Assembly (NCBI GenBank): GCA_963720545.1 | Contig: OY970399.1 | Span: 3,347,022 to 3,411,021 of the forward strand | Direction: 5' to 3' | Length of the DNA stretch: 64,000 nt | DNA from: an uncultured Acidobacteriota bacterium | Lineage (GTDB): Bacteria > Acidobacteriota > Vicinamibacteria > Fen-336 | Shown here: piece by piece, positions 1 through 64,000 of the stretch | Layout: each line of letters starts with the position of its first letter | Numbering within the stretch: position 1 is the stretch's first letter | Made by a program: the position numbers and the translations under genes | Notes under the pieces: generated by a model | Told to the model about the DNA's origin: nothing | The model's input: only the letters and a program-made list of their open reading frames with translations | Databases searched by the model: none

Positions 1-1290
1 GCGCCGGCCGGCGAGTGCGTCGGGCAGGCAGTCCATCGCCGCGACGCCCTCCTCCTCGTCGTGGGCGTAGCGATACCCCTTGCCGTAGCCGACGTCCTTC
101 ATCAACTTCGTCGGTGCGTTGCGGATCCAGAGCGGCACCGGCTCCGCGCGGCTCTCCAGCGCATCGCGCACCGCGGCGCCGTACGCCGTGTAAACGGCAT
201 TGCTCTTCGGCGCCGCGGCGAGATAGACCGCCAGCTCCGCGAGCGCCAGGGCACCTTCCGGCAGGCCGATGAAGTGCACGGCCTGCTGCGCCGCCATCGC
301 CACCACCAGCGCCTGCGGATCGGCGAGGCCGACGTCCTCGGAGGCGAAGCGCACCAGCCGGCGCGCGATGTAGAGCGGATCCTCGCCGCCCTCGAGCATG
401 CGCGCGAGCCAGTAGAGCGCCGCGTCGGCGTCGGAATTGCGCAGCGACTTGTGCAGGGCGCTGATGATGTTGAAGTGCTCCTCGCCGCCCTTGTCGTAGA
501 GGAGCGCCTTGCGCGCGAACGCCTGGCGCATGGCTTCGAGGTCGACATGGCGCGTGCCGTCGGCGCGTGCCGCAGCCACCGTCGCCGCAACCTCGAGCAC
601 GTTGAGGGCGGTGCGGGCGTCGCCGTCGGCGGTGTCGGCGAGGAAGCCGAGCGCATCGTCGTCTACGGTCACGCCGCCCACGCCGCGCTCGGGATCGCGC
701 AGGGCGGCTGCGAGGATGCTGACGATCTCCGCACGGTCGAGCGCCTTCAGCACCACCAGCCGGCTGCGCGAGAGGAGCGCCGAGTTCACCTCGAAGGACG
801 GGTTCTCGGTGGTCGCGCCGATCAGCACGATGTCACCGCTCTCGACGTGCGCCAGCAGCGCGTCCTGCTGCGCCTTGTTGAAGCGGTGGATCTCGTCGAT
901 GAAAACGATGGTGCGCTGGCCGCGACGCTTGCGGCGCTCTTCCGCGGCCGCGAGCACCACGCGCAGTTCCTTCACGCCTGAGAGCACCGCACTCAGCCCC
1001 TCGAAATGCGCCTTGGTATGGTTGCGGATGACGTGCGCGAGGGTCGTCTTGCCGGAGCCGGGCGGCCCCCAAAGGATCAGCGAGCGCAGCGCGTCGCCTT
1101 CGATCAACCGCCGCAGCGGTGTGTTGGCGCCGAGCGCCTCCTGCTGGCCCACGATCTCGTCGAGCGAGCGCGGCCGCATGCGGTCGGCGAGCGGGGCGTC
1201 GGCCCGCACCGCCGCAGAGCCTGACCCGGCTCCAACTTCCGGTTGGTCGCCGTCGTCGCCGAACAGCGAGCGCGTCTTGCCCGTGGCCAT
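1..1290 (-). CDS. rarA: Replication-associated recombination protein A (RarA/MgsA), AAA+ ATPase; 3' end runs off the window
   Basis: Minus-strand frame is open from ATG at 1290 to position 1 with no stop in the window, which is why it is absent from the ORF track. My translation gives Walker [16 protein letters not shown] and Walker B-like [13 protein letters not shown] plus an MgsA-like C-terminal region. Confidence 0.85.
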
Positions 1291-1292
1291 CG

Positions 1293-2096
1293 CTACCGCC
1301 GCTGCCGCGCCGCCTCGAACAGCAGCACGCCCGCGGCCACCGCCACGTTCAGGCTTTCGACCACCGGCTTGATCGGCACGCGCACCGGCGCGTCGGCGCG
1401 CCGGACCACCGCCTCGTCGAGCCCGGCGCCTTCGTTGCCGACGATGAGCGCCGTCGGCCGGCGCAGGTCGGCTTCGTCGTAGGGAACCGGCGCGTCGACA
1501 GTTGCAGCGACGGTGCGGATGCCGTGCTGCTGCAGCCAGCCGAGCGCTTCGTCGAGGCTGAGCGAACCTCGGTGGGGAAGCCGGAAGGCACTCCCCATCG
1601 AGCCGCGCAGCGCCTTCCACGAGAACGGATCGGCGCAGCCGGTCGTGAGCAGCGCGCCGGTGGCGCCCGCTGCCTCGGCAGTGCGCAACAAGGCGCCGAG
1701 GTTGCCGGGGTTCTGCACCGCGACGCACACGAGCAGCAGCGCCGGCTGCGCCAGCAGCGCCGCGTCGTCGAAAGTCGGGCGGTTGGCGACCGCCAGCACG
1801 CCCGGACCGTGCTCCAGTTCGGAGAGCTGGCCGAGCAGGTCCTCGTGCATCAGGCGCACCTCGAGTCCGCTGTTCGAAGCCTCCTGGTGAAGGCGTGCGC
1901 CGCGCGCGCTCTCGAGGAAGCGCGGGGTCATCGCCAGGGACGCGACCGAGATCCCCGACGCGAGCGCCTCCTCCACGAGCTTCGGCCCCTCGAGCACCGC
2001 AAGGCTCTCGGCGTCGTCGGCACGATCGAGCAGGGCGCGGATCTTGCGGGCGAGCGGATGGGCGCGGCTGCGGATGATTTCGGAGCCGGGGAGCAT
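1293..2096 (-). CDS. TrmH/SpoU family RNA 2'-O-methyltransferase
   Basis: 267-aa ORF with SpoU-type C-terminal motifs ([26 protein letters not shown]). Its stop abuts the rarA start. Confidence 0.8.
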
Positions 2097-2153
2097 GGGC
2101 CTTCGATGCTACACTCGCGGTTGACTGTAACCCCCACGTGAAGGCTGCTTGCA

Positions 2154-2627
2154 ATGGTCCTGGAAATAAAAAAACGCCTGCAGGACGAGATCAACACGCT
2201 CGACCACGAGCTCAAGGTCGCGCTGCCGAAAGAGATCCAGCGGGCGCGTGAATACGGCGACCTGCGCGAGAACGCCGAGTACAAGGCGGCGAAGGAGCGG
2301 CAGAGCTTCCTCCAGGCCCGGCTTGCGCAGCTGCACGTGCGCCTCGCCGCCCTCGCGATGATGAACCTCGACAAGATCCCGAAGGACAAGGTCGGGCTCG
2401 GCTCCACCGTGTCGCTCAAGGACACGAGCACCGGCGAGACCATCGTCTACGAAATCGTCACCCCCGAGGAATCGGATCCGCCGCAGGGACGCATCTCGCC
2501 GTCGTCGCCCATCGGCCGCTGCCTGCTCAACAACGCCAAGGGCGACACCGTCGAGGTGGTGGTGCCGAACGGCAGCAAGGAATACGAAGTCGTCAAGCTG
2601 GTGACCATCCACGACCTGGCCAACTAG
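2154..2627 (+). CDS. greA: Transcription elongation factor GreA
   Basis: 157-aa ORF with an N-terminal coiled-coil and a C-terminal FKBP-like domain typical of GreA ([20 protein letters not shown]). Confidence 0.9.
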
Positions 2628-4106
2628 GTGAAGGAGTACTCCCCCAAGCGGCGCACGGCCGCGGTGTTCACGGGCACCGGCGTCTCGGGCGCCTACCACG
2701 CGGGGGTGCTGAAGGCGTTCGAGGAGAGCGGCTTCAAGATCGACATCATGGTCGGCTCGGGGGTCGGCACCATCGCCGCCGCATTCGGCGCCGTCGCGGG
2801 TGGTGCGCGCTTGTTCTCGGCCGGCGGCTTCTGGCCGACGCTGCGCGGCGCGTCGCTCTATCGCCTGCGCCCGGAGGCGCGCGCGCTGCAGCTGCTCATG
2901 GGCGTGGCGTTCGGCGTGTTCGTGCTGCCGCTGATCCTCGCGGTGATCGCGGCGCTCTTCTTCCCGCTGATCCTGCTCGCCGACTTCGTCTCGCCCGGGG
3001 TGCTCGCGCGCTTCGCGGCGCCGTGGCCGTCGCTCGAGGTGATGCGGCCCGCCTACGTCGCGGCGCTGGCGCTGCCGGCGTTCCTGCTGTTCGGCGTCGG
3101 CGGCGCGTGGCTCCTTTATGCCGCGGTGCGCGATCGCCGCCTGCTGCTCGAACGCTTCGAGCACCTGGTGGACGCGTCGCCGGCGCGGGCGCTGCTGCGC
3201 GGCAAGTTGTGGGAGGTGGTGCGCGGCGCCGATGTCGCGCAGCAGCCGCCGCGCGACGCGGTGCTCGGCGAGCGCTACGTGGCGCTCAACATCGAGAACC
3301 GCGGCCAGCTCGGATTCCACGAGCTGATCGTGCGCGCGGCCGACCTCGACTCCGGCCAGGTGCACACCGCCGTCCTGCTCGGCGACGCGGCGCGCGACGC
3401 GTTCCTCACTGCGCGCGGCTCGCGGCGCGGCGGCGACGCCGTCTCGGGGCTTCTCGACCTCACGGCCACAGGTGCCGCGGGCACCCTGTTCCCGACGGTG
3501 CTCACCGGCCTGCTGCCGCCGCTCGTCACCCCGCCCGAACGCCTCGCGTTCCCGAAGGGCGCCACCCACGCCGGCGAAACCCACCGCCTCGTCGAAGCGA
3601 CGCTGCTTGGCGGCTGCGGCATCGCCGAAGCCATCGACGCCGGCGCGGAGCAGATCGTGGTGGTGGCGGCGGTGGCCGAGAAGCCGTCGCCGCCGCTGCG
3701 CCGCCGCGGGCCGCGCGCGCTTGCCGACGCGCTCCTCGAAAGCCTCGAGCGCGACGCGTTCGAACGCGAGCTGGCCGAGTGCGAGCGCTTCAATCGTCTC
3801 GTCGAAACGCTCGGCCATCGCCACGAAGGGGCCGGCGCTGGCCGCGCCTGGCAGGATCCCGCCACCGGCCGCCTGTACCGCGACATCTCAATCTACGTCG
3901 TCCGCCCGCAGGCGCGCTCGCTGCGGCCGTTCGACCACGAAGGCACGCGCGACCCGGCGACCGAAGTGGAAGAGACGCTGGGCGACCTGCTGCAGCGCGG
4001 CCACGCCGACGCGTTCCGCTTGTTCATCGAACCGGTCGTCGGCGCGGCGCCCGTGCCGAGCCGCGCGCCCGACCTCGAAGAAGAAGGACAGCCGATAGAA
4101 CTCTAG
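2628..4106 (+). CDS. Patatin-like phospholipase family protein, apparently without the catalytic Ser/Asp dyad, with central transmembrane segments
   Basis: N-terminal oxyanion-hole-like GTGVSGAYHAGVL is present. Where GxSxG is expected the sequence is VGSGVG, and no clear DGG/A Asp motif is seen. Hydrophobic helices occur around residues 95-160. GTG start directly follows the greA stop. Confidence 0.55.
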   Translation: MKEYSPKRRTAAVFTGTGVSGAYHAGVLKAFEESGFKIDIMVGSGVGTIAAAFGAVAGGARLFSAGGFWPTLRGASLYRLRPEARALQLLMGVAFGVFVLPLILAVIAALFFPLILLADFVSPGVLARFAAPWPSLEVMRPAYVAALALPAFLLFGVGGAWLLYAAVRDRRLLLERFEHLVDASPARALLRGKLWEVVRGADVAQQPPRDAVLGERYVALNIENRGQLGFHELIVRAADLDSGQVHTAVLLGDAARDAFLTARGSRRGGDAVSGLLDLTATGAAGTLFPTVLTGLLPPLVTPPERLAFPKGATHAGETHRLVEATLLGGCGIAEAIDAGAEQIVVVAAVAEKPSPPLRRRGPRALADALLESLERDAFERELAECERFNRLVETLGHRHEGAGAGRAWQDPATGRLYRDISIYVVRPQARSLRPFDHEGTRDPATEVEETLGDLLQRGHADAFRLFIEPVVGAAPVPSRAPDLEEEGQPIEL

Positions 4107-4117
4107 GCAGGGAACCA

Positions 4118-5302
4118 ATGAAGAAGACCCTCGCGCCCCCGCGCGCCTTCGCAACCCGCGCTGTCCACGGCAGCAGGATGCCGGCCTCCGGCCCGCTGGC
4201 GACCCCCATCGTGCAGTCGTCCACCTTCGTATTCGAGTCGTCCGCGCAGATGCGCGACTACCTGCACGGCGATCCCGCGCTGCACCTCTACACGCGCTAT
4301 TCGAACCCCACGCTCGCGGCACTCGAGGAATCGCTCGCGCAGCTCGAGGGCGGGGAAGGGGCCATTGTCTTTTCGTCGGGGCTCGCCGCGATGACCACTG
4401 CGCTGTGGTCGACGCTCTCGGCGGGCGACGAAGTGCTCGCGAGCTCGTCGCTCTACGGCGGCACCACCAAGTTCATCCGCAAGATACTGCCGCGCTTCGG
4501 CGTCGCGCACCGGATCGTGCCGGTCGCCGAGATGAGCCGCCTCGAGAGCTATCTCTCACCGAACAGCAAGGTGGTGGTGCTGGAGTCGCCGACCAACCCC
4601 AACGTGGACATCGTGGACATCGCGGCGGTGGCGCGCGCCGCGCACGCCCGCGGCGCCCTGGTGATCGTAGACAACACCTTCGCGACGCCTTTCAACCAGC
4701 GGCCGCTCGAGCTCGGCGCCGACCTCGTCATGCACAGCCTGACCAAGGCGCTCTCGGGGCACAGCGACATCATCGCCGGCGCGCTCATCGGCTCGGCCGC
4801 GCACCTCGAGCCGGCGCGCGAGCACCTGAAGGTGCTGGGCGGTTGCATGGATCCGCACGCCGCGTATCTCGCGCTGCGCGGCCTCAAGACCGTGCACCTG
4901 CGCGCCGCGCGCCAGGCGGAGAACGCAATGGCCGTGGTGCAGGCGCTCGCCGGGCACCCGAAGCTGTCGCGGGTCCTCTATCCCGGCCTGCCGTCGCACC
5001 CGGGCCACGCGATCGCGAAGCGGCAGATGGCGACCTTCGGCTCGATGTTCGCGCTGTCGTTGCGCGGCGGCCTGGCGGCTGCCGAGAAGTGCTACGACGC
5101 GCTCGAGCTCGTGGGCCGGGCGGCGAGCCTCGGCGGCGTCGAGTCGATCGTCAGCCTGCCGGTGCACACGTCGCACCACGGATATTCGGACGAGGAGCTG
5201 GCACAGGCCGGCGTCGATGCCGGCATGATGCGCTTCTCGATGGGCGTCGAGGACGCGCGCGACATCGCCGCCGACATCGAACAGGCGCTGGACGCTTCGT
5301 AA
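4118..5302 (+). CDS. Cys/Met-metabolism PLP-dependent enzyme (cystathionine gamma-synthase / gamma-lyase family)
   Basis: 394 aa from ATG 4118. PLP-lysine motif SLTKALSGHSD and family-typical N-terminal region (TRAVHG...PIVQSSTF). The N-terminal 365 aa of track ORF 3023..5302 are Arg/Ala-rich low complexity and are rejected. Confidence 0.8.
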   Translation: MKKTLAPPRAFATRAVHGSRMPASGPLATPIVQSSTFVFESSAQMRDYLHGDPALHLYTRYSNPTLAALEESLAQLEGGEGAIVFSSGLAAMTTALWSTLSAGDEVLASSSLYGGTTKFIRKILPRFGVAHRIVPVAEMSRLESYLSPNSKVVVLESPTNPNVDIVDIAAVARAAHARGALVIVDNTFATPFNQRPLELGADLVMHSLTKALSGHSDIIAGALIGSAAHLEPAREHLKVLGGCMDPHAAYLALRGLKTVHLRAARQAENAMAVVQALAGHPKLSRVLYPGLPSHPGHAIAKRQMATFGSMFALSLRGGLAAAEKCYDALELVGRAASLGGVESIVSLPVHTSHHGYSDEELAQAGVDAGMMRFSMGVEDARDIAADIEQALDAS

Positions 5303-5357
5303 ACGCAGCAGGTAGCAACTCAACCTCAACCACGATCTTTCGAATCGAAGGAGGCGC

Positions 5358-6950
5358 ATGCTCGCCAGTCTGGTCCTGCCGTTGCTGCTCGTCGTCGCCC
5401 CGCCCCAGGAGAAGGATGCGAAGCCCGCCGCGGCCGCGTCCGACAAGGCGGACAAGTCGGCGAAGTCCGACAAGGCGGACAAGGCGGACAAGGCGGAAAA
5501 GAAGGATGCGGACGGCAAGTCCGACGAGACCGAGCCGGTGGTCACGAAGCACGAGATCAACGTCAACGGCAGGCCGCTGCGCTACACCGTCACCACCGGC
5601 ATGATGCCGCTGCGCAACGACCAGGGCGAGAAGGAAGCCGACATCTTTTTCATTGCGTACACCGCCGAGCGCCCCGGCGCGCCCGACAAGCGGCCGCTGA
5701 TGTTCTCGTTCAACGGCGGGCCCGGCTCGGCGTCGGTGTGGCTGCACCTTGGCGCCCTCGGCCCGAAGCGCGTGCAGATGCAGGACGACGGCGCGATGCC
5801 GGCGCCGCCCTACAAGCTCGTCGACAACCCGCAGACCTGGCTGGCCGACACCGACCTCGTGTTCATCGACCCGGTCGGCACCGGCTACAGCCGGCCTGCG
5901 AAGCCGGAGCTCGGCAAGAAGTTCTGGGGCCTGCAGGGCGACCTCGAGTCGGTGGGCGAGTTCATCCGCCTTTACCTGACGCGCTACGAGCGCTGGACCT
6001 CGCCGCTCTTCCTGGTCGGCGAGAGCTATGGCACCACGCGCGCCGCGGGCCTGTCGGGGTACCTCGTGGACCGCTCGGGCATTGCCTTCAACGGCATCGT
6101 GCTGGTGTCGTCGATCCTCAACTTCCAGACCGCGCGCTTCACCAAGGGCAATGACCTGCCGTTCCAGTTGTTCCTGCCCACGTACACCGCGTCGGCCTGG
6201 TACCACAAGAAGCTGCCGGCGGACCTGCAGGCAAAGCCGCTGCGCGAGGTGCTCGACGAAGCCGAGCAATTCGCCGGCAGCGAGTATCCGATCCTGCTCG
6301 CGAAGGGCTCGAGCCTCACCGCCGCGGAACGCGCCGCGATGGTGGACAAGGTGGCGCGTTTCACCGGCCTCAGCAAGAGCTACGTGGACGCGGCCGACAT
6401 GCGCATCGAGATCCAGCGCTTCTGCAAGGAGCTGCTGCGCGCGGAGCGGCGCACCGTGGGCCGGCTCGACAGCCGCTTCGAGGGCATCGACGCCACCGCG
6501 GCCGACGACTCGCCCGAGTTCGACCCAAGCATGGCGGCCATCCGCCCGCCGTACACCGCCGCGCTCAACGACTACGTGCGCCGCGAGCTCGGCTACAAGT
6601 CGGACGCGCACTACTGGATTCTCGGCGGCGGCATCAAGACGCCCTGGGATTTCGGCGAGATCGGCTTCGGCGCCGCCGACGTCAGCGACTCGCTGCGCCA
6701 GGCATTCGCGCGCAACCCGTCGATGAAGGTGTTCGTCGCGTCGGGCTACTACGACCTGGCGACGCCGTTCTTCGCCACCAAGTACACCTTCAACCACATG
6801 GGTCTCGACGCCACGCAGTCGAAGAACATCTCGACCGGCTACTACGAAGCCGGTCACATGATGTACATCGCCGTGAAGGAACTCGACAAGCTGAAGCAGG
6901 ACGTCTCCGCTTTCATCAGGACCTCCTTGCCCTCGTCCGCATCGAACTGA
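5358..6950 (+). CDS. Peptidase S10 (serine carboxypeptidase) family, secreted
   Basis: Signal peptide; motifs FNGGPGSAS and active-site GESYGT; Lys/Asp-rich DKADK linker after the signal peptide. Confidence 0.8.
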   Translation: MLASLVLPLLLVVAPPQEKDAKPAAAASDKADKSAKSDKADKADKAEKKDADGKSDETEPVVTKHEINVNGRPLRYTVTTGMMPLRNDQGEKEADIFFIAYTAERPGAPDKRPLMFSFNGGPGSASVWLHLGALGPKRVQMQDDGAMPAPPYKLVDNPQTWLADTDLVFIDPVGTGYSRPAKPELGKKFWGLQGDLESVGEFIRLYLTRYERWTSPLFLVGESYGTTRAAGLSGYLVDRSGIAFNGIVLVSSILNFQTARFTKGNDLPFQLFLPTYTASAWYHKKLPADLQAKPLREVLDEAEQFAGSEYPILLAKGSSLTAAERAAMVDKVARFTGLSKSYVDAADMRIEIQRFCKELLRAERRTVGRLDSRFEGIDATAADDSPEFDPSMAAIRPPYTAALNDYVRRELGYKSDAHYWILGGGIKTPWDFGEIGFGAADVSDSLRQAFARNPSMKVFVASGYYDLATPFFATKYTFNHMGLDATQSKNISTGYYEAGHMMYIAVKELDKLKQDVSAFIRTSLPSSASN

Positions 6951-6954
6951 GAGC

Positions 6955-6972
6955 ACTGCGTCCGGACGCAGT
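6955..6972 (+). terminator. Terminator-like palindrome ACTGCGTCCGGACGCAGT 5 nt after the S10 peptidase stop (no T-tract)
   Basis: Perfect 18-nt palindrome seen directly; the lack of a U-tract makes intrinsic-terminator assignment tentative. Confidence 0.4.
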
Positions 6973-7058
6973 CCGTTCGGCGAGCATCGATTCGGGCAGT
7001 TGCTTCAGAACTTCGGGAGGAAGTAGAACCTTACGGGCGTAAGCGCCGTCCTAGGGGC

Positions 7059-9473
7059 ATGGACACCATCTGGCGGGACATCGTGTATGCCGTGCGTGTG
7101 CTTGCCAAGGCGCCGTCCTACGCGGCCATCGCCATCCTCACGCTGGCGCTCGGCATCGGCGCCAACACCGCCGTGTTCAGCGTGGTGAACGCAGTCCTCC
7201 TTCGCCCGCTGTCTTATCCGCAGGCGGAAAGGCTCGTGCTCATCAGCGAATGGTCCGAGCAGGTTCCCGAGATGAGTTTCGCGATGTCGAACTTCAAGGA
7301 CCTGCGCGACCAGAGCACGTCGTTCGAGCACCTCGCCGCCGCCAACCAGGCGAATTTCGTGCTCGGCGGCCAGGCCGAACCGGAGCGGCTGCTCGCGCGG
7401 CAAGTCTCGAGCGACATGTTCGCGACGCTGGGGCGCACGCCGATCCTCGGCCGCGCGTTCACCGCCGCAGAGGACAAGCCCGGCGCCGCCGCCGTGACCC
7501 TCATCTCCGAGGGGCTGTGGGAACGCCGCTTCGGCCGCGACCCGCGCATCGTCGGCCAGAACCTGGTGCTGAGCGGCCAGCCGGTCACCGTCATCGGAGT
7601 CATGCCGAAGACCTTCCACGGCAGCTGGAAGCGCGCCGACCTGTTCATGCCGCTGCTGCGCCTCGAAGACACCATTGGCGGACCCGGCAACCGCGGCAAC
7701 CACCCCGGCATCTACGTCACCGGCCGCCTCAAGCCGGGCGTCACCATCGAACAGGCGCGCGCCGACGTGGTCGCAATAGCGAAGCGCCTGGCCGACCAGT
7801 ATCCCGACACCAACGCCAAGCAGAGCATGGTGGTCGACCGGTTCCTCGACGCCTACGTCGGCGAGCTGCGCCCTTCGCTCATGCTGTTGCTCGGCGCGGT
7901 GGCGTTCGTGCTGCTCATCGCCTGCGCCAACGTCGCGAACCTGCAGCTGTCGCGCGCGGCCGACCGGGCGAAGGAAGTCGCGGTGCGCATGGCGCTCGGC
8001 GCGAAGCGCGGCCGGCTGCTGCGCCAGCTGCTCACCGAGTCGGTGCTGTTGTCGCTCGCGGGCGCGCTGCTCGGCATCCTGCTGGCCTTCGGCGGCCTGA
8101 AGGCGCTGGTCGCGTCGCTGCCGCCGAACGTGCCGCGCGCCGACGAGATCGCGATCGACGGTCGGGTGCTGGTGTTCACGCTGATCGTCGCCCTGGTCAC
8201 CGGCGTCCTGTTCGGCGTGGCACCGGCGTGGCGCATCTCGAGCCTGCGCATCAACGATCCGCTGCGCGAGAACTCGCGCGGCACCGTCGGCCCGCAGCAG
8301 CACCGCCTGCGCAACACGCTGGTGGTCGCGGAGGTGTCGCTGGCGCTGACGCTGTTGGTGGGCGCCGGGCTGATGCTGCGCAGCTTCTACCGTGTGCTGA
8401 CCGCCGACTCCGGCTTCAATCCGCACGGCGTGATGTGCGCCAACGTGCCGCTGCCGCAGGCGCGCTACGCCGACGACAAGGCACGCGCGCAGGTGGCGCA
8501 GCGCGTCCTCGAGGGCGTGCGCGCCGTGCCCGGCCTCGAGCATGCGGCGGTGACGCTGCCGCTCCTCGGCGGCTGGCAAAGCGGGTTCACCCTGCAGGGC
8601 CGGCCGGAGCCGCCGCCGGGACAGAACCCATCGGCCGACGTCGCGCGCATCAGCCCCGACTATTTCGCCACCATGGGCATACGCCTGCTGCAGGGGCGCG
8701 GGTTCGACGAGCGCGACGTGCTCGACAAGCCAGCGGTCGCCATCGTCGACGAGACCTTCGTCCGCGAGCACTTCGCGACGGAAAACCCGCTGGGAAAGCA
8801 CTTCAGGTTCGGCGACGCGCAACACGAGGAACCGTGGCTCGAGATCGTCGGTGTCGTCAACCACGTGAAGAACTACGGTGTCGACCAGGAGTCGCGCGTG
8901 GAGGTGTACCTGCCGTATGCGCAAACCTCGGTCGGCTCGTTCACGCTGGTGGCGCGCACCAGCGGCGACCCGGCCGCGCTGACCACCGGCATGCGCGCGG
9001 CGCTGCGCGCCGCCGATCCGCAGCTGCCGATGTACGAGACGCGCACGCTCGACGCCTTGGTGGCCGAAGGCAACGCGCAGCGCAAGCTGTCGGTGCTGCT
9101 CATCGGCGTGTTCGGCGCGCTCGCCCTGGTGCTCGCCGCGGTCGGCATCTACGGCGTGATGTCGTATGCGGTCACCCAGCGCACCCAGGAGATCGGCGTG
9201 CGCATGGCCCTCGGCGCCGAGCAGGAGCAGATCATGAAGATGGTGCTGCGCCACGGCACTACGCTCGCCGCAATCGGCATTGGCCTGGGCCTCGTCACCT
9301 CGCTGGGGCTGGCGCAGCTGGTGAAAACCCTTCTCTTCAACACCAGCACCGCCGACCCGCCGACCTTCTCGGTGGTGCCACTGCTGCTGCTCAGCGTCGC
9401 CGCGGTCGCCTGCTACCTGCCGGCGCGGCGCGCCACGCGCGTCGATCCGATGGTGGCGTTGCGCAACGAGTGA
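7059..9473 (+). CDS. ADOP-type ABC transporter permease (MacB-like, duplicated FtsX permease domains)
   Basis: 804 aa; N-terminal MDTIWRDIVYAVRVLAKAPSYAAIAILTLALGIGANTAVFSV signature; two 4-TM FtsX-like blocks separated by periplasmic domains; no adjacent ATPase gene. Confidence 0.85.
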   Translation: MDTIWRDIVYAVRVLAKAPSYAAIAILTLALGIGANTAVFSVVNAVLLRPLSYPQAERLVLISEWSEQVPEMSFAMSNFKDLRDQSTSFEHLAAANQANFVLGGQAEPERLLARQVSSDMFATLGRTPILGRAFTAAEDKPGAAAVTLISEGLWERRFGRDPRIVGQNLVLSGQPVTVIGVMPKTFHGSWKRADLFMPLLRLEDTIGGPGNRGNHPGIYVTGRLKPGVTIEQARADVVAIAKRLADQYPDTNAKQSMVVDRFLDAYVGELRPSLMLLLGAVAFVLLIACANVANLQLSRAADRAKEVAVRMALGAKRGRLLRQLLTESVLLSLAGALLGILLAFGGLKALVASLPPNVPRADEIAIDGRVLVFTLIVALVTGVLFGVAPAWRISSLRINDPLRENSRGTVGPQQHRLRNTLVVAEVSLALTLLVGAGLMLRSFYRVLTADSGFNPHGVMCANVPLPQARYADDKARAQVAQRVLEGVRAVPGLEHAAVTLPLLGGWQSGFTLQGRPEPPPGQNPSADVARISPDYFATMGIRLLQGRGFDERDVLDKPAVAIVDETFVREHFATENPLGKHFRFGDAQHEEPWLEIVGVVNHVKNYGVDQESRVEVYLPYAQTSVGSFTLVARTSGDPAALTTGMRAALRAADPQLPMYETRTLDALVAEGNAQRKLSVLLIGVFGALALVLAAVGIYGVMSYAVTQRTQEIGVRMALGAEQEQIMKMVLRHGTTLAAIGIGLGLVTSLGLAQLVKTLLFNTSTADPPTFSVVPLLLLSVAAVACYLPARRATRVDPMVALRNE

Positions 9474-9494
9474 GCGTCCCGGCGCAGGCGCGCG

Positions 9495-11531
9495 TTACTC
9501 GCCGCGAGCGCCGAGCGCGCGCAACCGTTCCTTCGCCCGCGCATCGTCCGGGTTCGACCGCAGTTCCGCGCGATACGCATCGGCGGCGGCGACCCGCCGG
9601 CCGAGTCGCTCCAGCGCCTGGCCCAGCGTGTACTGGCCGGACGGCACGTCTGCGTCGAGGCGCAGCGCCGCGCGCACCCGCTGTTCGGCTTCGGCAAAGC
9701 GGTGCCCGCGCAACGACACGCTCGCGAGCTGCAGCTGCGCCGGCGCCATCGCCGGATCGAGCTCGAGGGCGCGGCGCAGCGCGCGCTCGGCGGTGTGCAC
9801 ATCGCCCAGCTCGAGGCTGAGCGTCCCGAGGACGTACCACGCAGCGGGCCGCCGCGGCTGCGCGGTCAAAGCCGCCTCGAAGGCGGCGAGCGCCTCGCGC
9901 GCGGCGCGCGGCCGGCCCGCCGCGCGGCACGCCTCGACCAGCGGCATCAGCGTCGCGTCGTCGTCGGGACGCAGCGCCAGCGCGTGCTGGTAGGCGTCGA
10001 TCGACTCGCCAAGCCGCCCCGCTTGCCGCAGCCAGTCGCCAAGCGCGATGTGCGCCTCCATTACCGCGGGGTCTGCGTCCACCACCTTGCGCGCCGCCGC
10101 GATGCCCGCCTCGAGCTGGCCCTCGACCGCCAGGCCCTTCGCCACCTCGAGCGCCGTGAACAGCGAGACCTTGTCCTTGGGATCCGGCAGCACCGCCGCG
10201 GGATCGGTGCGCAAAGCCGCGCTCGCATAGCCGAGAGCGGCGAGCCGCTCGCGCAATGCGGCATCGCCGCCGCCGCCCGGCACCGCGTCGGCGCGACCAT
10301 CACCAGCCCCCTTGCGCTGCAGCGCGCCGCGCAGCTCGTCCGCGCGCGCGCCCAGGCTCGCATACATGTTGGCGCTCTCCGATGGATCCTTCGCGAGGTC
10401 GTAGTACTCCGGCCGCGGCGCCTCGATGTACTTCGTGGCTGCGGCGCGCAGCGAGCGCAGCTGCTGCCAGCCGAAATGATTGCGCGGATACCAGGTCTCC
10501 GAGTAGGCGGCGTGGCCAAGCTCGACGCGTGGGTCGAGGAGCGCGCGCAGCAGCGAGCCGCCGTCGATATCCGGCTGCGGCGTCAGCGCCGCGAGGTCCA
10601 GCAGCGTCGGCAGGACGTCGACGCCCGACACCTGCGTGCGGCTGCGACCGCGCAGGCTCCAGGGCGTACGCACGATCAACGGCACGGCCATGGTCGAGTC
10701 GTAGATGAAAAAGCCGTGGCCCCACTCGGAGTGCTCGCCGAGCGACTCGCCGTGGTCGGCCGTCACCACAACCACCGTGCGCTGCATGAGCCCGCGCGCC
10801 TGCAGGTGCGCAACCAACCGCCCGATCTGCTCGTCGCTGTAGGCGATCTCGCCGAGGTACGGTTCGGCCCGGTACCGCGAGCCCCACGGCTCCGGCGCGG
10901 CGTAGGGCTGGTGCGGATCGAAGAGGTGCAGCCACGCGAAGAAGCGACCCGCGCCAGCGCCAGTGACGGTGTCGATCCATGCCATCGCGTCGTCCACCAC
11001 CGCTGCCGCGGGCCGTTCGTAGCGACCAGTCTCGAAACGGTCCGAATACCGGTCGAACCCCTGGCCCATGCCGAAGCGCGACTCGAGCACCCACGCGCCG
11101 AGGAAGCCGCCGGTGGCGAAGCCCGCCTCCTTGAAGCGCTCCGCAAGCGTCTCGCGGTCCTGGCCGAGTGCCGCGGTGCCGTTGTCGTGGATTCCGTGAT
11201 GCCCCGGCAGCAGCCCCGTGAGCAGCGAAGCGTGCGACGGCAGCGTCAGCGGCACGACCGCGGTCGATTGTTCGAACACGACACCGTCGCTGGCCAGAGC
11301 GTCGAGCGCCGGCGTGGGCACGCCCTTGAAACCATAGGGGCCGATGCGGTCGGCGCGCAGCGTGTCTATGGTAATGAGCACGACGTTGACGCTTGCAGGC
11401 GCCGGCGAAAGCCGCGCCAGCCTGCGGCGCGCTTGCTCCTGCGGATCGGCATGCGCCGACCGCCACAGCCAGGCGCCGGCCCAGGCCGCCAGCAGCAGCA
11501 GGCCGAGCTTCGCGGCGTTCGCCATCTTCAA
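9495..11531 (-). CDS. Sulfatase-like (alkaline phosphatase superfamily) hydrolase/transferase fused to C-terminal TPR repeats
   Basis: N-terminal signal/TM segment; sulfatase-fold motifs TIDTLRADR and VVTADHGESLGEH; the nucleophile position reads TLPSH (Thr, not Cys/Ser-x-P-x-R); the C-terminal ~250 aa are TPR-like. Confidence 0.75.
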   Translation of the reverse strand: MKMANAAKLGLLLLAAWAGAWLWRSAHADPQEQARRRLARLSPAPASVNVVLITIDTLRADRIGPYGFKGVPTPALDALASDGVVFEQSTAVVPLTLPSHASLLTGLLPGHHGIHDNGTAALGQDRETLAERFKEAGFATGGFLGAWVLESRFGMGQGFDRYSDRFETGRYERPAAAVVDDAMAWIDTVTGAGAGRFFAWLHLFDPHQPYAAPEPWGSRYRAEPYLGEIAYSDEQIGRLVAHLQARGLMQRTVVVVTADHGESLGEHSEWGHGFFIYDSTMAVPLIVRTPWSLRGRSRTQVSGVDVLPTLLDLAALTPQPDIDGGSLLRALLDPRVELGHAAYSETWYPRNHFGWQQLRSLRAAATKYIEAPRPEYYDLAKDPSESANMYASLGARADELRGALQRKGAGDGRADAVPGGGGDAALRERLAALGYASAALRTDPAAVLPDPKDKVSLFTALEVAKGLAVEGQLEAGIAAARKVVDADPAVMEAHIALGDWLRQAGRLGESIDAYQHALALRPDDDATLMPLVEACRAAGRPRAAREALAAFEAALTAQPRRPAAWYVLGTLSLELGDVHTAERALRRALELDPAMAPAQLQLASVSLRGHRFAEAEQRVRAALRLDADVPSGQYTLGQALERLGRRVAAADAYRAELRSNPDDARAKERLRALGARGE

Positions 11532-12820
11532 TCGGGCCGCACCAGCCGCACCACCTGCACCGAGGAAAGCGTTCCGGGTGCCGCTGTTTCGAGGACGGGC
11601 GTCGTGTAGGCGATGTAGACCGCGTCGCCGATGCGGGCAGCGCGCGGCACGCCGCTGGACCGTGCCGGCAGGGTTGCGGAGACCGAAAGCGCCGCGCCGC
11701 GCCGGCCATCGGGAAACACCACGCGTGCGCGGATCTCGGCGTGTTCGGCGGCGCGCTCGATCCAGGTGACGAGCGCCGAGCCGTCGTCGAGCAGGACCAC
11801 GTCCACCCTGCCGATGGCCCCGCCGTCATCGATCGGCACGGGCTTGCCGAAGGTCTCGCCGGCATCCTGCGAGAACGCGACGAAGGCGCGCGCCCTGTTG
11901 TCGGCCATCGTGAACCACGCTGCGGCCACGGTGTCGCCGCGCGCATCGAGTTGCGGGCCGTTCACCGGGCAGGCGTTGATTCGCCAGCCGTCCGCCGCCA
12001 GCGGCCGCGGCCGCGACCAGACGTTGTCGCGTTCGTAGACGAAACTGATGTCGCGCACGTCTTCCCCGGGCCCGCCGCCGGCGCCGTCGCCGTTGGTCCG
12101 ATCGCGGTACGCGGCCACCAGTCCCTTCGCGGTGCGTGCCAGCGCCGTCTGGCAGCAGTCGCACACCCGCGAGTCGAGCACGGTCTCGCCCGAGACACGG
12201 TTGCGCGCGTCGAGCGAGGCGAACATCAACATCATCGCGCCGCCGGACGCCGTCTTCCTTCCGTCCAGCCACGTGAGCGCCATGGTCCCGCCAGCGAGCG
12301 GTTGCAGCGAGACGAAGCCGTGTTCGGTGGGGGAGCGGTCGCTCGACACCAGCACAGGCTTGCTCCAGGTGCGGCCGTTGTCGCGCGAGCGAGCGGCGAG
12401 CACCTGATACGCATATTGCTCCTCCGACACCTTCTGCAACCATTGCGCAACCAGGGCGCCGTCCGCCGCTGCCACGATGGCAGGGAAGTCTGCCCAGTTC
12501 ACGAACAGCCGCTCCGACCGCACCACCGTGACGGTCTTCGACCACTTTTCCCCGGCCAGCATCGCCATCCTCAAAGCACCCGATTCAACCCATGACAGGA
12601 TCAACCGCCCATCGCCGGTCGCCGACAGGAACGGCTCGGCCGCCCCCGGTCCGGCAGGGGAAACCACCGGCACGGCTCGCGGCGCAGGTCCCGCGTCCGA
12701 AGGCAAAGGCGTAGGCGTAGCCGACGCGGCGGACGGAGCACCGCCGCGCGAGCAACCGGCAACGGCGCAGAGCAGGAACAAGGCGAACGCGGCGCGAACA
12801 GGCATCGGCCTTTCTACCAC
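11528..12820 (-). CDS. BNR/Asp-box repeat lipoprotein (sialidase-like beta-propeller)
   Basis: Lipobox LLCAVAGCS; Asp-box motifs SRDNGRTWS and SQDAGETFG. Its stop overlaps the start of the downstream sulfatase-TPR gene by 4 bp. Start may be the internal ATG at 12805. Confidence 0.6.
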   Translation of the reverse strand: MVERPMPVRAAFALFLLCAVAGCSRGGAPSAASATPTPLPSDAGPAPRAVPVVSPAGPGAAEPFLSATGDGRLILSWVESGALRMAMLAGEKWSKTVTVVRSERLFVNWADFPAIVAAADGALVAQWLQKVSEEQYAYQVLAARSRDNGRTWSKPVLVSSDRSPTEHGFVSLQPLAGGTMALTWLDGRKTASGGAMMLMFASLDARNRVSGETVLDSRVCDCCQTALARTAKGLVAAYRDRTNGDGAGGGPGEDVRDISFVYERDNVWSRPRPLAADGWRINACPVNGPQLDARGDTVAAAWFTMADNRARAFVAFSQDAGETFGKPVPIDDGGAIGRVDVVLLDDGSALVTWIERAAEHAEIRARVVFPDGRRGAALSVSATLPARSSGVPRAARIGDAVYIAYTTPVLETAAPGTLSSVQVVRLVRPD

Positions 12821-12891
12821 GCGCCCGCGCGCGCCTGTGACCCGCGCATTTCAGGCTGGAAAGCCGCCCGCGCTACACTGGCCGTTCTCCC

Positions 12892-14754
12892 ATGCCTGCC
12901 GCCAGGGCCGCAACCACCACGGCGCAGCCGTTCCTCGAGCGCATCCAGGAGGGCGTCGTCGTGTGCGACGGCGCCACCGGCACCATGCTGTACTCGCGCG
13001 GCGTGTTCGTGAACCGCTGCTTCGACGAGCTGAACCTCTCGAACCCCGACCTCATCGAGGCGCTGCACCGCGAGTACGTCGAGGCTGGCGCCGACATCCT
13101 CGAGACCAACACCTTCGGCGCGCACCGCTTCAAGCTCGGCCCGCACGGCTTCGACAAGCAGACCGAGAAGATCAACCGCGAAGGCGCGCGGCTGGCGCGC
13201 GCGGCGGCCGGCGGCAAGGCGCTGGTGGCCGGCTCGATGGGGCCGCTCGGCAAGCCGCTGGCGCCGCTCGGCGGCATCGCGGTGGCCGACGCCGTGGATG
13301 CGTACCGCGAGCAGGCGCGCGGCCTGGTGGCGGGCGGCGTTGACCTGTTCTTCATCGAGACGATGCCGTCTCTCGACCAGGCGAAGGCTGCGCTCGACGC
13401 GGTGCGCGCCGAATCGAACCTGCCGGTGTGCGTGTCGCTCACCTTCAACGAAGAGGGCACCACCCTCTACGGTGACCACCCCGAAGACGTGGTGACGGTG
13501 CTGGAGTCGTGGGGCGTCGCGGTGATCGGCGCCAACTGCAGCCAGGGACCGAACCCCATGCTCGAGACGCTCGAGCGCATGGCGACGGTCGCCACCACCG
13601 CGAAGCTCTCGGCGATGCCCAACGCCGGTGCGCCGGCGATGGTCGAGGGACGCTACGTCTATCTGTGCACGCCCGAATACATGGCCTCCTACGCGCGCCG
13701 CTTCATCGCCGCCGGCGCCTCGATCGTCGGCGGCTGCTGCGGCACGACACCGGCGCACATCCGCAACCTGGTGCGCTCGGTGAAGATGCTGCGCCCCGGC
13801 CGCGAGGTGCGAGCCACCGTCGTGACGCCGCCGCGCGTGCGCGAGACGCCGACACCGGTGGCGCGCGCCGACAAAAGCCCGCTGGGCCGCAAGCTGGCGC
13901 AGAAGTTCGTGGTGTCGGTGGAGCTCGACCCGCCGCGCGGCGCCGACCCCAGCGTCATCGTCGAGCGCGCGCAGTTCTGCAAGGAGAACGAGATCGACGC
14001 CATCAACGTCGCCGACGGTCCGCGCGCTTCGGCGCGCATGAGCGCGCAGTCGCTGTGCGTGCTGCTGCAGGAGAAGGTCGGCATCGACACGATCCTGCAT
14101 TACACCTGCCGCGACCGGAACCTGCTCGGCATCCAGTCGGACCTGCTCGGCGCCTACGCGCTCGGCCTGCGCAACGTCCTCGCGATCACCGGCGACCCGC
14201 CCAAGCTCGGCGACTATCCCGACGCGACTGCCGTCTACGACGTCGACTCGATCGGCCTCATCCGCATCCTCGACCACCTCAACCACGGCTGCGACCTGGC
14301 CGGCAACCTCATCGGCCCGGCGCTCGGCATCCACATCGGCTGCGGCGCCGACCCCAGCAAGCCCGACACCGCTCGCGAAGTGGCGCGGCTCGAGCAGAAG
14401 GTCCTGGCCGGCGCCGAGTACGTCATGACCCAGCCGATCTACGACCCGCGCACCGTGGAGTCGTTCCTGGCGAGGATCAAGCATCTCGACGTGCCGGTGC
14501 TCATCGGCATCCTGCCGCTCTATTCGCACCGCAACGCGGAGTTCCTGCACAACGAGGTGCCGGGCATGATCATTCCCGAAGACATCCGCGAGCGGATGCG
14601 CAAGGCCGGCTCCGGCGAGCTGGCGCAGGCCGAAGGCGTCGCCATCGCGCGCGAGGCGCTGGTGGCGGCAAAGCAACTCGGCGTCTCGGGCGCCTACATC
14701 ATGCCGCCCTTCAACAAGGTCGATCTCGCCGTACGCGTCGTCGAGGCACTGTGA
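12892..14754 (+). CDS. Bifunctional homocysteine S-methyltransferase / 5,10-methylenetetrahydrofolate reductase (YitJ-like fusion)
   Basis: N-terminal Hcy-binding domain (VCDGATGTML, GANCSQGP, GGCCGTTP) fused to a C-terminal MTHFR-like TIM-barrel domain. Confidence 0.8.
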   Translation: MPAARAATTTAQPFLERIQEGVVVCDGATGTMLYSRGVFVNRCFDELNLSNPDLIEALHREYVEAGADILETNTFGAHRFKLGPHGFDKQTEKINREGARLARAAAGGKALVAGSMGPLGKPLAPLGGIAVADAVDAYREQARGLVAGGVDLFFIETMPSLDQAKAALDAVRAESNLPVCVSLTFNEEGTTLYGDHPEDVVTVLESWGVAVIGANCSQGPNPMLETLERMATVATTAKLSAMPNAGAPAMVEGRYVYLCTPEYMASYARRFIAAGASIVGGCCGTTPAHIRNLVRSVKMLRPGREVRATVVTPPRVRETPTPVARADKSPLGRKLAQKFVVSVELDPPRGADPSVIVERAQFCKENEIDAINVADGPRASARMSAQSLCVLLQEKVGIDTILHYTCRDRNLLGIQSDLLGAYALGLRNVLAITGDPPKLGDYPDATAVYDVDSIGLIRILDHLNHGCDLAGNLIGPALGIHIGCGADPSKPDTAREVARLEQKVLAGAEYVMTQPIYDPRTVESFLARIKHLDVPVLIGILPLYSHRNAEFLHNEVPGMIIPEDIRERMRKAGSGELAQAEGVAIAREALVAAKQLGVSGAYIMPPFNKVDLAVRVVEAL

Positions 14755-15683
14755 ACGGCCGCGCGCCGCGCGCCTGCCTCGCGGTCCTTGGTGTGACCCT
14801 TGCAATGGCACCGCAGGCCCCGGCGCAGACGCCACCAACGCCGCTCTTCGCCAGCGAGACCGGCGTCATCAACCTGGTCGTCACGGTACAGGACAAGCAG
14901 GGCAACTGGATCTCGGACCTCGGCGCCGACGACTTCGCCGTGTTCGACGACGGCAAGCCGGCGCCGATCACGCTCTTCGCGCGTTCGGCGGAGGACAAGG
15001 ACAACGACGAGAACCTGATGGTCGATGCGGGCCTGCTGCTCGACACCAGCGAGAGCATGAAGCCGGCGCTGAAGCTGGCGCAGGAGGCGGCCATCCGCTT
15101 CCTCGACTCGGTGCCGCGCGCCCGCGACCTTTTGACCCTGTTCTTCGACCAGGACATCCGCGTGTCGCGCTACGACAGCGAGCACCAGCAGGGGTTGTTC
15201 GAGCGCATCCTCGAGTCGCAGGCCGCGGGCAACACCGCGCTCTACGACGCGATCACGGTGTACATCTCGCGCGTCTCGGAAAGCGGCGGGCGCAAGGTGC
15301 TGGTGCTGTTCACCGACGGCTCGGACACGCTCAGCAAGACGGACGTCGGCGAAGTCAAGGCGCTGGCGCGCTCGTCTTCGGTGACCATCTATCCGGTGTC
15401 GTTCGCCGACACGCTGCCCAGCTCGGAGATGACCCGCGCCAAGGTCTTCCTGCGCGACCTCGCCGACATCACCGGGGGCAAGGTCTACACCCCGCGGACC
15501 TCGAAGAACCTCGGCGAGGTCTTCGACAAGATCATCAGCGAGCTGAAAACCCAATACGTGATCGGCATCGCCCCAGGCCCGCACGCCGCCGACGGCAAGT
15601 ACCACAAGCTGCGCGTCGAGGTAAAGGGCAGGGCCCTCGACATTCGCCACCGCCTCGGCTACATCATCGAAACCCCCGAGTAA
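14751..15683 (+). CDS. von Willebrand factor type A (VWA) domain protein, secreted
   Basis: GTG start at 14751 overlaps the upstream stop (GTGA); signal peptide; VWA-like MIDAS context (LLLDTSESM, VLFTDGSDT). Confidence 0.7.
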   Translation: MNGRAPRACLAVLGVTLAMAPQAPAQTPPTPLFASETGVINLVVTVQDKQGNWISDLGADDFAVFDDGKPAPITLFARSAEDKDNDENLMVDAGLLLDTSESMKPALKLAQEAAIRFLDSVPRARDLLTLFFDQDIRVSRYDSEHQQGLFERILESQAAGNTALYDAITVYISRVSESGGRKVLVLFTDGSDTLSKTDVGEVKALARSSSVTIYPVSFADTLPSSEMTRAKVFLRDLADITGGKVYTPRTSKNLGEVFDKIISELKTQYVIGIAPGPHAADGKYHKLRVEVKGRALDIRHRLGYIIETPE

Positions 15684-15722
15684 CAGCGCCGCGAGCGGGG
15701 CCAGCGCAAGCGCCAGGACCCC

Positions 15723-16727
15723 TCAGGTCTTGGTTTTTTTCTCCAACTCGGCCAGGCGCCTTCGCAGTTCGGGGAGTTGTTTGAAGACGGCGCTGGACTT
15801 GAGCCAGTCGCGGTTGGGGATGGCGGGGGTGCCGGAGACGACGGCGCCCGACTCGATGTCGTTCGGGATGCCGGTCTGGGCGGTGGCGATGACGTCGTCG
15901 CCGATTGTCAGGTGGCCGGCGACGCCTACCTGGCCGGCGAGGGTGACGCGGCTGCCGATCTTCGCGCTGCCGGCTATGCCCACCTGCCCGGCCAGCACGG
16001 TGTCTTCTCCGACCTGGACGGAATGGCCCACCTGCACCAGGTTGTCGAGCTTGCTGCCGCGGCCGATGCGGGTTTCCTTGAGGGCGGCGCGGTCGATGGC
16101 GGTCAGGGCGCCGATCTCGACGTCGTCCTCGATCACCACCGTGCCGAGCTGCGCGATCTTGTGGTAGCGGCCGTCGCCGTCCTTCGCGAAGCCGAAGCCG
16201 TCGGCGCCGATGACCGCGCCGTTTTGCACGATCACGCGGTTGCCGAGCCGGCAGTTCTCGCGCACCTGCACGGCCGAGTGCAGCACGCAGTCTTCGCCAA
16301 CCTCGACCCCTTCGTAGAGCACAACGTGGGCGTGCAGGACGCTGCGCGCACCGATGCGCACTTTGGCTCCGACGACGGCTAGTGGTCCTATCGATATGTC
16401 AGTGGCTACGATTGCCGATGGATCCACTTGCGCTGACGGATGTACCCCCGCTTTTGGGCGGTTCGCTGGCTGTAGCAGTGTGGCTGCCTTGGCGTAGGCC
16501 AGATACGGGTTGTCGGTCACGAGGCTGGGCAGCGGACAGTCAACGTCCGCAGCGACAATGACCGCGCCGGCTTTGGAGCGCGCGAGGTGCTGTGCGTACC
16601 TTGGGTTGGCGAGGAACGTGACCTGGTCCGGACCGGCGTCCTCGATGCCGGCTACCCCACGGATCTCGATGTCGCCCCGGCCCCGCAGGGCGCAGCCGAG
16701 GCGCATCGCGATCTCGTCGAGCTTCAA
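15723..16727 (-). CDS. lpxD: UDP-3-O-acylglucosamine N-acyltransferase
   Basis: 334 aa; left-handed beta-helix hexapeptide repeats and LpxD-like N-terminal region. Confidence 0.85.
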
Positions 16728-17071
16728 CCCGTGACGGCCTGTGGCGCCGCTGCGCGCGACTTGCCGCTGGCGCTGATGGAGCCGTTCAACTGGGCGCCCT
16801 CGCGCACGGCGAGGCTCTGGGCGTCGAGCGAGCCCTCGACCCGCGCCTTCTCGAGCAGGACCAGGGAGCGGACTGCCAGGTCGCCCTTGTATACGCCGCC
16901 GATTTCGGCCAGGTCGGCCTGGACCTTGGCATCGACGCTCGCGCCGTCACCGATCTCCAGCCGGCCAGTGACTGCGATTTCCCCCTTGAACTTCCCGAGG
17001 ATGCGCACATCCTTGGCCTTGAGCTTGCCTTCGACCTCGGCTTCCTTGCCGATGACGGTCGTGTCTTCCAT
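16724..17071 (-). CDS. Bactofilin family cytoskeletal protein
   Basis: 115 aa, beta-helical repeats typical of bactofilin/CcmA ([25 protein letters not shown]); 4-bp overlap with the lpxD start. Confidence 0.8.
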
Positions 17072-17142
17072 GGATCCTCCGCTACGTGAATCTTCCGACG
17101 TAATCGCTAAGGGGGCATTGTAGGCGACCTTGGCCCTTCGCC

Positions 17143-17157
17143 GAACGTGATCCGGAC
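17143..17157 (-). promoter_or_regulatory. Candidate LexA (SOS) box GTCC-N7-GTTC, one mismatch from the GTTC-N7-GTTC type, ~40 bp upstream of uvrB
   Basis: Forward GAACGTGATCCGGAC reads GTCCGGATCACGTTC on the reverse strand. Location upstream of uvrB fits an SOS gene, but a single near-match could be chance. Confidence 0.3.
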
Positions 17158-17194
17158 CTCACTCGGCCGAAGCGGCTTGTATCATCAAAAACTC

Positions 17195-19288
17195 ATGCCT
17201 TCTCGCCGCCGGGCGCCGGTGCCCCCCGAAACCGCCGTCGAACCACGAGTTCCACCGGAACAGCCGCGCCTCGCGCCGGCCCTTGCCGACACGGTCTTCC
17301 AGATCACCAGCGACTACGAGCCCAAGGGCGACCAGCCGGCGGCCATCGAGGAGCTGGTGAAGGGCCTGGAGCGAAACGACAAGCACCAGTGCCTGCTGGG
17401 CGTCACCGGCAGCGGCAAGACCTTCACGGTCGCCTCGGTGCTGGCCCGCGTCAACCGGCCGGCGCTGGTGCTCGCGCACAACAAGACCCTGGCGGCGCAG
17501 CTCTACCAGGAGTTCAAGACCTTCTTCCCGAAGAACGCGGTCGAGTATTTCGTCTCCTACTACGACTACTACCAACCGGAGGCGTACGTGCCGCAGTCGG
17601 ACACGTACATCGACAAGGAATCCACGATCAACGAAGAAATCGACCGCATGCGACTGTCGGCCACGCGCAGCATCTTCGAGCGGCGCGACGTCGTCATCGT
17701 GGCGTCGGTGTCGTGCATCTACGGCCTCGGCTCGCCCGAGGCGTACTACGGCATGCTGTTGTTCCTGCGCCAGGGCGACTGGCTCGACCGGCGCGAGATC
17801 CTCGCCAAGCTGGTCGAGGCGCGCTACGACCGCAACGACTACGAGCTGAAGCGCGGCACCTTCCGCGTGCGCGGCGACGTGATCGAGATCGTGCCCGCCT
17901 ACGAAGAGGTCGGCATCCGCGTCGAGCTGTACGGCGACGAAATCGAGAAAATCAGCTCGTTCGACCCGCTCACCGGCAAGGCGCTCGACCGGCTGTCACA
18001 GGTGGCCATCTACCCGTCGAGCCACTACGTGACGCCCCGGCCGCGGCTGCAGGACGCCATCAAGCACATCGAGGAAGAGCTGATCGCCAACAAGGCGCGG
18101 CTCGAGCGCGACGGCCGGCTGCTGGAGGCCCAGCGCCTCTACCAGCGGACCATGTTCGACCTCGAGCTGCTGCGCGAGGTGGGGCACTGCCACGGCATCG
18201 AGAACTATTCGCGGCACCTTTCCGGGCGGAAGGAGGGCGAGCCGCCGCCGACGCTGCTCGACTACCTGCCGAAGGACGCGCTCATCATCGTGGACGAGAG
18301 CCACCAGAGCATCCCGCAGGTGCGCGGCATGTACCACGGCGACCGCGCGCGCAAGTCGACGCTCGTCGAATACGGCTTCCGGCTGCCGTCGGCGCTCGAC
18401 AACCGCCCGCTCAACTTCGAGGAGTTCGAGGCGCGGGTGGGGCAGTCGATCTACGTCTCGGCGACGCCGGGCGCCTACGAGCTGCAGAAGACGGCGGGCG
18501 TGGTGGTGGAGCAGGTCATCCGCCCCACCGGGCTCATGGACCCGCGCGTAGACGTGCGGCCGGTCACCGGGCAAGTGGACGACCTGCTCGCCGAGATCCG
18601 CCTGCGCGTGGCGCGCAACGAGCGCGTGCTGGTCACCACACTCACCAAGCGCATGGCCGAGGACCTCACCGAGTACTACCACGACCTCGGCGTGCGCGTG
18701 CGCTACCTGCACTCCGACATCGAAACGCTGGAGCGCGTGCAGATCCTGCGCGACCTGCGCAAGGGCGAGTTCGACGTGCTCGTGGGCATCAACCTGCTGC
18801 GCGAAGGGCTCGACCTGCCGGAGGTGTCGCTGGTCGCCATCCTCGACGCCGACAAGGAAGGCTTCCTGCGGTCGGGCGGCTCGCTCATCCAGACGATGGG
18901 CCGCGCCGCTCGCAACGTCGAGGGCATGGCCATCCTCTACGCCGACGTGATGACCGCTTCGATGAAGGCGGCCATGGAAGAAACCGCGCGCCGCCGCGTC
19001 ATCCAGGAGACGTACAACGCCGAGCACGGCATCACGCCGCAGTCGATCAAGAAGAGCATCAAGGACGTGCTGAACTCGGTGTTCGAGGCCGACTACGTCA
19101 CCGTGCCCGCGGACGACGACGGCAAGGACGACGACGACGCGTATCGCTCGATGGACGAGCTGGAGAAGGAAATCGCCCGAGTGGAGAAAGCAATGCGGGC
19201 TGCCGCCAAGGCCTTGGAGTACGAGAAAGCCGCCGAATTGCGCGACCGCATCCGCAGGCTGCGCACCACGGAAGTGGGCCTGCGCTAG
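17195..19288 (+). CDS. uvrB: Excinuclease ABC subunit B
   Basis: Helicase motifs ([13 protein letters not shown]), beta-hairpin region [14 protein letters not shown]-terminal UvrB/UvrC interaction domain. Start taken at ATG 17195 rather than track start 17147. Confidence 0.95.
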
Positions 19289-19373
19289 TCATCGACGGAT
19301 TGGCGGTCGTTCCCGTCCAATCCGTCGATTTCCGTTAGGCCGTTTCCCAGGCGCTTGCGTCAGCGTCCGTTCC
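19289..19373 (+). repeat. Repeat element copy 1: hairpin ATCGACGGATTGG-N13-CCAATCCGTCGAT (19291-19329) plus module CCCAGGCGCTTGCGTCAGCGTCCGTTCC (19346-19373)
   Basis: Perfect 13-bp inverted repeat starting 2 nt after the uvrB stop; the 28-nt module is identical to the reverse-strand copy at 36971-36998. Confidence 0.85.
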
Positions 19374-19634
19374 GATCTCCTGCTCCTGTGGCCGGCGAGT
19401 GGTCCTCCGCGCGGGACGTTCGGGCTCAGTGGAAAAATGTCCGCGCACTTCCCGCCAGTCGTCCGCTGCCACTGTGGCAATTGGTAACGCAACTGCGTCC
19501 GGACGCTGTTGGTTACCGAATGTAGCGCTCAAGGCGGAGCCCTGGGCAGCAGCACAAGCGTTCCGTCCTCGGGGAAACTTTTGCAGCAAACCGGGTTTGC
19601 CTGGGAGCAGTCTCTTCCTAGTAGGAGGTTCAAC

Positions 19635-19961
19635 ATGTTCGGCAAACATTCGACGCTGACCCGCGCGCTGCTCCTGGGCAGTCTGGGACTCGCGTCCGCG
19701 GGCTGTGCCACCCGCCATTCCGAGGTGGGGATCGGGCTGCGGTTCGGGGAGCCGCCGGCGATTCGCCGCGAGGTCGTCTACGCGAGTCCAGGACCCAACT
19801 ACGTCTGGCTGCCTGGCTATTGGGCCGGCAGCGGCCGCGGCTACTACTGGGTCGCCGGCCGCTGGACACGGCCGCCGCGCGCCCGCGCCGTGTGGGTGGA
19901 GCCGCGCTGGGAACGGCGCAACCAGGGCTGGTTCTTCATCAGGGGCCGCTGGCGCTACTAG
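19635..19961 (+). CDS. Small lipoprotein with YXWGXW-type aromatic repeats
   Basis: AGGAGG 8 nt upstream of ATG 19635; lipobox LASAGC; repeats YVWLPGYWAG and YYWVAGRW. The upstream part of track ORF 19509..19961 is rejected. Confidence 0.6.
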   Translation: MFGKHSTLTRALLLGSLGLASAGCATRHSEVGIGLRFGEPPAIRREVVYASPGPNYVWLPGYWAGSGRGYYWVAGRWTRPPRARAVWVEPRWERRNQGWFFIRGRWRY

Positions 19962-19976
19962 ATTAAGCTCGGCCCG

Positions 19977-22730
<2,754 letters not shown>

Positions 22731-22742
22731 CGAGGAGGACGG

Positions 22743-23243
22743 ATGCCCATCGAGGCATGGATGAAGGGGCCGATCGGCGGCGTCGCGCCGCTCCTGCAGC
22801 CCGCGGCGCACGCGTTCGCGCAGGCGGGCAACGACATCGAAGCGGCGCTCGCCGGCTTCCCGGCGGCTTGCCTGTGGACCCGGCCCGGAGGCGCGGCTTC
22901 GGTGGCATTCCACTTGCGCCATGTGGCGGGCGCCACCGACCGCCTGCTCGCTTATGCGCGCGGCGAACAGCTCTCGCCCGAAGGCATTGCGAAGGCGAAG
23001 GCCGAGGGCAACCAAGACCCCGACGCCACGGTCGACTCGCTGCTTGCCGAAGTGCGCGCGTCGTTCGCGCACGCGCTCGAGCAGGTGCGCGCGACTCCCG
23101 CGGCAACGCTGCTCGATCCCCGCGAAGTCGGCCGTGCCCGCTTCCCGAGCAACGTCTTGGGGTTGCTGTTCCACGCCGCCGAACACGCCACCCGGCACGC
23201 CGGCCAGCTCATCACCACGACCCGAATCCTCAGCGCGCCTTAG
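22743..23243 (+). CDS. DinB/YfiT-like four-helix-bundle protein
   Basis: 166 aa; assignment from overall pattern and conserved His spacing only; weak. Confidence 0.5.
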   Translation: MPIEAWMKGPIGGVAPLLQPAAHAFAQAGNDIEAALAGFPAACLWTRPGGAASVAFHLRHVAGATDRLLAYARGEQLSPEGIAKAKAEGNQDPDATVDSLLAEVRASFAHALEQVRATPAATLLDPREVGRARFPSNVLGLLFHAAEHATRHAGQLITTTRILSAP

Positions 23244-23249
23244 TACTCG

Positions 23250-24090
23250 TTACGGCGTGATGTCGAGCGCCACGTCGAGGGCGGGGACGCTGTGCGTCAG
23301 CCAACCCAGGGAGAGCAGGTCGACACCGGTTTCCGCGACGGCGCGCGCGGTTTGCGGGGTGATGCCGCCGGAGGCTTCGGTAATGGCACGGCCGCGGCAC
23401 AGCGCCACGGCTTCGCGCAGGGTGGCGAGGTCCATGTTGTCGAGCAGCACGGTGTCGATCCCGAGCGCGAGGGCGTCGCGCAGCTGGTCCAGCGTGTCCA
23501 CTTCCACTTCCACCTTCGTCAGGTGCCCCGCCGACGCCTGCACGCGGCGGATGGCTTCGGCGATGCCGCCGGCCGCGGCGATGTGGTTGTCCTTCACCAG
23601 CACCGCGTCGTCGAGGCCAAAGCGATGGTTGCTGCCGCCGCCGACGCGCACCGCGTACTTCTCGAGCACGCGCAGCAGCGGTGTCGTCTTGCGGGTGCAC
23701 GTGACCCGTGCGTTCGTGCCCGCGAGGCTCGCCACCACGTCGCGCGTGGTGGTGGCGATGCCGCACATCCGTCCCAGCACGTTCAGCGCCACGCGCTCGG
23801 CGGAGAGCACGGCGCGCGCGCTCCCGGAGAGGCTCGCGATCGATGTGCCGGCCGCAACGTCGGCGCCGTCCGCGTGGCGCACGGTGGACTCCATCCGGGG
23901 GTCGAGCAGCCGCAAGGCTGCGAGTGCTATGTCGACGCCGGCGACGCGTCCCGCGCCACGCAGGATCATCTCGGCCCGAGCCCGTGCGCCCGGCGCCACG
24001 ATGGCATCGGTCGTGACGTCGCCCGCACCGCCCAGGTCCTCGCGCAGCGCCGCTTTCAGGAAGTCCTCGTACAGGAGCGGGTTCAGCATC
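23250..24090 (-). CDS. nadC: Nicotinate-nucleotide pyrophosphorylase (quinolinate phosphoribosyltransferase)
   Basis: 280 aa from ATG 24090; NadC-like N-terminus (LREDLGGAGDVTT) and C-terminal TIM-barrel motifs. Confidence 0.85.
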
Positions 24091-25644
24091 CTGCGGACGT
24101 TAGCGCGTCGGCCACCGCGCGCGGCAGGGCCGACTCGCTGCGGTGCGCCCAGCGCGCGTCGGCAGCGGGGTAGTCCTCGCGGAAATGGCCGCCGCGGCTC
24201 TCGCGTCGCTCGAGCGCGGCCGCGGCGATGAGGGCGCCGCAAAGCGCCATGTTGGCGGCCTCGCTCGCGCCCGGCGGGATGCGCGCCGCGATGGCGGCGA
24301 TCGTGGCGATGGCGCGGCGCAGGCCTTCCTCGTTGCGATAGAGCCCGACGTTGCGCCACATGGTTTCGCGCAGCTCGGCGACCAGCGCCGGGTCCACCTG
24401 CGCCGCGGCGCCGTTCGCCTCCAGCTCGGCGCGCACGCCGTCCGGAACCGCCGGCGCGGACGCATGCAGTGCGCCTGCGATGTCGATCGCCACGCGCCCG
24501 CCGAACACGACGCCTTCGAGCAGCGAGTTGCTCGCGAGCCGGTTCGCGCCATGGACGCCGGTCGATGCCGCTTCGCCGCACGCCCACAATCCGGGCAGCG
24601 AGGTGCGGCCGGCGCCGTCCACCGCGATTCCGCCCATGTGATAGTGCGCCGCCGGCGCCACCGGCACCAGGTCGCGTCGCGGGTCGAGGCCGTGCTGCGC
24701 GCACAAGGCGAACACGGTTGGGAACATTTCCGGGAACGAGGCGCCCACCGCGGTGCGCGCGTCGAGGAACGCCTCGCCGCCGCTGTCGAGCTGCCGCGCG
24801 ATGGCGCGGGCCACGATGTCGCGCGCAGCAAGCTCGCCCGCCGGGTCCGAGTCGAACAGGAAGCGCCGGCCGTGGCCGTCGACGATGGCGGCGCCGTGGC
24901 CGCGCAGCGCCTCGGTGAGCAGCGGCATCGGGTCGTCGCCCACCGCCAGCGCCGTGGGGTGGAACTGGACGAACTCGAGGTCGGCGAGCCGCGCGCCGGC
25001 GCGCGCCGCCATCGCGAGCCCGTCGCCGGTGGCCTCGACCGGGTTGGTGGTGCGCGAATAGACGCGGCCGAGTCCGCCGGTGGCGATGATGACGGCCTTC
25101 GCAAGGTACAGCGTGAGCTCGCCCGAAGCGTCGCGCGCCACGACCCCCTGCACGCGGCCGTTCGCCACCGCGAGGTCGCAGGCGAAGGTCTTCTCGTGCA
25201 CGATGACCCACGGCGCCTGGCGCGCCGCTTCGCTCAGCGCGCGCACGATTTCGGCGCCGGTGGCGTCGCGCGCGTGCAGGATGCGCGGCCGGCTGTGCGC
25301 CGCTTCGCGCGCCAGCGCCAGGTGGTCGTCGGCATCGCGATCGAAGCGCACGCCGAGCGCCAGCAGCTTGCGCACGGTCGCCGGCCCTTCTTCCGTGAGG
25401 ATCGCGACCGCCTCGGCATCGGCGAGACCGCCGGCCACCGCCACCGTGTCGCGCGCGTGCAGTTGCGGCGAGTCGTCCGCCGCCACGGCGGCGGCCATGC
25501 CGCCCTGCGCGTACGAGCTGGAGCCGCCGGCGCCGAACGCCGCCTTGGTGATCACCACCACCCGCCGCGGCGCGAGGTCGAGTGCCGCCGTCAGGCCGGC
25601 AACGCCCGCGCCGACGATGACGACATCCGCTGCGTCGTCCTTCA
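24083..25644 (-). CDS. nadB: L-aspartate oxidase
   Basis: GTG start at 25644; FAD motif VVIVGAGVAGL; flavoprotein motifs (HYHMGG, RLASNSL); overlaps the nadC start by 8 bp. Confidence 0.85.
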
Positions 25645-26664
25645 CCGCGCGGGCTCCGGGCCGATCGCCAGCATGCGCTCGACCGCCTGGCGCGCGCGGC
25701 CGGCAACTTCCGGCGCCACCGTCACCTCGTAGCGCAGGTGCAGCAGCGAGTCGTAGATCTTCGGCAGCGTGATGCGCTTCATGTGCGGGCAGAAGTTGCA
25801 GGGCCGGATGAACTCGGTGCCCGGCGCCATCACCGCGACGTTGTCGCTCATCGAGCACTCGGTGATCATCACCACGCGCGCCGGCCTGCGTTGCGTGACG
25901 TGGCGGATCATCCCCGACGTGGAGCCGACGAAGTCGGCTTCGGCGAGCACGTCGGGCGGGCATTCGGGATGCGCGATCACCTCGACGCCGGGGTTGAGGC
26001 GTCGGTACTCGCGGATCTCGGCGCCGGTGAAGCGCTCGTGCACCTCGCAGTGGCCCGTCCACAGGACGATCTCGACCTTGGTCTTGCTCGCGACGTACTT
26101 GCCGAGGTATTCGTCGGGCAGGAAGATCACCCGCGGTACGTTCAGCGATTCCACCACGCGCACGGCGTTCGACGACGTGCAGCAGATGTCCGACTCGGCC
26201 TTCACCTCGGCCGAGGTGTTGACGTAGGTGACGACCGGCACGCCGGGGTAGCGCTGCTTCAGCAGGCGCACGTCTTCGGCGGTGATCGACTCGGCGAGCG
26301 AACAGCCGGCCCGCGTGTCGGGGATGAGCACGGTCTTGCCGGGGTTCAGCACCTTGGCGGTCTCGGCCATGAACTGCACGCCGGCCATCACGATGACGTC
26401 GGCCTTGGTGTTCGCCGCTTCGCGCGCGAGGCCCAGCGAGTCGCCCTGGAAGTCGGCGACGCCGTGGAAGATCTCAGGCGTCTGGTACGTATGGGCGAGC
26501 ACCACGGCGTTGCGTTCGCGCTTCAGGGTGTTGATGGCGTCGATGTACGGCGCGAACACCGGCCACTCGATTTCCGGGACCACGCCCTTGACGCGATCCC
26601 AGGCTGCCGCGGTGCGCGCGGCCACCTCGGGCGTGAATGCCAGGCTGCTCATGTCTTCGCTCAC
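25642..26664 (-). CDS. nadA: Quinolinate synthase
   Basis: 340 aa; NadA motifs (VLAHTYQ, conserved Cys residues, PECPP). Confidence 0.9.
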
Positions 26665-26669
26665 CTCAT

Positions 26670-26699
26670 ATGCTCAGAAAGAGCATTAACGATGTGCTC
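26670..26699 (-). promoter_or_regulatory. Candidate operator: overlapping AT-rich inverted repeats between the nadA -10 element and the nadA start
   Basis: ATGCTC-agaaa-GAGCAT (26670-26686) and GAGCA-N9-TGCTC (26681-26699) in an otherwise GC-rich region; candidate NrtR site because nrtR lies immediately upstream. Confidence 0.4.
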
Positions 26700-26728
26700 A
26701 GGTTACGACCGCGCGTACGGGCTGTCAA
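26700..26728 (-). promoter_or_regulatory. Candidate sigma70-type promoter for nadABC (TTGACA-17 nt-TAACCT on the minus strand)
   Basis: Reverse complement of 26723-26728 is TTGACA and of 26700-26705 is TAACCT, with a 17-nt spacer, ~35 nt upstream of the nadA start. Confidence 0.45.
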
Positions 26729-26735
26729 GCGGCGC

Positions 26736-27644
26736 TCAGGCGCGGTTGGGGCGGCCGACTCCGGGCGCCAGGCGCTCGCGCCAGACGTCGCGGCGGAAGC
26801 GGAACAGCTCGGCGGGCCGGCCGGCGGTGCGCGCCGCGAACTTGCCGGTGCCTTCCACGAGCCCGGCGGTGGCCATCAGCCTGCGGAAGTTCTGCTTGTG
26901 CAGCCGATATCCGGCGAGCGCTTCCACCAGCCGCTGCAGCTGCAGCAGCGTGAAGGCGCGCGGCAGCAGCTCGAACACCACCGGCCGGTACCGGATCTTG
27001 CCGCGCAGCCGTCCCAGCGCCGTGGCCAGGATGCGGCGGTGGTCGAGGTCGAGCGGCTCGCCGGCCAGCGAGCGCGTGGCTTCGGAAAGGAGCCGCGCTT
27101 CGTAGAGCAACTCGTAGCGCTCGAGAACGCGGTCGGCGTCCCACGAAGCGCCGCGCAGGCCGAAGGCGACGTCGATACGCTCGCGGCGCAGCGCGCGCGC
27201 CTTCTGTTCCTTCTCCTGACGGGTCCACGCATCGAGCGCCGCGGTCAGCGGCTTGAGCGCGGCGGTGCGGCGTTCGCGTCCGTCCTCCCAGGGAAGGAAG
27301 TCGTAGATGTTGCGCCAATGCGCTTCGCCGCCACCGCCGAGCGCGCCCTCGCGGACCAGCGCGAGGTAGGCGACCGAGATCAGGCGCTGGCCATCGGCCG
27401 ACGGCCCGAGACGGTCGCGGTCGCCGAACGTGTAAAGCTGCTCGACGTAGCCGAGCTCGAGCCCGGACTGCTGGCGCACCCAGGAGCGCAGGCCGAGGTC
27501 GAGCGTGCGGTCGCCGGCCGGATCGAGCGGACCGAAGGGCAAGGCGCCCGGATGGCCCCTGCGGCTCACGATGAGGACACGCGGCTCGTCATCGGTGACG
27601 GCGACGACCACGGCGCTCAGCCCGATGACGACGCTCTCAGCCAA
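26736..27644 (-). CDS. nrtR: Nudix-related transcriptional regulator of NAD metabolism (NrtR-like): degenerate Nudix domain plus C-terminal winged helix
   Basis: Nudix-like N-domain whose box reads RSWVRQQSG (no catalytic Glu pair); C-terminal region with LLPRAFTLLQLQRLVEALAG; located directly upstream of nadABC. Confidence 0.7.
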   Translation of the reverse strand: MAESVVIGLSAVVVAVTDDEPRVLIVSRRGHPGALPFGPLDPAGDRTLDLGLRSWVRQQSGLELGYVEQLYTFGDRDRLGPSADGQRLISVAYLALVREGALGGGGEAHWRNIYDFLPWEDGRERRTAALKPLTAALDAWTRQEKEQKARALRRERIDVAFGLRGASWDADRVLERYELLYEARLLSEATRSLAGEPLDLDHRRILATALGRLRGKIRYRPVVFELLPRAFTLLQLQRLVEALAGYRLHKQNFRRLMATAGLVEGTGKFAARTAGRPAELFRFRRDVWRERLAPGVGRPNRA

Positions 27645-27646
27645 GC

Positions 27647-28399
27647 TCAGTCCTTCTTCGCCCCTTGCTTCGCCACCGCCTGGGCGGCGCGCTTCACGGC
27701 TTCAGGATCGCCGAGGTAGAAGTGCCGCACCGGCTTCAGGCCGGCATCGAGCTCGTAGACGAGCGGCACGCCGGTTGGAATGTTGAGCTCGGTGATCTCC
27801 TGCTCGGAGATGCCGTCGAGATACATCACCAGCGCGCGGAGGCTGTTGCCGTGCGCGGCGACCAGCACCCGCTGGCCGGCCCGCAGCGCCGGCGCAATGG
27901 TCTCGTGCCAATAGGGAAGGAAGCGCGCGACGGTGTCCTTCAACGACTCTGTGAGCGGCGCGCTGATGCCGGCGCCGAGATTCTGGTAGCGCGCGTCGCG
28001 GCCTTCATAGCGCTCGTCGTCCCGAGCGAGCGGCGGCGGCGGGTCGCCGTAGCTGCGGCGCCAGACCTTCACCTGCGCCTCGCCGAACTTCGCCGCGGTC
28101 TCGGCCTTGTTCAGTCCCTGCAAAGCGCCGTAGTGGCGCTCGTTGAGGCGCCAGGTTGGAAACACCGGCAGCCACATGAGGTCCATCTCGTCCAGGGCGA
28201 TCCAGAGCGTGCGGATGGCGCGCTTGAGGAGCGACGTGTACGCGAGGTCGAAGGTGTAGCCGCCCGCGCGCAGCAGCCGGCCGGCTTCGCGCGCCTCCTC
28301 GCGCCCCTTCGGCGAGAGGTCCACGTCGGTCCAGCCCGTGAAGCGGTTCTCGAGGTTCCATTGGCTTTCGCCGTGACGCAGCAGCACGAGTGTGGGCAT
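27647..28399 (-). CDS. gpmA: 2,3-bisphosphoglycerate-dependent phosphoglycerate mutase
   Basis: 250 aa; [12 protein letters not shown] catalytic His motif and GpmA-like overall sequence. Confidence 0.9.
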
Positions 28400-28430
28400 G
28401 TGCAGCGCAGTTTAAACTTCGCGCACCCGA

Positions 28431-29687
28431 ATGCTTCGCAATCCGCTGGCGCTGCTGCGAAGCTTGCCGCCGACCGTGCGTGTGCTGGTCTACGGCACCT
28501 TCGTCAACAAGCTCGGCACCTTCATCATCCCGTTCCTGACGCTGGTGTTGCGCCGCGAATTCCGCCTGAGCGAAGCGCAAACCGGGCTCGCGATCTTTGC
28601 CTACGGCGCCGGCTCGATCGTCTCCATACTCACCGGCGGCTACCTCTCGGACCGGCTCGGGCGGCGGCGCACGCTGCTCATCAGCCTCTGCGGCAGCGGC
28701 ATCCTGGCGGTCGCGATGGGCTTCGCGCCGTCGCTCGGCGTCTTCAGCGTGCTGCTGCTCTTATTCGGCTTCGTCGCCGACCTCTACCGGCCCGCGTCGT
28801 CGGCGATCGTCGGGGACCTGCTGCCGTCGGCGCGGCGGCCGGTGGGCTTCGCGGCGCTGCGGGTCGCGATCAACCTCGGCTTTGCCGGCGGCATGGCGCT
28901 CGGCGGCTTCCTCGCCGACGCCAACTGGCGCATCCTGTTCTGGGCCGACGGCGCCACGACACTCGCGTTCGGCGCGGTCGTGTTCCTGACGATCCCCGAC
29001 ACGCGCCCCGCCGTGACGCTCGAGAACGCCGCCCGCGGCGCGCTCGGCGCGGGACCGTGGCGCGACCGCGTCTTTCACCTGGCACTCGTGTCGTCGTTCG
29101 TCTTCGCGATCGGCATGTTCGCCGACCTCACCATCCTGCCCCTGACGCTGAGCCAGTCCGCGGGCTATCCGTCGTACGTCTACGGCAGCCTGCTGGCCAT
29201 GAACGGCCTGGTGGTGGGACTGCTCGAGATTCCGGCGGCGGCGTGGCTGCGGCGTTACCGGCGCCTGCGCGTCGCCGCCCTCGGCATGGCGTGCGGCGGC
29301 CTCGGCATCGGCATGACCGGCCTCGATTTCCACTGGGCGTGGCTCGCGCTCTCGATCCTGGTCTGGACGGTGGGCGAGGTGCTGACCATGCCGCAGCACA
29401 TGGCGTTCGTCGCCGACTGGTCGCCGCCGGCGGCGCGCGGGCGCTATCTCGGGCTCTACAGCGCCACCTGGAGTCTGGGCCTGGCGCTCAACCCCATCGT
29501 GTTCCTGCCGCTGCACTCGCGCCTGTCGGAAGGTGCTTTCTGGCTGGTGATGGGCGTCGTCGCGTTCGCACCCGCGCTCTTGTGCCTGCACCTCGACCGC
29601 CATGCCGACCGGCCCGAGCTGTTGCGCGGCGCCGATCACGGGCCGCTGAGCGAAGCGGCGATCATTCCCGACAGGCCCGAGGGCTAG
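28431..29687 (+). CDS. MFS transporter
   Basis: 418 aa, ~12 predicted TM helices, MFS-like loop motif GYLSDRLGRRRT. Confidence 0.8.
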   Translation: MLRNPLALLRSLPPTVRVLVYGTFVNKLGTFIIPFLTLVLRREFRLSEAQTGLAIFAYGAGSIVSILTGGYLSDRLGRRRTLLISLCGSGILAVAMGFAPSLGVFSVLLLLFGFVADLYRPASSAIVGDLLPSARRPVGFAALRVAINLGFAGGMALGGFLADANWRILFWADGATTLAFGAVVFLTIPDTRPAVTLENAARGALGAGPWRDRVFHLALVSSFVFAIGMFADLTILPLTLSQSAGYPSYVYGSLLAMNGLVVGLLEIPAAAWLRRYRRLRVAALGMACGGLGIGMTGLDFHWAWLALSILVWTVGEVLTMPQHMAFVADWSPPAARGRYLGLYSATWSLGLALNPIVFLPLHSRLSEGAFWLVMGVVAFAPALLCLHLDRHADRPELLRGADHGPLSEAAIIPDRPEG

Positions 29688-29698
29688 AATCCGTCACC

Positions 29699-30538
29699 GT
29701 GAACCGAGTCGCGATCTACGGCGCCGGCGAAGTGGGCGCGACCACGGCGCGGCGGCTCGCGGAACTCGAGTTGTGCCGCAGCATCGTGCTCGTCGATTCC
29801 GACGAAGGGCGCGCCCGCGGCAAGGCGCTCGACCTGATGCAGTCGGGCCCGGTCGAGGGTTACGACACGGCTTTGTCGGGCGTGAGCGTGCTGGAGGCGG
29901 CGGGCGAGTGCGACGCGGTGATTCTCGCCGACGGGCCGCTTTTCTCCGGTACGACACCGGAGCTGCCGTCGGCGCTGCTCGAGCTGGCGCGCTCGGTGTC
30001 GCGCGTGACCGGCGGGCCGGTGCTCGCGGCACTCCCCGAATGCGCGGCGTTCCTCGAGACGGCGGTTCGTTCCGGGCAGCCGCGCGACCGCGTGATGGGC
30101 ACGGCCGGCATCGCTTTCGCCGGCGCCGTGCGGGCCGCGCTCGCTGCGGGGCTCGACGCGCGGCCGGTGGACATCGCGTTGTGCGTGCTCGGCAGGCCGC
30201 CGGCGGACGGCATGGTGCCGATCGAGTCGGCCACCTGCGCCGGCATCCGCGTCGACGCGCTCTCGCCTTCGGCGCTGCGCCGTGCGCTCGAGTCGGCGCG
30301 CAAGCATGTGGCCGGCCCGGTGGCGCTGGCCGCCGCCGCCGCGCGCGCGCTCGCCGGTTTGCAGGGCGGCGCGACGACCTTGTCGCTCACAGTGGTGCTG
30401 GACGGCGAGTACGGCCATCGCGGCATCGCGCTCACGGTACCGGCGCGCCTCGCCAACGGCCGCATCGAACGCGTGGTGGAGATTGCGCTGCAGCCGGTAG
30501 ACCGCGTCGCGTTCGACCGCGCCGCGTCGCGTCGCTGA
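29699..30538 (+). CDS. Lactate/malate dehydrogenase-fold protein, apparently lacking catalytic His and Arg
   Basis: GTG start; Rossmann N-terminus VAIYGAGEVGATTARRLA...VLVD...GKALDL matches the LDH/MDH family; where MDH has ILGGHGD this reads VLGRPPADG; the PRKPGMTR-type Arg loop reads PLFSGTTPE. Confidence 0.6.
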   Translation: MNRVAIYGAGEVGATTARRLAELELCRSIVLVDSDEGRARGKALDLMQSGPVEGYDTALSGVSVLEAAGECDAVILADGPLFSGTTPELPSALLELARSVSRVTGGPVLAALPECAAFLETAVRSGQPRDRVMGTAGIAFAGAVRAALAAGLDARPVDIALCVLGRPPADGMVPIESATCAGIRVDALSPSALRRALESARKHVAGPVALAAAAARALAGLQGGATTLSLTVVLDGEYGHRGIALTVPARLANGRIERVVEIALQPVDRVAFDRAASRR

Positions 30539-30555
30539 CGACGGCCTGCGGCGCG

Positions 30556-31110
30556 CTACAACAGCGCGGGCTTGAGGTCGGCGTGCGCGGACGAGATCAC
30601 GACGCGCGCGATCAGCATGCCTTCCTTGCGCACCGACGCGGCGCCGGCGGCGACGGCCGCCTCGACCGCGGCGACGTCGCCGGTGAGCACCACCAGGCCC
30701 TTGCCGCCCGGCTGGTTGCGTGCCTCGATGAGGGTGACGGCGGCCGCCTTCACCGCGGCGTCGCCGGCGAAGATGGCGGAGGCCACTTCCTTCGTTTCGA
30801 TGATGCCGACGGCGCCGATCTGCGGCACCGCGACGCGGCCCTTGATGGCCGCGGCGAGCTGCGGGTCGGCATTCTGGATGATGAAGTCGTCGAGCAGCGT
30901 TGCGGCTGCCGTCTCGCGGCCGGCGCTGAGCGAAGCCTCGACGTCGGCGACATTGCCGCCGATCATGATGAGGTACTTGCCGCGCGGCACGATGGTGGTG
31001 AGCAGCAGGTCCACCGATGCCCGCTTCAGCATCGCGTCCACGGCTTCGATGCCCTTGGCGATCGACGACGTCTCGATGAAGCCGATGGCCGGCCCGCTCT
31101 TCTCTTTCAT
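30556..31110 (-). CDS. Tandem BMC-domain shell protein (BMC-T, PduT-like)
   Basis: 184 aa from ATG 31110; two BMC domains (AIGFIETSSIAKGIEAVDAMLKRASVDLL and AVGIIETKEVASAIFAGDAAVKAAAVTLI); Val where PduT carries the Fe-S cysteine. Confidence 0.7.
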   Translation of the reverse strand: MKEKSGPAIGFIETSSIAKGIEAVDAMLKRASVDLLLTTIVPRGKYLIMIGGNVADVEASLSAGRETAAATLLDDFIIQNADPQLAAAIKGRVAVPQIGAVGIIETKEVASAIFAGDAAVKAAAVTLIEARNQPGGKGLVVLTGDVAAVEAAVAAGAASVRKEGMLIARVVISSAHADLKPALL

Positions 31111-31145
31111 GGCGGGAGTGTAGCGCTTGTTGGCCTCCCGGCCTT

Positions 31146-32030
31146 GTGGGACGATGCCCGGCGTTGACCAGCCCCGAAGAAGACCCTGCGCTGCGTGCCG
31201 CGTTCGCCCACTGCGAGCGGATCGCGCGCGCCCATTACGAGAACTTTCCCGTGGGGCTGTTCGTCCCCAGGGCGAGCCAGAAGTACGTGCACTCGCTCTA
31301 TGCCTTTGCCCGCACCGCCGACGATTTCGTGGACGAGCCCGAATACGCCGCGGTGCGCGCGGAAAAGCTCGCGGACTGGCAGCAGCGCCTCGACGCAACG
31401 TATGCGGGGCGGCCCGACGGCCCGATCTTCGTGGCGCTCGGCGAAACAGTGCGCAAGCTCGGCATCGACAAGCGCCTGCTCGACGACCTGCTCAGCGCCT
31501 TTCGCCAGGACACGGTGAAGAGCCGCTACGCCGACTGGGAAGAGCTGCGCGATTATTGCCGGCGCTCCGCCGACCCCGTAGGGCGCCTGGTGCTGCTGGT
31601 GTTCGGCTACCGCGACCCTTCTCTGGCGCGCAGCGCCGATGCGCTGTGCACGGCGTTGCAGCTTGCGAACCATTGGCAGGATCTCGGCATCGACCTCGCG
31701 CGCGACCGCATCTACGTGCCGCAACAGATCCTCGCGCGGCATGGCGTCGACGAAGCCGCGCTGCGTGCGCACCGTGCCGACGAACCGTTTCGCGCGCTGA
31801 TGCAGGAGCTCGTCGCCCGCACCCGCGAGCTGTTCACGATCGCGCGGCCGCTCTGCGACCGGGTCGGCCGCGACCTGCGCTTCGAGCTGCGGCTCACGTG
31901 GCTCGGCGGCTCGGGCATCCTCGACCGCATCGAAGTCGCCGGCTACGACGTGTTCAGGCGCCGGCCGCATCACAACCTGGCGGCGAAGCTGCGGCTCGCA
32001 TGGCACGCGTGGCGCTGGCGGGCGGCGTGA
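31146..32030 (+). CDS. hpnC: Hydroxysqualene synthase HpnC (squalene/phytoene synthase family)
   Basis: HYENFPVG motif and DxxxD-type isoprenoid synthase fold; start codon uncertain (GTG 31146 or TTG 31164). Confidence 0.75.
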   Translation: MGRCPALTSPEEDPALRAAFAHCERIARAHYENFPVGLFVPRASQKYVHSLYAFARTADDFVDEPEYAAVRAEKLADWQQRLDATYAGRPDGPIFVALGETVRKLGIDKRLLDDLLSAFRQDTVKSRYADWEELRDYCRRSADPVGRLVLLVFGYRDPSLARSADALCTALQLANHWQDLGIDLARDRIYVPQQILARHGVDEAALRAHRADEPFRALMQELVARTRELFTIARPLCDRVGRDLRFELRLTWLGGSGILDRIEVAGYDVFRRRPHHNLAAKLRLAWHAWRWRAA

Positions 32031-32034
32031 ACGC

Positions 32035-32883
32035 ATGAACGCCTCGCCGAGCGCCATGGTGACGCGCCGCAGCGGCACCAGCTTCTACGCCGCGTTCGTC
32101 ATGCTTCCGCCGGCCAAGCGGCGCGCGCTCGAGGCGCTCTATGCCTTCTGCCGCATCGTCGACGACTGTGTGGACGACGCCCGGGGCGCCGGGGCGCCCG
32201 GTCTCGACCGCTGGAGCGCCGAAGTGGACGCGGCTTTCGCCGGCCGCGACCCGCGCACCGAGATCGGCCGCGCGATCGCGGCGGCGCTGGAACGCTTTCC
32301 CATGCCGCGCGCCAGCTTCCGCGACGTCATCGAGGGCTGCCGAATGGACCTCGCGCCGCGCGCCTACCAGACGTTCGACGACCTGCGCGTCTACTGCGAA
32401 CGGGTCGCGTCGGCGGTGGGCCTCGCCGCCATCGAGATCTTCGGCTACCGCGATCCGCAGACGAAGGAGTATGCGCGCGAGCTGGGTGTGGCGCTGCAGC
32501 TCATCAACATCGTGCGCGACCTCGGCGGCGATGCGCTCGCGGGCCGCGTCTACGTCCCCGGCGACGACCTCGACGCGCAGTTGCTGACGCGCGAAACGTT
32601 TCGCGCGGCGGCATCGGGCAGCGCCCCGCGCACGCCCGCCGTAGACCGAGTGGTCGCGGCACAGGCCGAGCGCGCCCTGAGCCAATACCGGCACGCGCAG
32701 TCGCTGCTGCCGGCCGCCGACCGTCGCAGCATGCTGCCGGCACAGGTGATGGCAGCCACCTATCGCGAGATCCTCGCGCGGCTCGCCGCGCGCGGCTACC
32801 CGTTCGGCGAGCGCCTGCGCCTCAACCGCCTTGCCAAGGCGCGTGTCGCCCTGCGCACTGTCGCGAGCGAGATGTTCGCGTGA
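32035..32883 (+). CDS. hpnD: Presqualene diphosphate synthase HpnD (squalene/phytoene synthase family)
   Basis: SFYAAF motif and Asp-rich motifs (VDDCVDD); directly follows hpnC. Confidence 0.8.
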   Translation: MNASPSAMVTRRSGTSFYAAFVMLPPAKRRALEALYAFCRIVDDCVDDARGAGAPGLDRWSAEVDAAFAGRDPRTEIGRAIAAALERFPMPRASFRDVIEGCRMDLAPRAYQTFDDLRVYCERVASAVGLAAIEIFGYRDPQTKEYARELGVALQLINIVRDLGGDALAGRVYVPGDDLDAQLLTRETFRAAASGSAPRTPAVDRVVAAQAERALSQYRHAQSLLPAADRRSMLPAQVMAATYREILARLAARGYPFGERLRLNRLAKARVALRTVASEMFA

Positions 32884-34331
32884 AGGTGGCGGTGGTCGGC
32901 GCCGGGTTCGCGGGCATGGCCGCTGCCATCGCGCTGCAGGAGGCCGGCCACGAGGTGGTGCTGCTGGAGCGCCGCGGCGTGCTGGGCGGCCGCGCCACCT
33001 CCTATCGCGATGCGCTGTCGGGTGAAGAGGTGGATAACGGCACGCACCTGATGGTCGGCGCCTACACCGCCACGCGCGAGCTCGCGGCCCGCGCCGGGGC
33101 CGCGGACCTCCTCGAACTGCAGCCGAACCTGCGGATCGACTTCATCGACGACGCCGGCCTGCGGACGCTTCGGTGTCCGGCCCTGCCTGCGCCCTTCCAC
33201 CTGCTGGCCGGCCTTTTCTCGTTCGACATCAGCTGGCGCGCCCGCCGTGACGCCGCGCGCCTCGCGTGGGCCGCGCGCTTCGGCAAGCCGCCCGTGGGCC
33301 TGACCGCCGACCAATGGTTCGAGGCGACCGGGCAGGGCGAGGAGATCCGCACCGCGCTGTGGGATCCGCTGGTTCGCGCCATAGTCAATGAGGATACGCA
33401 GTGCGCCGCCGCCATCCTCTTCTACAACGTGTTCCGCGAGACCTTCCTCCGCGGCCGCGCCGCATCGTCGCTGCTGTTCCTCAAGGCAGGCTTCGCCGTG
33501 CTTCACGAGCGGCTCGCCGCGCATTTCGTGGCGCGCGGCGGGGTGCTGCGCCGGCGCGCCACCGCGCTCGCGGTGCAGGCGCGAGACGGGCGCGTTTGCT
33601 CTGTCCTCGTCAGGCAGGGCGCCGCGGGCCGCGCGTCGATCCTGGCCGGCGCCGGCGGCGGCCGGCTGCAGCTCGACGCCGATGCGGTGGTGCTTGCGGT
33701 ACCGCACTCCGCGGTGCGCCGCCTGGTGCCTGAAGAGTTCCGCATCGTCCGGCCGTTCGACCTGCTCGACAGCTTCGGCGGCGCGCCAATCGTCTCGGTG
33801 GACGTCTGGATCGATCGCCTCGCGGTGCCATACCCCATGGTCGGCTTGCGCGACGAAACCTTCGAATGGGTGTTCGACAAGGGTCGCGCGTTCGGCCGCA
33901 GCGGGCTGCCGCAGCACCTCTCGCTCCTCATCAGCGCGGCGCACGACGCCTGCGCGCGCCCCAATGCCGACCTGGTGGCCGGCGCCGAGCATGCGCTGCG
34001 CCGCTACTTCCCCGGGATGAGCGGGGTGCGCATCGAGCGCTCGCTGGTGCTGCGTGAGCCGCTTGCCACCTTCGCCTCACGTCCGCAGCTCGAAGCGCTG
34101 CGGCCGAAGGCGACGACACCCATCGGTGGGCTGTTCCTGGCCGGCGACTGGACGGCAACCGGGCTGCCGGCAACGATCGAGGGCGCCGTGCGCAGCGGCA
34201 TCGAAGCCGCGCGACAGGCGTGCGCCTGGGAGCAGCAACTCGCATCACCATCAAGCAAGGAGAACGCCGCATGGACATGGAGCCAGGAAGCCGAATCCGC
34301 ACCCGCAGCCGGAGCCGAGCGCTCGGCGTGA
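32880..34331 (+). CDS. hpnE: Hydroxysqualene dehydroxylase HpnE (FAD-dependent amine-oxidase fold)
   Basis: N-terminal FAD motif VAVVGAGFAGMAAA; 4-bp overlap with the hpnD stop. Confidence 0.8.
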   Translation: MKVAVVGAGFAGMAAAIALQEAGHEVVLLERRGVLGGRATSYRDALSGEEVDNGTHLMVGAYTATRELAARAGAADLLELQPNLRIDFIDDAGLRTLRCPALPAPFHLLAGLFSFDISWRARRDAARLAWAARFGKPPVGLTADQWFEATGQGEEIRTALWDPLVRAIVNEDTQCAAAILFYNVFRETFLRGRAASSLLFLKAGFAVLHERLAAHFVARGGVLRRRATALAVQARDGRVCSVLVRQGAAGRASILAGAGGGRLQLDADAVVLAVPHSAVRRLVPEEFRIVRPFDLLDSFGGAPIVSVDVWIDRLAVPYPMVGLRDETFEWVFDKGRAFGRSGLPQHLSLLISAAHDACARPNADLVAGAEHALRRYFPGMSGVRIERSLVLREPLATFASRPQLEALRPKATTPIGGLFLAGDWTATGLPATIEGAVRSGIEAARQACAWEQQLASPSSKENAAWTWSQEAESAPAAGAERSA

Positions 34332-35968
34332 TGTTCCTCGCCGCCGCGGCCGCCGGCACGGCGCAGGGCGGCGACCGCGAGCAGGGCCGCTCGCTGGTGA
34401 TGAGCAAGGGCGGCATCGTCGCGAGCGAGCACCCGCTCGCGTCGCAGGCAGGTGCCGCGATCCTGGCGAACGGCGGCAACGCCATCGACGCGGCGGTCGC
34501 GGCGAACGCTGTGATGGGCCTGGTGGCGCCAATGAGCAACGGCATCGGCGGCGACCTGTTCGCGATCGTCTACGACGCGAAGACGAAGAAGACCTACGGC
34601 CTGAACGCGAGCGGCTGGGCGCCGAAGGGGCAGTCGCGCGATCGCCTCGCGGCGGCGGGCCACAAGGAAATGCCCGCGGACGGGATCGAGACGGTGACGG
34701 TGCCGGGCGCGGTGGACGGCTGGAGCAAGCTGCTGGCGCGCTTCGGCACGCAGCCGCTCGCCGCGGTGCTGGCGCCGGCGATCCGCATTGCCGACGACGG
34801 GTTCCCGGTGAGCGAGTGGGTGGCCGCGAACTGGCAAGGCCACGACAAGATCCTCAAAGGCAACGCCCTTGCGTTGTACGTGCCGGGTGGCAAGGTGCCA
34901 GGCGTCGGCGACGTGTTTCGCAACCCCGACCTCGCGAACTCGCTGCGCGCCATCGCGAAGGGCGGCCGCGATGCCTACTACAAGGGCGCCATCGCGCAGG
35001 CGATCGTCGCCGAGTCGCAGGCGCACCACGGCACCATGGACGCGGCCGACCTCGCCGAGTACGAGAGCGAGTGGGTGGAGCCGATCAGCACCACGTACCG
35101 CGGCTGGACCGTTTACGAGATTCCGCCGAACACGCAGGGCATTGCAGCTCTCGTGATGCTCAACATGATGGAAGGCATGCCGCTTGCGCAGTGGGGGCAC
35201 AACTCCGCGCGCACGCTGCACAACCTCATCGAAGCGAAGAAGCTCGCGTACGCCGACATGATCCGCTACGTCGGCGATCCGCGAATGGCGGCAGTGCCAT
35301 CCGCCGGGCTGCTTTCCAAGGAGTACGCGGCGGGCCGCGCCAGACTCATCGACCCGGCGAAGGCGGCGGCAGCCGCGACCGCCGGCAGCGTGCGCGTCGG
35401 CAACGACACGATCTACCTCGCCACCGTGGACGGCGCCGGCAACATGGTGTCGCTGATCCAGAGCAACTACGAGAGCTACGGCTTTGGCTCAGGTCTGGTG
35501 GCGGCCGGCACCGGCTTCTGCCTGCACAACCGCGGCGCCTTGTTCACGCTCGACGCGCACAGCCCGAACGTGATCGCACCGCGCAAGCGGCCGCTGCACA
35601 CCATCATTCCCGCGATGATGGAACGCGGCGAGGAGCGCATCGGCTTCGGCATCATGGGCGGCTACAACCAGGCACAGGCGCACGCGCAGTTCGTCTCGAA
35701 CATCGTCGACCATGGCATGAACATCCAGGCGGCGATGGAAGCGGCGCGCTTCAACAAGTCCACGTTCGATGGGCTCGACGTGCAGATCGAGGACCGCGTC
35801 GCGCCTGAAGCGAAGGCCGAGCTCACACGCCTCGGCCACCAGATCACGTGGCGCCACGGCTTCTCCTCGAACATGGGCGGCGGCCAGGCGGTGATGCGCA
35901 ACTACAAGACCGGCGTCAACTCCGGCGCCTCCGACCCCCGCAAAGACGGCGCCGCCATCCCCCAGTAA
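34271..35968 (+). CDS. ggt: Gamma-glutamyltransferase, secreted
   Basis: GGT family motifs and autoprocessing-site region (TIYLATVDGAGNMVS); start chosen at ATG 34271 to include an Arg-rich signal peptide, which puts 61 bp inside the hpnE 3' end; alternative start ATG 34331. Confidence 0.8.
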   Translation: MDMEPGSRIRTRSRSRALGVMFLAAAAAGTAQGGDREQGRSLVMSKGGIVASEHPLASQAGAAILANGGNAIDAAVAANAVMGLVAPMSNGIGGDLFAIVYDAKTKKTYGLNASGWAPKGQSRDRLAAAGHKEMPADGIETVTVPGAVDGWSKLLARFGTQPLAAVLAPAIRIADDGFPVSEWVAANWQGHDKILKGNALALYVPGGKVPGVGDVFRNPDLANSLRAIAKGGRDAYYKGAIAQAIVAESQAHHGTMDAADLAEYESEWVEPISTTYRGWTVYEIPPNTQGIAALVMLNMMEGMPLAQWGHNSARTLHNLIEAKKLAYADMIRYVGDPRMAAVPSAGLLSKEYAAGRARLIDPAKAAAAATAGSVRVGNDTIYLATVDGAGNMVSLIQSNYESYGFGSGLVAAGTGFCLHNRGALFTLDAHSPNVIAPRKRPLHTIIPAMMERGEERIGFGIMGGYNQAQAHAQFVSNIVDHGMNIQAAMEAARFNKSTFDGLDVQIEDRVAPEAKAELTRLGHQITWRHGFSSNMGGGQAVMRNYKTGVNSGASDPRKDGAAIPQ

Positions 35969-36084
35969 TCGACGGATTGGCTTGTCCGTCCCCGTCCAAT
36001 CCGTCGATTTCCTGCTTGAGGTGTCGCACGGTGCAGCGAAAGTTCCCTCGGTCGCAGCGCAAGCGTTGAGCTCCTCGGGAAAAC
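35968..36084 (+). repeat. Repeat element copy 2: hairpin (35968-36008) plus module GCAGCGCAAGCGTT...CTCCTCGGGAAAAC (36054-36084)
   Basis: Same 13-bp arms as copy 1; the first base is shared with the ggt stop codon; the second module matches 19562-19591. Confidence 0.85.
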
Positions 36085-36086
36085 GG

Positions 36087-36953
36087 TTAGTCGATGCGGG
36101 CGACTCCGGGGGCGGTGGCGGGGAAGCGGTCGAAGATTGCGGGGTCGTGGCCGGGAACGATCCGGCGCCGGTCCTCGACGAGCTTCCCCATCCGGCTCTG
36201 CGCTTCCAGGTTGGCGGCGGCATCGAAGGTCTCGCCGATCGCGAGGTGGTTTTCCAGATTCTCGTAGAGATACGCGTTGTCGGAAGCGATCAGGACCGGG
36301 CCGACACGCGTGCCGACGGTCGCGTACTGGGAGGCGAAGGTGTGCCGCCCGCCGGTGTACACGCGGATCCCCGGGATGATCTCCTTGTCGTCGCCGTCCA
36401 CGAGCGTCACGCGCCCCGCGGCGCTGAGCTTCGCGAGCATCGCGGCGTCCACGGCCGACATGTCGTCGTGCAGCGCTTCGCCCTTTGCGCCGACGTAGTA
36501 CTCGTACTCGGCGCGCTGGATCCAGATGTGCGCGTTCGGGAACAGGTCGGCGCCGTCGAGATGGTCCCAATGCACGTGCGAGACGATGATGTCGGTGACG
36601 GCCTCCGGCGCAATTCCCGCGGCCGCAACGGCGTCGGACGGCTTGCGATAGTCGGCGGGTTTCCACGCCTTCATGAACTCGTCGCGGTAGAAGCCGGCGT
36701 CCACCAGCACGTTGCGCTTCTCCGGACCCTTCAGCAGCCACACCATCATCGCGCCGTCGCTCTTGCGGCTCGGGTCGGCGCCCGCCACGAGCTCGGAGGT
36801 CGGGAACCCGAGCAGCATGCCGTAGCGAACCGCGTACACCTCGTAGACAGGCGGAGCCGCCGCCACGGGCTGGGCGGCGGGCCGCTGCGCTTTGCAGGCT
36901 GGGAGCAGGGCGAATGCTAGCGGCAAGGCGAACACGAGGGTGGTCTTGGGCAT
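36087..36953 (-). CDS. MBL-fold metallo-hydrolase lipoprotein
   Basis: Lipobox LLPAC; metallo-beta-lactamase motif HVHWDH; start taken at ATG 36953. Confidence 0.75.
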   Translation of the reverse strand: MPKTTLVFALPLAFALLPACKAQRPAAQPVAAAPPVYEVYAVRYGMLLGFPTSELVAGADPSRKSDGAMMVWLLKGPEKRNVLVDAGFYRDEFMKAWKPADYRKPSDAVAAAGIAPEAVTDIIVSHVHWDHLDGADLFPNAHIWIQRAEYEYYVGAKGEALHDDMSAVDAAMLAKLSAAGRVTLVDGDDKEIIPGIRVYTGGRHTFASQYATVGTRVGPVLIASDNAYLYENLENHLAIGETFDAAANLEAQSRMGKLVEDRRRIVPGHDPAIFDRFPATAPGVARID

Positions 36954-36970
36954 GCGGGAGTTTAGACAAA

Positions 36971-37056
36971 GGAACGGACGCTGACGCAAGCGCCTGGGGG
37001 GACGACAAGAACGGCAATCGACGGATTGGACGGGGACGGAGAGCCAATCCGTCGAT
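36971..37056 (-). repeat. Repeat element copy 3 (reverse orientation): hairpin 37017-37056 plus 28-nt module 36971-36998
   Basis: Hairpin ends 6 nt after the def stop on the minus strand; the module is the exact reverse complement of 19346-19373. Confidence 0.85.
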
Positions 37057-37061
37057 GACAG

Positions 37062-37583
37062 TTACACGAACCGTTCGAATTCGTTGAGGAACGCGAGCGA
37101 GCGCATATCGCGCATGCGGTCGAGGTAGACGCTGCCGTCGAGGTGGTCGCACTCGTGCTGGATGACGCGGGCGAAGAAGGTGTCGGTTTCGACGACGTAC
37201 TTCCTGCCCTTGCGGTCGCGGGCTTCCATGCGCACCTTGCGGAAGCGGGGGACGACGCCGCGCAGGTCGGGGATCGACAAACAGCCTTCGAAACCGTCCA
37301 GCAGTTCGTCGCCGACCGCGGTCACCACCGGGTTGATGAGCACGGTCAGGGGCACCGCGTCCTCGGCACGCTCGTCACTCGCGTCGACCTCGATGACTGC
37401 GAGGCGCAAGCCCTCGTGAACCTGCGGCCCGGCGAGGCCGACGCCTTCGTATTCGTGCATGGTCTCGACCATGTCGTCGATGAGGCGCTGGATGCGCGGC
37501 GTGCGGATCTCGTCCACTTCCAGGTTGCGCGCCGCCTTGCGGATGACGGGATGGCCGATGCGAGCGACTTTCAGGATCGCCAA
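37062..37583 (-). CDS. def: Peptide deformylase
   Basis: TTG start preceded by AAGGAG gives MAILKVARIGHPVIRK; motifs GVGLAGPQV, EGCLSIP, HECDHLDG. Confidence 0.85.
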   Translation of the reverse strand: MAILKVARIGHPVIRKAARNLEVDEIRTPRIQRLIDDMVETMHEYEGVGLAGPQVHEGLRLAVIEVDASDERAEDAVPLTVLINPVVTAVGDELLDGFEGCLSIPDLRGVVPRFRKVRMEARDRKGRKYVVETDTFFARVIQHECDHLDGSVYLDRMRDMRSLAFLNEFERFV

Positions 37584-37596
37584 AGGCAGCTCCTTG

Positions 37597-38286
37597 CTAG
37601 TGGTCCCTGATGAAGCGGGCGAGGCCCGCGAGGTCGGTGACGCGCGCATACGGACGGCGTCGCGGCGCGCGGTGCGCGCCGCGGTCGAGCCATACGAAGC
37701 GCACGCCGGCGCCGTGCGCGGCGTCGCCGTCGGTCGTCGGGTTGTCGCCGATGAAGATCGCATCCGCGGCGCGCGCGCCGATGCGTCGCAGCGCCTCGAT
37801 GACGATGCGCGGGTCGGGCTTGGTGAAGCCGCAGCCTTCCGAGGTGACGACGGTGTGGAAGCGGTCGCGCAGCCCGGCGAGGCGCAGCCGCGAGCGCTGC
37901 ACGCGGTCGATGCCGTTGGTGACGATCGCGAGGCGATGCCGCTTCGCCGCCACGGCCAGCACCCGCAGGCAGCCCGGCAGCATGTCGGCGCGCGCCGCCA
38001 GCGAGGTGAGGTAGACGCGCGAAAAACGGCGGGCGAGCCGCGGCTCGCGGCCGAGCGCGACCGCAAGGCGGCGGAAGCGTTCGTGCGACAGCTCGGCCTG
38101 GCCGATGCGGCCCTTCTCGTACTCGCGCCAGATCACGGCGTTGATGGCGCGATAGGCCGCGAGCGCGCGCGGGCCGAAGGGGATGCCCATGGCGCGAAAC
38201 GCCTCTGCCAGCGCAAGCCGCTGGGAGCGCTCGAAGTCGAAGAGCGTCTCGTCGAGGTCGAAGAGGAGGGCGGAACGCGGCGCCAA
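37597..38286 (-). CDS. HAD-superfamily hydrolase
   Basis: Motif I LLFDLDETLFD; HAD-like C-terminal motifs (FIGDNPTTD). Confidence 0.7.
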   Translation of the reverse strand: MAPRSALLFDLDETLFDFERSQRLALAEAFRAMGIPFGPRALAAYRAINAVIWREYEKGRIGQAELSHERFRRLAVALGREPRLARRFSRVYLTSLAARADMLPGCLRVLAVAAKRHRLAIVTNGIDRVQRSRLRLAGLRDRFHTVVTSEGCGFTKPDPRIVIEALRRIGARAADAIFIGDNPTTDGDAAHGAGVRFVWLDRGAHRAPRRRPYARVTDLAGLARFIRDH

Positions 38287-38290
38287 GGGG

Positions 38291-38509
38291 CTACTTGGCG
38301 CGGTAGGTGATGAGGCCGCGCTTCAGGTCGTAAGGGGAGACGCTGACGGTCACCCGGTCGCCGGCGATGACGCGGATGCGGAACTGCCGCATCTTGCCGT
38401 TCAGCCGTGCGAGCACTTCATGGTTCTCGCCGCACTTGATCTTGTAGTTGCCGCCCGCGAGAACTTCCGACACGACGCCTTGCAGCTCGATGAGGTCGTC
38501 TTTGGCCAA
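38291..38509 (-). CDS. infA: Translation initiation factor IF-1
   Basis: 72 aa, S1-like fold, near-canonical IF-1 sequence. Confidence 0.9.
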   Translation of the reverse strand: MAKDDLIELQGVVSEVLAGGNYKIKCGENHEVLARLNGKMRQFRIRVIAGDRVTVSVSPYDLKRGLITYRAK

Positions 38510-38565
38510 TCGACTCCTTTGCCGTTAACTGCAGGGGATAGTAGCAGGAACGCCCCGGGCCTGCC

Positions 38566-39405
38566 TCACTTGCCGGTCTTGCGGAAGTCGACGAAGCCCT
38601 TGCGGGTCTCGGGCTGGCAGTTGGGGCAGAAGTACGCGTCCATGCCCGCAACCCCCGCCACGCGCAGCCGGGCTCCGCACGTGGGACAGACCTCCTTCAG
38701 GCGCACCTTGAGGAAGTCGCGAACCTTGACTTCGGTGGGTTCGCCGCGGCGCGCCACTTCCGCAACCGCTTCGCGCATCACCGAAACGATCGCCGTATGC
38801 AGCCGCTCGGCGTCGGCTGGTTGCAGCGAGCGGCACCAGGTCTTGGGATGGATGCCCGCCGCGAACAGGATCTCGTCCGCGTAGGCGTTGCCGATGCTGT
38901 CGAGGGCGCGCTTGTCGAGCAGGAACACGCGCACCTGGTCGCGGCGGTGTTGCAGCAGGCTCTGCAGCCGCTCGCGCGTGAACGCCGGCGAGAGGATGTC
39001 GACGCCGCCCGTCTTCATTCCGGGGATCGCGTTCCAGTCGTCCTGGGCGATGAGGTATGCCTTGCCCATCGACTTGTCGTCGAGATAACGCAGCTCGTCG
39101 CGTCCCGCGCCGAAGCCGAGCGCGAACCCAAGCGACTTCTCGTCCCTGGCATCGGGCGGCGACAGGCGGAAGCGGCCCGCGAGCATCGGGTTCACGGCGA
39201 GGTCGAGCCCCGCGAAGCGCAGCACAACGAAGTGCGAGCGCCGCGAGACCGACTCGAGCGTGCGGCCAAGGAGCAGCGACAGGTTGCCGCGCACGGTGAA
39301 GCGCATGATGACGGGGCTTCGCACCCGCTCGCTTTGCACCACCGCTCCGCGCAGCGCTCCGTCGAGCCGCGCGACGATGTGCAGCAGGTCGGGCAGTTCG
39401 GGCAC
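38566..39405 (-). CDS. Formamidopyrimidine-DNA glycosylase / endonuclease VIII family (Fpg/Nei)
   Basis: N-terminal MPELPD (catalytic Pro2/Glu3); C-terminal zinc finger CPTCG...CPNC. Confidence 0.8.
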   Translation of the reverse strand: MPELPDLLHIVARLDGALRGAVVQSERVRSPVIMRFTVRGNLSLLLGRTLESVSRRSHFVVLRFAGLDLAVNPMLAGRFRLSPPDARDEKSLGFALGFGAGRDELRYLDDKSMGKAYLIAQDDWNAIPGMKTGGVDILSPAFTRERLQSLLQHRRDQVRVFLLDKRALDSIGNAYADEILFAAGIHPKTWCRSLQPADAERLHTAIVSVMREAVAEVARRGEPTEVKVRDFLKVRLKEVCPTCGARLRVAGVAGMDAYFCPNCQPETRKGFVDFRKTGK

Positions 39406-39407
39406 GA

Positions 39408-40631
39408 CTAGACTTTATCGGCTCCGCTGGCCCGTGGCAGGTACGTTTCGAGCACCGCCTCGATGGCGCGCTGTTCGGGCGAATCCTTGTCGAAGGGGCG
39501 GAACGGTGTTGCGGCGATCGGGCAGGAGCCCGCGTCGAGATGCCGCGTCACCAGCGCCGCGAAGCGCGCCAGCGCCCCCGTCACCAGCGCCGCATCGGTG
39601 CGGCCGTGGGCGCAGTAGCCGTGGCCGCGCATGAACCCGGCGATCTCGTGGACGTTCGCGATTTCGCTGGCGCGCACGGTGCCCGCTTCCAGCCGCGCGA
39701 TGAGCGCCGCCATGTTGGTTGCGCCCACGCTGCAAGGCGGGCACTGGCCGCACGACTCGCGCGCGAAGAAGTCCGCGGCCGACGACACCACCGACAACGG
39801 GCACGCCTGTTCGCACACCACCAGGACCGACGCGGTGCCGAGCGACGAGCCGCGTTCGCGCAACGCCTCGGGCTCGAGCGGCGTGTCGAGGTCGTTGGCG
39901 TCGAGCGGCGCCGCCGACGGTCCGCCCGGGAACACGGCAACCACGACGCCGGTGGCGCCGCCGCCCCAGTCCTCGATCAGCTCGCGCAGCTTGGTGCCGA
40001 GCGGCACGTCATAGACCCCGGGGCGCTTGACGTGGCCCCACAGCGAAACCAGCGTCGACTCCTCGTTGATGAACGCTTCCGGATCGGCGAGGGCGCGCGG
40101 CACGTAGCTGAGCGTCTCGACGTTCTGCACCAACGTCGGCCGTCCGGAGACGCCGGCAGCCGAGGGCAGCGGCGGCTTGGCGCGCGGCCAGGCCTTGTTG
40201 CCCGAGAGCCACTCGCTGACGGCCGTTTCCTCACCGCCGACGTAGGAGTCGTCGCCGCGGCGCACCGTGATCGCGACGCCAGCCGTGTCGATGCGCTCGA
40301 GTTGCTTCACGAGGTTCGCCTCGAGCGCCACGAACGAGCCCTTCAGGTAGACGACCGCCTCACGCGCGCCAATCGCCTTGGCGGCGGCCAGGATGCCGTC
40401 GCACACGTCCTTGAAGCGGGTCAGAAGGATGAAGCGGTCCTTGATCGAGCCGGGCTCGCCTTCGGCGCCGTTTGCCACCACCAGCGCGTCGCCGTCCTCG
40501 GCGAGCACCGCCTGCCACTTGCGCCAGGCAGGAAACCAGCCGCCGCCGCGGCCGCGCAAGGCCGACGACGCGATCCTGTCGATCGCGGCGAAGGGGGTCT
40601 TCTTCGGCGCGCCGCCTGAGGGTTCTGGCAC
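39408..40631 (-). CDS. NuoF-like NADH-binding FMN/4Fe-4S flavoprotein (stand-alone complex I 51-kDa subunit homolog)
   Basis: Motifs [31 protein letters not shown]; no other nuo genes in the window. Confidence 0.7.
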
Positions 40632-40770
40632 GTTCGTTCCGGCGAGGATTATAGGGGAATCCCCTCATTCCACGGTGTTGGCGGGCATACGTCCGCATGC
40701 GGCGCTGCGCTATACTCGATGGGCGGCGCCGGACAGTCTCGTAAGGCTTCGCAGAGCGGGGTCAATCGAA

Positions 40771-41133
40771 ATGATTCAGATTACGGACAATGCCTTGTCG
40801 AAGGTCAAGGGGATCCTCGAGCAGGAAAAGGACTCCATGCCCGGCGGCGGCCTGCGCATCTACGTGCAGGGCGGCGGCTGCTCCGGCTTTCAGTACGGCA
40901 TGGTCCTGGACGAGGTCGCGGAAGGCGACCAGGTGTTCGACAAGGACGGCATCAAGGTCATCGTCGACGCCATGAGCGCGCGCTATCTCGAGGGCGCCGA
41001 GGTGGACTACAAGGACGATCTGATGGGCGGCGGGTTCGCCATCAAGAACCCGAACGCGGTTTCCACTTGCGGCTGCGGGCACTCGTTCCAGACCGCCGAC
41101 GGCGGCGGCACGCAGGGCGGCCACCAGCACTGA
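40771..41133 (+). CDS. Iron-sulfur cluster insertion protein (IscA/ErpA/HesB family)
   Basis: 120 aa from ATG 40771; motifs GGGCSGFQY and CGCGHSF. Confidence 0.8.
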
Positions 41134-41165
41134 GGTCTTTGGACAACCCGGAGACGAACGCCAAA

Positions 41166-41654
41166 ATGACCGCGAGCGAAGCGCTGGGGGAAGTAGATGC
41201 CGTGCCGCAGCAAGGGCTGAGGACGTTCCGGGTCATCAACGACACCGTGCGCCTCGTCACCGACAAGCGGCTCGAGCTCTACAACCTCACCGAGCGCGTC
41301 GGCGAGATCATCAAGAAGCACGACATCAAGGAAGGCCTGGTGTTGTTCTCGTCGCTGCACACGACGCTCGCTCTCTTCGTCAACGAGTGGCAGTCGGCGC
41401 TGCTGCACGACATGAAGTTCATGCTCAACAAGGTCGTGAGCCCGGGCGAGGAATACCGCCACAACGACCCCGAGCAATCCGACTGCGACCGCAAGAACGC
41501 GCATTCGCACCTGCAGGCAACCCTGCTCAACCACGCGGTGCAGTTTCCGGTGGCCGCCGGCAAGCTCGTCATCGGGCAGTTCCAGGCCATCATCGCCGCT
41601 GAGCTCGACGGGCCGCGCCACCGCGACCTCGCCGTCCAGATCATCGGCCGCTAG
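41166..41654 (+). CDS. YjbQ family protein (UPF0047)
   Basis: 162 aa from ATG 41166; family-typical length and core (FVNEWQSALLHDM...HSHLQATLL). Confidence 0.7.
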   Translation: MTASEALGEVDAVPQQGLRTFRVINDTVRLVTDKRLELYNLTERVGEIIKKHDIKEGLVLFSSLHTTLALFVNEWQSALLHDMKFMLNKVVSPGEEYRHNDPEQSDCDRKNAHSHLQATLLNHAVQFPVAAGKLVIGQFQAIIAAELDGPRHRDLAVQIIGR

Positions 41655-41676
41655 CCACCCGCAACCGCCTCGCGCG

Positions 41677-42336
41677 GTGCTACGCTCGGAGGAGGCTCCT
41701 GAAATGGCCGTCCTGCCGCCGATCATTCCCCTGTTCCCCCTGGGAGAGGTGGTCCTCTTCCCGAAGGTGGCGCTGCCACTGCACATCTTCGAGCCGCGTT
41801 ACCGGAAGATGACCGCCGACGCCCTCGCCGGCGAGCGCATCATCGGCATGACGCTGCTGCAGGCGGGCTTCGAGGCGAGCTACGTCGGCCGCCCGCCGGT
41901 TTTTCCGCTCGGCTGCGCCGGCCACATCGAAGAGACCGAGGCCCTGCCCGACGGCCGCTACAACATGCTGCTGCGCGGCGTGTCGCGCTTTCGCATCGTC
42001 GAGGAGCGCCACGGGCAGCCCTACCGGCTGGCGGCGATCGAAGAAGTGGAAGACGGCCGCTACGATGCCGCGCGCGTGGGTGCGATGCGCGACAAGATCC
42101 TGAACGCGGTGTCGGCGGCGTCGCCGCGGCCAACGCTGCTGGTGGTGCAGCCCGACGTGAGCGACGAGCTGTTCCTCAACACGCTGTGCCAGATGCTGCC
42201 GTTCGATGTGGTGGAAAAGCTCTCGCTCCTCGAATGCGACAGCCTCGGCCAGCGTTGCGACCGGCTCCTGGAACTCCTCGAGTACAAACGACTCACCGGC
42301 AACCTCGCCTCGGGCCGGGTCGAACGGCCTAACTAG
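41677..42336 (+). CDS. Lon N-terminal (substrate-binding) domain protein
   Basis: LON-N type N-terminus (IPLFPLGEVVLFPKVALPLHIFEPRY); no AAA+ or protease domain; start may be ATG 41704. Confidence 0.7.
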   Translation: MLRSEEAPEMAVLPPIIPLFPLGEVVLFPKVALPLHIFEPRYRKMTADALAGERIIGMTLLQAGFEASYVGRPPVFPLGCAGHIEETEALPDGRYNMLLRGVSRFRIVEERHGQPYRLAAIEEVEDGRYDAARVGAMRDKILNAVSAASPRPTLLVVQPDVSDELFLNTLCQMLPFDVVEKLSLLECDSLGQRCDRLLELLEYKRLTGNLASGRVERPN

Positions 42337-42378
42337 TCATCGGCGGATGGGCTTGCCGTTCACGACCCATCCGCCGAT
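42337..42378 (+). repeat. Repeat element copy 4, variant hairpin ATCGGCGGATGGG-N14-CCCATCCGCCGAT
   Basis: Starts 3 nt after the Lon-N gene stop; differs from the main type at paired positions on both arms. Confidence 0.8.
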
Positions 42379-42429
42379 TACGACTTTCGGCGCGGGTGCC
42401 TCGTCTAACGACAGGAGAGTGGAGGTCAA

Positions 42430-43503
42430 ATGAAGGGAGTCAACCGTTTCGGCCTGGTTCTGGGGGTTCTGGCGGCGAGCGCCCTGCTTGGCACCGCTGC
42501 AGCCCGCGTGCGGGCGGCAGACGAGCAGGAGAAGCCGAAGGCCAGCGTGAAGACATCGCGCGAAGAGACGATGAAGCGGTTCAAGGTCGGGCCGCAGGTG
42601 CGCCGCATCGAGCGCAGCTTCGAGTGGACGGACGGCGCCTTCCTCGGCGTCGGCGTCGCCGACGTCACCAAAGCCGACCTCGCAGCGCTGAAGCTGAGCG
42701 AAGAGCGCGGCGCTGTAGTGCGCAGCGTCAACGCCAATTCCGCCGCAGCCAAGGCGGGGCTGAAGGAGGGCGACGTCATCCTGCGCTATCAGGGCGAGAC
42801 GGTCTGGAGCGCTTCGCAGTTCCGCCGCCTCATCCGCGAGACGCCGGCTGGCCGCACCATCTCGCTCGACGTGACGAACGGCGGCGCGGCGCGCACCGTT
42901 GCGGCGACGCTCGGCGAGCGCTCGCCGGACACGGCCGGGTTCGGGCCGCTCGAAGACTTCGACATCGACCTGCCTGGAATGATCGCGGGCGAGATGCCCG
43001 AGCCGCCGGAACCGCCCGAAGCTCTCGAACCACCGGATGCACCGGATGCACCGGATGCACCTGATGCTCCGCGTGCCCCGCGTGCCCCGCGTGCCCCGCG
43101 GCCGCCACGGATCATGGCGGACCGGATGTTCCACTTCAAGATGCCGGACGGCGGCAACATGATGTGGCGCGGTGGAATGTTCGCAGGCGAACCGCGCAAG
43201 CTCGGCCTCGAGTACCAGTCGGTCAGCGGCCAGCTCGCGAAGTACTTCAAGTTGGCGGGCGATGGCATCCTGGTGACGAACGTCGCAGCCGACGGTCCGG
43301 CGGCGGCGGGAGGCGTGAAAGCCGGCGACGTCATCATGAAGGTGAACGGCAAGGCCGTCACGGACGGCGGCGACCTGCGCGAGGCCATGGAGTCGGTCGA
43401 GCCCGGCCAGGAAGTGAGCCTCACCCTGCAGCGCGACGGCAGCCCGGTCGAGGTGAAGCTGAAGGCCGGTGGCGCCGCGGGGCGCGGCGCAATCACCACC
43501 TAG
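42430..43503 (+). CDS. Secreted protein with two PDZ domains and a Pro-rich repeat linker
   Basis: Signal peptide; PDZ-like segments (GAVVRSVNANSAAAKAGLKEGDVIL and GILVTNVAADGPAAAGGVKAGDVIM); linker PEPPEPPEALEPPDAPDAPDAPDAPRAPRAPRAP. Confidence 0.7.
   Translation: MKGVNRFGLVLGVLAASALLGTAAARVRAADEQEKPKASVKTSREETMKRFKVGPQVRRIERSFEWTDGAFLGVGVADVTKADLAALKLSEERGAVVRSVNANSAAAKAGLKEGDVILRYQGETVWSASQFRRLIRETPAGRTISLDVTNGGAARTVAATLGERSPDTAGFGPLEDFDIDLPGMIAGEMPEPPEPPEALEPPDAPDAPDAPDAPRAPRAPRAPRPPRIMADRMFHFKMPDGGNMMWRGGMFAGEPRKLGLEYQSVSGQLAKYFKLAGDGILVTNVAADGPAAAGGVKAGDVIMKVNGKAVTDGGDLREAMESVEPGQEVSLTLQRDGSPVEVKLKAGGAAGRGAITT
43032..43100 (+). repeat. Tandem 9-bp repeats (ACCGGATGC x3-4, CCCGCGTGC x3) inside the PDZ protein gene
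   Basis: Direct tandem repeats seen in sequence, encoding (PDA)n and (PRA)n. Confidence 0.8.
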
Positions 43504-43512
43504 GCAGACCGC

Positions 43513-44247
43513 CTAGAGGACGTCAGTACCGTCTTCCATCTCCAGCACCAGCAGGGTGCCGGCCACCGAGAGGGCCGGCGCCAGCAGGAAGGCGCCAAGC
43601 GGCACCAGGAAGATGAGGATGCCCGCGAGGCCGAAGCCGAGCGTCTCGGGGCGCAGGCGTTTGTGCCAGGCGCGGCGCGCGGCGAAGTCGAGGCCGCGGC
43701 GCGTCAGCGGCGCGTCGGTCTGTTGCAGCGCCAGCGCCTGCGAGGCCCAGAGCGCTGCCAGGAACGGTCCCACAACCGGTATCAGCGGGATGGGCAGCGT
43801 GACAAGCGCGGCTGCCAGGAAGAACAAGGCTCCCTTCACGGCCTGCATCGCCTCCCAGCCCGCTCCGTGGCTGCGGTCGATGACGTGGCCGCGCACCAGC
43901 TGCTCCACCCGGCGCGACAAGCGCTCCAGGACCGGCGCCGCCAGCAGCAGGGCCGACGCCAGCCCCACCACCATGCCGGCCGCGACCAGGCCGATCCAGA
44001 GGAGAGCGGTGAGCGGCAGGTGCAGCAGGCCCGGCAGCGATCGTGAAATGAGCAGCGGCTCGAGCCGCGGGGCGATGAACAGGCCGAGGATGCCGCCAAG
44101 GCCCCAGAAGAGCACGGCCAGTACCGCGGGCAGCGCCGCCAGCGGCCACGTGCCCGGGTGACGCACGAGGAACGCGATCCCGGCGAGCACCTGCCACGCG
44201 CCGGCGGCGATGCGCCTGGGCCAGCCGGGCAGGGAGGGCATGGCCAT
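43513..44247 (-). CDS. Multi-pass membrane protein (EI24/CysZ-like, tentative)
   Basis: 244 aa from ATG 44247; ~6 hydrophobic helices; family assignment from overall topology only. Confidence 0.5.
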   Translation of the reverse strand: MAMPSLPGWPRRIAAGAWQVLAGIAFLVRHPGTWPLAALPAVLAVLFWGLGGILGLFIAPRLEPLLISRSLPGLLHLPLTALLWIGLVAAGMVVGLASALLLAAPVLERLSRRVEQLVRGHVIDRSHGAGWEAMQAVKGALFFLAAALVTLPIPLIPVVGPFLAALWASQALALQQTDAPLTRRGLDFAARRAWHKRLRPETLGFGLAGILIFLVPLGAFLLAPALSVAGTLLVLEMEDGTDVL

Positions 44248-44271
44248 GAGGCTAAGGCCCCGTCTTCCCGT

Positions 44272-45129
44272 GTCAAAATCCGGCGCGGAGGCGATCCCTT
44301 GAATATCGGTTGGCTGCACCCGGTCGTCGTGCATTTCGCAATCGTCCTGGTCCTCGTCGGCGTGCTGTTCCGCCTGCTGTCGCTCGCGAGCAGCAGCCGC
44401 CTGTCTTTCGCGAGCCCGGCCGCAACCACGCTGATCCTCGCGGGCGCCGTCGCCGTGTTCTTCGCGTCGCAGTCCGGCCGCGATGCCCATGGGCCGGTGG
44501 AACGCGTGCCCGACTCGCGCGAAGTGGTGGAGCTGCACGAGGCCGCGGCCAAGTGGAGCACCAACTTCACCTACGCCCTGGCGCTCATCGAGGTGGGGCT
44601 GCTGTTCCTGCGCAACTCGCGCTACCGCCGCCATGCGCTGATCGCGGCGTCGGTGGTCGGCCTGTTCGCCGGATCGACGATGATCCTGACCGCGTGGCGC
44701 GGCGGGAACCTCGTCTACGCGCACGCGGGCGGCGTCGGCATCCGTTCCGGGGAATCGGCGGACGTGGGCAACCTGCTGCTCGCCGGCCTCTACCATCAGG
44801 CGCTGCAGGACCGCGAAGCGGGCCGGCGGCAGGAGGCGGCGGCGCTCGCCGACCTCGCGCTGCGCCGCTTCCCGTCGAGCATCGCGGTGCGCATGTTCCA
44901 CGCCGAATCGATCCTGCTCGACCGCCAGGACCCGTCGGCAACGCTCGCGGCCCTGGGCACGATCACGGTGCCGCCGGGCGAGGGCCGCGAGGTCGCTTAC
45001 GGGCTGCTGAAGGTCGATGCGCTGCAGGCTGCGGGCCGGCCCGGGGAAGCGCAGGCCGAACTGGACAGGCTCGCGAAGGAGTTCCCGACGAGCGGTCGGA
45101 TCAAGGCCCGCCTCGGCAGGGGCCGTTAG
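44272..45129 (+). CDS. Membrane protein (DUF2231-like N-terminal 4-TM domain) with C-terminal TPR-like region
   Basis: HPVVVHFAIVL motif at the first TM; TPR-like helical C-terminus; start uncertain (GTG 44272 or TTG 44299). Confidence 0.45.
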   Translation, partial: VKIRRGGDPLNIGWLHPVVVHFAIVLVLVGVLFRLLSLASSSRLSFASPAATTLILAGAVAVFFASQSGRDAHGPVERVPDSREVVELHEAAAKWSTNFTYALALIEVGLLFLRNSRYRRHALIAASVVGLFAGSTMILTAWRGGNLVYAHAGGVGIRSGESADVGNLLLAGLYHQALQDREAGRRQEAAALADLALRRFPSSIAVRMFHAESILLDRQDPSATLAALGTITVPPGEGREVAYGLLKVDALQAAGRPGEAQAELDRLAKEFPTSGRIKARLGRGR

Positions 45130-45440
45130 CCGCGAATCTTCTCGATCCTGCTGTCGCGGTCGCTCGCGAAGCGTTCCTTGTCGCGGCGATACTCGTCGTT
45201 CAGCGTCTCCAGCTCCTCAGGCGTGCGCGCCCGCACCTGTGCGTCGCGGAACAGGATCTCGCGTTCGGCCATGCGCGCCTCGTAAATGCTGCGCGCTTCC
45301 GCGATGTCGTGGCGCTGCGCGTCGCTCAGCGCCTTGCTGACCACACCAGCGTCGGCATCCTGCTTCTTCAGGCGGGCCATCGCGAGCTCGAGTGCGCTCT
45401 TGGGCGCGTCGTCTTCCGGTTCGGCTTCGTCCTTGCTCAT
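45126..45440 (-). CDS. Hypothetical small acidic coiled-coil protein
   Basis: 104-aa ORF, charged/helical; no recognised family. Confidence 0.4.
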   Translation of the reverse strand: MSKDEAEPEDDAPKSALELAMARLKKQDADAGVVSKALSDAQRHDIAEARSIYEARMAEREILFRDAQVRARTPEELETLNDEYRRDKERFASDRDSRIEKIRG

Positions 45441-45457
45441 GCCGGCAGTGTAGCCCC

Positions 45458-46186
45458 CTACAGGCGGCTGGCGAAGAACCGGCGCAGCGGTTCGATGAGC
45501 GCCTCGGGGTCGTCGGCCAGGATGTTCTCGGCGTGCAGCCCGCCCGGGATCACGACCAGCTCCTTCGGTTCGGTGGCGAGCGCGTAGAGGTCGTGCGCGT
45601 GTTTCACCGGGATCAGCCAGTCGTCGCTGCCGTGGACGATCAGCAGTGGGGCGACGATCTGCGCGATCAGCCGGCGCGGCGAGGTGCCGCGCAGCGGCGG
45701 GCGCAGCGACACGCGCGCCGGGCGGCGCTCGCGGCGCAGCATGATGGGCACGCTGCGCGTCAGGCCGCGGATGAAGGGGTTGTGGTCGAGCAGGAACAGG
45801 CTCTTCGGCGCGGCCACCAGCGCCACCGCGTCGAAGTTGGCGCCCTGCGCCGCGGCCGCGACGGTGTGATAGCCGCCGTAGGAGAAGCCGAGCGCGCCGA
45901 CGCGCGCGTAGCGCTCGTGCGCCCAGGCGGCGACCCTTTGCAGGTCGTGCGGCTCCTTGCGGCCCCAGCTGAAACGGCCCGCCGACTCGCCGTGGCCGCG
46001 CACGTCCATGGTGATGACGTCGGCGAGGTCGGCAAGCGCGCGCGCGAGGCGCAGGTGCTCGGGGCTCTCGCGGTGCATGAAGATGCCCGGTACCACCACG
46101 ATGGCGGCTTCCCGGCCGCTGCCGCGGACCGTGAGACGCAGGCTGGTGCCGTCGTCGGCTGCGAGCGTTTCAGACCGCGAGTTCAC
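45458..46186 (-). CDS. Alpha/beta hydrolase fold protein
   Basis: Nucleophile elbow GFSYGG; His/Asp region (HGSDDWLIP); 242 aa. Confidence 0.75.
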   Translation of the reverse strand: MNSRSETLAADDGTSLRLTVRGSGREAAIVVVPGIFMHRESPEHLRLARALADLADVITMDVRGHGESAGRFSWGRKEPHDLQRVAAWAHERYARVGALGFSYGGYHTVAAAAQGANFDAVALVAAPKSLFLLDHNPFIRGLTRSVPIMLRRERRPARVSLRPPLRGTSPRRLIAQIVAPLLIVHGSDDWLIPVKHAHDLYALATEPKELVVIPGGLHAENILADDPEALIEPLRRFFASRL

Positions 46187-47603
46187 CGCTCACCTCCGCG
46201 GCGAGCGGCGGCCGCGCGAAATAGTGCGCGATGGAATTGGCGTAGTAGCGCAGCAGCGGATCCTGGCTGCGATCGATGCGGTAGCGAACGACGCCGCCCT
46301 GCGCCGGAACCGGCTCGGCGATGTGGCGCAGGGTCAGCATCACCAGCGCCCGGTCGAGGAGTTCCGCGGCGGTGCGTTCGTCCGCGACGATCGGCGCGCC
46401 GCGTGAGCGCAGTTCGCCGCGCACCGCGTCGATGCGCGTCTCCCATTCCGCACGCTCGATCTCGGCGGCGGTGCCCGCGCGCAACAGGGTCTCGGCCACC
46501 AGGCACACCGGCGTCACCGGCATCACCTCGCCGATCTGCGCCATCACGTGCGCGGCCAGCTCGCCGACCGGGCCCAGGCGCTCATGGCGCGGCAGTTCGA
46601 GGATGCCGGGACGATCGCGCAGCCAGGCATCCACGTCGATCGGCGCGCCGAAGTTGACGCAGGCGCGCCCATAGCGGCGCCCGCGACGCGTCATGAAGCG
46701 CAGCGACACGCGCACCACGTACGCCACCACTTCGGCGAACTGCTCGAGGCGCGACAGCCGCGTGCGCGTCACGTCCAGCTCGCGAAGCAGCGAGCGGTCC
46801 TCGAGCACGCGGTCATAGTTGATCGCGACCGGGATGATGACGAGCGGCCGGATGACGCGCGGGTCGCGCTTCACGCCGAGCAGGTAATCGAGCAGGCCGA
46901 GCTTTGGCTGGCGGAAACGGCCGTCGCGGGTGAGGCCGCCCTCGAGGAAGATTCCCTGGGTCACGCCGTGGCGGGTGATGAGCTGGACGTAGCGCTCGAG
47001 CACCTTGTGATAGAGCGGCTCGCGGTACTTGCGGCGTACGAAGTACGCGCCGAAGCTCTTGAACACCGCCTCCAAGGGCCAGACGCGCGCCCATTCGCCG
47101 ACTGCGTAGCTGATGGCGACGCGGCCGGAGAGCACGTAGGTCACGACCACGTAGTCGGCGTTGGAGCGGTGGTTCATCAGGTACAGCACGATGCTGTCCC
47201 GCGGGATCGCGTCGAGCGCCGCGCGCGCCTCGTAGCCGACGCTCACCTTGTAGAAGAGCGGCACCAGGAAGCGCGCGACACCGTAGGCGAGGCGATAGTA
47301 GGAAATGAGGTTGAACCTGGGGACGATCTCCTCGGCATAACCGCGCGCGCGGCGCTCGGCGTCCTCGACCGAGCCGCCGGCGCTGTGCGCGTGTTCCGCG
47401 ATGGCGGCGCGCACCTCGGGATCCTCGAGCAGCGCGTCGCGCACCTCCTGCGGGGTCTCGCGCTTGAACGGCGCGATCCGCGAACGGTAGCGGCGGCGCA
47501 GGCCGCGGGCCTCCGACAAGGCGTAGCGCCGCAGCCAGGCGCGGCCCGCGAACCCCGCGCCCACCAGCAACAATGCGGCCGCGACCGCGCTCCGTGGGTC
47601 CAC
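46170..47603 (-). CDS. Glycerol-3-phosphate acyltransferase-like (PlsB/GPAT family) acyltransferase, membrane anchored
   Basis: HX4D motif NHRSNADYVV, FLEGGLTRDG and PVAINYD blocks; N-terminal TM; GTG start at 47603 inferred; the upstream part of track ORF 46170..48074 is antisense to xdh and rejected. Confidence 0.65.
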   Translation of the reverse strand: MDPRSAVAAALLLVGAGFAGRAWLRRYALSEARGLRRRYRSRIAPFKRETPQEVRDALLEDPEVRAAIAEHAHSAGGSVEDAERRARGYAEEIVPRFNLISYYRLAYGVARFLVPLFYKVSVGYEARAALDAIPRDSIVLYLMNHRSNADYVVVTYVLSGRVAISYAVGEWARVWPLEAVFKSFGAYFVRRKYREPLYHKVLERYVQLITRHGVTQGIFLEGGLTRDGRFRQPKLGLLDYLLGVKRDPRVIRPLVIIPVAINYDRVLEDRSLLRELDVTRTRLSRLEQFAEVVAYVVRVSLRFMTRRGRRYGRACVNFGAPIDVDAWLRDRPGILELPRHERLGPVGELAAHVMAQIGEVMPVTPVCLVAETLLRAGTAAEIERAEWETRIDAVRGELRSRGAPIVADERTAAELLDRALVMLTLRHIAEPVPAQGGVVRYRIDRSQDPLLRYYANSIAHYFARPPLAAEVSGELAV

Positions 47604-47627
47604 CGCGGGAATATAATCCTTCGCGGG

Positions 47628-49868
47628 ATGCGGGCGATCGGCAAGAGCGTGTTGCGCACGGAGGGCCCGGACAAGCTGTGCGGCGCCACGCGCTACACCG
47701 ACGACATCGAACCCGAGGGTTGCCTGCACGGCGTCACGCTGCGCGCGACCATCCCCTACGGGCGGATCCTGGCGATCGAGAAGGACCCGGCCTTCCCCTG
47801 GCGCGAGTTCGTGGTGGCGACCGCGAAGGACCTGCCGGGGCCCAACCGCGTGCAGCTCATCGAGGACGACCAGCCGCTCCTCTGCGAGGAGTGGGTGCGC
47901 CATCCGTACGAACCGATCCTGCTGGTGGCGCACGCCAACCGCTCGCGGGCGTACGAAGCCCTCCGGCACATCCGTGTCACCTACGAGCCGCACGAGCCGG
48001 TGCTCTCGATCGACGACGCGCTGGCGGTGAAGCAGAAGCTGCGCGGCGAGGACAACGTCTTCAAGTCGTTCCACATCGTGCAGGGCGACATCGACGCGGG
48101 CTTCGCGGCGGCCGACCTCGTAGTTTCAGGCGAGTACACGGTGCCGCACCAGGAACAGGCCTACATCGAGAACAACGTGATGACCGCGTGGTTCGAGGCG
48201 GACGGCACGCTGGTGGCGCACGGCTCGATGCAGTGCCCGTACTACGTGCACAAGGCGCTGCGCGGGTTGTTCAAGCTGAAGGGCGAGAAGGTGCGGGTCA
48301 TCCAGGCGCCGACCGGCGGCGGCTTCGGCGGCAAGGAGGAGTACCCGAACATGATCGCTGGTCACGCGGCGCTGCTGGCGCGCAAGGCGAAGCGGCCGGT
48401 GAAGATCGCCTACGACCGCCACGAAGACATGGCGGCCACCACCAAGCGCCATCCGGCGCGCATCCGCCACCGCACCGGCGTGAAGCGCGACGGCACACTG
48501 GTGGCGCAGGACATCGAGGTGGTCATGGACGGCGGCGCCTACATCACGCTGTCGCCCGTGGTGTTGTCGCGCGGCACGCTGCACGCGACCGGGCCGTATG
48601 CCTGCCCCAACGTGCGCATCCGCTCGAGTGTGGTCGCGACCAACACCGTGCCGAACGGCGCCTTCCGTGGTTTCGGGGCGCCGCAGACGCTGTTCGCCGC
48701 CGAGCTGCACATGGCGCGCATCGCCGCCGAGCTGCGCCTCGACCCCGTGGCGCTGCGCGAGAAGAACGCGGTGCGCCGCGGCTCGGTGATGGCGACCGGC
48801 CAGGTGCTGCGCGAGAGCGTCGGCGCGCGCCAGGCGCTGCAGCGCGTGGTCGCCGACTCCGGCTATCGCCGCAAACGGGTCGAGCACGCCAGGTGGAACG
48901 CGCAGCCGGGCACTGCGCACTGGAAGGGCGTGGGCCTGGCGCTCGTCCACCACGGCTCGGGCTTCACCGGCAGCGGCGAGGAGCACCTCGCGAGCCGCGC
49001 CGCGGTGACGCTGACCCGCACCGGCCGCATTCGCGTGCTCGCCGGCTCCACAGAATTCGGCCAGGGGACCAACACGATGTTCAGCCAGATCGTCGCCGAG
49101 ACGCTCGGCGTCGCGACAGCTCTCGTCGACGTCGCGACTCCCGACACCCGCTTCGTCCCCGACAGCGGGCCGACGGTGGCGAGCCGCACCTGCATGGTCG
49201 TCGGCCGCCTGGTGCGCGACGCGTGCCGCGACCTGCACGCGGCGGTCAGCGGCCGCAAGCCGTTTCCGCGCTCGGCGCGCGACCTGCGCGCGGCCGCGAA
49301 GCGCGTCTGCGGCACGCGCGACGAGGTGCGCTTCGAGCGCCAATACGAGAAGCCGGCCGCCATCACCTGGGACGACACCACCTACCGCGGCGATGCCTAC
49401 GAAGCGTACGGCTACGCCGCGGCGGTGGTGGACCTCGAGGTGGACAAGCTGACGTTCGAGGTGACGCTGCGCCGCGTCACGCTCGCCGCCGACATCGGCC
49501 GGGTGGTGAACCCGGTGCTCGCCGCGGGCCAGGTGATCGGCGGCGCGGCGCAGGGCCTCGGCTATGCGCTCCTCGAGAACCCAGTGTACAAGGACGGGGC
49601 GATGCAGAACGCGCAGCTCACGAACTACATCATCCCGACCGCGAAGGACCTGCCGCAGATCGACGTCGCTTTCACGCCCGCGCTCTACTCGCTCGGGCCG
49701 TATGGCGCCAAGGGTGTGGGCGAGTTGCCGATGGACATTCCCGGGCCGGCGGTGGCCGACGCGGTGCACGACGCCACCGGCCTCTGGATCACCTCGCTGC
49801 CGGTGCTGCCGGAGAAGATCGCTGCGGCGCATGGCGCCCGCCGGCGCGGCACCGCGGTGCCGGCGTGA
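47628..49868 (+). CDS. Xanthine dehydrogenase family, molybdopterin-binding large subunit
   Basis: 746 aa from ATG 47628; XDH/aldehyde oxidase large-subunit blocks (GGGFGGKE, FRGFGAPQ, GQGTNTMFSQIVAE). Confidence 0.85.
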   Translation: MRAIGKSVLRTEGPDKLCGATRYTDDIEPEGCLHGVTLRATIPYGRILAIEKDPAFPWREFVVATAKDLPGPNRVQLIEDDQPLLCEEWVRHPYEPILLVAHANRSRAYEALRHIRVTYEPHEPVLSIDDALAVKQKLRGEDNVFKSFHIVQGDIDAGFAAADLVVSGEYTVPHQEQAYIENNVMTAWFEADGTLVAHGSMQCPYYVHKALRGLFKLKGEKVRVIQAPTGGGFGGKEEYPNMIAGHAALLARKAKRPVKIAYDRHEDMAATTKRHPARIRHRTGVKRDGTLVAQDIEVVMDGGAYITLSPVVLSRGTLHATGPYACPNVRIRSSVVATNTVPNGAFRGFGAPQTLFAAELHMARIAAELRLDPVALREKNAVRRGSVMATGQVLRESVGARQALQRVVADSGYRRKRVEHARWNAQPGTAHWKGVGLALVHHGSGFTGSGEEHLASRAAVTLTRTGRIRVLAGSTEFGQGTNTMFSQIVAETLGVATALVDVATPDTRFVPDSGPTVASRTCMVVGRLVRDACRDLHAAVSGRKPFPRSARDLRAAAKRVCGTRDEVRFERQYEKPAAITWDDTTYRGDAYEAYGYAAAVVDLEVDKLTFEVTLRRVTLAADIGRVVNPVLAAGQVIGGAAQGLGYALLENPVYKDGAMQNAQLTNYIIPTAKDLPQIDVAFTPALYSLGPYGAKGVGELPMDIPGPAVADAVHDATGLWITSLPVLPEKIAAAHGARRRGTAVPA

Positions 49869-50581
49869 TCAACCTCTCGGTCAATGGCCGCCGTCGCGCC
49901 TTCTCGGGGCCGCCGTGGAAGCGCCTCCTCGACGTGCTGCGCGAAGACTTCGCGCTGACGGGCACCAAGGAGGGCTGCGGCGAAGGCGAGTGCGGTGCCT
50001 GCACCGTGCTCATAGACGGCGCCCCGGTGAACAGCTGCCTGATCCCCGCCTGCCAGGTCGCCGGCCAGCGCGTCGAGACGATCGAAAGCCTTGGCCGCCC
50101 CGCGGCGCTGAGCGTCTTGCAAGAACGCTTCCTCGCGATGGGCGGCGCGCAGTGCGGCATCTGCACCCCGGGCATGCTGATGGCCGCCTGGGCCCACGTC
50201 AAAGCCGGCGGCTCCGCTTCCCCCGACGCTGTTCGCGAGCAACTGGCCGGCAACCTCTGCCGCTGCACCGGCTATCAGGCGATTGTGGATGCTGTTATTG
50301 AGACGATTCGTCTTGAGACGATTCGAAAATCGCTAAAGCGAATCGTCTCAATTCCGGGCCAGAGGTCCGTTGCCGCTCCCAGGAAGAAGTCCGTCCGTCC
50401 TCCCAGGAAGAAATCCGTTCGTTCTCCCAAGAAGAGAGCGGCGCCGCTTTCCAGGAAAAGGACCGTCGCGTCCGCCACAAAGAAATCAGCAGCGCCTGAC
50501 AAACGGAAATCTCGTCCTCGGAGGAAGTCCGTTGTCAGGTCAGCTATGTCTCCGAAGACGAGAAGCGTGAAGACGAGATAA
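49865..50581 (+). CDS. Xanthine dehydrogenase family [2Fe-2S] small subunit with Lys/Arg/Ser-rich C-terminal repeat tail
   Basis: GTG start overlapping the large-subunit stop; two 2Fe-2S motifs (CGEGECGACTV and CGICTPG...CRCTGY); ~75 extra C-terminal residues PRKKSVRPPRKKSVRSPKKRAAP.... Confidence 0.8.
   Translation: MINLSVNGRRRAFSGPPWKRLLDVLREDFALTGTKEGCGEGECGACTVLIDGAPVNSCLIPACQVAGQRVETIESLGRPAALSVLQERFLAMGGAQCGICTPGMLMAAWAHVKAGGSASPDAVREQLAGNLCRCTGYQAIVDAVIETIRLETIRKSLKRIVSIPGQRSVAAPRKKSVRPPRKKSVRSPKKRAAPLSRKRTVASATKKSAAPDKRKSRPRRKSVVRSAMSPKTRSVKTR
50298..50475 (+). repeat. Lower-GC repeat block inside the small-subunit 3' region: TTGAGACGATTCG direct and inverted copies (50298-50351) and ~24-bp tandem repeats (50377-50475)
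   Basis: Perfect 13-bp inverted repeat 50313-50325 / 50339-50351, an extra direct copy at 50298-50310, then degenerate CTCCCAGGAAGAAGTCCGTCCGTC-type tandem units. Confidence 0.8.
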
Positions 50582-50582
50582 C

Positions 50583-51449
50583 GTGCGCGGTAATCCTCTT
50601 CGCATCACCGTGTCGCGGCCAGCCACAGCGGAGCAGGCGATTGCCGCGTACGCCGCGCGGCCTGACTCGCTGCCGTTTGCCGGCGGCACCGACCTGATGG
50701 TCGCCTGGAACGCCGGCGACTGGCACGACCGCGAAGTCCTCGACCTGTCGGCGCTCGACGAGTGGCGCAGCATCGCTGCGGCGGCGGGGGAATTGCGCAT
50801 CGGCGCCCTGGCCACGCACACGAGCCTGCGCCGCCACGAAGCGGTCGCCCGCCACGCGCCGCTGCTGGCGTCGGCCTGCGCCACCATCGGCGGCATCCAG
50901 ATCCAGAACCGCGGCACGCTCGGCGGCAACATCGCCAATGCCTCGCCGGCGGGCGACACGTTTCCGCCGCTCGCTATCTACGACGCCGTGGTCCACATCG
51001 CCGCAGCGCGCGGCGCGCGGCAGGTACCGTTCGCCGCGGTGTTCAGCGGCGTGAAGAAGACCGTGCTCGAACCGGGCGAGCTGATCGACGCGATCACGAT
51101 CCCGATCCCGGCGGCGCCGCCCGACCGGGTGATGTTCCGCAAGGTCGGCACGCGCGCCGCGCAGGCGATCTCCAAGGTGGTCGCGGCCGGCGCCTTGTGG
51201 TTCACGGCCGACGGCACCGTGGCCGACGTCCGCTTTGCCCTCGGCAGCGTGGCGCCGACGGTGAAGCGCGCCGCCGCGGTCGAGAAATTCCTCAAGAACC
51301 GCTGGCTCACCAGGAACGTGGTGCGCGAGGCGTGCCTCAAGCTCGAAGCCGACATCAAGCCCATCGACGACATCAGGTCCACCGCGGAGTATCGAATAAA
51401 CGTTGCCAGGGCGCTGCTGTCGTCCTTCCTCGGCCAGGACCCCCGTTGA
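50583..51449 (+). CDS. Xanthine dehydrogenase family FAD-binding subunit (CoxM/XdhB-like)
   Basis: 288 aa; FAD-binding molybdopterin-dehydrogenase pattern (AGGTDL, GTLGGNIANASP). Confidence 0.8.
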   Translation: MRGNPLRITVSRPATAEQAIAAYAARPDSLPFAGGTDLMVAWNAGDWHDREVLDLSALDEWRSIAAAAGELRIGALATHTSLRRHEAVARHAPLLASACATIGGIQIQNRGTLGGNIANASPAGDTFPPLAIYDAVVHIAAARGARQVPFAAVFSGVKKTVLEPGELIDAITIPIPAAPPDRVMFRKVGTRAAQAISKVVAAGALWFTADGTVADVRFALGSVAPTVKRAAAVEKFLKNRWLTRNVVREACLKLEADIKPIDDIRSTAEYRINVARALLSSFLGQDPR

Positions 51450-52771
51450 AAACGAAACGGCCGGAGAAACAAGCGCGGGCGTCGTTCACCCCGGTGCTGG
51501 CCACGCTGCGCCGCGCCAACAGCGTGCTGGCGAAGCGCTATCCGGGCGATCCCGACGGCCGCCAGCCGGTGCACACCGTCTACGGCGGCGCGCACCTCTT
51601 CAAGGCCGATACCGCACCGCGCCTGGGCGCGCTCGCCCTGCGCGCGCTCGACCAGCACGCGCCCGACCCGATCTCGTTCGCCGGCGCGCTGCAGTTGCAG
51701 GTGCCCGACGGCCTCGACCCGTTCCGTCACGCCACCGAGATCTACGAGCGCGTCACGGCCAAGCTGCGACGTGAGCCGGTGGAAGACTTCCGCATCGACT
51801 TCGAGGACGGCTACGGCAACCGCCCCGACGCCGAGGAGGACGGGCACGCCGTGTCCGCGGCCCGCGCCGTGGCGGAGGGTGCCCGGGCGGGCACGCTGCC
51901 GCCGTTCATCGGCATCCGCATCAAGACGCTCTCGAACGAACTCGCCGCGCGCAGCCTGCGCACTCTCGAGGTCTTCGTCGCCACGCTGGTAGAGGCGACC
52001 GGCGGCCGGCTGCCGCCGGGCTTCGTCGTCACCCTGCCGAAGATCATGGTGCCCGGACAGGTGCGGGCGCTGGCGCGGGCGCTTGCCGCGCTCGAGAAGG
52101 CGCACGGCCTCGCCGACCACTCGCTGCGCTTCGAGCTGATGGTGGAGACCACGCCCTCGATCTTCGACCACGAGGGACGCCTGGCGCTGCCGGCCCTGAT
52201 CGCGCTCGGCGACTCGCGCATCACCGCGGCGCACTTCGGCACTTACGACTACACCGCGTCGTGCAATATCACCGCCGCACACCAGTCGATGACGCATCCG
52301 GCCTGCGACTTCGCCAAGCAGGTGATGCAGGTGGCGCTCGCCGGCACCGGCATCACGCTCTCGGACGGCGCCACCAACGTGATGCCGGTCGGCGAGCGCG
52401 AGACCGTGCACCACGCCTGGCACCTGCACTTCCAGCAGGCGCGCCATTCGCTGATGCAGGGCTTCTACCAGGGGTGGGACCTGCACCCGGCACAGCTCGC
52501 GAGCCGCTATGCCGCGGTCTACTCGTTCTTCCTCGAGGGCCTCGGGCCGGCCTCCGAACGGCTGCGCAACTTCGTGGACAAGGCGGCGCAGGCAACGCTC
52601 GTCGGCGACATCTTCGACGACGCCGCCACCGGCCAGGGCCTGCTCAACTACTTTCTGCGCGCCCTCAACTGCGGCGCCATCGACGAGGCCCAGGCGCTCG
52701 CCACCGGCCTCACCCGCGACGAGCTGCGCACCCGCTCGTTCGTGCGGATCATGAAGGCGCGGCGCGCGTAG
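51446..52771 (+). CDS. Malate synthase / CitE-like (HpcH-HpaI) superfamily protein, putative
   Basis: TTG start overlapping the upstream stop; DFEDGYG acidic motif and TIM-barrel-like pattern; family assignment tentative. Confidence 0.45.
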   Translation: MKTKRPEKQARASFTPVLATLRRANSVLAKRYPGDPDGRQPVHTVYGGAHLFKADTAPRLGALALRALDQHAPDPISFAGALQLQVPDGLDPFRHATEIYERVTAKLRREPVEDFRIDFEDGYGNRPDAEEDGHAVSAARAVAEGARAGTLPPFIGIRIKTLSNELAARSLRTLEVFVATLVEATGGRLPPGFVVTLPKIMVPGQVRALARALAALEKAHGLADHSLRFELMVETTPSIFDHEGRLALPALIALGDSRITAAHFGTYDYTASCNITAAHQSMTHPACDFAKQVMQVALAGTGITLSDGATNVMPVGERETVHHAWHLHFQQARHSLMQGFYQGWDLHPAQLASRYAAVYSFFLEGLGPASERLRNFVDKAAQATLVGDIFDDAATGQGLLNYFLRALNCGAIDEAQALATGLTRDELRTRSFVRIMKARRA

Positions 52772-53572
52772 TCAGCGCCTGCGGATCCACCAGGCCGCGC
52801 CCCAGCCGACCAGGACCATCGCACCGAGCACCGCGAGCGGGTGGCCGCTGCCGTAGGCGATTGTCGGGAAGTGGCTGCCGACCATGGTGAAGAGCACCGG
52901 CAGCACGATAAAGGTGTTGTGCCTGGAGCGGCTCCTGGCGGTGGCCGCGAGCAGCGGATCGGGAGCCTGGCCGGCGCGGATGGCGCGCACCATCTGCTTC
53001 TGGCCGGGGATGATGCGGTCGGTGACGTTCGTCGCCATGATGGTGCCGAGCAGCGCGCCCACGTGGATGTAGGCGGCGCGCGGGCTCATCACCTGCAGCA
53101 GCCACCACGCGGCCGCCAGCAACAGGAGGTACGAGAGGACGATCGCGGCTGTCTCGAAGCGGCCCATGGCGCGCGCCCAGAGCTGGTCGTACACCATCCG
53201 GCCGACGAACACGGTGAGGATCCCCTGGAACACGGCGCGCCCGACGCTCGCTTCGGGGTCGGCCACCATCAGCCCGCCGGTCCAGTACACCATCAGCAGC
53301 AGCGCGACGCCCGAGGACCAGGTAAAAATCGCCTCCCACTGGAACCAGTGCAGGGTCTTCGGCAGCGGCGCCAGTGTCGCACGCTTCTCGACCACGTAGA
53401 AGCCGCCGCTGTGCACCATGAACACCTGGTTGCCGGGGTTTTCCTCGGCGTCGGCGAACGCGCGCTCGAGGAACGTGAAGAGCCAGGTCTGGCCGATCCA
53501 GAGAATCGCCGCGAACACGTGCGACCAGCGCAGCGCGAGGTGCAGCCATTCGCTCCAGTCGCTCCACTGCAT
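52772..53572 (-). CDS. Integral membrane protein resembling the membrane domain of PuuD-type urate hydroxylase (tentative)
   Basis: 266 aa, ~6 TM helices with conserved His/Trp-rich segments, no CxxCH heme motif; assignment leans on its position in the purine catabolism cluster. Confidence 0.5.
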   Translation of the reverse strand: MQWSDWSEWLHLALRWSHVFAAILWIGQTWLFTFLERAFADAEENPGNQVFMVHSGGFYVVEKRATLAPLPKTLHWFQWEAIFTWSSGVALLLMVYWTGGLMVADPEASVGRAVFQGILTVFVGRMVYDQLWARAMGRFETAAIVLSYLLLLAAAWWLLQVMSPRAAYIHVGALLGTIMATNVTDRIIPGQKQMVRAIRAGQAPDPLLAATARSRSRHNTFIVLPVLFTMVGSHFPTIAYGSGHPLAVLGAMVLVGWGAAWWIRRR

Positions 53573-53576
53573 GGGC

Positions 53577-53921
53577 TTACGTCCCCTTGTAGGTGCTGTA
53601 GCCGAACGGGCTCAATAGCAGGGGCACGTGGCTGTGCGCTGTGGCGTCGTCCACGTCGAATACCACGATCGCGTACGGGAAGAACGAGCGGCTGCCTTTC
53701 TCCGACTGGTACACGCCCACCTCGAAGGTGAGCCGGTAGCGGCCGGTGGTGAAGTCGGAGCCGCCCCAAAGGCCGCGCGCCCGGCCGTCGGCATCGGTGT
53801 GGCCGCGGCCGACGACCACCCAGTCGCCGCCGACTTCCTTCTCGAGGAGCACCGGCACGCCGGCCGCCGGCCGGCCGCGCGCCGTGTCGAGCACATGGGT
53901 CGTGATGCCACCACCGTTCAT
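53577..53921 (-). CDS. 5-hydroxyisourate hydrolase (transthyretin-like)
   Basis: 114 aa; transthyretin-fold motifs (ITTHVLDTARGRPAAGV); C-terminal YKGT in place of the usual YRGS. Confidence 0.75.
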   Translation of the reverse strand: MNGGGITTHVLDTARGRPAAGVPVLLEKEVGGDWVVVGRGHTDADGRARGLWGGSDFTTGRYRLTFEVGVYQSEKGSRSFFPYAIVVFDVDDATAHSHVPLLLSPFGYSTYKGT

Positions 53922-54431
53922 CTAGGGAACCTCCGCGAGCCACTTGTCGAGCCGCAATGCAGTGATCTTCTCCTGTTCGCTCGCCGCTTTCCTGAGCTCG
54001 GCCGCGGGCGAGGCGCGCAGCCGCTCGCGCAGGTCCTCGAGCATGTCCGCGGCGCTCCGGCCGGTGGCACAGACGATGAAGATGTGGCCGAACTGCCGCT
54101 CGTACTCCAGGTTGCCGGCCATCAGCGCCACGAGCGTCTTTTCGTCAGCGCCAGCCGCGGCGTGCTGCTCGCCCTGCGACCAGGTGGCGGCGAAGCGCTC
54201 GCGCATCGCCTCGAGGTCGCCGATGCGCGGATGTTGCGCGAACGCCTCGAGCCAGTCCTCGCGGTCGAGCGCGCGCCATGCCGTGCGTGCCGCCTCGTGG
54301 AGCGCTGCCGCGCTTGCGAACGGCCGGCCCAGGAGCATGGCGTCAACCCAGCGGCTCGAGCCGCAGCAGCGGCTGAAGCCGGCCGCGGCATCGGCCTCAG
54401 GAAGGCCGTTAACGGCGGCGAGTCCGCCCAT
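53922..54431 (-). CDS. OHCU decarboxylase (2-oxo-4-hydroxy-4-carboxy-5-ureidoimidazoline decarboxylase)
   Basis: 169 aa; motifs HPRIG and FGHIFIVCATG. Confidence 0.8.
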   Translation of the reverse strand: MGGLAAVNGLPEADAAAGFSRCCGSSRWVDAMLLGRPFASAAALHEAARTAWRALDREDWLEAFAQHPRIGDLEAMRERFAATWSQGEQHAAAGADEKTLVALMAGNLEYERQFGHIFIVCATGRSAADMLEDLRERLRASPAAELRKAASEQEKITALRLDKWLAEVP

Positions 54432-55401
54432 GGATCCGCAACCTGCTGATGCCGCCGTCCGGGAAGATGCGCAGGCGCACGTGGGTGAATGGCCCCGCGG
54501 CGCGCAGCATCGCCGCGCCGAAATAGTGCCGCGTGTTCGCCTTCAGCGGGCTGCGCTGCAGCACGTCCTGCCACGGCCCGCCGTCCACATCGGCGGCCAC
54601 CGCGTCGGCTTCGCCCAGGTGCGCCGCCTGCAGCGACGCGCTCTCCGGGAAGTTGCCCTTGAAGTGGTTGGTGTCGATCTCGATGCGCTCCAGCACGCCG
54701 GCGTTGCCGAGTTTGACGATCACCCAGTCATAGCCCGGCCCGCGGCGCCGCCGCGTCTCCCACCCCTCGCCCATGTTGGGCGCGCGGCCCGGCAGGATCA
54801 GGTTCGACTTGAGGCCGAAGTGTTCGTCGCTCGCGAGCAGCACGCGGCCGCCGTGTTCCAGCGCCGCGAGGTCCACGAGCTTGCCCGCGAGCGCCGGCCA
54901 GTCGACGCTGACCTCGCCGTGGACCCGCAGGCGCGCGACGCCGCCGTCCGGAAAGATGTTGAGCCGCACGTGCGTCACCGGCGGGCGCAGCGGCACTTCC
55001 ACGGGGTTCGACGCGCCGGGCGACAGCAGCCACGGATCGACGACCTGCACCCAGGCGGCGTGCGCCAGCTTGTCCTTGGTGGCCGTGCCCTTCAGGTCGC
55101 AGACGTCGATCGAGGCGCGCTCCGGCTGGTTGCCGATGAAGTAGTTGGTGTCCACGTCGATGCCGCGCAGCACGCCGCGCAGCCCCAGCTCGACGATGCA
55201 CCAGTCGTGGCCCGGGGTGCGGCGCCGGCGCGTCTCCCAGCCGTCCATCCACTTGCCGCGCTGGGTGAACTTGTCGGCGATGAAGACGCCGCGGCCGGGG
55301 CGCAGGAGGTTGTGGCGCGAGGCGAAGAACTCGTCGTTCGCCAGCAGGGCGCGCCCGCCGACGCGTGCGGCGGCGAGGTCCGGATAGTCAGCGAAGTCCA
55401 T
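54409..55401 (-). CDS. Allantoicase
   Basis: 330 aa from ATG 55401; two repeated allantoicase domains (GWETRRRR..., IFPDGG...RLR twice). Confidence 0.85.
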   Translation of the reverse strand: MDFADYPDLAAARVGGRALLANDEFFASRHNLLRPGRGVFIADKFTQRGKWMDGWETRRRRTPGHDWCIVELGLRGVLRGIDVDTNYFIGNQPERASIDVCDLKGTATKDKLAHAAWVQVVDPWLLSPGASNPVEVPLRPPVTHVRLNIFPDGGVARLRVHGEVSVDWPALAGKLVDLAALEHGGRVLLASDEHFGLKSNLILPGRAPNMGEGWETRRRRGPGYDWVIVKLGNAGVLERIEIDTNHFKGNFPESASLQAAHLGEADAVAADVDGGPWQDVLQRSPLKANTRHYFGAAMLRAAGPFTHVRLRIFPDGGISRLRIHGRTRRR

Positions 55402-56749
55402 GTCGTCGTCGCTCCAGCAGCTCACCGCGGGGCGCGACATCTGCGAGGACGCCCTCGCCGAACACGCGCGTGCCCCGCACGAACGTCGCCACCACGCGGC
55501 CGCGCAAGGTGCGTCCAAGGTAGGGGGTCAGCGCGTGGCGGTGGCGAATCATATCCTGCGCCACGACCACGCTTCCATCGGGGTCGAAGGCCACCACGTC
55601 GGCGTCGAGGCCTGCCGCCAGCCGGCCCTTGCGGTGGTCGAGCCCGGCGAGCCGCGCCGGAGCCGCGGCCATCAGGCGGCTGAGGTCGGGAAATCCAAGG
55701 CCGCGGGCCTCGGCCCCGGTCCAGGTCGCGCTGAGCGCGAACTGCAGCGAGGCGATGCCGCCCCACGCCTGCATGAAGTCCCCGGCCTCGCGTGCCTTCA
55801 GCGCCGGCACGCACGGCGAATGGTCCGAGACGACCATGTCGATGGTGCCGTCGGCGAGCGCCGCCCACAGCCGTTCGCGGTTCGCGCGCTCGCGGATCGG
55901 TGGCGCGCACTTGAACTCGGTGGCGCCGTCTGCGATGCCTTCCGCGTCGAAGGTGAGGTAGTGCGGACAGGTCTCGACGCTGATCGGCACCGAGCGCGCA
56001 CGCGCCGCCCGGAGCGGAGCGAGCGCTTCGTCCGACGAGAGGTGCACCACGTGCACCGGCGCGCGCAATTCCTCGGCGAGACCGATGAGCCTGGCGATCG
56101 CCGCGTTTTCCCAGGCCTTGGGGCGGCTCGCGAGAAAGGTCGAGTAGGCCGCGGGGCCCGAGGTTGCGGCATGCGGCGCACCCAGGTCTTCCTCGGCGTG
56201 GGCGAGCAGGGGAATGCCGCGCGGGCCCAGCACAGCGAGCGCCTGCCGCAGGTCGGCTTCGGCGCTGCACGGGAAGTCGTCGATCCCCGAGTGCACGAGG
56301 AACGCCTTGAAGCCGCACGCGCCGGCATCGATCATCGCCGCGAGTTCAGAGGCGTTGCCGGGAACGATGCCGCCCCAGAAGGCCGTGTCCACATGGCAGC
56401 GGCCGGCCGCCGCGGCGCGCTTCTCGGCGAGCGCGGCGAGGGTGGTGGTCACCGGGATGCTGTTGAGCGGCATGTCCACGATGGTGGTGATGCCGCCGGC
56501 GGCAGCCGCCGCGGTCGCGGTGGCGAAGCCTTCCCATTCGCTGCGGCCCGGCTCGTTGACGTGCACGTGCGAGTCCACGATCCCCGGCATCAGCACCAGC
56601 GGATCGAAGTCCTCGACCGCGTAGCCCGCGGGGACCTCGTGAGGCGCCGTCACGGCGTCGATACGGCCGTCGCGGATCAGGATGGCGCCGGGGTTGCAGC
56701 CGGCGCCCGTCAGGACGCGGCCGCTGCGCAGGGCCGTGCCCGCCACCAT
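55388..56749 (-). CDS. Allantoinase (cyclic amidohydrolase family)
   Basis: 454 aa from ATG 56749; metal-binding HVHVNEPGR, carboxylated-Lys region FKAF, SDHSP motif. Confidence 0.8.
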   Translation of the reverse strand: MVAGTALRSGRVLTGAGCNPGAILIRDGRIDAVTAPHEVPAGYAVEDFDPLVLMPGIVDSHVHVNEPGRSEWEGFATATAAAAAGGITTIVDMPLNSIPVTTTLAALAEKRAAAAGRCHVDTAFWGGIVPGNASELAAMIDAGACGFKAFLVHSGIDDFPCSAEADLRQALAVLGPRGIPLLAHAEEDLGAPHAATSGPAAYSTFLASRPKAWENAAIARLIGLAEELRAPVHVVHLSSDEALAPLRAARARSVPISVETCPHYLTFDAEGIADGATEFKCAPPIRERANRERLWAALADGTIDMVVSDHSPCVPALKAREAGDFMQAWGGIASLQFALSATWTGAEARGLGFPDLSRLMAAAPARLAGLDHRKGRLAAGLDADVVAFDPDGSVVVAQDMIRHRHALTPYLGRTLRGRVVATFVRGTRVFGEGVLADVAPRGELLERRRHGLR

Positions 56750-57204
56750 CAGTACGTCTGCTTGCCGGGCAGCGCCTGCCAGTCGCTGAGCAGCTTGCGG
56801 CAGGCGCCGCGGGCGACGCCCTTCACGATCTTCACCTTGCTGCGTCCGAGCCGCTTCAGCGTGGTGTTGGAAATCGTCAGCTCGTTGAAGCCGAGGCGCT
56901 TGACGTCGGGCACCGAGGTGCCGAAGTAGATCCTGTCCACCTGGGCCCAATGGATCGCGGCGAAGCACATCGGGCAGGGCTCGGTGGTCGAGTACAGCTC
57001 GCAGCCGGCGAGCAGGTGCGTGCCCAACGCCTTCGTGGCAATGCCGATGGCTTCGATCTCGGCGTGCCTCGTGGGGTTGCCGGTGCGCAGCACGCGGTTG
57101 TGCGCCACCGCGACGATGCGGTTGCCCTTGACGATGACAGCGCCGAACGGGCCGCCGTCGCCGCGCTTGATGCCGGCCAGGGCGTTGTCGACGGCGAGCT
57201 GCAT
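56749..57204 (-). CDS. CMP/dCMP-type zinc deaminase (guanine deaminase-like)
   Basis: 151 aa from ATG 57204; zinc motifs HAEIEAI and PCPMC; the N-terminal 53 aa of the track ORF are rejected. Confidence 0.7.
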   Translation of the reverse strand: MQLAVDNALAGIKRGDGGPFGAVIVKGNRIVAVAHNRVLRTGNPTRHAEIEAIGIATKALGTHLLAGCELYSTTEPCPMCFAAIHWAQVDRIYFGTSVPDVKRLGFNELTISNTTLKRLGRSKVKIVKGVARGACRKLLSDWQALPGKQTY

Positions 57205-57257
57205 CAACCGGTTCCTGGTGAGGGTGTCGGGCACGAGCCATTGTACGCTTCGTCGCG

Positions 57258-57728
57258 ATGGCCCCTCCCGCGATTCGCGACGCGACCGCCGCCGACCAGG
57301 AGTTCGTGATCGCGACCGCGGCGCGCCTCGCCGAATTCGGCCCGCCCGAATCGCGCCCGGCAACCGAACTGGTGGCGGGCGAAGTGCGGACGCTGCGCCA
57401 GTGGTTCAAGGCGCCACCTGCGGGCACGCGCGTCATCGTCGCGGAGTCGGCCCAGGGCGAGCGCCTCGGCTTCGCCTATCTCGAGCCCGTGGTCGAATAC
57501 TTCCTCCGCGAGGAACACGGCCACCTTGGCATGATCGCGACCGCCGCCGGCGCCGAAGGCCGGGGCGTCGGCTCGGCGCTGCTCCGGGCCGCCGAAGACT
57601 GGTGCCGCGCGCAGGGCTATCGCCGGCTCACCCTCAACGTGTTCGCGAACAACAGCGCCGCGCGCGCCGTCTACGACCGCAAGGGCTACGTGCCGGAGAC
57701 GATCCACTACGTCAAGCTGCTCCGCTAG
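57258..57728 (+). CDS. GNAT family N-acetyltransferase
   Basis: 156 aa; acetyl-CoA binding motif region (RGVGSALLRAAEDWCRAQG). Confidence 0.7.
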   Translation: MAPPAIRDATAADQEFVIATAARLAEFGPPESRPATELVAGEVRTLRQWFKAPPAGTRVIVAESAQGERLGFAYLEPVVEYFLREEHGHLGMIATAAGAEGRGVGSALLRAAEDWCRAQGYRRLTLNVFANNSAARAVYDRKGYVPETIHYVKLLR

Positions 57729-57732
57729 TCGT

Positions 57733-57821
57733 CATCGGCGGATGGGCCGCCTCGCCGACCATCCGCCGATTTCCGTTCGTCCATTCTTTCGTTCCCAGGC
57801 GCTTGCGTCCGGGTCCGTTCC
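57733..57821 (+). repeat. Repeat element copy 5: variant hairpin (57734-57770) plus module CCCAGGCGCTTGCGTCCGGGTCCGTTCC (57794-57821)
   Basis: Starts 6 nt after the GNAT gene stop; same stem variant as copy 4. Confidence 0.85.
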
Positions 57822-57928
57822 GGTGGCCGTTTCCTGACGGTCACTTGCGGCGCGCAGGACCACTCGCCGGCCGCTATCGAGCTACGGCGCTCAGACACAG
57901 TAGCAGAGATCCGGACGGTACGGCCGAT

Positions 57929-57999
57929 GACGCAAGCGCCTGGGGAACGGACTAACGGAAATCGACGGATTGGACGCGAACGATCGCCAATCCGTCGAT
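57929..57999 (-). repeat. Repeat element copy 6 (reverse orientation): hairpin 57961-57999 plus module core GACGCAAGCGCCTGGGG (57929-57945)
   Basis: Main-type 13-bp arms; inverted relative to copy 5 about 190 bp away. Confidence 0.85.
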
Positions 58000-58016
58000 G
58001 ACTGGCGGTGTAGAAC

Positions 58017-58388
58017 ATGGACATGAACCTCGCGCAACACGTCCTGCTGAAGAGCTTCGAGAGCCCCGACGAGGTACGCCGCTTCGAAAGAGGCCGGTTC
58101 GAGACGGTGCGGATCGGCGCGCTCACGATCGGCCGCGCCACCTACGAGCCCGGCTGGAAATGGTCCACGCACGTCGGCGCCCTCACCGGCCAGACTGCCT
58201 GCACCGTCGAGCACGTCGGCCTGGTGGTGAGCGGCGCCGCGGTCGCGGCGTTCGCCGATGGCTCGGTCGCGGAGCTGCGGCCCGGCGTGGTCTTCCACAT
58301 CCCCGCGCATCCCCACGACAGCTGGGTGATCGGCGACGCACCCTACGTGTCCCTGCACTTCGTGGGCGCCGACCACTACGCCAAGTAG
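58017..58388 (+). CDS. Cupin domain protein
   Basis: 123 aa, small beta-barrel pattern with conserved His (HIPAHPHDSWVIG). Confidence 0.6.
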   Translation: MDMNLAQHVLLKSFESPDEVRRFERGRFETVRIGALTIGRATYEPGWKWSTHVGALTGQTACTVEHVGLVVSGAAVAAFADGSVAELRPGVVFHIPAHPHDSWVIGDAPYVSLHFVGADHYAK

Positions 58389-58436
58389 ACTTCGCCGCGA
58401 ATCGCGAATGAGGCGACGACGCGAAAGCGAGGCAGC

Positions 58437-59957
58437 GTGATGCGAAGTGTGGCGTGGTGCGCAGGATTCCTGCTGGTGGCGGGGGCCGCTTCGGCAGCCG
58501 ACGGCGACATCCGCAGGAAGGTGGACGGCTACGTCGCCGCGCACCAGGGCGAGGTCGTCGCCGAGCTGGTGCAGGCGCTTTCGATTCCCGACGTCGCTTC
58601 AGACACCGCCAACATCCGCAGGAAGGCGGAGCTTTTGGCCGGGATGTTCCGCAAGCGCGGCTTCGCGGCCTCGCTCCTCGAGACGAGCGGCAACCCGCTG
58701 GTCTACGCCGAACTGAAGAATCCGCGCGCCGAGCGCACGCTGCTCCTCTACGCGCATTACGACGGCCAGCCGTTCGACCAGAAGTTGTGGAAGCAGGAGA
58801 GTCCCTTCAAGCCGATCCTGCGCGACGGCCGCATGGAAGACGGTGCCAAGACCCTCGCCGACTTTCGCGACTACCGCACGTTCGCGCCCGACTGGCGCGT
58901 CTACGCCCGCTCGGCGTCCGACGACACCTCGCCGATCGTCGCGGTGCTGGCAGCGGTGGACGCGCTGCAGGCGACCGGACTGGCGCCGGCGTCGAACCTG
59001 AAGGTGATCCTCGACGGCGAGGAGGAGGCCGGCTCGGCGAGCCTGCCGGCGGCGATCGCGAAGCACCAGGACCTGCTGAAGGCAGACCTGCTGCTGATCC
59101 TCGACGGCCCGGTGCACCCGTCGGAAAAGCCGACGCTCGTCTATGGCGCGCGCGGCATCCTCACCGTCGAGCTCACCGTCTACGGCCCGAAGTTCGCGCT
59201 GCACAGCGGCCACTACGGCAACTGGGTGCCGAACCCGGCGCTGCGCCTCGCGCAGCTGCTCGCGTCGATGAAGGATGCGGACGGCCGCACCACGGTCGCC
59301 GGCTACTACGACGGCATTTCGTTCACCGCCGAAGATCGCGCCGCGATGGCCGCGGTGCCGGACGACGCCGCGGCGCTGCGCGCGAAGTTCGGAATCGGCT
59401 CGGTGGACAAGGTGGGCGAGAGCCTGCAGGAGGCGCTGCAGTATCCGTCGCTCAACGTGCGCGGCCTGCGCAGCGCCTATGTCGGAGAAGAGGCGCGCAC
59501 GGTGGTTCCCGACCAGGCGATTGCCGCGATCGACATGCGGCTGGTGAAGGAAACCACAGCCGACGCCATCTTCGCGAAGTTCACCGCGCACGTCCGGGCG
59601 CAGGGATGGCATGTCGTCAGCGCCGACCCCGACGACGCGGAACGCGCGCGCCATCCGCGCATCGTCAGGATCGTGCGTGTCGAAGGCGGCAGCGAGGCGT
59701 ATCGCACCAGCCTCGACGACCCGCAGGCGCAGCGGCTGTTCCAGGCCTTGAGCCGCGAGATGGGCGAGCCGCCGGTGCGCCTGCGCACCTCGGGCGGCAC
59801 CGTGCCGATCGAACCGTTCGTGCGCATCCTCGGCGTGCCTGCGGTCTCGGTGCCGATCGTGAACTACGACAACAACCAGCACAGCGAGAACGAGAACCTG
59901 CGCCTCGGCCACTTCTTCCGCGGCATCGCGATCGTCGCGATCGCGCTGGCGATCTGA
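58437..59957 (+). CDS. M20 family metallopeptidase (dipeptidase-like), secreted
   Basis: Signal peptide; M20 metal-binding blocks (LLYAHYDGQP, ASDDTSP, LDGEEEAGS). Confidence 0.75.
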   Translation: MMRSVAWCAGFLLVAGAASAADGDIRRKVDGYVAAHQGEVVAELVQALSIPDVASDTANIRRKAELLAGMFRKRGFAASLLETSGNPLVYAELKNPRAERTLLLYAHYDGQPFDQKLWKQESPFKPILRDGRMEDGAKTLADFRDYRTFAPDWRVYARSASDDTSPIVAVLAAVDALQATGLAPASNLKVILDGEEEAGSASLPAAIAKHQDLLKADLLLILDGPVHPSEKPTLVYGARGILTVELTVYGPKFALHSGHYGNWVPNPALRLAQLLASMKDADGRTTVAGYYDGISFTAEDRAAMAAVPDDAAALRAKFGIGSVDKVGESLQEALQYPSLNVRGLRSAYVGEEARTVVPDQAIAAIDMRLVKETTADAIFAKFTAHVRAQGWHVVSADPDDAERARHPRIVRIVRVEGGSEAYRTSLDDPQAQRLFQALSREMGEPPVRLRTSGGTVPIEPFVRILGVPAVSVPIVNYDNNQHSENENLRLGHFFRGIAIVAIALAI

Positions 59958-61859
59958 TCAGCCAGCCGGCTCGCCGTCGGGCACCAGCCACAGCACCTCA
60001 TAAGCGGCGAGCCGCAGCGCCAGCTGGCCGCCGCGCGCCGCGAACACCCGGCCCGAGACGAGGTCGCGCCATTCGGAGCGCAGCGCTCCCAGCTGCGCGC
60101 GCGACAACGCCGCCGGCTGTTCCTCGGCCGTGACGTTGACGAGCGCCACCACCAGGCTCGCGCCGTCGGCGCTGCCGCGGCGCAGCGCGAAGATCGCGTC
60201 GCTGAGCGTGAGGATCTCCTGCGCGGCGTTCGGGTGGAACGCCGGCACCGCGATGCGGCGGCGCACCAGGCGGCGGAAGCGCGTCGCCACTTCGTGCACC
60301 CAGCTGCTGCTGTCGCCGAGCGCCGTGAACAGCGCCTGCTCGTCGATGGTCTTGCGGTTGATGCTGCGCGCCTCGCGGCCCTCGAGCACCGCGCCGGTGT
60401 CGTTCTTCGCGCCGAAGGCGCTCGGGAAATACACGCCGGGCACGCCGCGCAGCGCCAGCGCAATGGCGCGCGAGGCGATGAAGCGGTCCACCTGCGTGTC
60501 CTGCGATTCTTCGGCGCCCTCGCGGTTGAGCGCGCTGTACCAGGTGACGTTCAGCTCGTAGGGGCTCTGCGAGCCGTCGCCCATCGTGCGATACGAGACC
60601 AGGCCGCCGTGCGCCTGCACGCGCTCGACCAGCGCCGCGATTTCCGCGGGCGTCAGGATGCCCTGCGCGCCGAGCAGCCCGATGCCGTCGTGCGAGTCGA
60701 GGAAGTTGAAGTAGGTGGCGGTGTCCGACACCTTCTGCAGGTTCGCGGCCCACTGCCGCAGCCGCGCGCAGTCGCCGGCGTGGAACGTGTGCAGCACCAG
60801 GGGCGGCAGCGCGAAGTTGTAGACCATCTGCGCCTCGCCGCTGCCGTCGCCGAAATAACTGACGTTGTCGGCGTGCGGCACGTTGGTCTCGGTGACCAGC
60901 GCCACCTGCGGCGCCACCACGTCGAGCACCGTGCGGAACAGCTGCACCAGGGCGTGGGTCTCCTTGAGGTGCGCGCAGCGCGTGCCGAGCTCGCGCCAGA
61001 TGTAGGTGACGGCGTCGAGGCGCACGATGTCGGCGCCGCGGCGCACGTAGTAGAGGAGGATCTCCATCACGCGCAGCAGCACGCGCTCGTTGCGGAAGTT
61101 GAGGTCCACCTGGTCGGGGCTGAAGGTGGTCCAGACGAACTTCGCGCCGTTGATGGAGCGGAACGGCGACAGCAGGTCGGTGGTGCGCGGCCGCATGATG
61201 AGCCGCAGGTGGTCGCGGTCGATGGCGTCGCGGGTGTTGAAGGCGACGAAGAAGTCCTCGTAGCCGGGCGCGCCGTTGAGGAACGCCTGGAACCACTGGC
61301 TCTTGGCCGAGGCGTGGTTGAAGACGCCGTCGAACATCAGCCGGTAGCGCAGGCCGAGGTCCTCGATCTGCGCCCAGCTGCCGAGGCGCGGGTCCACTTC
61401 CTCATAGTCGGTGATGGAGAAGCCGCGGTCGGACGAGTAGGGGAAGAACGGCAGGATGTGCACGATGTTGATGGCGCCGCGCATGAAGGTGTCGAGGAAC
61501 GCCGCGAGCGCCTGCAGGGGCAGGCGTCCCGGCGAGGTGAGCAGGTCGCCGTAGGTGATGAGGATGACGTCCTTCTCGGTGAAGCGCTCGCGCGGGTCGA
61601 AGGTGGCGGCCTCGGCCACCATCTCTTCCGTGCGGTGCGCGTGATAGACGCGCATCAGCCGTTCCAGCTCCGGATAGCATGCGTTGGCGCGCGCCGCGCC
61701 GTAGATCGCGGTGAGACGGCTGCAGATGCGCTCCTTGTGCTCGGCGGAGACGGTGAGGAGCGGCCGCGAATAGTCGGGTTCGGGCAGGTGCACGCGCTGG
61801 TAGCGCTGCGAAAGGAGCTGGTCGCCCGGCGTCGTCGTCATTCGGCGAGATGCCGCCAC
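59958..61859 (-). CDS. GH13 sugar phosphorylase (sucrose/glucosylglycerate phosphorylase-like)
   Basis: Alpha-amylase-family catalytic blocks (DGVFNHAS, RLDAVTYIW, FLDSHD); start ATG 61859 or 61841. Confidence 0.75.
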   Translation of the reverse strand: MAASRRMTTTPGDQLLSQRYQRVHLPEPDYSRPLLTVSAEHKERICSRLTAIYGAARANACYPELERLMRVYHAHRTEEMVAEAATFDPRERFTEKDVILITYGDLLTSPGRLPLQALAAFLDTFMRGAINIVHILPFFPYSSDRGFSITDYEEVDPRLGSWAQIEDLGLRYRLMFDGVFNHASAKSQWFQAFLNGAPGYEDFFVAFNTRDAIDRDHLRLIMRPRTTDLLSPFRSINGAKFVWTTFSPDQVDLNFRNERVLLRVMEILLYYVRRGADIVRLDAVTYIWRELGTRCAHLKETHALVQLFRTVLDVVAPQVALVTETNVPHADNVSYFGDGSGEAQMVYNFALPPLVLHTFHAGDCARLRQWAANLQKVSDTATYFNFLDSHDGIGLLGAQGILTPAEIAALVERVQAHGGLVSYRTMGDGSQSPYELNVTWYSALNREGAEESQDTQVDRFIASRAIALALRGVPGVYFPSAFGAKNDTGAVLEGREARSINRKTIDEQALFTALGDSSSWVHEVATRFRRLVRRRIAVPAFHPNAAQEILTLSDAIFALRRGSADGASLVVALVNVTAEEQPAALSRAQLGALRSEWRDLVSGRVFAARGGQLALRLAAYEVLWLVPDGEPAG

Positions 61860-61893
61860 GGAATCAGCGTATCAAACGCGCGCCCGCAGGCGC

Positions 61894-63936
61894 TCAGTAG
61901 GCGAGCAGCCGCTCGAGGGCCTCGTCGACGCGGCCCCTGGGCGAGAACACTTCCTCGAGTGCCTTGCTGAACGGCACCGGCGTGTCGAGCGCGCCGAGCC
62001 GCATCACCGGCGCGTCGAGCCAGGTGAAGGCCTCGCGGCCGATGGTGGCCGCGATCTCGCCGCCGAAGCCGCCGGTGACCGGCGCCTCGTGCAGCACCAG
62101 GCAGCGGCCGGTGCGCTTCACCGACGCGACCACCATCTCGACGTCCCACGGCAGCAGCGAGCGCAGGTCGATGAGCTCGATCTTGCGGTCCTGGGCGGCG
62201 AAGCGGTCGACCGCGGCGTCGGCCCACAGGACGCCGGCGCCGTAGGTGACGATGGTCGCATCGCTGCCCACCCGCACCATGCGTCCGCGACCGATCGGCA
62301 CGGTGTAGTAGCCGGCCGGCACCGGGCCCTTCACCTGGCGGTACAGGAACTTGTGTTCGAGATACAGCACCGGGTTGCCGTCGGCGAACGCGGCGAGCAG
62401 CAGCCCCTTGGCGTCGTAGGGTGTCGACGGCTCCACCACCTTGAGCCCGGCGACGCTCGTGAACCACGACTCGACGTTTTGCGAATGGAACGGGCCGGCG
62501 CCCACGCCGCCGCCGATCGGGGCGCGGATCACCACCGGCACGTCGGCGGCCCAGCGATAGCGCGTCTTCGCGAGGTTGTTGACGATCTGGTTGAACCCGC
62601 AGGAGATGAAGTCGCCGAACTGCATTTCGACCATCGGCTTGAAGCCGTCGAGCGCCAGCCCCAGCGCGCAGCCGAGCGCGCCCGACTCGATGATCGGCGT
62701 GTTGCGCACCCGCGCCTTGCCGTACTTTTCGAGGAAGCCCTCGGTGACCTTGAAGACGCCGCCGTAGTCGGCGATGTCCTGGCCGATGAGCACGGTCTTC
62801 TGGTCGCGCTCCATCGCTTCGGCGAGTCCGTCCTGCACCGCGTCCACGAAGCGCATGTCCCTGCCCGCCACGGTCGCCTCGGGGGTCGGATCCACGGGCG
62901 GCGGCGCTGCGGCGTACACGTCGGCCAGCTCGGCGGCAGCGGTCGACTGCGGCTGCGGCGCCGCGAGCGCCTCGTCCACCAGCGCGTCCACCTTCGCCTT
63001 GATCTCGGCGCGCACCGCGAGGTGCTCGTTCGGCGGCATCACGCCCTGCTCGAGCAGCAGCCGCTCGAGGCGCACCACCGGGTCCTTCTGGCCCCACTCC
63101 GCGATCAGCTGGTCCGGGACGTAGTCGGTGCCCGATGCCTCCTCGTGGCCGCGCATGCGGAAGGTCTTGAACTCGAGGAGTGTCGGCCCCTCGCCGCGGC
63201 GCGCGCGCTCGGCGGCATCGGCCACCGCGTGGTACACCGCGATCACGTTGTTGCCGTCCACCACCGCGCCCTGCATGCCGTAGCCGGCCGCCTTGTCGGC
63301 GAGGTTGCGGCAGGCGAACTGCTCCGACGTCGGCGTCGACAGCGCGTACTGGTTGTTCTCGACCACGAACAGCACCGGCAGCTTCCACACCGCCGCCAGG
63401 TTGACCGCCTCGTGGAAGTCGCCTTCGCTCGTGGCACCTTCGCCGCAGAAGGCCGCGGCCACCTGCTTCGTGCCCTTGAGGCGCGCGGCCAGCGCCAGGC
63501 CGTCGGCCACCGGCAGCATCGCGGCGAGGTGGCTGATCATGCCGACGATGCGCTTTTCCGGCACGGCGAAATGGAAGGTGCGGTCGCGGCCCTTGGTGAA
63601 GCCGCCGTCGCGGCCGAACAGCTGGCGAAAGAGCTGCGCGAGGTCGACCCCGCGGGTGGTGAAGACCCCGAGGTTCCGGTGCATCGGCAGGATCCAGTCG
63701 GAGGGCTCGAGCGCCGACGCCACGCCCACCGCGATCGCCTCCTGGCCCATGCCCGAGAACCACTTCGAGAGGCGGCCCTGGCGCAGCAGCAGCAGCGCCT
63801 TTTCTTCGATGATCCGCGGCAGCAGCAGCGCGCGGTAGATCTGGCGCAGTTTCACCGGGCCGATGCGCGCGGCGAGCGCCAGGTCTTCCGGGATCGCGCC
63901 CTTCATGAGGAACGTGGAAGGCGACGCTGCGATCAT
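61894..63936 (-). CDS. 2-oxoacid dehydrogenase E1 component with fused alpha and beta subunits (TPP-dependent)
   Basis: N-terminal half has the TPP-binding alpha-subunit pattern (GEGATSEGDFHEAVNLAAVWKLP, NNQYALSTP); C-terminal half is transketolase-like beta (IGQDIADYGGVFKVT, PIIESGALGCALGLAL). Confidence 0.8.
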   Translation of the reverse strand: MIAASPSTFLMKGAIPEDLALAARIGPVKLRQIYRALLLPRIIEEKALLLLRQGRLSKWFSGMGQEAIAVGVASALEPSDWILPMHRNLGVFTTRGVDLAQLFRQLFGRDGGFTKGRDRTFHFAVPEKRIVGMISHLAAMLPVADGLALAARLKGTKQVAAAFCGEGATSEGDFHEAVNLAAVWKLPVLFVVENNQYALSTPTSEQFACRNLADKAAGYGMQGAVVDGNNVIAVYHAVADAAERARRGEGPTLLEFKTFRMRGHEEASGTDYVPDQLIAEWGQKDPVVRLERLLLEQGVMPPNEHLAVRAEIKAKVDALVDEALAAPQPQSTAAAELADVYAAAPPPVDPTPEATVAGRDMRFVDAVQDGLAEAMERDQKTVLIGQDIADYGGVFKVTEGFLEKYGKARVRNTPIIESGALGCALGLALDGFKPMVEMQFGDFISCGFNQIVNNLAKTRYRWAADVPVVIRAPIGGGVGAGPFHSQNVESWFTSVAGLKVVEPSTPYDAKGLLLAAFADGNPVLYLEHKFLYRQVKGPVPAGYYTVPIGRGRMVRVGSDATIVTYGAGVLWADAAVDRFAAQDRKIELIDLRSLLPWDVEMVVASVKRTGRCLVLHEAPVTGGFGGEIAATIGREAFTWLDAPVMRLGALDTPVPFSKALEEVFSPRGRVDEALERLLAY

Positions 63937-64000
63937 GGTGTCCGCGGACCGCTGGATGATGGTTGCCGGCGCCTCGCCCGGGTCCGTGTCGCGCTTCCAC

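Follow-up and report, generated by a model that had tools for sequence, protein, structure and literature searches.

A purine-degradation cluster in an Acidobacteriota contig with a cytochrome-less PuuD homologue and a DUF6986 protein as candidate last-step enzyme

The membrane-bound urate oxidase PuuD has been described in a single paper on the family, in which the cytochrome-c form was proven genetically to be the urate oxidase of Agrobacterium (PMC4562309, 2015). The proteins described there come from Proteobacteria and have a periplasmic C-terminus; their cytochrome c was reported as invariant in full-length members and as probably essential, based on the ccmC phenotype in Sinorhizobium, and a transport role was argued against because the cytosolic Uox fully complements the mutant (PMC4562309). 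The same paper reports short DUF989 proteins, which are also PF06181 members without cytochrome c; these comprise only four transmembrane helices (I, II, V, and VI) and occur in unrelated gene contexts. The cofactor-less Uox/PucL (PF01014) and the flavin urate hydroxylases HpxO and HpyO act at the same pathway step and take the same operon position by uraH/uraD in actinobacterial loci, but they have unrelated soluble folds and use O2 directly (H2O2 or NADH-dependent).

The DNA analyzed here, termed the window, is a stretch of 64,000 nucleotides that forms part of a metagenomic contig of an uncultured Acidobacteriota bacterium. Pfam and NCBIfam scans assign the content of positions 47628-57204 to two convergent, tightly packed operons, in which all genes named in a preliminary description of the sequence were recovered at the coordinates given for them or only a few bases away:

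47628..49868, plus strand: XDH-family molybdopterin (large/Mo) subunit, 746 aa (Pfam Ald_Xan_dh_C, MoCoBD_1, MoCoBD_2)
49865..50581, plus strand: XDH-family 2Fe-2S (small) subunit, 238 aa (Pfam Fer2, Fer2_2)
50583..51449, plus strand: XDH-family FAD subunit, 288 aa (Pfam FAD_binding_5, CO_deh_flav_C; NCBIfam XdhB/XdhA-type matches)
51446..52771, plus strand: DUF6986 protein, 441 aa from TTG (PF22484, E 1e-185)
52772..53572, minus strand: short 7-TM cytochrome-less PuuD homologue, 266 aa (PF06181, E 2.3e-70)
53577..53921, minus strand: 5-hydroxyisourate (HIU) hydrolase UraH, 114 aa (Pfam Transthyretin, E 8e-34; TIGR02962, 121.7 bits, cut-off 87.45)
53922..54431, minus strand: OHCU decarboxylase UraD, 169 aa (PF09349, E 8e-45; TIGR03180, 166.4 bits, cut-off 139.4)
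54409..55401, minus strand: allantoicase, ~330 aa (PF03561, E 3e-98, two repeats; TIGR02961, 401 bits, cut-off 278)
55388..56752, minus strand: allantoinase AllB, 454 aa (TIGR03178, 540 bits, cut-off 358; Pfam Amidohydro_1)
56749..57204, minus strand: CDA-fold (zinc) deaminase, 151 aa (PF00383, E 9e-23)

The start of the allantoicase was set at the ATG of 'MDFADYPDL', from the translation. The overlapping stops and starts that had been remarked upon are real: the GTG start of the 2Fe-2S subunit overlaps the stop of the large subunit in GTGA (49865-49868), and the TTG start of DUF6986 overlaps the stop of the FAD subunit in TTGA (51446-51449), so that DUF6986 is translationally coupled to XDH at this locus. 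The minus-strand operon begins with the deaminase and ends with the membrane protein (deaminase-allB-alc-uraD-uraH-puuD), and its genes either overlap or are separated by gaps of at most 4 nt. What is established here for these genes is the families they belong to, their architecture and conservation, and their genomic context.

We propose, with a probability of roughly 0.7, that the cluster is self-contained and leads from guanine, hypoxanthine, and xanthine to glyoxylate and two urea with one gene per step, the short PuuD serving as the urate oxidase and DUF6986 acting last. The small CDA-fold deaminase would convert guanine to xanthine, from which the three-subunit XDH-family enzyme would produce urate; the 266-aa membrane protein would oxidize urate to 5-hydroxyisourate, which UraH and UraD would carry on to (S)-allantoin. 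AllB would then open allantoin to allantoate, allantoicase would release urea and (S)-ureidoglycolate, and DUF6986 would split the latter into glyoxylate and urea. In this scheme, the reaction of DUF6986 and the other enzymatic activities are inferred, and so are the electron acceptor and any cofactor.

The 266-aa protein matches PF06181 (Urate_ox_N; COG3748) with 237.8 bits against a gathering score of 26.9, a positive outcome of the HMM comparison suggested in the preliminary description, which had also named the correct accession. The match covers profile positions 4-261 of 295 and leaves the last ~34 HMM positions unmatched. In agreement with the resemblance to the membrane domain of PuuD-type proteins noted earlier, the helices of the protein align one by one with those of annotated cytochrome-c PuuD proteins of 395-419 aa (34-35% identity), and the alignment stops after TM7; its AF2 model (pLDDT 81.9) contains seven helices and a beta hairpin, not eight transmembrane helices. 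Unlike the cytochrome-c proteins, with which helices I-VII are shared, it is devoid of helix 8, the linker, cytochrome c, and any cysteine. It thus contains no CxxCH motif, bearing out the reported lack of a heme c motif; none of 81 short-form ORFs contains CxxCH either, which is found in 52 of 68 mid-length representatives of the family. Helices I, II, V, and VI retain their conserved residues, as do loops I-II and V-VI, the two loops that were assigned to the cytosol (PMC4562309), and R15, H18, W25, H54, G56, Y59, W76, E80, Y128, M179, N182, P189, Q191, H218, N219, M230, and H234 are invariant in the short and cytochrome-c forms. Judging from the published topology and our reading of the helix positions, most of the invariant His, Met, Glu, Tyr, Arg, and Asn residues would lie towards the cytoplasmic side. 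The protein corresponds to the seven-helix catalytic core of PuuD.

The short form is carried by at least 595 species genomes and occurs in Acidobacteriota, Bacteroidota/Ignavibacteria, Myxococcota, and Dormibacterota. Far from being confined to this contig, it makes up a large conserved clade. NCBI already labels this clade 'urate hydroxylase PuuD'. The partners known from the cytochrome-c form, i.e., uraH, uraD, allantoin genes, and XDH, recur: UraH is a neighbor in 67 and UraD in 62 of 83 short-PuuD loci (~80%), followed by allantoicase (55), DUF6986 (54), AllB (50), and XDH (35-39). A soluble uricase occurs at 0 of the 83, and Uox, HpxO, and HpyO are found neither at any short-PuuD locus nor in the scanned ORFs of the window. 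Within the loci covered, the short form would, like its cytochrome-c relative, stand in for the soluble enzyme. Conversely, PuuD is absent from 80 actinobacterial loci that a DUF6986 profile retrieved for comparison; many of these have genes of the purine pathway, and 22 contain a soluble uricase. In the 64-kb window, scanning of the long coding-like ORFs and of every intervening ORF of 110 aa or more yielded no PF01014 (uricase) and no PF01494 (HpxO/HpyO-type) match, upholding the earlier statement that no soluble uricase is present. On three contigs, a natural fusion joins the short PuuD to a C-terminal OHCU decarboxylase, which links the short form to this pathway and puts its C-terminus on the cytoplasmic side. 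Sequence and neighborhood together support the view, already put forward in the preliminary description, that the membrane protein is a PuuD-type domain lacking heme c and placed where the urate oxidase is expected. The cytochrome-less PuuD and the CitE-like candidate for the last step are variants common in soil bacteria.

The loss of helix 8 and of the periplasmic cytochrome c implies that the short PuuD ends in the cytoplasm and that the electrons from urate must exit by another route. In other family members, either a cytochrome c or an amicyanin-like type-1 copper domain rides on the eighth helix, which suggests that the missing module is an electron carrier. The copper-bearing proteins are PuuD-cupredoxin fusions of ~510-590 aa found in this analysis (P0252, P0254, P0256, and others); they share the membrane core of the window protein but retain helix 8, followed by a periplasmic amicyanin-like type-1 copper domain (H...C-x2-H-P-W-M) and a beta-sandwich. 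Both these fusions and the window protein show that the family does not strictly require cytochrome c. From the short form, electrons would most likely leave through the quinone pool of the membrane or through a periplasmic carrier encoded by another gene. Since cytochrome c was considered probably essential in 2015, a core without it might need a partner, and it is conceivable that the short core is not self-sufficient and that a separate periplasmic one-electron carrier (cytochrome c or cupredoxin) binds to its outer face in the manner of the domains fused to other family members, so that electrons would pass to a terminal oxidase and not to quinone. Such an arrangement would compete with the electron route only, and not with the urate-oxidase assignment. 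It accords with the two kinds of fused carrier in the family, with the importance of heme c in Sinorhizobium that the ccmC phenotype conveys (PMC4562309), and with M230 and H234, which do not vary in either the short or the long forms and which we place, from the model, at the outer end of helix 6. However, no conserved electron-carrier gene occurs within 10 kb at the 83 short-PuuD loci, a search for a split-off TM8/cytochrome module within 10 kb gave no match at 86 loci, and the helix that tethers the carrier has been lost along with it. A docking partner, which might be encoded elsewhere, is possible but less likely.

The DUF6986 protein is matched in Pfam by PF22484 only and stays below the cut-offs of PF03328 and PF01274, for which some homologues give weak matches. 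A weak PDB-profile match to malyl-CoA lyase spans the E..ET, G..D, and HP.Q motifs, and HMMER alignment with the malyl-CoA lyase entries 5ugr and 4l9y pairs 'ELMvET' with 'EVLIET', 'fGtyDy' with 'FGVADY', and 'GWDLHPAQL' with 'KWAIHPSQI'. The aligned motif residues are invariant in 32 homologues, and their Glu and Asp are presumably Mg2+ ligands, as in the family at large. A Foldseek search with the AF2 model (pLDDT 76.8) returned a CitE-like lyase, 3qqw, CLYBL (5vxc), and malate synthases A/G/H (3cuz, 5tao, and 1d8c) at a probability of 1.00 and E values of 3.6e-6 to 1e-4. The model thus points to a malate-synthase/CitE TIM-barrel fold, and the label 'malate-synthase/CitE-like' given earlier to the fourth plus-strand gene holds. 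With the HpcH/CitE-like Claisen enzymes, i.e., malyl-CoA lyase, CitE, CLYBL, and malate synthase, DUF6986 would share the fold, the Glu/Asp metal site, the HP.Q motif, and a glyoxylate-type alpha-hydroxy/oxo-acid ligand; it differs from them in ~100 extra N-terminal residues, in an invariant C-terminal segment of its own, GD.FDDAATGQGLLNYF, and in a gene context that points to ureidoglycolate and not to an acyl-CoA substrate.

In Actinobacteria, DUF6986 lies directly downstream of a genuine malate synthase and directly upstream of ureidoglycine aminohydrolase; malate synthase A is the immediate upstream gene in 25 of the 26 actinobacterial loci that have one. In Nocardia and Tsukamurella, DUF6986 adjoins allantoicase or ureidoglycine aminohydrolase, and it is likewise adjacent in 22 of 24 metagenomic loci with the latter gene. 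In Gordonia, it lies upstream of a urease operon. AllA (PF04115), which acts after allantoicase or ureidoglycine aminohydrolase in the reaction proposed here for DUF6986, was not detected by tblastn in the window or in any of the 163 short-PuuD or DUF6986 loci compared; it is present in a proteobacterial PuuD cluster (L086). Because DUF6986 sits between malate synthase and ureidoglycine aminohydrolase, cleavage of ureidoglycolate is favored over condensation of glyoxylate, and DUF6986 is proposed as a functional analogue of AllA, to which it has no sequence or fold relationship. The reaction would follow the Mg2+/alpha-hydroxy-acid chemistry of the malyl-CoA lyase fold, with ureidoglycolate as an aza-analogue of the malyl group. 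All characterized relatives of DUF6986 act on CoA thioesters or 2-oxo acids, and a PaaI thioesterase gene overlaps DUF6986 in Gordonia, both of which count against a ureidoglycolate lyase.

DUF6986 might instead condense glyoxylate, in the manner of malate synthase or malyl-CoA lyase, and so assimilate the end product of the pathway, with ureidoglycolate being cleaved spontaneously, by an enzyme encoded elsewhere, or by allantoicase itself, which is reported to have this activity in some organisms (EC 3.5.3.4). The fold, the aligned metal-site motifs, and the PF01274 or PF03328 matches of some homologues would suit such an enzyme, the Gordonia thioesterase would complete a malyl-CoA route, and malate synthase genes do occur in allantoin clusters (aceB1 of Streptomyces coelicolor). 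Nevertheless, DUF6986 would then be redundant with the malate synthase A encoded directly upstream; a malate synthase G is encoded nearby in Gordonia; several actinobacterial loci also encode glyoxylate carboligase, tartronate-semialdehyde reductase, and hydroxypyruvate isomerase; the steadiest neighbors of DUF6986 are the two enzymes that produce ureidoglycolate; and AllA was detected at none of the loci. Condensation thus appears the less plausible role, and DUF6986 probably fits the missing step from ureidoglycolate to glyoxylate better. Judging by the actinobacterial gene order, the earlier suggestion that the CitE-like protein handles glyoxylate, marked as speculation when it was made, probably placed the role one step off.

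We consider it improbable that the urate oxidase of this organism is a canonical Uox, HpxO, or HpyO encoded outside the window, leaving the DUF989 core as an accessory for transport, for tethering the pathway to the membrane, or for scavenging. In favor of this reading, the 64 kb analyzed here are only a part of the genome, and the protein has no counterpart of the cytochrome deemed essential (PMC4562309). On the other side stand the absence of uricase from the 83 short-PuuD loci, compared with its presence in 22 of 80 actinobacterial loci with related content; the catalytic-core residues shared with the form that has been validated genetically; the fusion to OHCU decarboxylase; and the full complementation by a cytosolic Uox, which speaks against transport. 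Membership in the four-helix DUF989 group is ruled out by the seven helices, including III, IV, and VII, and by the purine operon.

The XDH-family subunits all score below the NCBIfam equivalog cut-offs: the top match of the large subunit is PucD with 485 bits (cut-off 784), and XdhC and XdhB reach 153 (cut-off 217) and 172 (cut-off 310), respectively. The GGGFGGKE, LSRGTLH (R..H), AFRGFG, and GVGELP (GE) motifs of the large subunit align with three annotated XdhB proteins and contain what we take to be the equivalents of bovine Glu802, Arg880, Phe914, and Glu1261. In the 2Fe-2S subunit, the XdhC/PucE-type NCBIfam matches span residues 2-147, and the protein ends in a basic C-terminal tail of ~85 aa. 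The CDA-fold deaminase, which gives TadA-type NCBIfam matches only, all sub-threshold, is probably a small, GuaD-type guanine deaminase, its substrate being read from the gene context only. A tblastn search located the same deaminase gene at 6 of the 83 short-PuuD loci; it also heads the related cluster in locus L091.

The cluster as a whole is an ordinary purine/ureide catabolic cluster with nothing categorically new in it, and two of its members are out of the ordinary: a cytochrome-less, seven-helix PuuD of 266 aa (short PuuD, a name also used here for its cytochrome-less homologues) and the DUF6986 (PF22484) protein. As the G+C content of the window is 70%, many frames in the unfiltered ORF lists are spurious; gene calls were set by codon-position G+C, translations, and Pfam/NCBIfam scans, as follows.

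47628-49868, plus strand: XDH-family molybdopterin subunit
49865-50581, plus strand: XDH-family 2Fe-2S subunit
50583-51449, plus strand: XDH-family FAD subunit
51446-52771, plus strand: DUF6986 protein
57204-56749, minus strand: CDA-fold deaminase
56752-55388, minus strand: allantoinase AllB, above the NCBIfam equivalog cut-off
55401-54409, minus strand: allantoicase, above the NCBIfam equivalog cut-off
54431-53922, minus strand: OHCU decarboxylase, above the NCBIfam equivalog cut-off
53921-53577, minus strand: HIU hydrolase, above the NCBIfam equivalog cut-off
53572-52772, minus strand: membrane protein of 266 aa (short PuuD), PF06181

The plus-strand genes are joined by GTGA and TTGA stop/start overlaps, DUF6986 being translationally coupled to XDH, and the minus-strand operon converges on them without a spacer. 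The XDH subunits score under the NCBIfam equivalog cut-offs; the large subunit, aligned with annotated XdhB proteins, keeps the GGGFGGKE, R..H, FRGFG, and GE motifs. The 2Fe-2S subunit carries a C-terminal tail of ~85 aa (window 50320-50581) that is rich in Lys, Arg, Ser, and Pro and contains PRKKSV-like repeats, and the same subunit is 217 aa long in the relative at locus L091 and the usual 159 aa in that at L092. The translations and scans bear out the coordinates, the gene list, and the Pfam accession (PF06181) of the preliminary description, together with its remark that no soluble uricase is present: in a Pfam search covering only the window of this metagenomic contig (ENA ERZ25039530), neither a PF01014 uricase nor a PF01494 HpxO/HpyO-type flavin monooxygenase was found in the long coding-like ORFs or in any gap ORF of at least 110 aa. 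Scans of the cluster for Rfam families, tRNAs, promoter-like sites, and terminators gave nothing above background. The GNAT acetyltransferase, weak cupin-like ORF, and M20 peptidase (57258-59957, plus strand) were rejected as cluster members; they recur at none of the 83 short-PuuD loci, are divergent from the purine operon, and are probably unrelated to the purine pathway.

Short PuuD scores 237.8 bits against PF06181 (Urate_ox_N, formerly DUF989), with profile positions 4-261 of 295 matched; no NCBIfam model matches it, and it contains no cysteine. The AlphaFold model, based on 42 homologues (pLDDT 81.9, pTM 0.81), displays seven long helices and, within the first loop, a beta hairpin. Aligned with three proteins of 395-419 aa annotated as 'urate hydroxylase PuuD' (from Pseudoalteromonas, Aminobacter, and Leisingera), it shows 34-35% identity and stays colinear with them as far as helix VII, where the short form ends; beyond this point the long proteins have the remainder of helix VII, then helix VIII, a linker, and a CxxCH-bearing cytochrome c. 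Both forms share a set of invariant residues, among them R15, H18, H54, Y59, E80, Y128, M179, N182, Q191, H218, N219, M230, and H234. The distribution of basic residues, read by eye from the sequence, agrees with the N-out topology proposed in 2015, and with seven helices the C-terminus of short PuuD would therefore be cytoplasmic. OHCU decarboxylase, a cytosolic enzyme, follows a short 7-TM PuuD at the C-terminus of P0078 (452 aa; L092 10001-11359; present on three contigs), and it is N-terminal in P0352, a cytochrome-c form in which an extra transmembrane helix is inserted; both fusions are consistent with the N-out core.

The cytochrome-less, seven-helix PuuD is a widespread and undescribed architecture, to which automatic annotation has already given the family name, as some short-form homologues bear the NCBI label 'urate hydroxylase PuuD'. 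With the exception of the 452-aa fusion P0078, each of the best 120 homologues in the database measures 250-282 aa and matches PF06181 alone. Peptide patterns from the short-form alignment, applied to one genome per GTDB species, recovered at least 595 short-form loci; the 80 loci kept are mostly from Acidobacteriota (Pyrinomonadaceae, Thermoanaerobaculia, Vicinamibacteria, and Terriglobia), with Bacteroidota/Ignavibacteria, Myxococcota, and Dormibacterota also represented, and nearly all are MAGs. The closest relatives show 97%, 76%, and 72% identity, and the nearest named genomes, from Acidobacteriota, 56%. A tblastn search with the proteins of the window placed UraH at 67 of the 83 short-PuuD loci, UraD at 62, allantoicase at 55, DUF6986 at 54, AllB at 50, and the XDH subunits at 35-39. 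At some Thermoanaerobaculia loci, an apparent XDH-PuuD fused ORF was discarded as an ORF-calling artefact, i.e., an Arg-rich alternative frame.

The strongest computational argument for short PuuD as the predicted urate oxidase is its complementarity with soluble uricase. In a comparison set of 80 loci, obtained by scanning metagenomes with a DUF6986 profile rooted in Actinobacteria and in many cases carrying purine/ureide genes, soluble uricase (PF01014) is present at 22 loci, 11 of which also have uraH, and short PuuD is present at none; conversely, soluble uricase was found at 0/83 short-PuuD loci. The pathway and neighbors are common to both sets and one oxidase or the other is present; therefore, short PuuD is predicted to perform the urate step. 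PuuD was originally identified by the same complementarity reasoning (PMC4562309).

The 2015 study, the only one known on PuuD, described its cytochrome c as invariant and suggested from this invariance and the ccmC phenotype that it is probably essential, the sole cytochrome-less PF06181 members being 4-TM proteins in unrelated contexts (PMC4562309). Short PuuD of the window matches neither kind, being neither the 8-helix cytochrome-c form nor the 4-TM form, and the widespread seven-helix, cysteine-free form contradicts the invariance of the cytochrome. A short-form HMM searched against 1.84 billion representatives yielded 2142 family members at E ≤1e-10. Among the best 150 members, 30 are 250-310 aa long, none with CxxCH; 68 are 370-460 aa long, 52 of them with CxxCH; and 26 have at least 500 aa. 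In most of the members in this last class, the eight-helix domain is complete and leads into a periplasmic region bearing an invariant N.D...HNV ... C-x2-H-P-W-M. A profile of this region matches 5fc9, a blue type-1 copper protein (E 3.8e-8), and amicyanin (~3e-7), with both the conserved His and the C-x2-H-P-W stretch lying inside the alignment. These cupredoxin fusions of ~510-590 aa comprise an 8-TM Urate_ox_N, an amicyanin-like type-1 copper domain, and then a CarboxypepD_reg-like beta-sandwich, with no cytochrome c; the class (P0252, P0254, P0256, P0261, P0262, P0265, P0271, P0273, P0275, P0276, P0279, P0281, P0284, P0289, and P0300) is absent from the family description of 2015. Four further proteins (P0245-P0248; 549-733 aa) contain two Urate_ox_N matches in tandem, and three of the four have a C-terminal CxxCH.

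As judged from sequence, the PF06181 family thus carries cytochrome c, cupredoxin, or neither. In the periplasm, cytochrome c and cupredoxins classically stand in for each other as one-electron carriers, which indicates that the periplasmic module of the PuuD family is an interchangeable electron carrier. Of the models offered in 2015, this interchange favors electron transfer over superoxide scavenging (PMC4562309). Since the core occurs with cytochrome c, cupredoxin, or nothing, its seven helices are the predicted catalytic unit. On the joint reading weighed below, this core would pass urate electrons to the respiratory chain (quinone pool) via a cofactor on its invariant His/Met residues; cytochrome c and cupredoxin would have been added later, and the seven-helix form would correspond to the pre-fusion ancestor postulated in 2015.

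By our subjective estimate, the quinone pool leads among the electron acceptors proposed for the short form, at somewhat under even odds. A carrier encoded elsewhere is a weaker candidate. CxxCH occurs in 0/81 short-form ORFs, tblastn of the window and 86 loci gave no match to a split-off TM8/cytochrome c gene, and unbiased neighbor clustering of the short-PuuD loci recovered neither a cytochrome nor a cupredoxin, AllA, or uricase as a conserved neighbor, returning only DUF975, M49 peptidase, GDSL lipase, and similar clusters, each in a minority of loci. Direct reduction of O2 appears improbable, and any other acceptor more so.

DUF6986 is among the most conserved genes of these clusters. The family has >8000 matches at ~65% identity across phyla; 32 sequences give a mean column identity of 63%, and those homologues are 64-80% identical to the window protein. 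The JGI label for its members is 'citrate lyase beta subunit', and a literature search retrieved no paper on DUF6986 or on a CitE-type enzyme in ureidoglycolate metabolism. A PDB profile search gave weak matches to malyl-CoA lyase that take in the E..ET, G..D, and HP.Q motifs, and the AF2 model (pLDDT 76.8) resembles CitE-like lyase, CLYBL, and malate synthases A, G, and H, so that the malate-synthase/CitE-like character first assigned to the gene is confirmed.

Gene context narrows the function of DUF6986. The gene order is XDH, DUF6986, allantoicase, and PuuE-type deacetylase in Nocardia farcinica, and XDH, guaD, DUF6986, and ureidoglycine aminohydrolase in Tsukamurella. Of the 80 metagenomic loci, 24 have ureidoglycine aminohydrolase, in 22 cases immediately downstream of DUF6986, and 26 have a genuine malate synthase A (PF01274 with MS_N and MS_C), in 25 cases immediately upstream; malate synthase A, DUF6986, and ureidoglycine aminohydrolase form, in this order, an actinobacterial-type operon (L098 6371-9213; also L096-L111 and other loci of the 80). 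Frequent nearby genes encode an IclR regulator, malic enzyme, glyoxylate carboligase, tartronate-semialdehyde reductase, hydroxypyruvate isomerase, and often soluble uricase. AllA was found at 0/163 loci, including all 80 metagenomic loci; the proteobacterial PuuD cluster L086 does carry it.

The conversion of ureidoglycolate to glyoxylate and urea is the one step without a gene across the clusters, and users of glyoxylate are already adjacent. We consider it an even chance that DUF6986 is a ureidoglycolate lyase. Ureidoglycolate (-OOC-CH(OH)-NH-CO-NH2) is an aza-analogue of the malyl moiety (-OOC-CH(OH)-CH2-CO-SCoA), and we thus infer by analogy that a malyl-CoA-lyase-type retro-reaction would free urea in place of the enolate. 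A glyoxylate-condensing role, in line with the glyoxylate handling on which the preliminary description speculated, is less likely. A CoA-thioester substrate is hinted at by a single context among those seen, in Gordonia polyisoprenivorans p174 (L090 8531-12731), where DUF6986 is directly upstream of the urease operon, a PaaI-family thioesterase gene overlaps its start, and malate synthase G is a few genes off. Some other function is less likely still. The joint reading, in which the DUF989 seven-helix core alone would be a complete membrane urate:acceptor oxidoreductase and DUF6986 a new, non-homologous ureidoglycolate lyase family on the malyl-CoA lyase fold, is given a probability of roughly 0.3. 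If true, the lyase would close the last unassigned ureide-pathway step in Acidobacteriota, Actinomycetota, and other phyla, and DUF6986 is a candidate for the ureidoglycolate lyase still missing from the pathway in many soil bacteria.

Of the four known urate oxidases, PuuD is understood least; to our knowledge, it has never been purified. Short PuuD would represent the catalytic unit in its minimal form and, for expression and structural studies, is a simpler target. Carrier interchangeability supports respiration-linked urate oxidation without H2O2, which is of some practical interest because peroxide production is a known drawback of uricase as a therapeutic enzyme. Short PuuD and DUF6986 both yield directly testable hypotheses.

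Elsewhere in the window, a lone BMC shell-domain gene (about 30556-30840, minus strand; Pfam BMC E 5.5e-40) adjoins a squalene/phytoene synthase and an amine-oxidase-type desaturase, and further shell or microcompartment genes were not noticed there. The NAD biosynthesis genes nadA, nadB-like (FAD_binding_2), and nadC (QRPTase) are located at 23250-26673 (about 24100-25700), with an NrtR-type regulator gene nearby (26736-27701), and represent an ordinary chromosomal housekeeping context.

Follow-up and report, generated by a model that had tools for sequence, protein, structure and literature searches.

A probably translated, hypervariable polycationic tail at the C-terminus of the [2Fe-2S] subunit of a xanthine dehydrogenase-family enzyme

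Why does the reading frame of a [2Fe-2S] small subunit continue far beyond the point where proteins of its family usually end? The gene lies on the forward strand of a 64,000-nt stretch of DNA from an uncultured Acidobacteriota bacterium, which was analysed as a whole and is called the window here. Its frame is open from a GTG at 49865 to a TAA at 50579-50581, and no stop codon interrupts it between the FeS domain and 50579. The CRCTGY motif ends with codon 137 (50275) and is followed by 101 codons, which takes the frame about 75-85 codons beyond the usual small-subunit end, a stretch also put at 86 residues. An earlier note, made from the letters of this DNA, had described an in-frame Lys/Arg-rich repeat tail on a 2Fe-2S subunit of the xanthine dehydrogenase (XDH) type, and such a tail is indeed encoded. 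We think it likely, with some reserve, that the gene belongs to a three-subunit XDH-family molybdoenzyme in a purine (urate/allantoin) catabolism cluster, and that the region is its translated 3' end, encoding a hypervariable polycationic tail that probably tethers the enzyme electrostatically to a polyanion. That the tail is translated, that its charge is under selection and that it serves as a tether are inferences of ours.

The [2Fe-2S] gene (49865-50581, 238 aa with the tail) was identified through Pfam, NCBIfam and PDB homologues. On the same strand it is preceded by the gene of a molybdopterin-binding large (Mo) subunit (47628-49868, 746 aa; Pfam Ald_Xan_dh_C, MoCoBD_1 and MoCoBD_2) and followed by that of an FAD-binding medium subunit (50583-51449, 288 aa; FAD_binding_5 and CO_deh_flav_C). 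The TGA of the Mo gene shares bases with the GTG from which the FeS gene starts (GTGA), and the same 746-aa gene was found upstream of the FeS gene in the homologous loci L081, L083 and L088. At the FeS/FAD junction (50579-50585) the TAA is followed by one base and then by the GTG of the FAD gene in frame +1. The FeS stop abuts the FAD start in the homologues as well, where the two genes overlap or are at most 5 nt apart; the tight junction suggests that they are translationally coupled. Both PF00111 (Fer2, 30.4 bits) and PF01799 (Fer2_2, 84.8 bits) scored above cut-off, and the motifs CGEGECGAC, QCGICTPG and CRCTGY are invariant in the homologue alignment. With Fer2, Fer2_2 and adjoining Mo and FAD subunit genes the protein has what defines a molybdenum hydroxylase small subunit. 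The NCBIfam equivalogs XdhC_XDHase and pucE reached 153-156 bits at best, below their cut-offs of 217-258, and the assignment to XDH and its substrate is therefore drawn only from the purine-catabolism neighbours, namely a membrane urate oxidase (PF06181), HIUase, OHCU decarboxylase and allantoicase. The protein is not a fused FeS-FAD subunit of the XdhA type, with its TAA at 50579 and the FAD gene in frame +1. Fusion of the small and medium subunits by frameshift was rejected as well: a stop at 50568-50570 interrupts the frame of the FAD gene, and the junction, AGA-TAA-C, offers no slippery site.

Where structures of stand-alone small subunits have been solved, the proteins are 158-168 aa long, and their alignment reaches no further than residue ~144-154 of the query; the domain matches end at residue 144 (Pfam) or 144-152 (NCBIfam). 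AF2 predicted a helix at residues 137-162, with a mean pLDDT of 93 for residues 141-150 and 90 for residues 151-160. Together with the codon table and the comparison of GC3, this places the last FeS helix at 50276-50350 (residues 138-162). The helix is lengthened by the segment KSLKRIVS and by a 15-nt tandem duplication at 50298-50327 (two copies of TTGAGACGATTCG, each with 2 further nt), which encodes (I)ETIR/LETIR and is missing from P0121 and P0001, two close relatives described below. Its amphipathicity is moderate (hydrophobic moment at most 0.47), and a strong amphipathic membrane helix was rejected for this reason.

Beyond the helix, the ~76 residues from 163 to 238 (50351-50578) form the polybasic tail, with a net charge of +28 and a pI of 12. 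Its repeat unit is xPRKKSVR, and the units read, in order, IPGQRSVA, APRKKSVR, PPRKKSVR, SPKKRAAP, LSRKRTVA, SATKKSAA, PDKRKSRP, RRKSVVRS, AMSPKTRS and VKTR. TRF reported 2.5 clean 24-nt copies at 50376-50435. Measured against codon shuffles, however, the periodicity extends throughout 50351-50578 (z = 6.1 at lag 24, 4.2 at lag 48 and 3.4 at lag 72), and we therefore count about 9.5 decaying units of 24 nt or 8 aa. The tandem repeats of ~24 bp that had been noticed at 50377-50475 are thus more extensive than first described. A second tandem repeat, two copies of GAAGACGAGA spaced by 15 nt, lies at the extreme C-terminus (50554-50578; KTRSV/KTR), where P0121 is shorter by 5 aa. Residues 163-238 include 15 Arg, 14 Lys, 12 Ser, 9 Pro and 9 Ala, with one SPKK, one SPKT and two PRKK motifs; this composition may be called H1/SPKK-like, in line with the likeness to histone-H1-type tails suggested earlier.

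AF2 gave no secondary structure beyond residue 162 (pLDDT 47-67), and on this prediction the tail is an intrinsically disordered polycation. No Pfam domain was detected in it, and a search of 5.8 billion protein clusters with the tail by itself returned no homologue. Aromatic or hydrophobic residues of the kind found in membrane anchors are missing from it. Of its Lys and Arg residues together, 48% are Lys, against ~21% in the genes of the window. Among all stop-free frames of at least 80 codons in the whole window it is the sole Lys-containing polybasic stretch, and a proteome-wide habit of basic tails was rejected on this ground. A role in neutralising acidic partner subunits was ruled out too, since both partners, the Mo and the FAD subunit, are basic (net charge +11 and +7).

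The tail is not peculiar to the window. Past the last helix, 106 of the best 120 homologues carry a net charge of at least +3, with a median K+R fraction of 0.53. Their Lys/Arg-rich extensions comprise 2-89 residues and are unrelated to each other in sequence; in more than 40 homologues the basic tail is long and in the same frame. Farther out, most homologues end in a non-basic sequence, and a basic tail was found in 17 of the 70 such loci with enough downstream flank. On these alignments a Lys/Arg-rich C-terminus is a trait of the whole small-subunit clade, hypervariable in length and sequence. Basic N-terminal extensions occur in some homologues (P0024, P0029).

The FeS subunits of the closest relatives are 162, 213 and 238 aa long, the last being that of the window; in the genome and metagenome scans, relatives among the matches listed showed at most 71% identity. 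The core of P0121 (213 aa) is 98% identical, with 3 differences in 145 residues. Its tail has the same architecture and is ~69% identical at aligned positions, with frequent K/R swaps; four indels that keep the frame (5, 8, 7 and 5 aa) set the two apart, the window being the longer. P0001 (162 aa) ends in PGKR and a stop, where the aligned residues of the window are PGQR. The tail has evolved about 10 times faster than the core, and repeat copy number, which the earlier note had proposed to compare, does vary between close relatives.

In the reading that we prefer, the tail would grow and shrink by small in-frame tandem duplications, which would account for its hypervariable length and sequence; in the window a 24-nt unit would have been amplified ~9 times, in addition to the two 15-nt duplications. 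Charge rather than sequence would be what is retained. The tail would then most likely serve as a non-specific electrostatic tether that holds the enzyme on a cellular polyanion. One candidate is the membrane, at whose anionic inner face the PuuD-type urate oxidase of the cluster would take the product urate; this type of oxidase is described as an integral membrane enzyme in PMC4562309. RNA, ribosomes, DNA or polyphosphate are equally candidates. In L087, a homologue with a long tail, the 6 kb downstream contain neither a PuuD nor a DUF6986 gene, and the co-occurrence of basic tails with these genes was compared across loci of unequal flank length. The predicted tail could also be clipped after translation. 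A bolder version, which we regard as rather unlikely, would make the tail a localisation device, selected for and tunable in length, that keeps a soluble molybdoenzyme of purine catabolism on a surface of polyanions (the membrane by the PuuD-type urate oxidase, ribosomes, RNA or polyphosphate) and that arises nearly de novo in this lineage by serial micro-duplications at the gene end, possibly from a captured hairpin behind the stop codon.

The strongest alternative is neutral: a runaway low-complexity expansion, in which the tail is translated and functionless and slippage-prone basic repeats drift in length at a tolerant, exposed C-terminus. We consider this possible and tentatively reckon with it. 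The range of 2-89 residues in the clade implies that functional enzymes exist almost tail-less, and the three lengths among the nearest relatives, the fast evolution of the tail, its poor codon usage and its lack of a conserved sequence motif all fit such drift. Nor might selection be needed to preserve a basic composition if the tails do no more than multiply a seed that is basic already. However, positive charge with nearly no acidic residues recurs in the 106 homologues on unrelated sequences, and the N-terminal extensions of P0024 and P0029 are basic too. The high share of Lys runs counter to the GC pressure of a genome of 70% GC, and all four indels that separate the window from P0121 keep the frame.

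The composition of the region is as unusual as its length. It contains the lowest 100-nt GC (0.48) and the lowest 300-nt GC (0.537) of the window, whose mean is 0.70, in agreement with the lower GC remarked on before. GC3 is 0.58-0.61 in the extension, whereas the FeS core has 0.88 and the FAD gene 0.90. Low GC3 begins inside the last helix, at ~50282, where codon usage shifts sharply; it is normal again at 50583. A CAI-like index of synonymous codons was 0.21, compared with a minimum of 0.35 in 951 windows of the same size from other genes, the effective sample being inflated by the repeats. Amplification of one short seed would multiply the rare codons of that seed, and an origin by micro-duplication together with many Lys, Ser and Ile codons would yield repeats, low GC and atypical synonymous codons alike. 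The low GC3 of the non-repeat helix is not accounted for by repeat amplification. In the last helix GC3 is 0.43 in the window and 0.86-0.93 in six homologues; among the seven loci compared, the codon anomaly covers the non-repeat helix (50282-50350) in the window only. The tails themselves have a lower GC3 than the bodies in all six homologues with readable DNA. No reading frame of the tail has the usual GC3 signature of this genome, and other frames are open too, as expected of repeats; composition therefore cannot confirm the frame of the tail. An ordinary lineage-specific extension, with the same conserved tail and normal GC in orthologues, had been named beforehand as the finding that would speak against an unusual insert. 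It was found in part: tails are indeed present in orthologues, but with little conservation of sequence, and their GC3 is lowered in the six homologues.

A perfect hairpin lies across the transition from helix to tail (50297-50352). Its right arm, CGAATCGTCTCAAT, can pair with either of two left arms, 50297-50310 or 50313-50325. The first pairing (50297-50310 with 50339-50352) gives 14 bp and a 28-nt loop, the second (50313-50325 with 50339-50351) gives 13 bp and a 13-nt loop. The 13-bp inverted repeat at 50313-50351 and its direct copy at 50298-50310 were known from the earlier note; the perfect 14-bp pairing is an addition to them. At 14 bp the stem is the longest perfect short-range inverted repeat of the window, in a tie with one REP-like element, and 20 block shuffles gave 13 bp at most. 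RNA folding of an 81-nt stretch, a check that had been proposed, yielded -34.5 kcal/mol (z = -5.1), matched by none of 200 shuffles.

The hairpin could be the core of the region, an RNA or DNA structural element at the usual gene end to which coding read-through is secondary. It would perhaps be a captured REP-like palindrome, acting on mRNA stability, processing or the relative expression of FeS and FAD subunits. Besides the perfect stem and its folding score, the position speaks for this: the hairpin falls 12-25 codons past CRCTGY, in the usual stop zone of most homologues. Six copies of a REP-like palindrome were found in the window, and four of them begin 1-6 nt past a stop codon. The hairpin shares with these a 13-13-13 geometry and the immediate flanks (GTC ... 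TTCCG); the palindromes of this genome have 13-nt arms, loops of 13-15 nt and a place at a normal gene end. At the protein level the arms are present in P0121 (ETIR ... RIVS), and in P0001 both differ (ATLR ... RIVR), which is compatible with a paired change. However, a covariance model (R1) built from the six copies, which score 61-77 bits, gave the hairpin (50303-50361) 10.7 bits and a non-significant E-value of 1.7. It is the best non-member of the window; membership in the REP family was rejected on the E-value. The arms are identical to REP arms at 6 of 13 positions, the loops are unrelated, and the hairpin lies inside an ORF, where its left arm codes for part of the last helix and is conserved like any ordinary coding sequence.

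Among 24 other homologous loci, duplicate copies of two contigs included, there was no comparable inverted repeat or folding z-score. Searches of the hairpin region for a known RNA element, terminator or promoter were negative. Rfam returned no family, only a generic hairpin match to MIR856 (18 bits, where the gathering score is 297). No intrinsic terminator site was predicted in 49800-50900, and no U-tract follows the stem, which is succeeded by TCCGGGCC. Translating ribosomes would moreover unwind the stem, and the repeat array of 228 nt would be left unexplained. We judge a structural element as the core of the region to be quite improbable. Nor is there support for the related idea of a structured element between cistrons that is in frame by chance: the hairpin is likewise absent from the DNA of these other homologues, and the frame is kept through four indels. 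The perfect palindrome may instead be a quasi-palindrome or template-switch product. A second hairpin near the FAD start (50510-50563) was not significant (z = -1.1).

Acquisition of the 3' end from ~50282 onwards from a donor of lower GC, by recombination or as a foreign or mobile insertion, is very improbable. It would suit the lowest-GC segment of the window, the sharp codon-usage change at ~50282 with its return to normal at 50583, and a low helix GC3 confined to the window among the seven loci. Yet collinearity and conservation with P0121 and P0001 extend over the helix and the first units of the tail, the homologue tails are lowered in GC3 as well, and the tail has no protein homologue in the 5.8 billion clusters. 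A blastn search with 50270-50590 against plasmids and phages found no match, and no target-site duplications, terminal repeats of known elements or mobility genes were found nearby. A recent insertion, one of the first suggestions for this region, is not supported in the sense of foreign or mobile DNA, given the clade-wide polybasic C-termini, the architecture inherited in P0121 and the blastn result. An artefact of sequencing or assembly, in which a stop codon had been lost or a repeat had collapsed or expanded, is scarcely credible. Assemblies do tend to go wrong at repeats and hairpins, a related contig (ENA contig_21461) is visibly noisy across the operon, and the exact FeS and FAD proteins are both absent from public collections; but in this second assembly the tail is the one clean part, with only two base differences inside it and identical 15-nt duplications, stop codon and junction, and P0121 and more than 40 homologues independently carry long basic tails in the same frame, against the error at the expected stop that had been considered.

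The nearest known systems are small subunits of the CoxS/XdhC/PucE/HcrC type (PDB 1rm6_C, 1t3q_A, 3hrd_D and 1ffv; E-values from 1e-41 to 1e-31). Residues 1-150 share with them both 2Fe-2S domains and all Cys motifs, and their L-S-M operons are likewise tightly coupled. The solved and typical members, however, end 10-20 residues past CRCTGY at 158-168 aa, whereas the protein encoded here has ~75-85 residues more, made up of a longer helix and a disordered polybasic part. In the literature we found no report of basic tails on XDH or CoxS small subunits. Disordered repeat tails rich in Lys, Arg, Pro, Ala and Ser are known from Chlamydia Hc2 (Lys-rich repeats), from mycobacterial Ku, HupB and TopA (PAKKA) and from Pseudomonas AlgP. 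The number of repeats in such tails differs between strains (Hc2, PMC2848022; Ku, PMC3553676), and AlgP is found on polyphosphate granules (PMC9239181). These carriers are associated with DNA, DNA ends or polyphosphate, and their polyanion binding has been demonstrated, whereas the carrier here is a redox enzyme subunit. Homology to H1-like tails is absent, with an 8-aa unit xPRKKSVR in place of PAKKA/KPAA pentamers.

Should the tail prove functional, an ordinary metabolic redox enzyme would be positioned in the bacterial cell by a disordered electrostatic tail, a device so far known chiefly from proteins of the nucleoid, of DNA repair and of polyphosphate. This would offer a simple handle on how purine catabolism is arranged in space in little-known soil lineages. 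Should the bolder reading of a localisation device hold, the locus would be a live example of the birth of coding sequence and of charge-based enzyme targeting in bacteria. Whatever the function, the locus offers a natural series for new coding sequence by micro-duplication (162, 213 and 238 aa; 2-89 extra residues in the clade), which also shows how such growth skews GC content and codon usage locally. It is a warning to annotators as well: a sharp intragenic trough in GC and codon usage need not mean foreign DNA.

The same position, behind the second 2Fe-2S domain and before the FAD module, is taken by the disordered FeS-FAD linker in fused XdhA-type and eukaryotic XDH; coverage of TIGR02963 was 17-162 and 195-464. 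In the fused Chloroflexia homologues (L038, L045 and L047) these linkers are Pro-rich, ~40 aa long and not polybasic, whereas in the window a stop codon intervenes and the FAD gene follows in frame +1.

In the window, the [2Fe-2S] (FeS) subunit of the xanthine dehydrogenase-type enzyme carries a polybasic tail that is typical of its lineage but unusually long and actively expanding, here on a metabolic iron-sulfur subunit. The observation made in the earlier note was confirmed, and its interpretation as a lower-GC, repeat-rich insert was partly right. The open frame runs from a GTG at 49865, overlapping the TGA of the preceding gene, to a TAA at 50579-50581 and encodes a protein of 238 aa. It is the middle gene (49865-50581) of an L-S-M operon, in which the Mo subunit gene is first (47628-49868) and the FAD subunit gene, to which the FeS frame is coupled, is third (50583-51449). 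As described before, the frame stays open well past CRCTGY, the last Cys motif of the FeS core: 101 residues follow, compared with usually 13-20 at 80 genome loci. Alignments to Pfam and NCBIfam models and to all solved small subunits end at query residue 144-154, and stand-alone small subunits of solved structure comprise 158-168 aa. AlphaFold2 was run on the FeS subunit with a 24-sequence alignment and gave a confident model of the core. A single long helix was predicted over residues 137-162, thus a duplication and the segment KSLKRIVS lengthen the normal last helix. This helix is only moderately amphipathic. Residues 163-238 had no secondary structure (pLDDT 47-67), and no known domain or element was found in the tail. 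The tail has a charge of +28 and a pI of 12, and a net positive charge is also found on the Mo and FAD subunits.

Polybasic ends are a clade-wide trait of these small subunits. Among the 120 best homologues (57-86% identity) the region after the last helix carries a net charge of at least +3 in 106, with a median K+R fraction of 0.53 and acidic residues nearly absent. The extensions comprise 2-89 residues, the window tail being tied for the longest; their sequences are unrelated, and many contain internal repeats of their own. In distant homologues (Chloroflexia, Myxococcota and others) the ends are mostly short and non-basic, and in some the FAD domain follows in the same protein. In the literature we found no report of polybasic tails on small subunits of this enzyme family; the protein unites two known types, the small subunit of a molybdenum hydroxylase and the low-complexity basic tail seen in bacteria.

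The 24-nt repeats noticed earlier at 50377-50475 are present but extend further, over 50351-50578 (lag 24 z = 6.1, lag 48 z = 4.2, lag 72 z = 3.4), and the entire disordered tail therefore consists of ~9.5 decaying copies of the 8-residue unit xPRKKSVR. P0121 (213 aa; on a 1.5-Mb ENA contig), one of the two closest relatives, differs at 3 of 145 core residues and shares the tail plan (…VIETIR-RTRK-RIVSIPGQRSVA-SPRKKSVA-SPRKRAAA…). Four pieces of the window protein are missing from it: the LETIR duplication, an 8-aa unit, a segment of 7 aa and the last 5 aa. Repeat copy-number variation, raised in the earlier note, does exist between the two. Aligned tail positions are ~69% identical, with many K/R swaps, and the tail evolves at ~10 times the rate of the core. 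P0001 (162 aa), the other close relative, comes from a complete gene, 2 nt after which the FAD gene begins. Its C-terminus, …KRIVRKPGKR*, aligns to …KRIVSIPGQR of the window after removal of a 15-nt duplication. Repeat-driven length variation is thus seen among near relatives, and the comparison shows that the ancestor possessed a basic end of ~25 residues. This end was extended in the window/P0121 lineage by amplification of the terminal segment, and the window lineage then gained 25 further residues via four in-frame events. The two 15-nt duplications in the window each repeat an arm of an inverted repeat, as would be expected if slippage or template switching at palindromes were the mutational source.

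The lower GC of the segment was borne out, since it holds both the lowest 100-nt and the lowest 300-nt stretch of the window. One component is the first codon position (0.68 falling to 0.44-0.46), owing to Lys, Ser, Thr and Ile; the other is GC3, which falls from 0.88-0.90 to ~0.6. The tail is rich in codons rare in the genome (AGG, AGA, CGT, AAA, TCT, TCA, GTT, CCT, ATT). Its synonymous-codon index of 0.21 lies below all 951 comparison windows (minimum 0.35), but comprises few effective independent codons, since the tail arose through repeated copying of a single 24-nt seed. In each of the six homologues with readable DNA, GC3 of the tail fell below that of the body (tail/body 0.67/0.90, 0.69/0.89, 0.78/0.82, 0.89/0.94, 0.59/0.82 and 0.79/0.87), so the drop is a general property of such tails. 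Specific to the window is its onset already in the conserved helix, at ~50282 (0.43 vs 0.86-0.93 in homologues). Other-frame ORFs of 61-75 codons overlie the tail at 50370-50570 (plus strand, frame +1) and at 50275-50502 and 50295-50480 (minus strand), as expected for low-complexity repeats. No frame there shows the GC3 signature of the genome, and ORF presence alone is therefore no evidence for extra genes. The poor codons, together with the huge length range, favour the main rival explanation, a tolerated and functionless repeat expansion. Against it speak positive charge that recurs although the tail sequences are unrelated, and Lys that is enriched despite GC pressure.

We infer instead that the tail is translated and retained, that its charge is under selection and that it acts as an electrostatic tether. 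A disordered +28 peptide in the bacterial cytoplasm would bind polyanions; anionic membrane, RNA, ribosomes, DNA and polyphosphate are candidates, none preferred. For the latter four, the H1-like tails of Hc2 (PMC2848022), Ku (PMC3553676) and AlgP (PMC9239181) offer an analogy. The membrane is attractive as a partner because urate is consumed by a membrane PuuD-type oxidase (PMC4562309) encoded 2 kb away. The opposite strand encodes this PF06181 membrane urate oxidase together with HIU hydrolase, OHCU decarboxylase and allantoicase, and in such a purine-catabolism cluster xanthine dehydrogenase is the natural reading of the L-S-M enzyme. No NCBIfam equivalog cut-off was reached by the FeS subunit. 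The urate oxidase homologue (52772-53572, minus strand; 266 aa) has the PF06181 membrane domain alone and is shorter than PuuD, a cytochrome c urate oxidase in the account of PMC4562309. Immediately 3' of the FAD gene lies a DUF6986 gene (51452-52771, plus strand; PF22484, 620 bits), found in the same position at three other loci (L081, L083 and L086, the last with a weak HpcH_HpaI match). Apparently the purine-catabolic operon has this conserved but uncharacterised gene as its fourth member. Among the genome and metagenome matches listed, the best were Acidobacteriota/Vicinamibacteria-like metagenome bins with at most 70% identity, a taxonomic indication given by this single gene.

The 13-bp inverted repeat (50313-50325/50339-50351) and its extra direct copy (50298-50310) were found as previously described, and 50297-50310/50339-50352 pair better, over a perfect 14 bp. 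No perfect short-range inverted repeat in the 64 kb is longer, and 20 block shuffles gave none of this length. The hairpin region folded at -34.5 kcal/mol (z = -5.1), matched no Rfam family, terminator pattern or promoter pattern, and had no comparable hairpin in 24 other homologous loci (including duplicate copies of two contigs). The P0121 protein has the residues of both arms (ETIR, RIVS), and in P0001 both differ (ATLR, RIVR), which, judged from protein sequence, could be a paired change. The window also holds six REP-like palindromes (19291-19329, 35967-36009, 37017-37056, 42339-42378, 57734-57770 and 57961-57999) with arms of 13 nt, loops of 13-15 nt and conserved flanks, cTAGTC…TTCCGTT. 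The arms read ATCGACGGATTGG, or ATCGGCGGATGGG in two copies with matching changes in both arms. Four of the six begin 1-6 nt past a stop codon, which the flank TAG often supplies, and none has a U-tract; termination without a U-tract, stabilisation of mRNA and mobility as REP elements are possible roles. The tail hairpin, which sits at the usual end of small-subunit genes, shares their geometry and has the same immediate flanks (GTC…TTCCG). A captured REP-like hairpin is a minor rival explanation, but in a covariance model of the six copies the tail hairpin, though the best non-member, was not significant (10.7 bits, E = 1.7).

An insert of foreign DNA is contradicted by the clade-wide polybasic ends and the shared tail plan of P0121. 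An assembly artefact at the tail is likewise rejected. Exact matches to two neighbouring proteins were sought. Two short-read contigs were 100% identical to window 52624-54684. ENA ERZ25039530 contig_21461 (64,184 nt), compared over 43720-54781, was identical on both sides of the operon; beyond 54781 its structure diverges and allantoicase is truncated. Over 47900-52700 (L-S-M-DUF6986 genes) it showed 8-15% mismatches and many frameshifting indels, except in a clean island from 50287 to ~50700, the tail and start of the FAD gene, with only two base differences inside the tail. The noisy stretch reads as a blend with the operon of another subclade, and the contig probably merges two related populations into one hybrid consensus. 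We did not accept the noise as biology; most simply, reads of a related organism would have been cross-recruited during consensus building. Such reads would have no alignable target in the strain-specific tail. The contig supports the tail sequence, stop codon and junction, although its assembly is perhaps not independent of that of the window.

In three Chloroflexia genome bins (L038, L045, L047) the FeS and FAD modules form one ORF joined by a Pro-rich linker of ~40 residues, in the position of the basic tail. One homologue, P0003 (211 aa), has an internally duplicated N-terminal Fer2 segment (LTGTKEGCGEGECGACTV present twice), which may be a genuine tandem duplication or may result from faulty assembly. 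Five members of the window's clade (P0024, P0028, P0029, P0019, P0117) also have Lys/Ala-rich basic N-terminal extensions, e.g. MAAPASRVKKAAVKKAAVKAAAK, so basic low-complexity ends are possible at both termini.

Follow-up and report, generated by a model that had tools for sequence, protein, structure and literature searches.

Among the short repeats that lie outside genes, those of the REP, BIME, and MITE types are known in detail mostly from Proteobacteria and from a few Firmicutes. REPs and BIMEs, known from Enterobacteria and Pseudomonas, are mobilized by RAYT/TnpA-REP. The pneumococcal BOX elements (boxA-boxB-boxC), the Correia/NEMIS elements of Neisseria, and the enterobacterial ERIC sequences are non-coding, intergenic, and modular, with variable modules; BOX, Correia, and ERIC elements are transcribed with neighboring genes and can affect termination or mRNA stability. 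Correia elements, like classical MITEs, are bounded by defined terminal inverted repeats and show a TA duplication. As for translation, Liang, Rudd, and Deutscher reportedly found in 2015 that E. coli REPs stall ribosomes when they lie no more than about 15 nt from a stop codon.

A REP is defined as an imperfect palindrome of 21 to 65 nt with a fully paired basal stem of 7 to 20 nt, canonically preceded by a GT[AG]G tetranucleotide 0 to 2 nt 5' of the hairpin foot, and two inverted REPs no more than 150 nt apart make a BIME; mRNA stabilization, transcription termination, and effects on translation are attributed to REPs (PMC6006769). REPINs are REP doublets that form hairpins, and these doublets are expected to be better conserved than singlets (Bertels and Rainey, PMC3337134).

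Here we analyze the spacer between a GNAT acetyltransferase gene and a cupin-family gene in a 64-kb stretch of DNA (the window, by which we mean the whole of that stretch) from an uncultured soil lineage. A first, sequence-only reading had seen in this spacer two inverted element copies with the layout of a MITE, or of two half-elements inserted head to head.

Two inverted units in the GNAT-cupin spacer

A repeat search of positions 57400 to 58400 returned three collinear inverted pairs, at 57731-57747/57986-58002 (17 nt, 88%), 57752-57786/57945-57979 (35 nt, 80%), and 57794-57822/57916-57944 (29 nt, 83%). They delimit two arms, 57729-57822 on the plus strand and 57916-58004 on the minus strand, which lie 93 nt apart and have an inverted identity of 74.5 to 83%. 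Each arm also carries a hairpin of its own (57734-57750/57754-57770 at 88% in the first; 57961-57973/57987-57999, 13 nt at 100%, in the second), and both belong to a family with six copies in the window, of which they are copies 5 and 6. The proposal of two inverted copies in this spacer was therefore borne out by the repeat pairs and by family membership alike. The features of the locus are as follows.

57258-57728, plus strand: GNAT acetyltransferase gene (ORF list; Pfam Acetyltransf_1), TAG stop at 57726-57728
57729-57822, plus strand: copy 5, short form H-T-A (nhmmer E = 1.1e-18; repeat pairs; core matches)
57823-57849, no strand: junction of about 27 nt, the residue outside the alignments of both copies
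57850-58004, minus strand: copy 6, long form H-T-A-P'-G' (alignment to copy 1); the arm alone is 57916-58004
58017-58388, plus strand: cupin-family gene (ORF list; homologs are named cupin and carry PF07883)

Copy 5 consists of the pentanucleotide TCGTC (57729-57733), a hairpin H of the GGCGGATGGG subtype (57734-57770), a TTTCCGTT/CCGTTCC-type module (57771-57793), the core CCCAGGCGCTTGCGTC (57794-57809), and a tail ending in GTCCGTTCCG that runs to 57822; it folds as DNA at -16.4 kcal/mol (z = -4.1). Copy 6, read from its hairpin end, consists of CAGTC (58004-58000), a hairpin H of the GACGGATTGG subtype (57999-57961), TTTCCGTTAGTCCGTTC (57960-57945), the core (57944-57929), and a tail (57928-57916). 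Its 3' extension continues with a remnant of module P (GGATCTCTGCTACTGT, about 57912-57897) and a 24-nt insert (57896-57873) and ends in 23 nt of module G (GGCCGGCGAGTGGTCCTGCGCGC, 57872-57850). The junction between the two copies holds a local hairpin, GTGGCCGT-TTCC-TGACGGTCAC, with a predicted RNA fold of -15.3 kcal/mol (z = -2.9), and the first ATG of the cupin gene, at 58017, is 12 nt downstream of the hairpin end of copy 6.

The two copies are arranged tail to tail, with their hairpins outermost. The span of about 190 bp that the copies had been said to bracket is correct as the distance from hairpin to hairpin (190 nt, 57771-57960) and does not apply to the arms themselves, given their closer spacing. 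On both strands, the interval as a whole can be folded into a single long hairpin (z about -7.3); such a fold is expected of any inverted repeat.

A dispersed repeat family with a constrained hairpin

Copies were located by searches with the hairpin arm, with the 16-nt core, and with an nhmmer profile. The profile search returned six copies from the window and no more, all of them extragenic, at E values between 2e-27 and 5e-8. Four are full copies (c1, 19286-19375, plus; c3, 36969-37061, minus; c5, 57729-57822, plus; c6, 57916-58004, minus), and two consist of the hairpin only (c2, 35966-36012, and c4, 42334-42381, both plus). With up to 2 mismatches allowed, the hairpin arm ATCGACGGATTGG was matched 12 times where 1.56 matches would be expected, a count that 0 of 100 shuffles attained. 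Outside the GNAT-cupin spacer, the copies and a second repeat type, module B, lie as follows.

19286-19436, plus strand: copy 1, long form H-T-A-P'-G, which begins within the uvrB TAG stop (Pfam UvrB)
35966-36012, plus strand: copy 2, hairpin only, overlapping the TAA stop of a gamma-glutamyltranspeptidase gene (ggt)
36044-36088, plus strand: module B, 95.6% identical to L007 positions 4212-4256 (nhmmer E = 1.9e-14)
36969-37061, minus strand: copy 3, short full form (28-nt repeat match at 100%; nhmmer)
42334-42381, plus strand: copy 4, a lone hairpin of the GGCGGATGGG subtype, which begins within the TAG stop of a LON-substrate-binding-domain gene

Copy 3 occupies the spacer from the stop of the peptide deformylase gene (def) to the ATG of a metallo-beta-lactamase-fold (MBL-fold) gene.

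A unit begins with (T/C)AGTC and continues into hairpin H, which has a 13-bp stem and a loop of 13 to 15 nt. The stem is either ATCGACGGATTGG...CCAATCCGTCGAT or a doubly compensated variant, ATCGGCGGATGGG...CCCATCCGCCGAT. In full copies the hairpin is followed by TTTCCGTT and CCGTTCC boxes (module T) and then by the invariant CCCAGGCGCTTGCGTC core (module A) and ...GTCCGTTCC; in long forms another small palindrome (P) and a module of 47 nt (G) come after these. When eight copies were aligned, the foot motif (T/C)AGTC stood directly 5' of ATCG, with CTGTC, TCGTC, and TCATC as variants, the hairpin measured 37 to 41 nt, and 99% of the stem cells were paired. Two stem pairs show double compensatory changes, and sliding the partner columns reduced pairing to 17 to 51%. 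Hairpin H is under structural constraint. As DNA, the hairpins fold at -14 to -18.5 kcal/mol, with z scores from -4 to -7, and as RNA they fold at -24 to -27.5 kcal/mol.

These hairpins are extragenic, and their length and their 13-bp stem fall within the definition of a REP palindrome. The family further resembles REPs and BIMEs in that its palindrome is short, imperfect, and extragenic and bears a conserved short motif where the stem has its 5' foot, in that it comes in several subtypes per genome, with single, tandem, and inverted copies set in motif mosaics, and in that its units lie just downstream of genes and, as single units, have neither terminal inverted repeats nor target duplications. 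It differs from REPs in its foot motif, (T/C)AGTC in place of GT[AG]G, in its loop of 13 to 15 nt, in its uncultured soil host, in that no RAYT was seen in the DNA read, and in the oriented, non-palindromic tail of up to about 110 nt (T, A, P, G) that the hairpin bears. Unlike Correia elements and MITEs, solo units lack terminal inverted repeats and a TA duplication. Rfam, which includes several families of the BOX/Correia/ERIC kind, revealed no similarity to any of these: no match reached the gathering threshold over the whole window, and a permissive scan around copies 1, 5, and 6 gave only sub-threshold noise of at most 16.5 bits. No comparable repeat from this uncultured soil lineage was found in Rfam or in the literature, plasmids, and phages searched. 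The family is previously undescribed; it can be grouped broadly with other small hairpin repeats found outside genes and is placed in no named family.

Two other kinds of module accompany it. Module F2, at 15695-15745, has the form of a canonical terminator, a stem plus T8. Module B co-occurs with H and adjoins the stop of the convergent MBL-fold gene, and another copy lies at 19540-19584; it is unstructured (z about +1). We considered whether B might be a decayed inverted H-T-A and did not adopt the idea, as the similarity extends over only 18 nt around CGCAAGCG (uncorrected p about 0.02 to 0.05) and B has no structure. Had this idea held, every locus would have been a degenerate inverted-repeat element.

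The segment between the arms

Part of the internal segment had been described as the reverse complement of sequence 3' of copy 1. This is so: apart from 1 mismatch, the 23-mer at 57850-57872 is found again on the opposite strand at 19390-19412, and a longer alignment covers 30 nt at 87%. A search with the 23-mer gave 2 matches where 0.02 would be expected, a count reached by 0 of 100 shuffles. When copies 1 and 6 were aligned together with their 3' extensions, 131 of 159 aligned nt were identical. After ...CCGTTCC both copies have GATCT(C)CTGCT(A/C)CTGT and then GGCCGGCGAGTGGTCCT(C/G)CGCGC, with the 24-nt insertion of copy 6 placed between these two common stretches.

The same arrangement recurs in another genome. 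In the spacer after exbD in contigs L025 and L026, H and T are followed by a decayed stretch, by the palindromes ACTGCGTCCGGACGCAGT and ACTGTGTCCGGACACAGT, and then by a 47-nt module. Module G of L025 is identical to window positions 19390-19436 at 47 of 47 nt, so that the order H-T-(A)-P-G is found there as well. Since copy 1 and L025 share this module order, nearly the whole of the "internal segment" is the oriented 3' extension of copy 6, with about 27 nt left over.

The two arms are different members of the family

The two arms of the spacer are not each other's nearest relatives. A TTCTTTCGTT-type insertion is common to copy 5 and L7b, a copy in another genome. The global identity of copies 5 and 6, 74.5%, is the lowest among the full copies of the window, whereas copies 1 and 6 are 89.8% identical (92 nt at 91% in the repeat search) and copy 6 is 97 to 98% identical to copies in L007/L023 and L025. 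The hairpins tell the same story, with identities of 73% for copies 5 and 6, 95% for copies 6 and 1, 97.4% for copy 6 and L7a, and 82.9% for copies 5 and 4, and the arms differ in hairpin subtype, GGCGGATGGG in copy 5 and GACGGATTGG in copy 6. The inverted pair consists of two different family members. A recent inverted duplication in situ was rejected because the arms differ by 25%.

These comparisons bear on the reading of the spacer as a single non-autonomous DNA transposon, a MITE, in which a 276-nt block moved whole and 57823-57915 is internal sequence. Inverted arms of about 90 nt at 75 to 80% identity, the long-hairpin fold (z = -7.3), the intact block in a 99.5%-identical strain, and the coincidence of the right outer boundary with the break in homology to L002 all speak for it. 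Against it stand the different subtypes of the arms, each of them nearer to solo copies elsewhere, and the internal sequence, which is an oriented 3' extension of one arm. A target-site duplication, which had been named as a check, is absent: the left flank, ...CGCTAG, and the right flank, TGGCGGTG..., are not duplicates, the flanks ...CTCCGCTAG and TGGCGGTGTAG have no direct repeat in common, and the terminal GTC/GAC is part of the palindrome. Further full-length composites are missing too: no second c5...c6 arrangement occurs in the window, in the 26 fetched loci, or in the genome, metagenome, and viral contigs, plasmids, and phages searched; nor was a transposase with matching ends seen among the window ORFs. 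Of the features of a MITE, only the inverted arms were seen in the composite, and we regard movement as one block as very improbable.

A REPIN-type doublet, in which the inverted pair replicates via RAYT and solo copies are decayed remnants, would account for two inverted hairpin-bearing units able to form one long hairpin, in a family that is extragenic and hairpin based and has a conserved 5' foot motif. REPIN arms, however, come from the same REP group, without hybrids (PMC3337134), and here the subtypes are mixed. Conservation is highest in the singlets c1, c6, and L7a (90 to 97%) and lowest in the arms of the doublet (74.5%), so that the pair departs from REPINs both in its mixed arms and in being less conserved than singlets. 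Moreover, the 5' motif is other than GT[AG]G, no RAYT was seen in the DNA read, and the spacer between the arms is one arm's oriented extension and not a symmetric, hairpin-forming sequence. The inverted doublet is also the exception in this family, found at 1 of 7 sites; the remaining copies are solo, hairpin only, or in tandem, as in L007/L023, where two units in direct orientation share one spacer. We consider a REPIN origin highly unlikely.

The chance that two among six insertions fall in one spacer is 0.23 to 0.41 for 30 to 60 spacers, so that a shared spacer is no surprise. Clustering is habitual in the family, the L023 spacer with its two tandem copies being another case. We therefore favor, with a probability of about 0.7, the reading that the spacer holds two independently acquired members of one modular extragenic repeat family, tail to tail, a cluster of the BIME type and not a unit MITE. 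The likeness to a BIME has a limit in that the hairpins are 190 nt apart, beyond the 150 nt allowed, although the whole arms are 93 nt apart. The alternative of two facing half-elements is supported: two units are present, independent by identity and subtype, and they lie tail to tail.

Spacers in related genomes

A comparison of orthologous spacers, filled against empty, had been suggested as a further check, and it gave a divided answer. Logan contig L018, 99.5% identical to the window, carries the same composite with four substitutions, and L001, 99.9% identical, ends inside copy 6. In L002 (93.4% identical, 5.4 kb), homology to the window begins at 58005, the outer end of the copy 6 hairpin; upstream of this break are 46 nt of module F2, related to window positions 15695-15745, and the contig reaches only 65 nt upstream of the cupin gene. 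Copy 6 is absent from L002, at a site that is not cleanly empty, F2 being present. The GNAT orthologs of L013, L019, and L020 (66 to 72% identity) stop at the same codon as the window GNAT or at an adjacent one and are without the element, with short unrelated spacers and other genes downstream.

Related copies are found at an unrelated locus, the exbD-YCII spacer, in L007/L023, L025, and L026. This spacer differs by whole modules, with two H units and B in L023 and one H unit with P, P, G, and F2 in L025 and L026. Judged by their module content, the spacers are mosaics with quick turnover. The family as a whole is dispersed, structured, and oriented, and its modules turn over among close relatives.

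The host can be placed in outline, as a lineage that is probably Gemmatimonadota-like. The window encodes LpxD and therefore comes from a diderm soil bacterium, and its cupin and GNAT proteins have their best named homologs, at about 75% identity, in Gemmatimonadaceae MAGs. The exact cupin and GNAT proteins and the YCII protein of L007 lie together on a single contig, presumably that of the source genome, so that MAG MFD04935.bin.1.24, the source of L007/L023, presumably belongs to the same or a very close lineage. This MAG is labeled Actinomycetota, yet its locus encodes ExbB, ExbD, and TonB.

In a set of genomes from 185,579 species, the hairpin pattern matched 4 stretches, of which only L007 is genuine; L005, L006, and L008 are unrelated hairpins in other taxa. 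The strict full-element pattern had 0 matches in the same set. The hairpin pattern had 0 matches in JGI metagenomes, where a 20-mer gave 4 chance matches without the hairpin, there were 0 matches in viral contigs, and none were found in plasmids and phages. The family was met only in the genome of the window and in a few close relatives. Because the L007 genome, the sole carrier in the GTDB species set, has a single matching stretch, the genome-wide copy number may be low, and the density of copies in the window is no guide to the genome.

Placement beside stop codons

At 6 of 7 independent sites, the hairpin end of the unit lies 0 to 5 nt past the stop codon of a co-oriented gene: uvrB (c1), ggt (c2), def (c3), the LON-substrate-binding-domain gene (c4), GNAT (c5), and exbD (L7a). 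Copy 6, whose hairpin end faces the cupin start, is the sole exception. The first paired base is offset from the first base of the stop by 5, 2, 8, 5, 8, and 5 nt, values that are all 2 modulo 3; for independent sites, the probability of such agreement is about 0.004. This register arises because the (T/C)AG of the unit itself is the stop (c1, c4, and L7a) or directly follows the native stop (CTG in c3, TCG in c5), and the TAG triplet is intact only where it is used as a stop. None of the six adjacent genes ends in TGA, against 20 of 42 window ORFs (Fisher p = 0.03). At the L002 junction, CAGTC lies inside the variable DNA and outside the conserved flank. The pattern may stem from a choice of target, from a stop codon carried by the element, or from selection. 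It is conceivable, though doubtful, that the family is a stop-codon-anchored mobile hairpin, one that would target TAG or TAA stops or carry its own in-frame TAG in the (T/C)AGTC terminus, with the stem-loop 2 to 5 nt past the stop.

The same placement could mean that nothing here is mobile and that H and its modules are host regulatory signals, kept alike by selection and gene conversion, the pair being two back-to-back signals that serve GNAT and cupin. Strict post-stop placement in co-orientation with the upstream gene, a stem kept by compensatory changes, the occurrence of modules B, F2, and inverted H-T-A at equivalent positions of orthologous spacers, and the canonical terminator formed by F2 at 15695-15745 would all be at home in that picture. 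Identities of 90 to 98% over 60 to 90 nt, unpaired positions included, between unrelated loci and genomes go beyond what a terminator needs, however, and presence or absence differs among close relatives, copy 6 faces away from any gene end, and copies are nested or in tandem in L023. We judge purely host-derived signals unlikely.

The strong stems are followed by TTTCCGTT, which is T-rich only in part, whereas an intrinsic terminator is recognized by a GC-rich stem-loop with a U tract immediately after it, at the 3' end of a gene, and a scan of 57600-58100 for terminators and sigma-70 promoter consensus sequences flagged none. Two further roles were considered. Stop-codon read-through into the element was rejected: it would give long continuations after uvrB and GNAT, but these are rich in R, P, and S and conserved only as a nucleotide repeat. 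A promoter in module A, TTGCGT-N17-TCTAAA upstream of the MBL-fold gene next to copy 3, was not adopted, the match being weak and absent from the other copies.

Discussion

The reading of the GNAT-cupin spacer as two independently acquired repeats suggests how such units might spread and persist. The hairpin and its 5' pentanucleotide may be a recognition module for copying in trans by single-strand processing, in the manner of REP/RAYT or of IS200/IS605 ends with TnpA (PMC6006769). Copying in trans via the hairpin would explain why solo copies have no terminal inverted repeats and why there are no target duplications. The family also recalls the IS200/IS605-derived PATEs, with which it would have in common recognition of a subterminal hairpin, ends that are not inverted, and the lack of a target duplication; insertion beside a short specific sequence, as in PATEs, would agree with the left junction, where (T/C)AG is constant. 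It differs from PATEs in that its short forms have no evident right-end hairpin and TnpA/TnpB were not found; its boundaries are those given by the sequence.

A cognate transposase had been proposed as a check as well. No transposase or HUH/Y1 domain was detected among the window ORFs, about 48 in number and all of them housekeeping genes, and the gene tables of L023, L025, and L026 list none. Nor was a Y1 transposase present in the DNA read, which comprised the 64-kb window and about 55 kb of related loci. Since the searched ORFs and gene tables yielded no transposase, the copying mechanism is one that we infer.

Once inserted, a unit would form the 3' end of the mRNA of the gene upstream, and there its strong stem-loop, with UUUCCGUU after it, could act as a transcription terminator, shield the transcript, or influence how translation terminates. 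Such a role in the 3' untranslated region would explain why units survive almost only just past stop codons and co-oriented with the gene. In these respects, the family probably works like REP/BIME and BOX-type modular repeats.

For genome analysis, the repeats matter in two ways. They break short-read assemblies at the spacer, contigs L001, L002, and L024 ending in or beside them, and they make the intergenic spacers of close strains diverge fast. The finding itself is modest, a cluster of two repeat units and no new kind of mobile element. The feature that deserves genome-wide attention, together with the modular build, is the anchoring to stop codons, which, if true, would mean a selfish repeat coupled to translation termination or to mRNA 3'-end formation.

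Stop-codon register of the hairpins

Six of the hairpins that lead this modular extragenic repeat lie next to a stop codon, namely, those at window positions 19286, 35966, 37064, 42334 and 57726 (downstream of uvrB, ggt, def, the LON-substrate-binding-domain gene and the GNAT gene, respectively) and that at position 4005 of L007, a related contig, where the preceding gene is exbD. The offsets from stop codon to hairpin are 5, 2, 8, 5, 8 and 5 nt, such that all six equal 2 modulo 3 and share a single register. None of the six preceding genes ends in TGA, the stop codon that ORFs of the window use most often (20 of 42).

Other repeats in the window and related contigs

Two further modules, F2 and B, and a small palindrome, which forms a second family besides the element's hairpin, were located as follows.

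Repeat modules and palindromes in the window and related contigs
Module F2 (GGCCAGCGCAAGCGC...CCCTCAGG.CTT.GG): window 15695-15745; L002 1-46; L025 10410-10445
Module B (TCCCTCGGTCGCAGCGCAAGCGTTGAGCTCCTCGGGGAAACG): window 36044-36088 and 19540-19584; L023 10410-10454; L024 1856-1900
Palindrome ACTGCGTCCGGACGCAGT: window 6955-6972, directly 3' of the S10 peptidase gene stop
Palindrome ACTGCGTCCGGACGCAGT: window 19492-19509, within the spacer downstream of uvrB
Palindrome ACTGCGTCCGGACGCAGT, two in tandem: L025 10705-10752, in the exbD spacer of relatives

The window copy of F2, at 15695-15745 between convergent genes, is a canonical terminator consisting of a stem followed by T8, and the CGCAAGCGCC core of F2 recurs in the invariant core of the element when the latter is read on the opposite strand. 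Module B, which has no structure, lies right against the convergent gene's stop codon and occupies the place taken by F2 in relatives.

Gene content of the window

A purine and urate catabolism cluster spans window positions 46400-57400.

Genes of the cluster
46400-57400: xanthine dehydrogenase subunits, urate oxidase, HIU hydrolase, allantoicase, amidohydrolase and deaminase

The GNAT stop codon is the exact end of the synteny of this cluster with relatives L013 and L020. In the xanthine-dehydrogenase-like cluster, the 2Fe-2S small subunit (49868-50581, + strand) has a C-terminal tail of ~90 amino acids, rich in Lys, Arg and Ser and with PRKKSVR-type repeats; the tail falls within a stretch of reduced GC content, where there is also an AT-rich hairpin (GAGACGATTCG...CGAATCGTCTC, ~50297-50345).

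A single ORF at 30559-31491 (− strand) encodes two BMC (microcompartment shell) domains. Its neighbors are two squalene/phytoene-synthase genes and an amine-oxidase gene (hopanoid hpnCDE-like), and no other microcompartment genes were in view in the window.

Related contigs and their assembly

The contig of L007 and L023 (CAVXLQ010000012.1, MAG MFD04935.bin.1.24) is titled Actinomycetota, yet the locus has ExbB, ExbD and TonB. The window encodes LpxD, and a single 4.09-Mb contig carries both its cupin and GNAT proteins and a protein identical to the YCII protein of the L007/L023 locus. The Actinomycetota label looks doubtful.

DNA polymerase I is one 888-amino-acid gene in L026 (2971-5637) versus three called fragments in L023 (2900-5110) and L025; frameshift-type assembly errors are likely in the L023 and L025 MAG contigs. 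The repeat modules contain or adjoin ends of short-read contigs of this lineage (position 1 of L001, position 1 of L002 and position 1925 of L024), and the repeats therefore break assemblies at these spacers.
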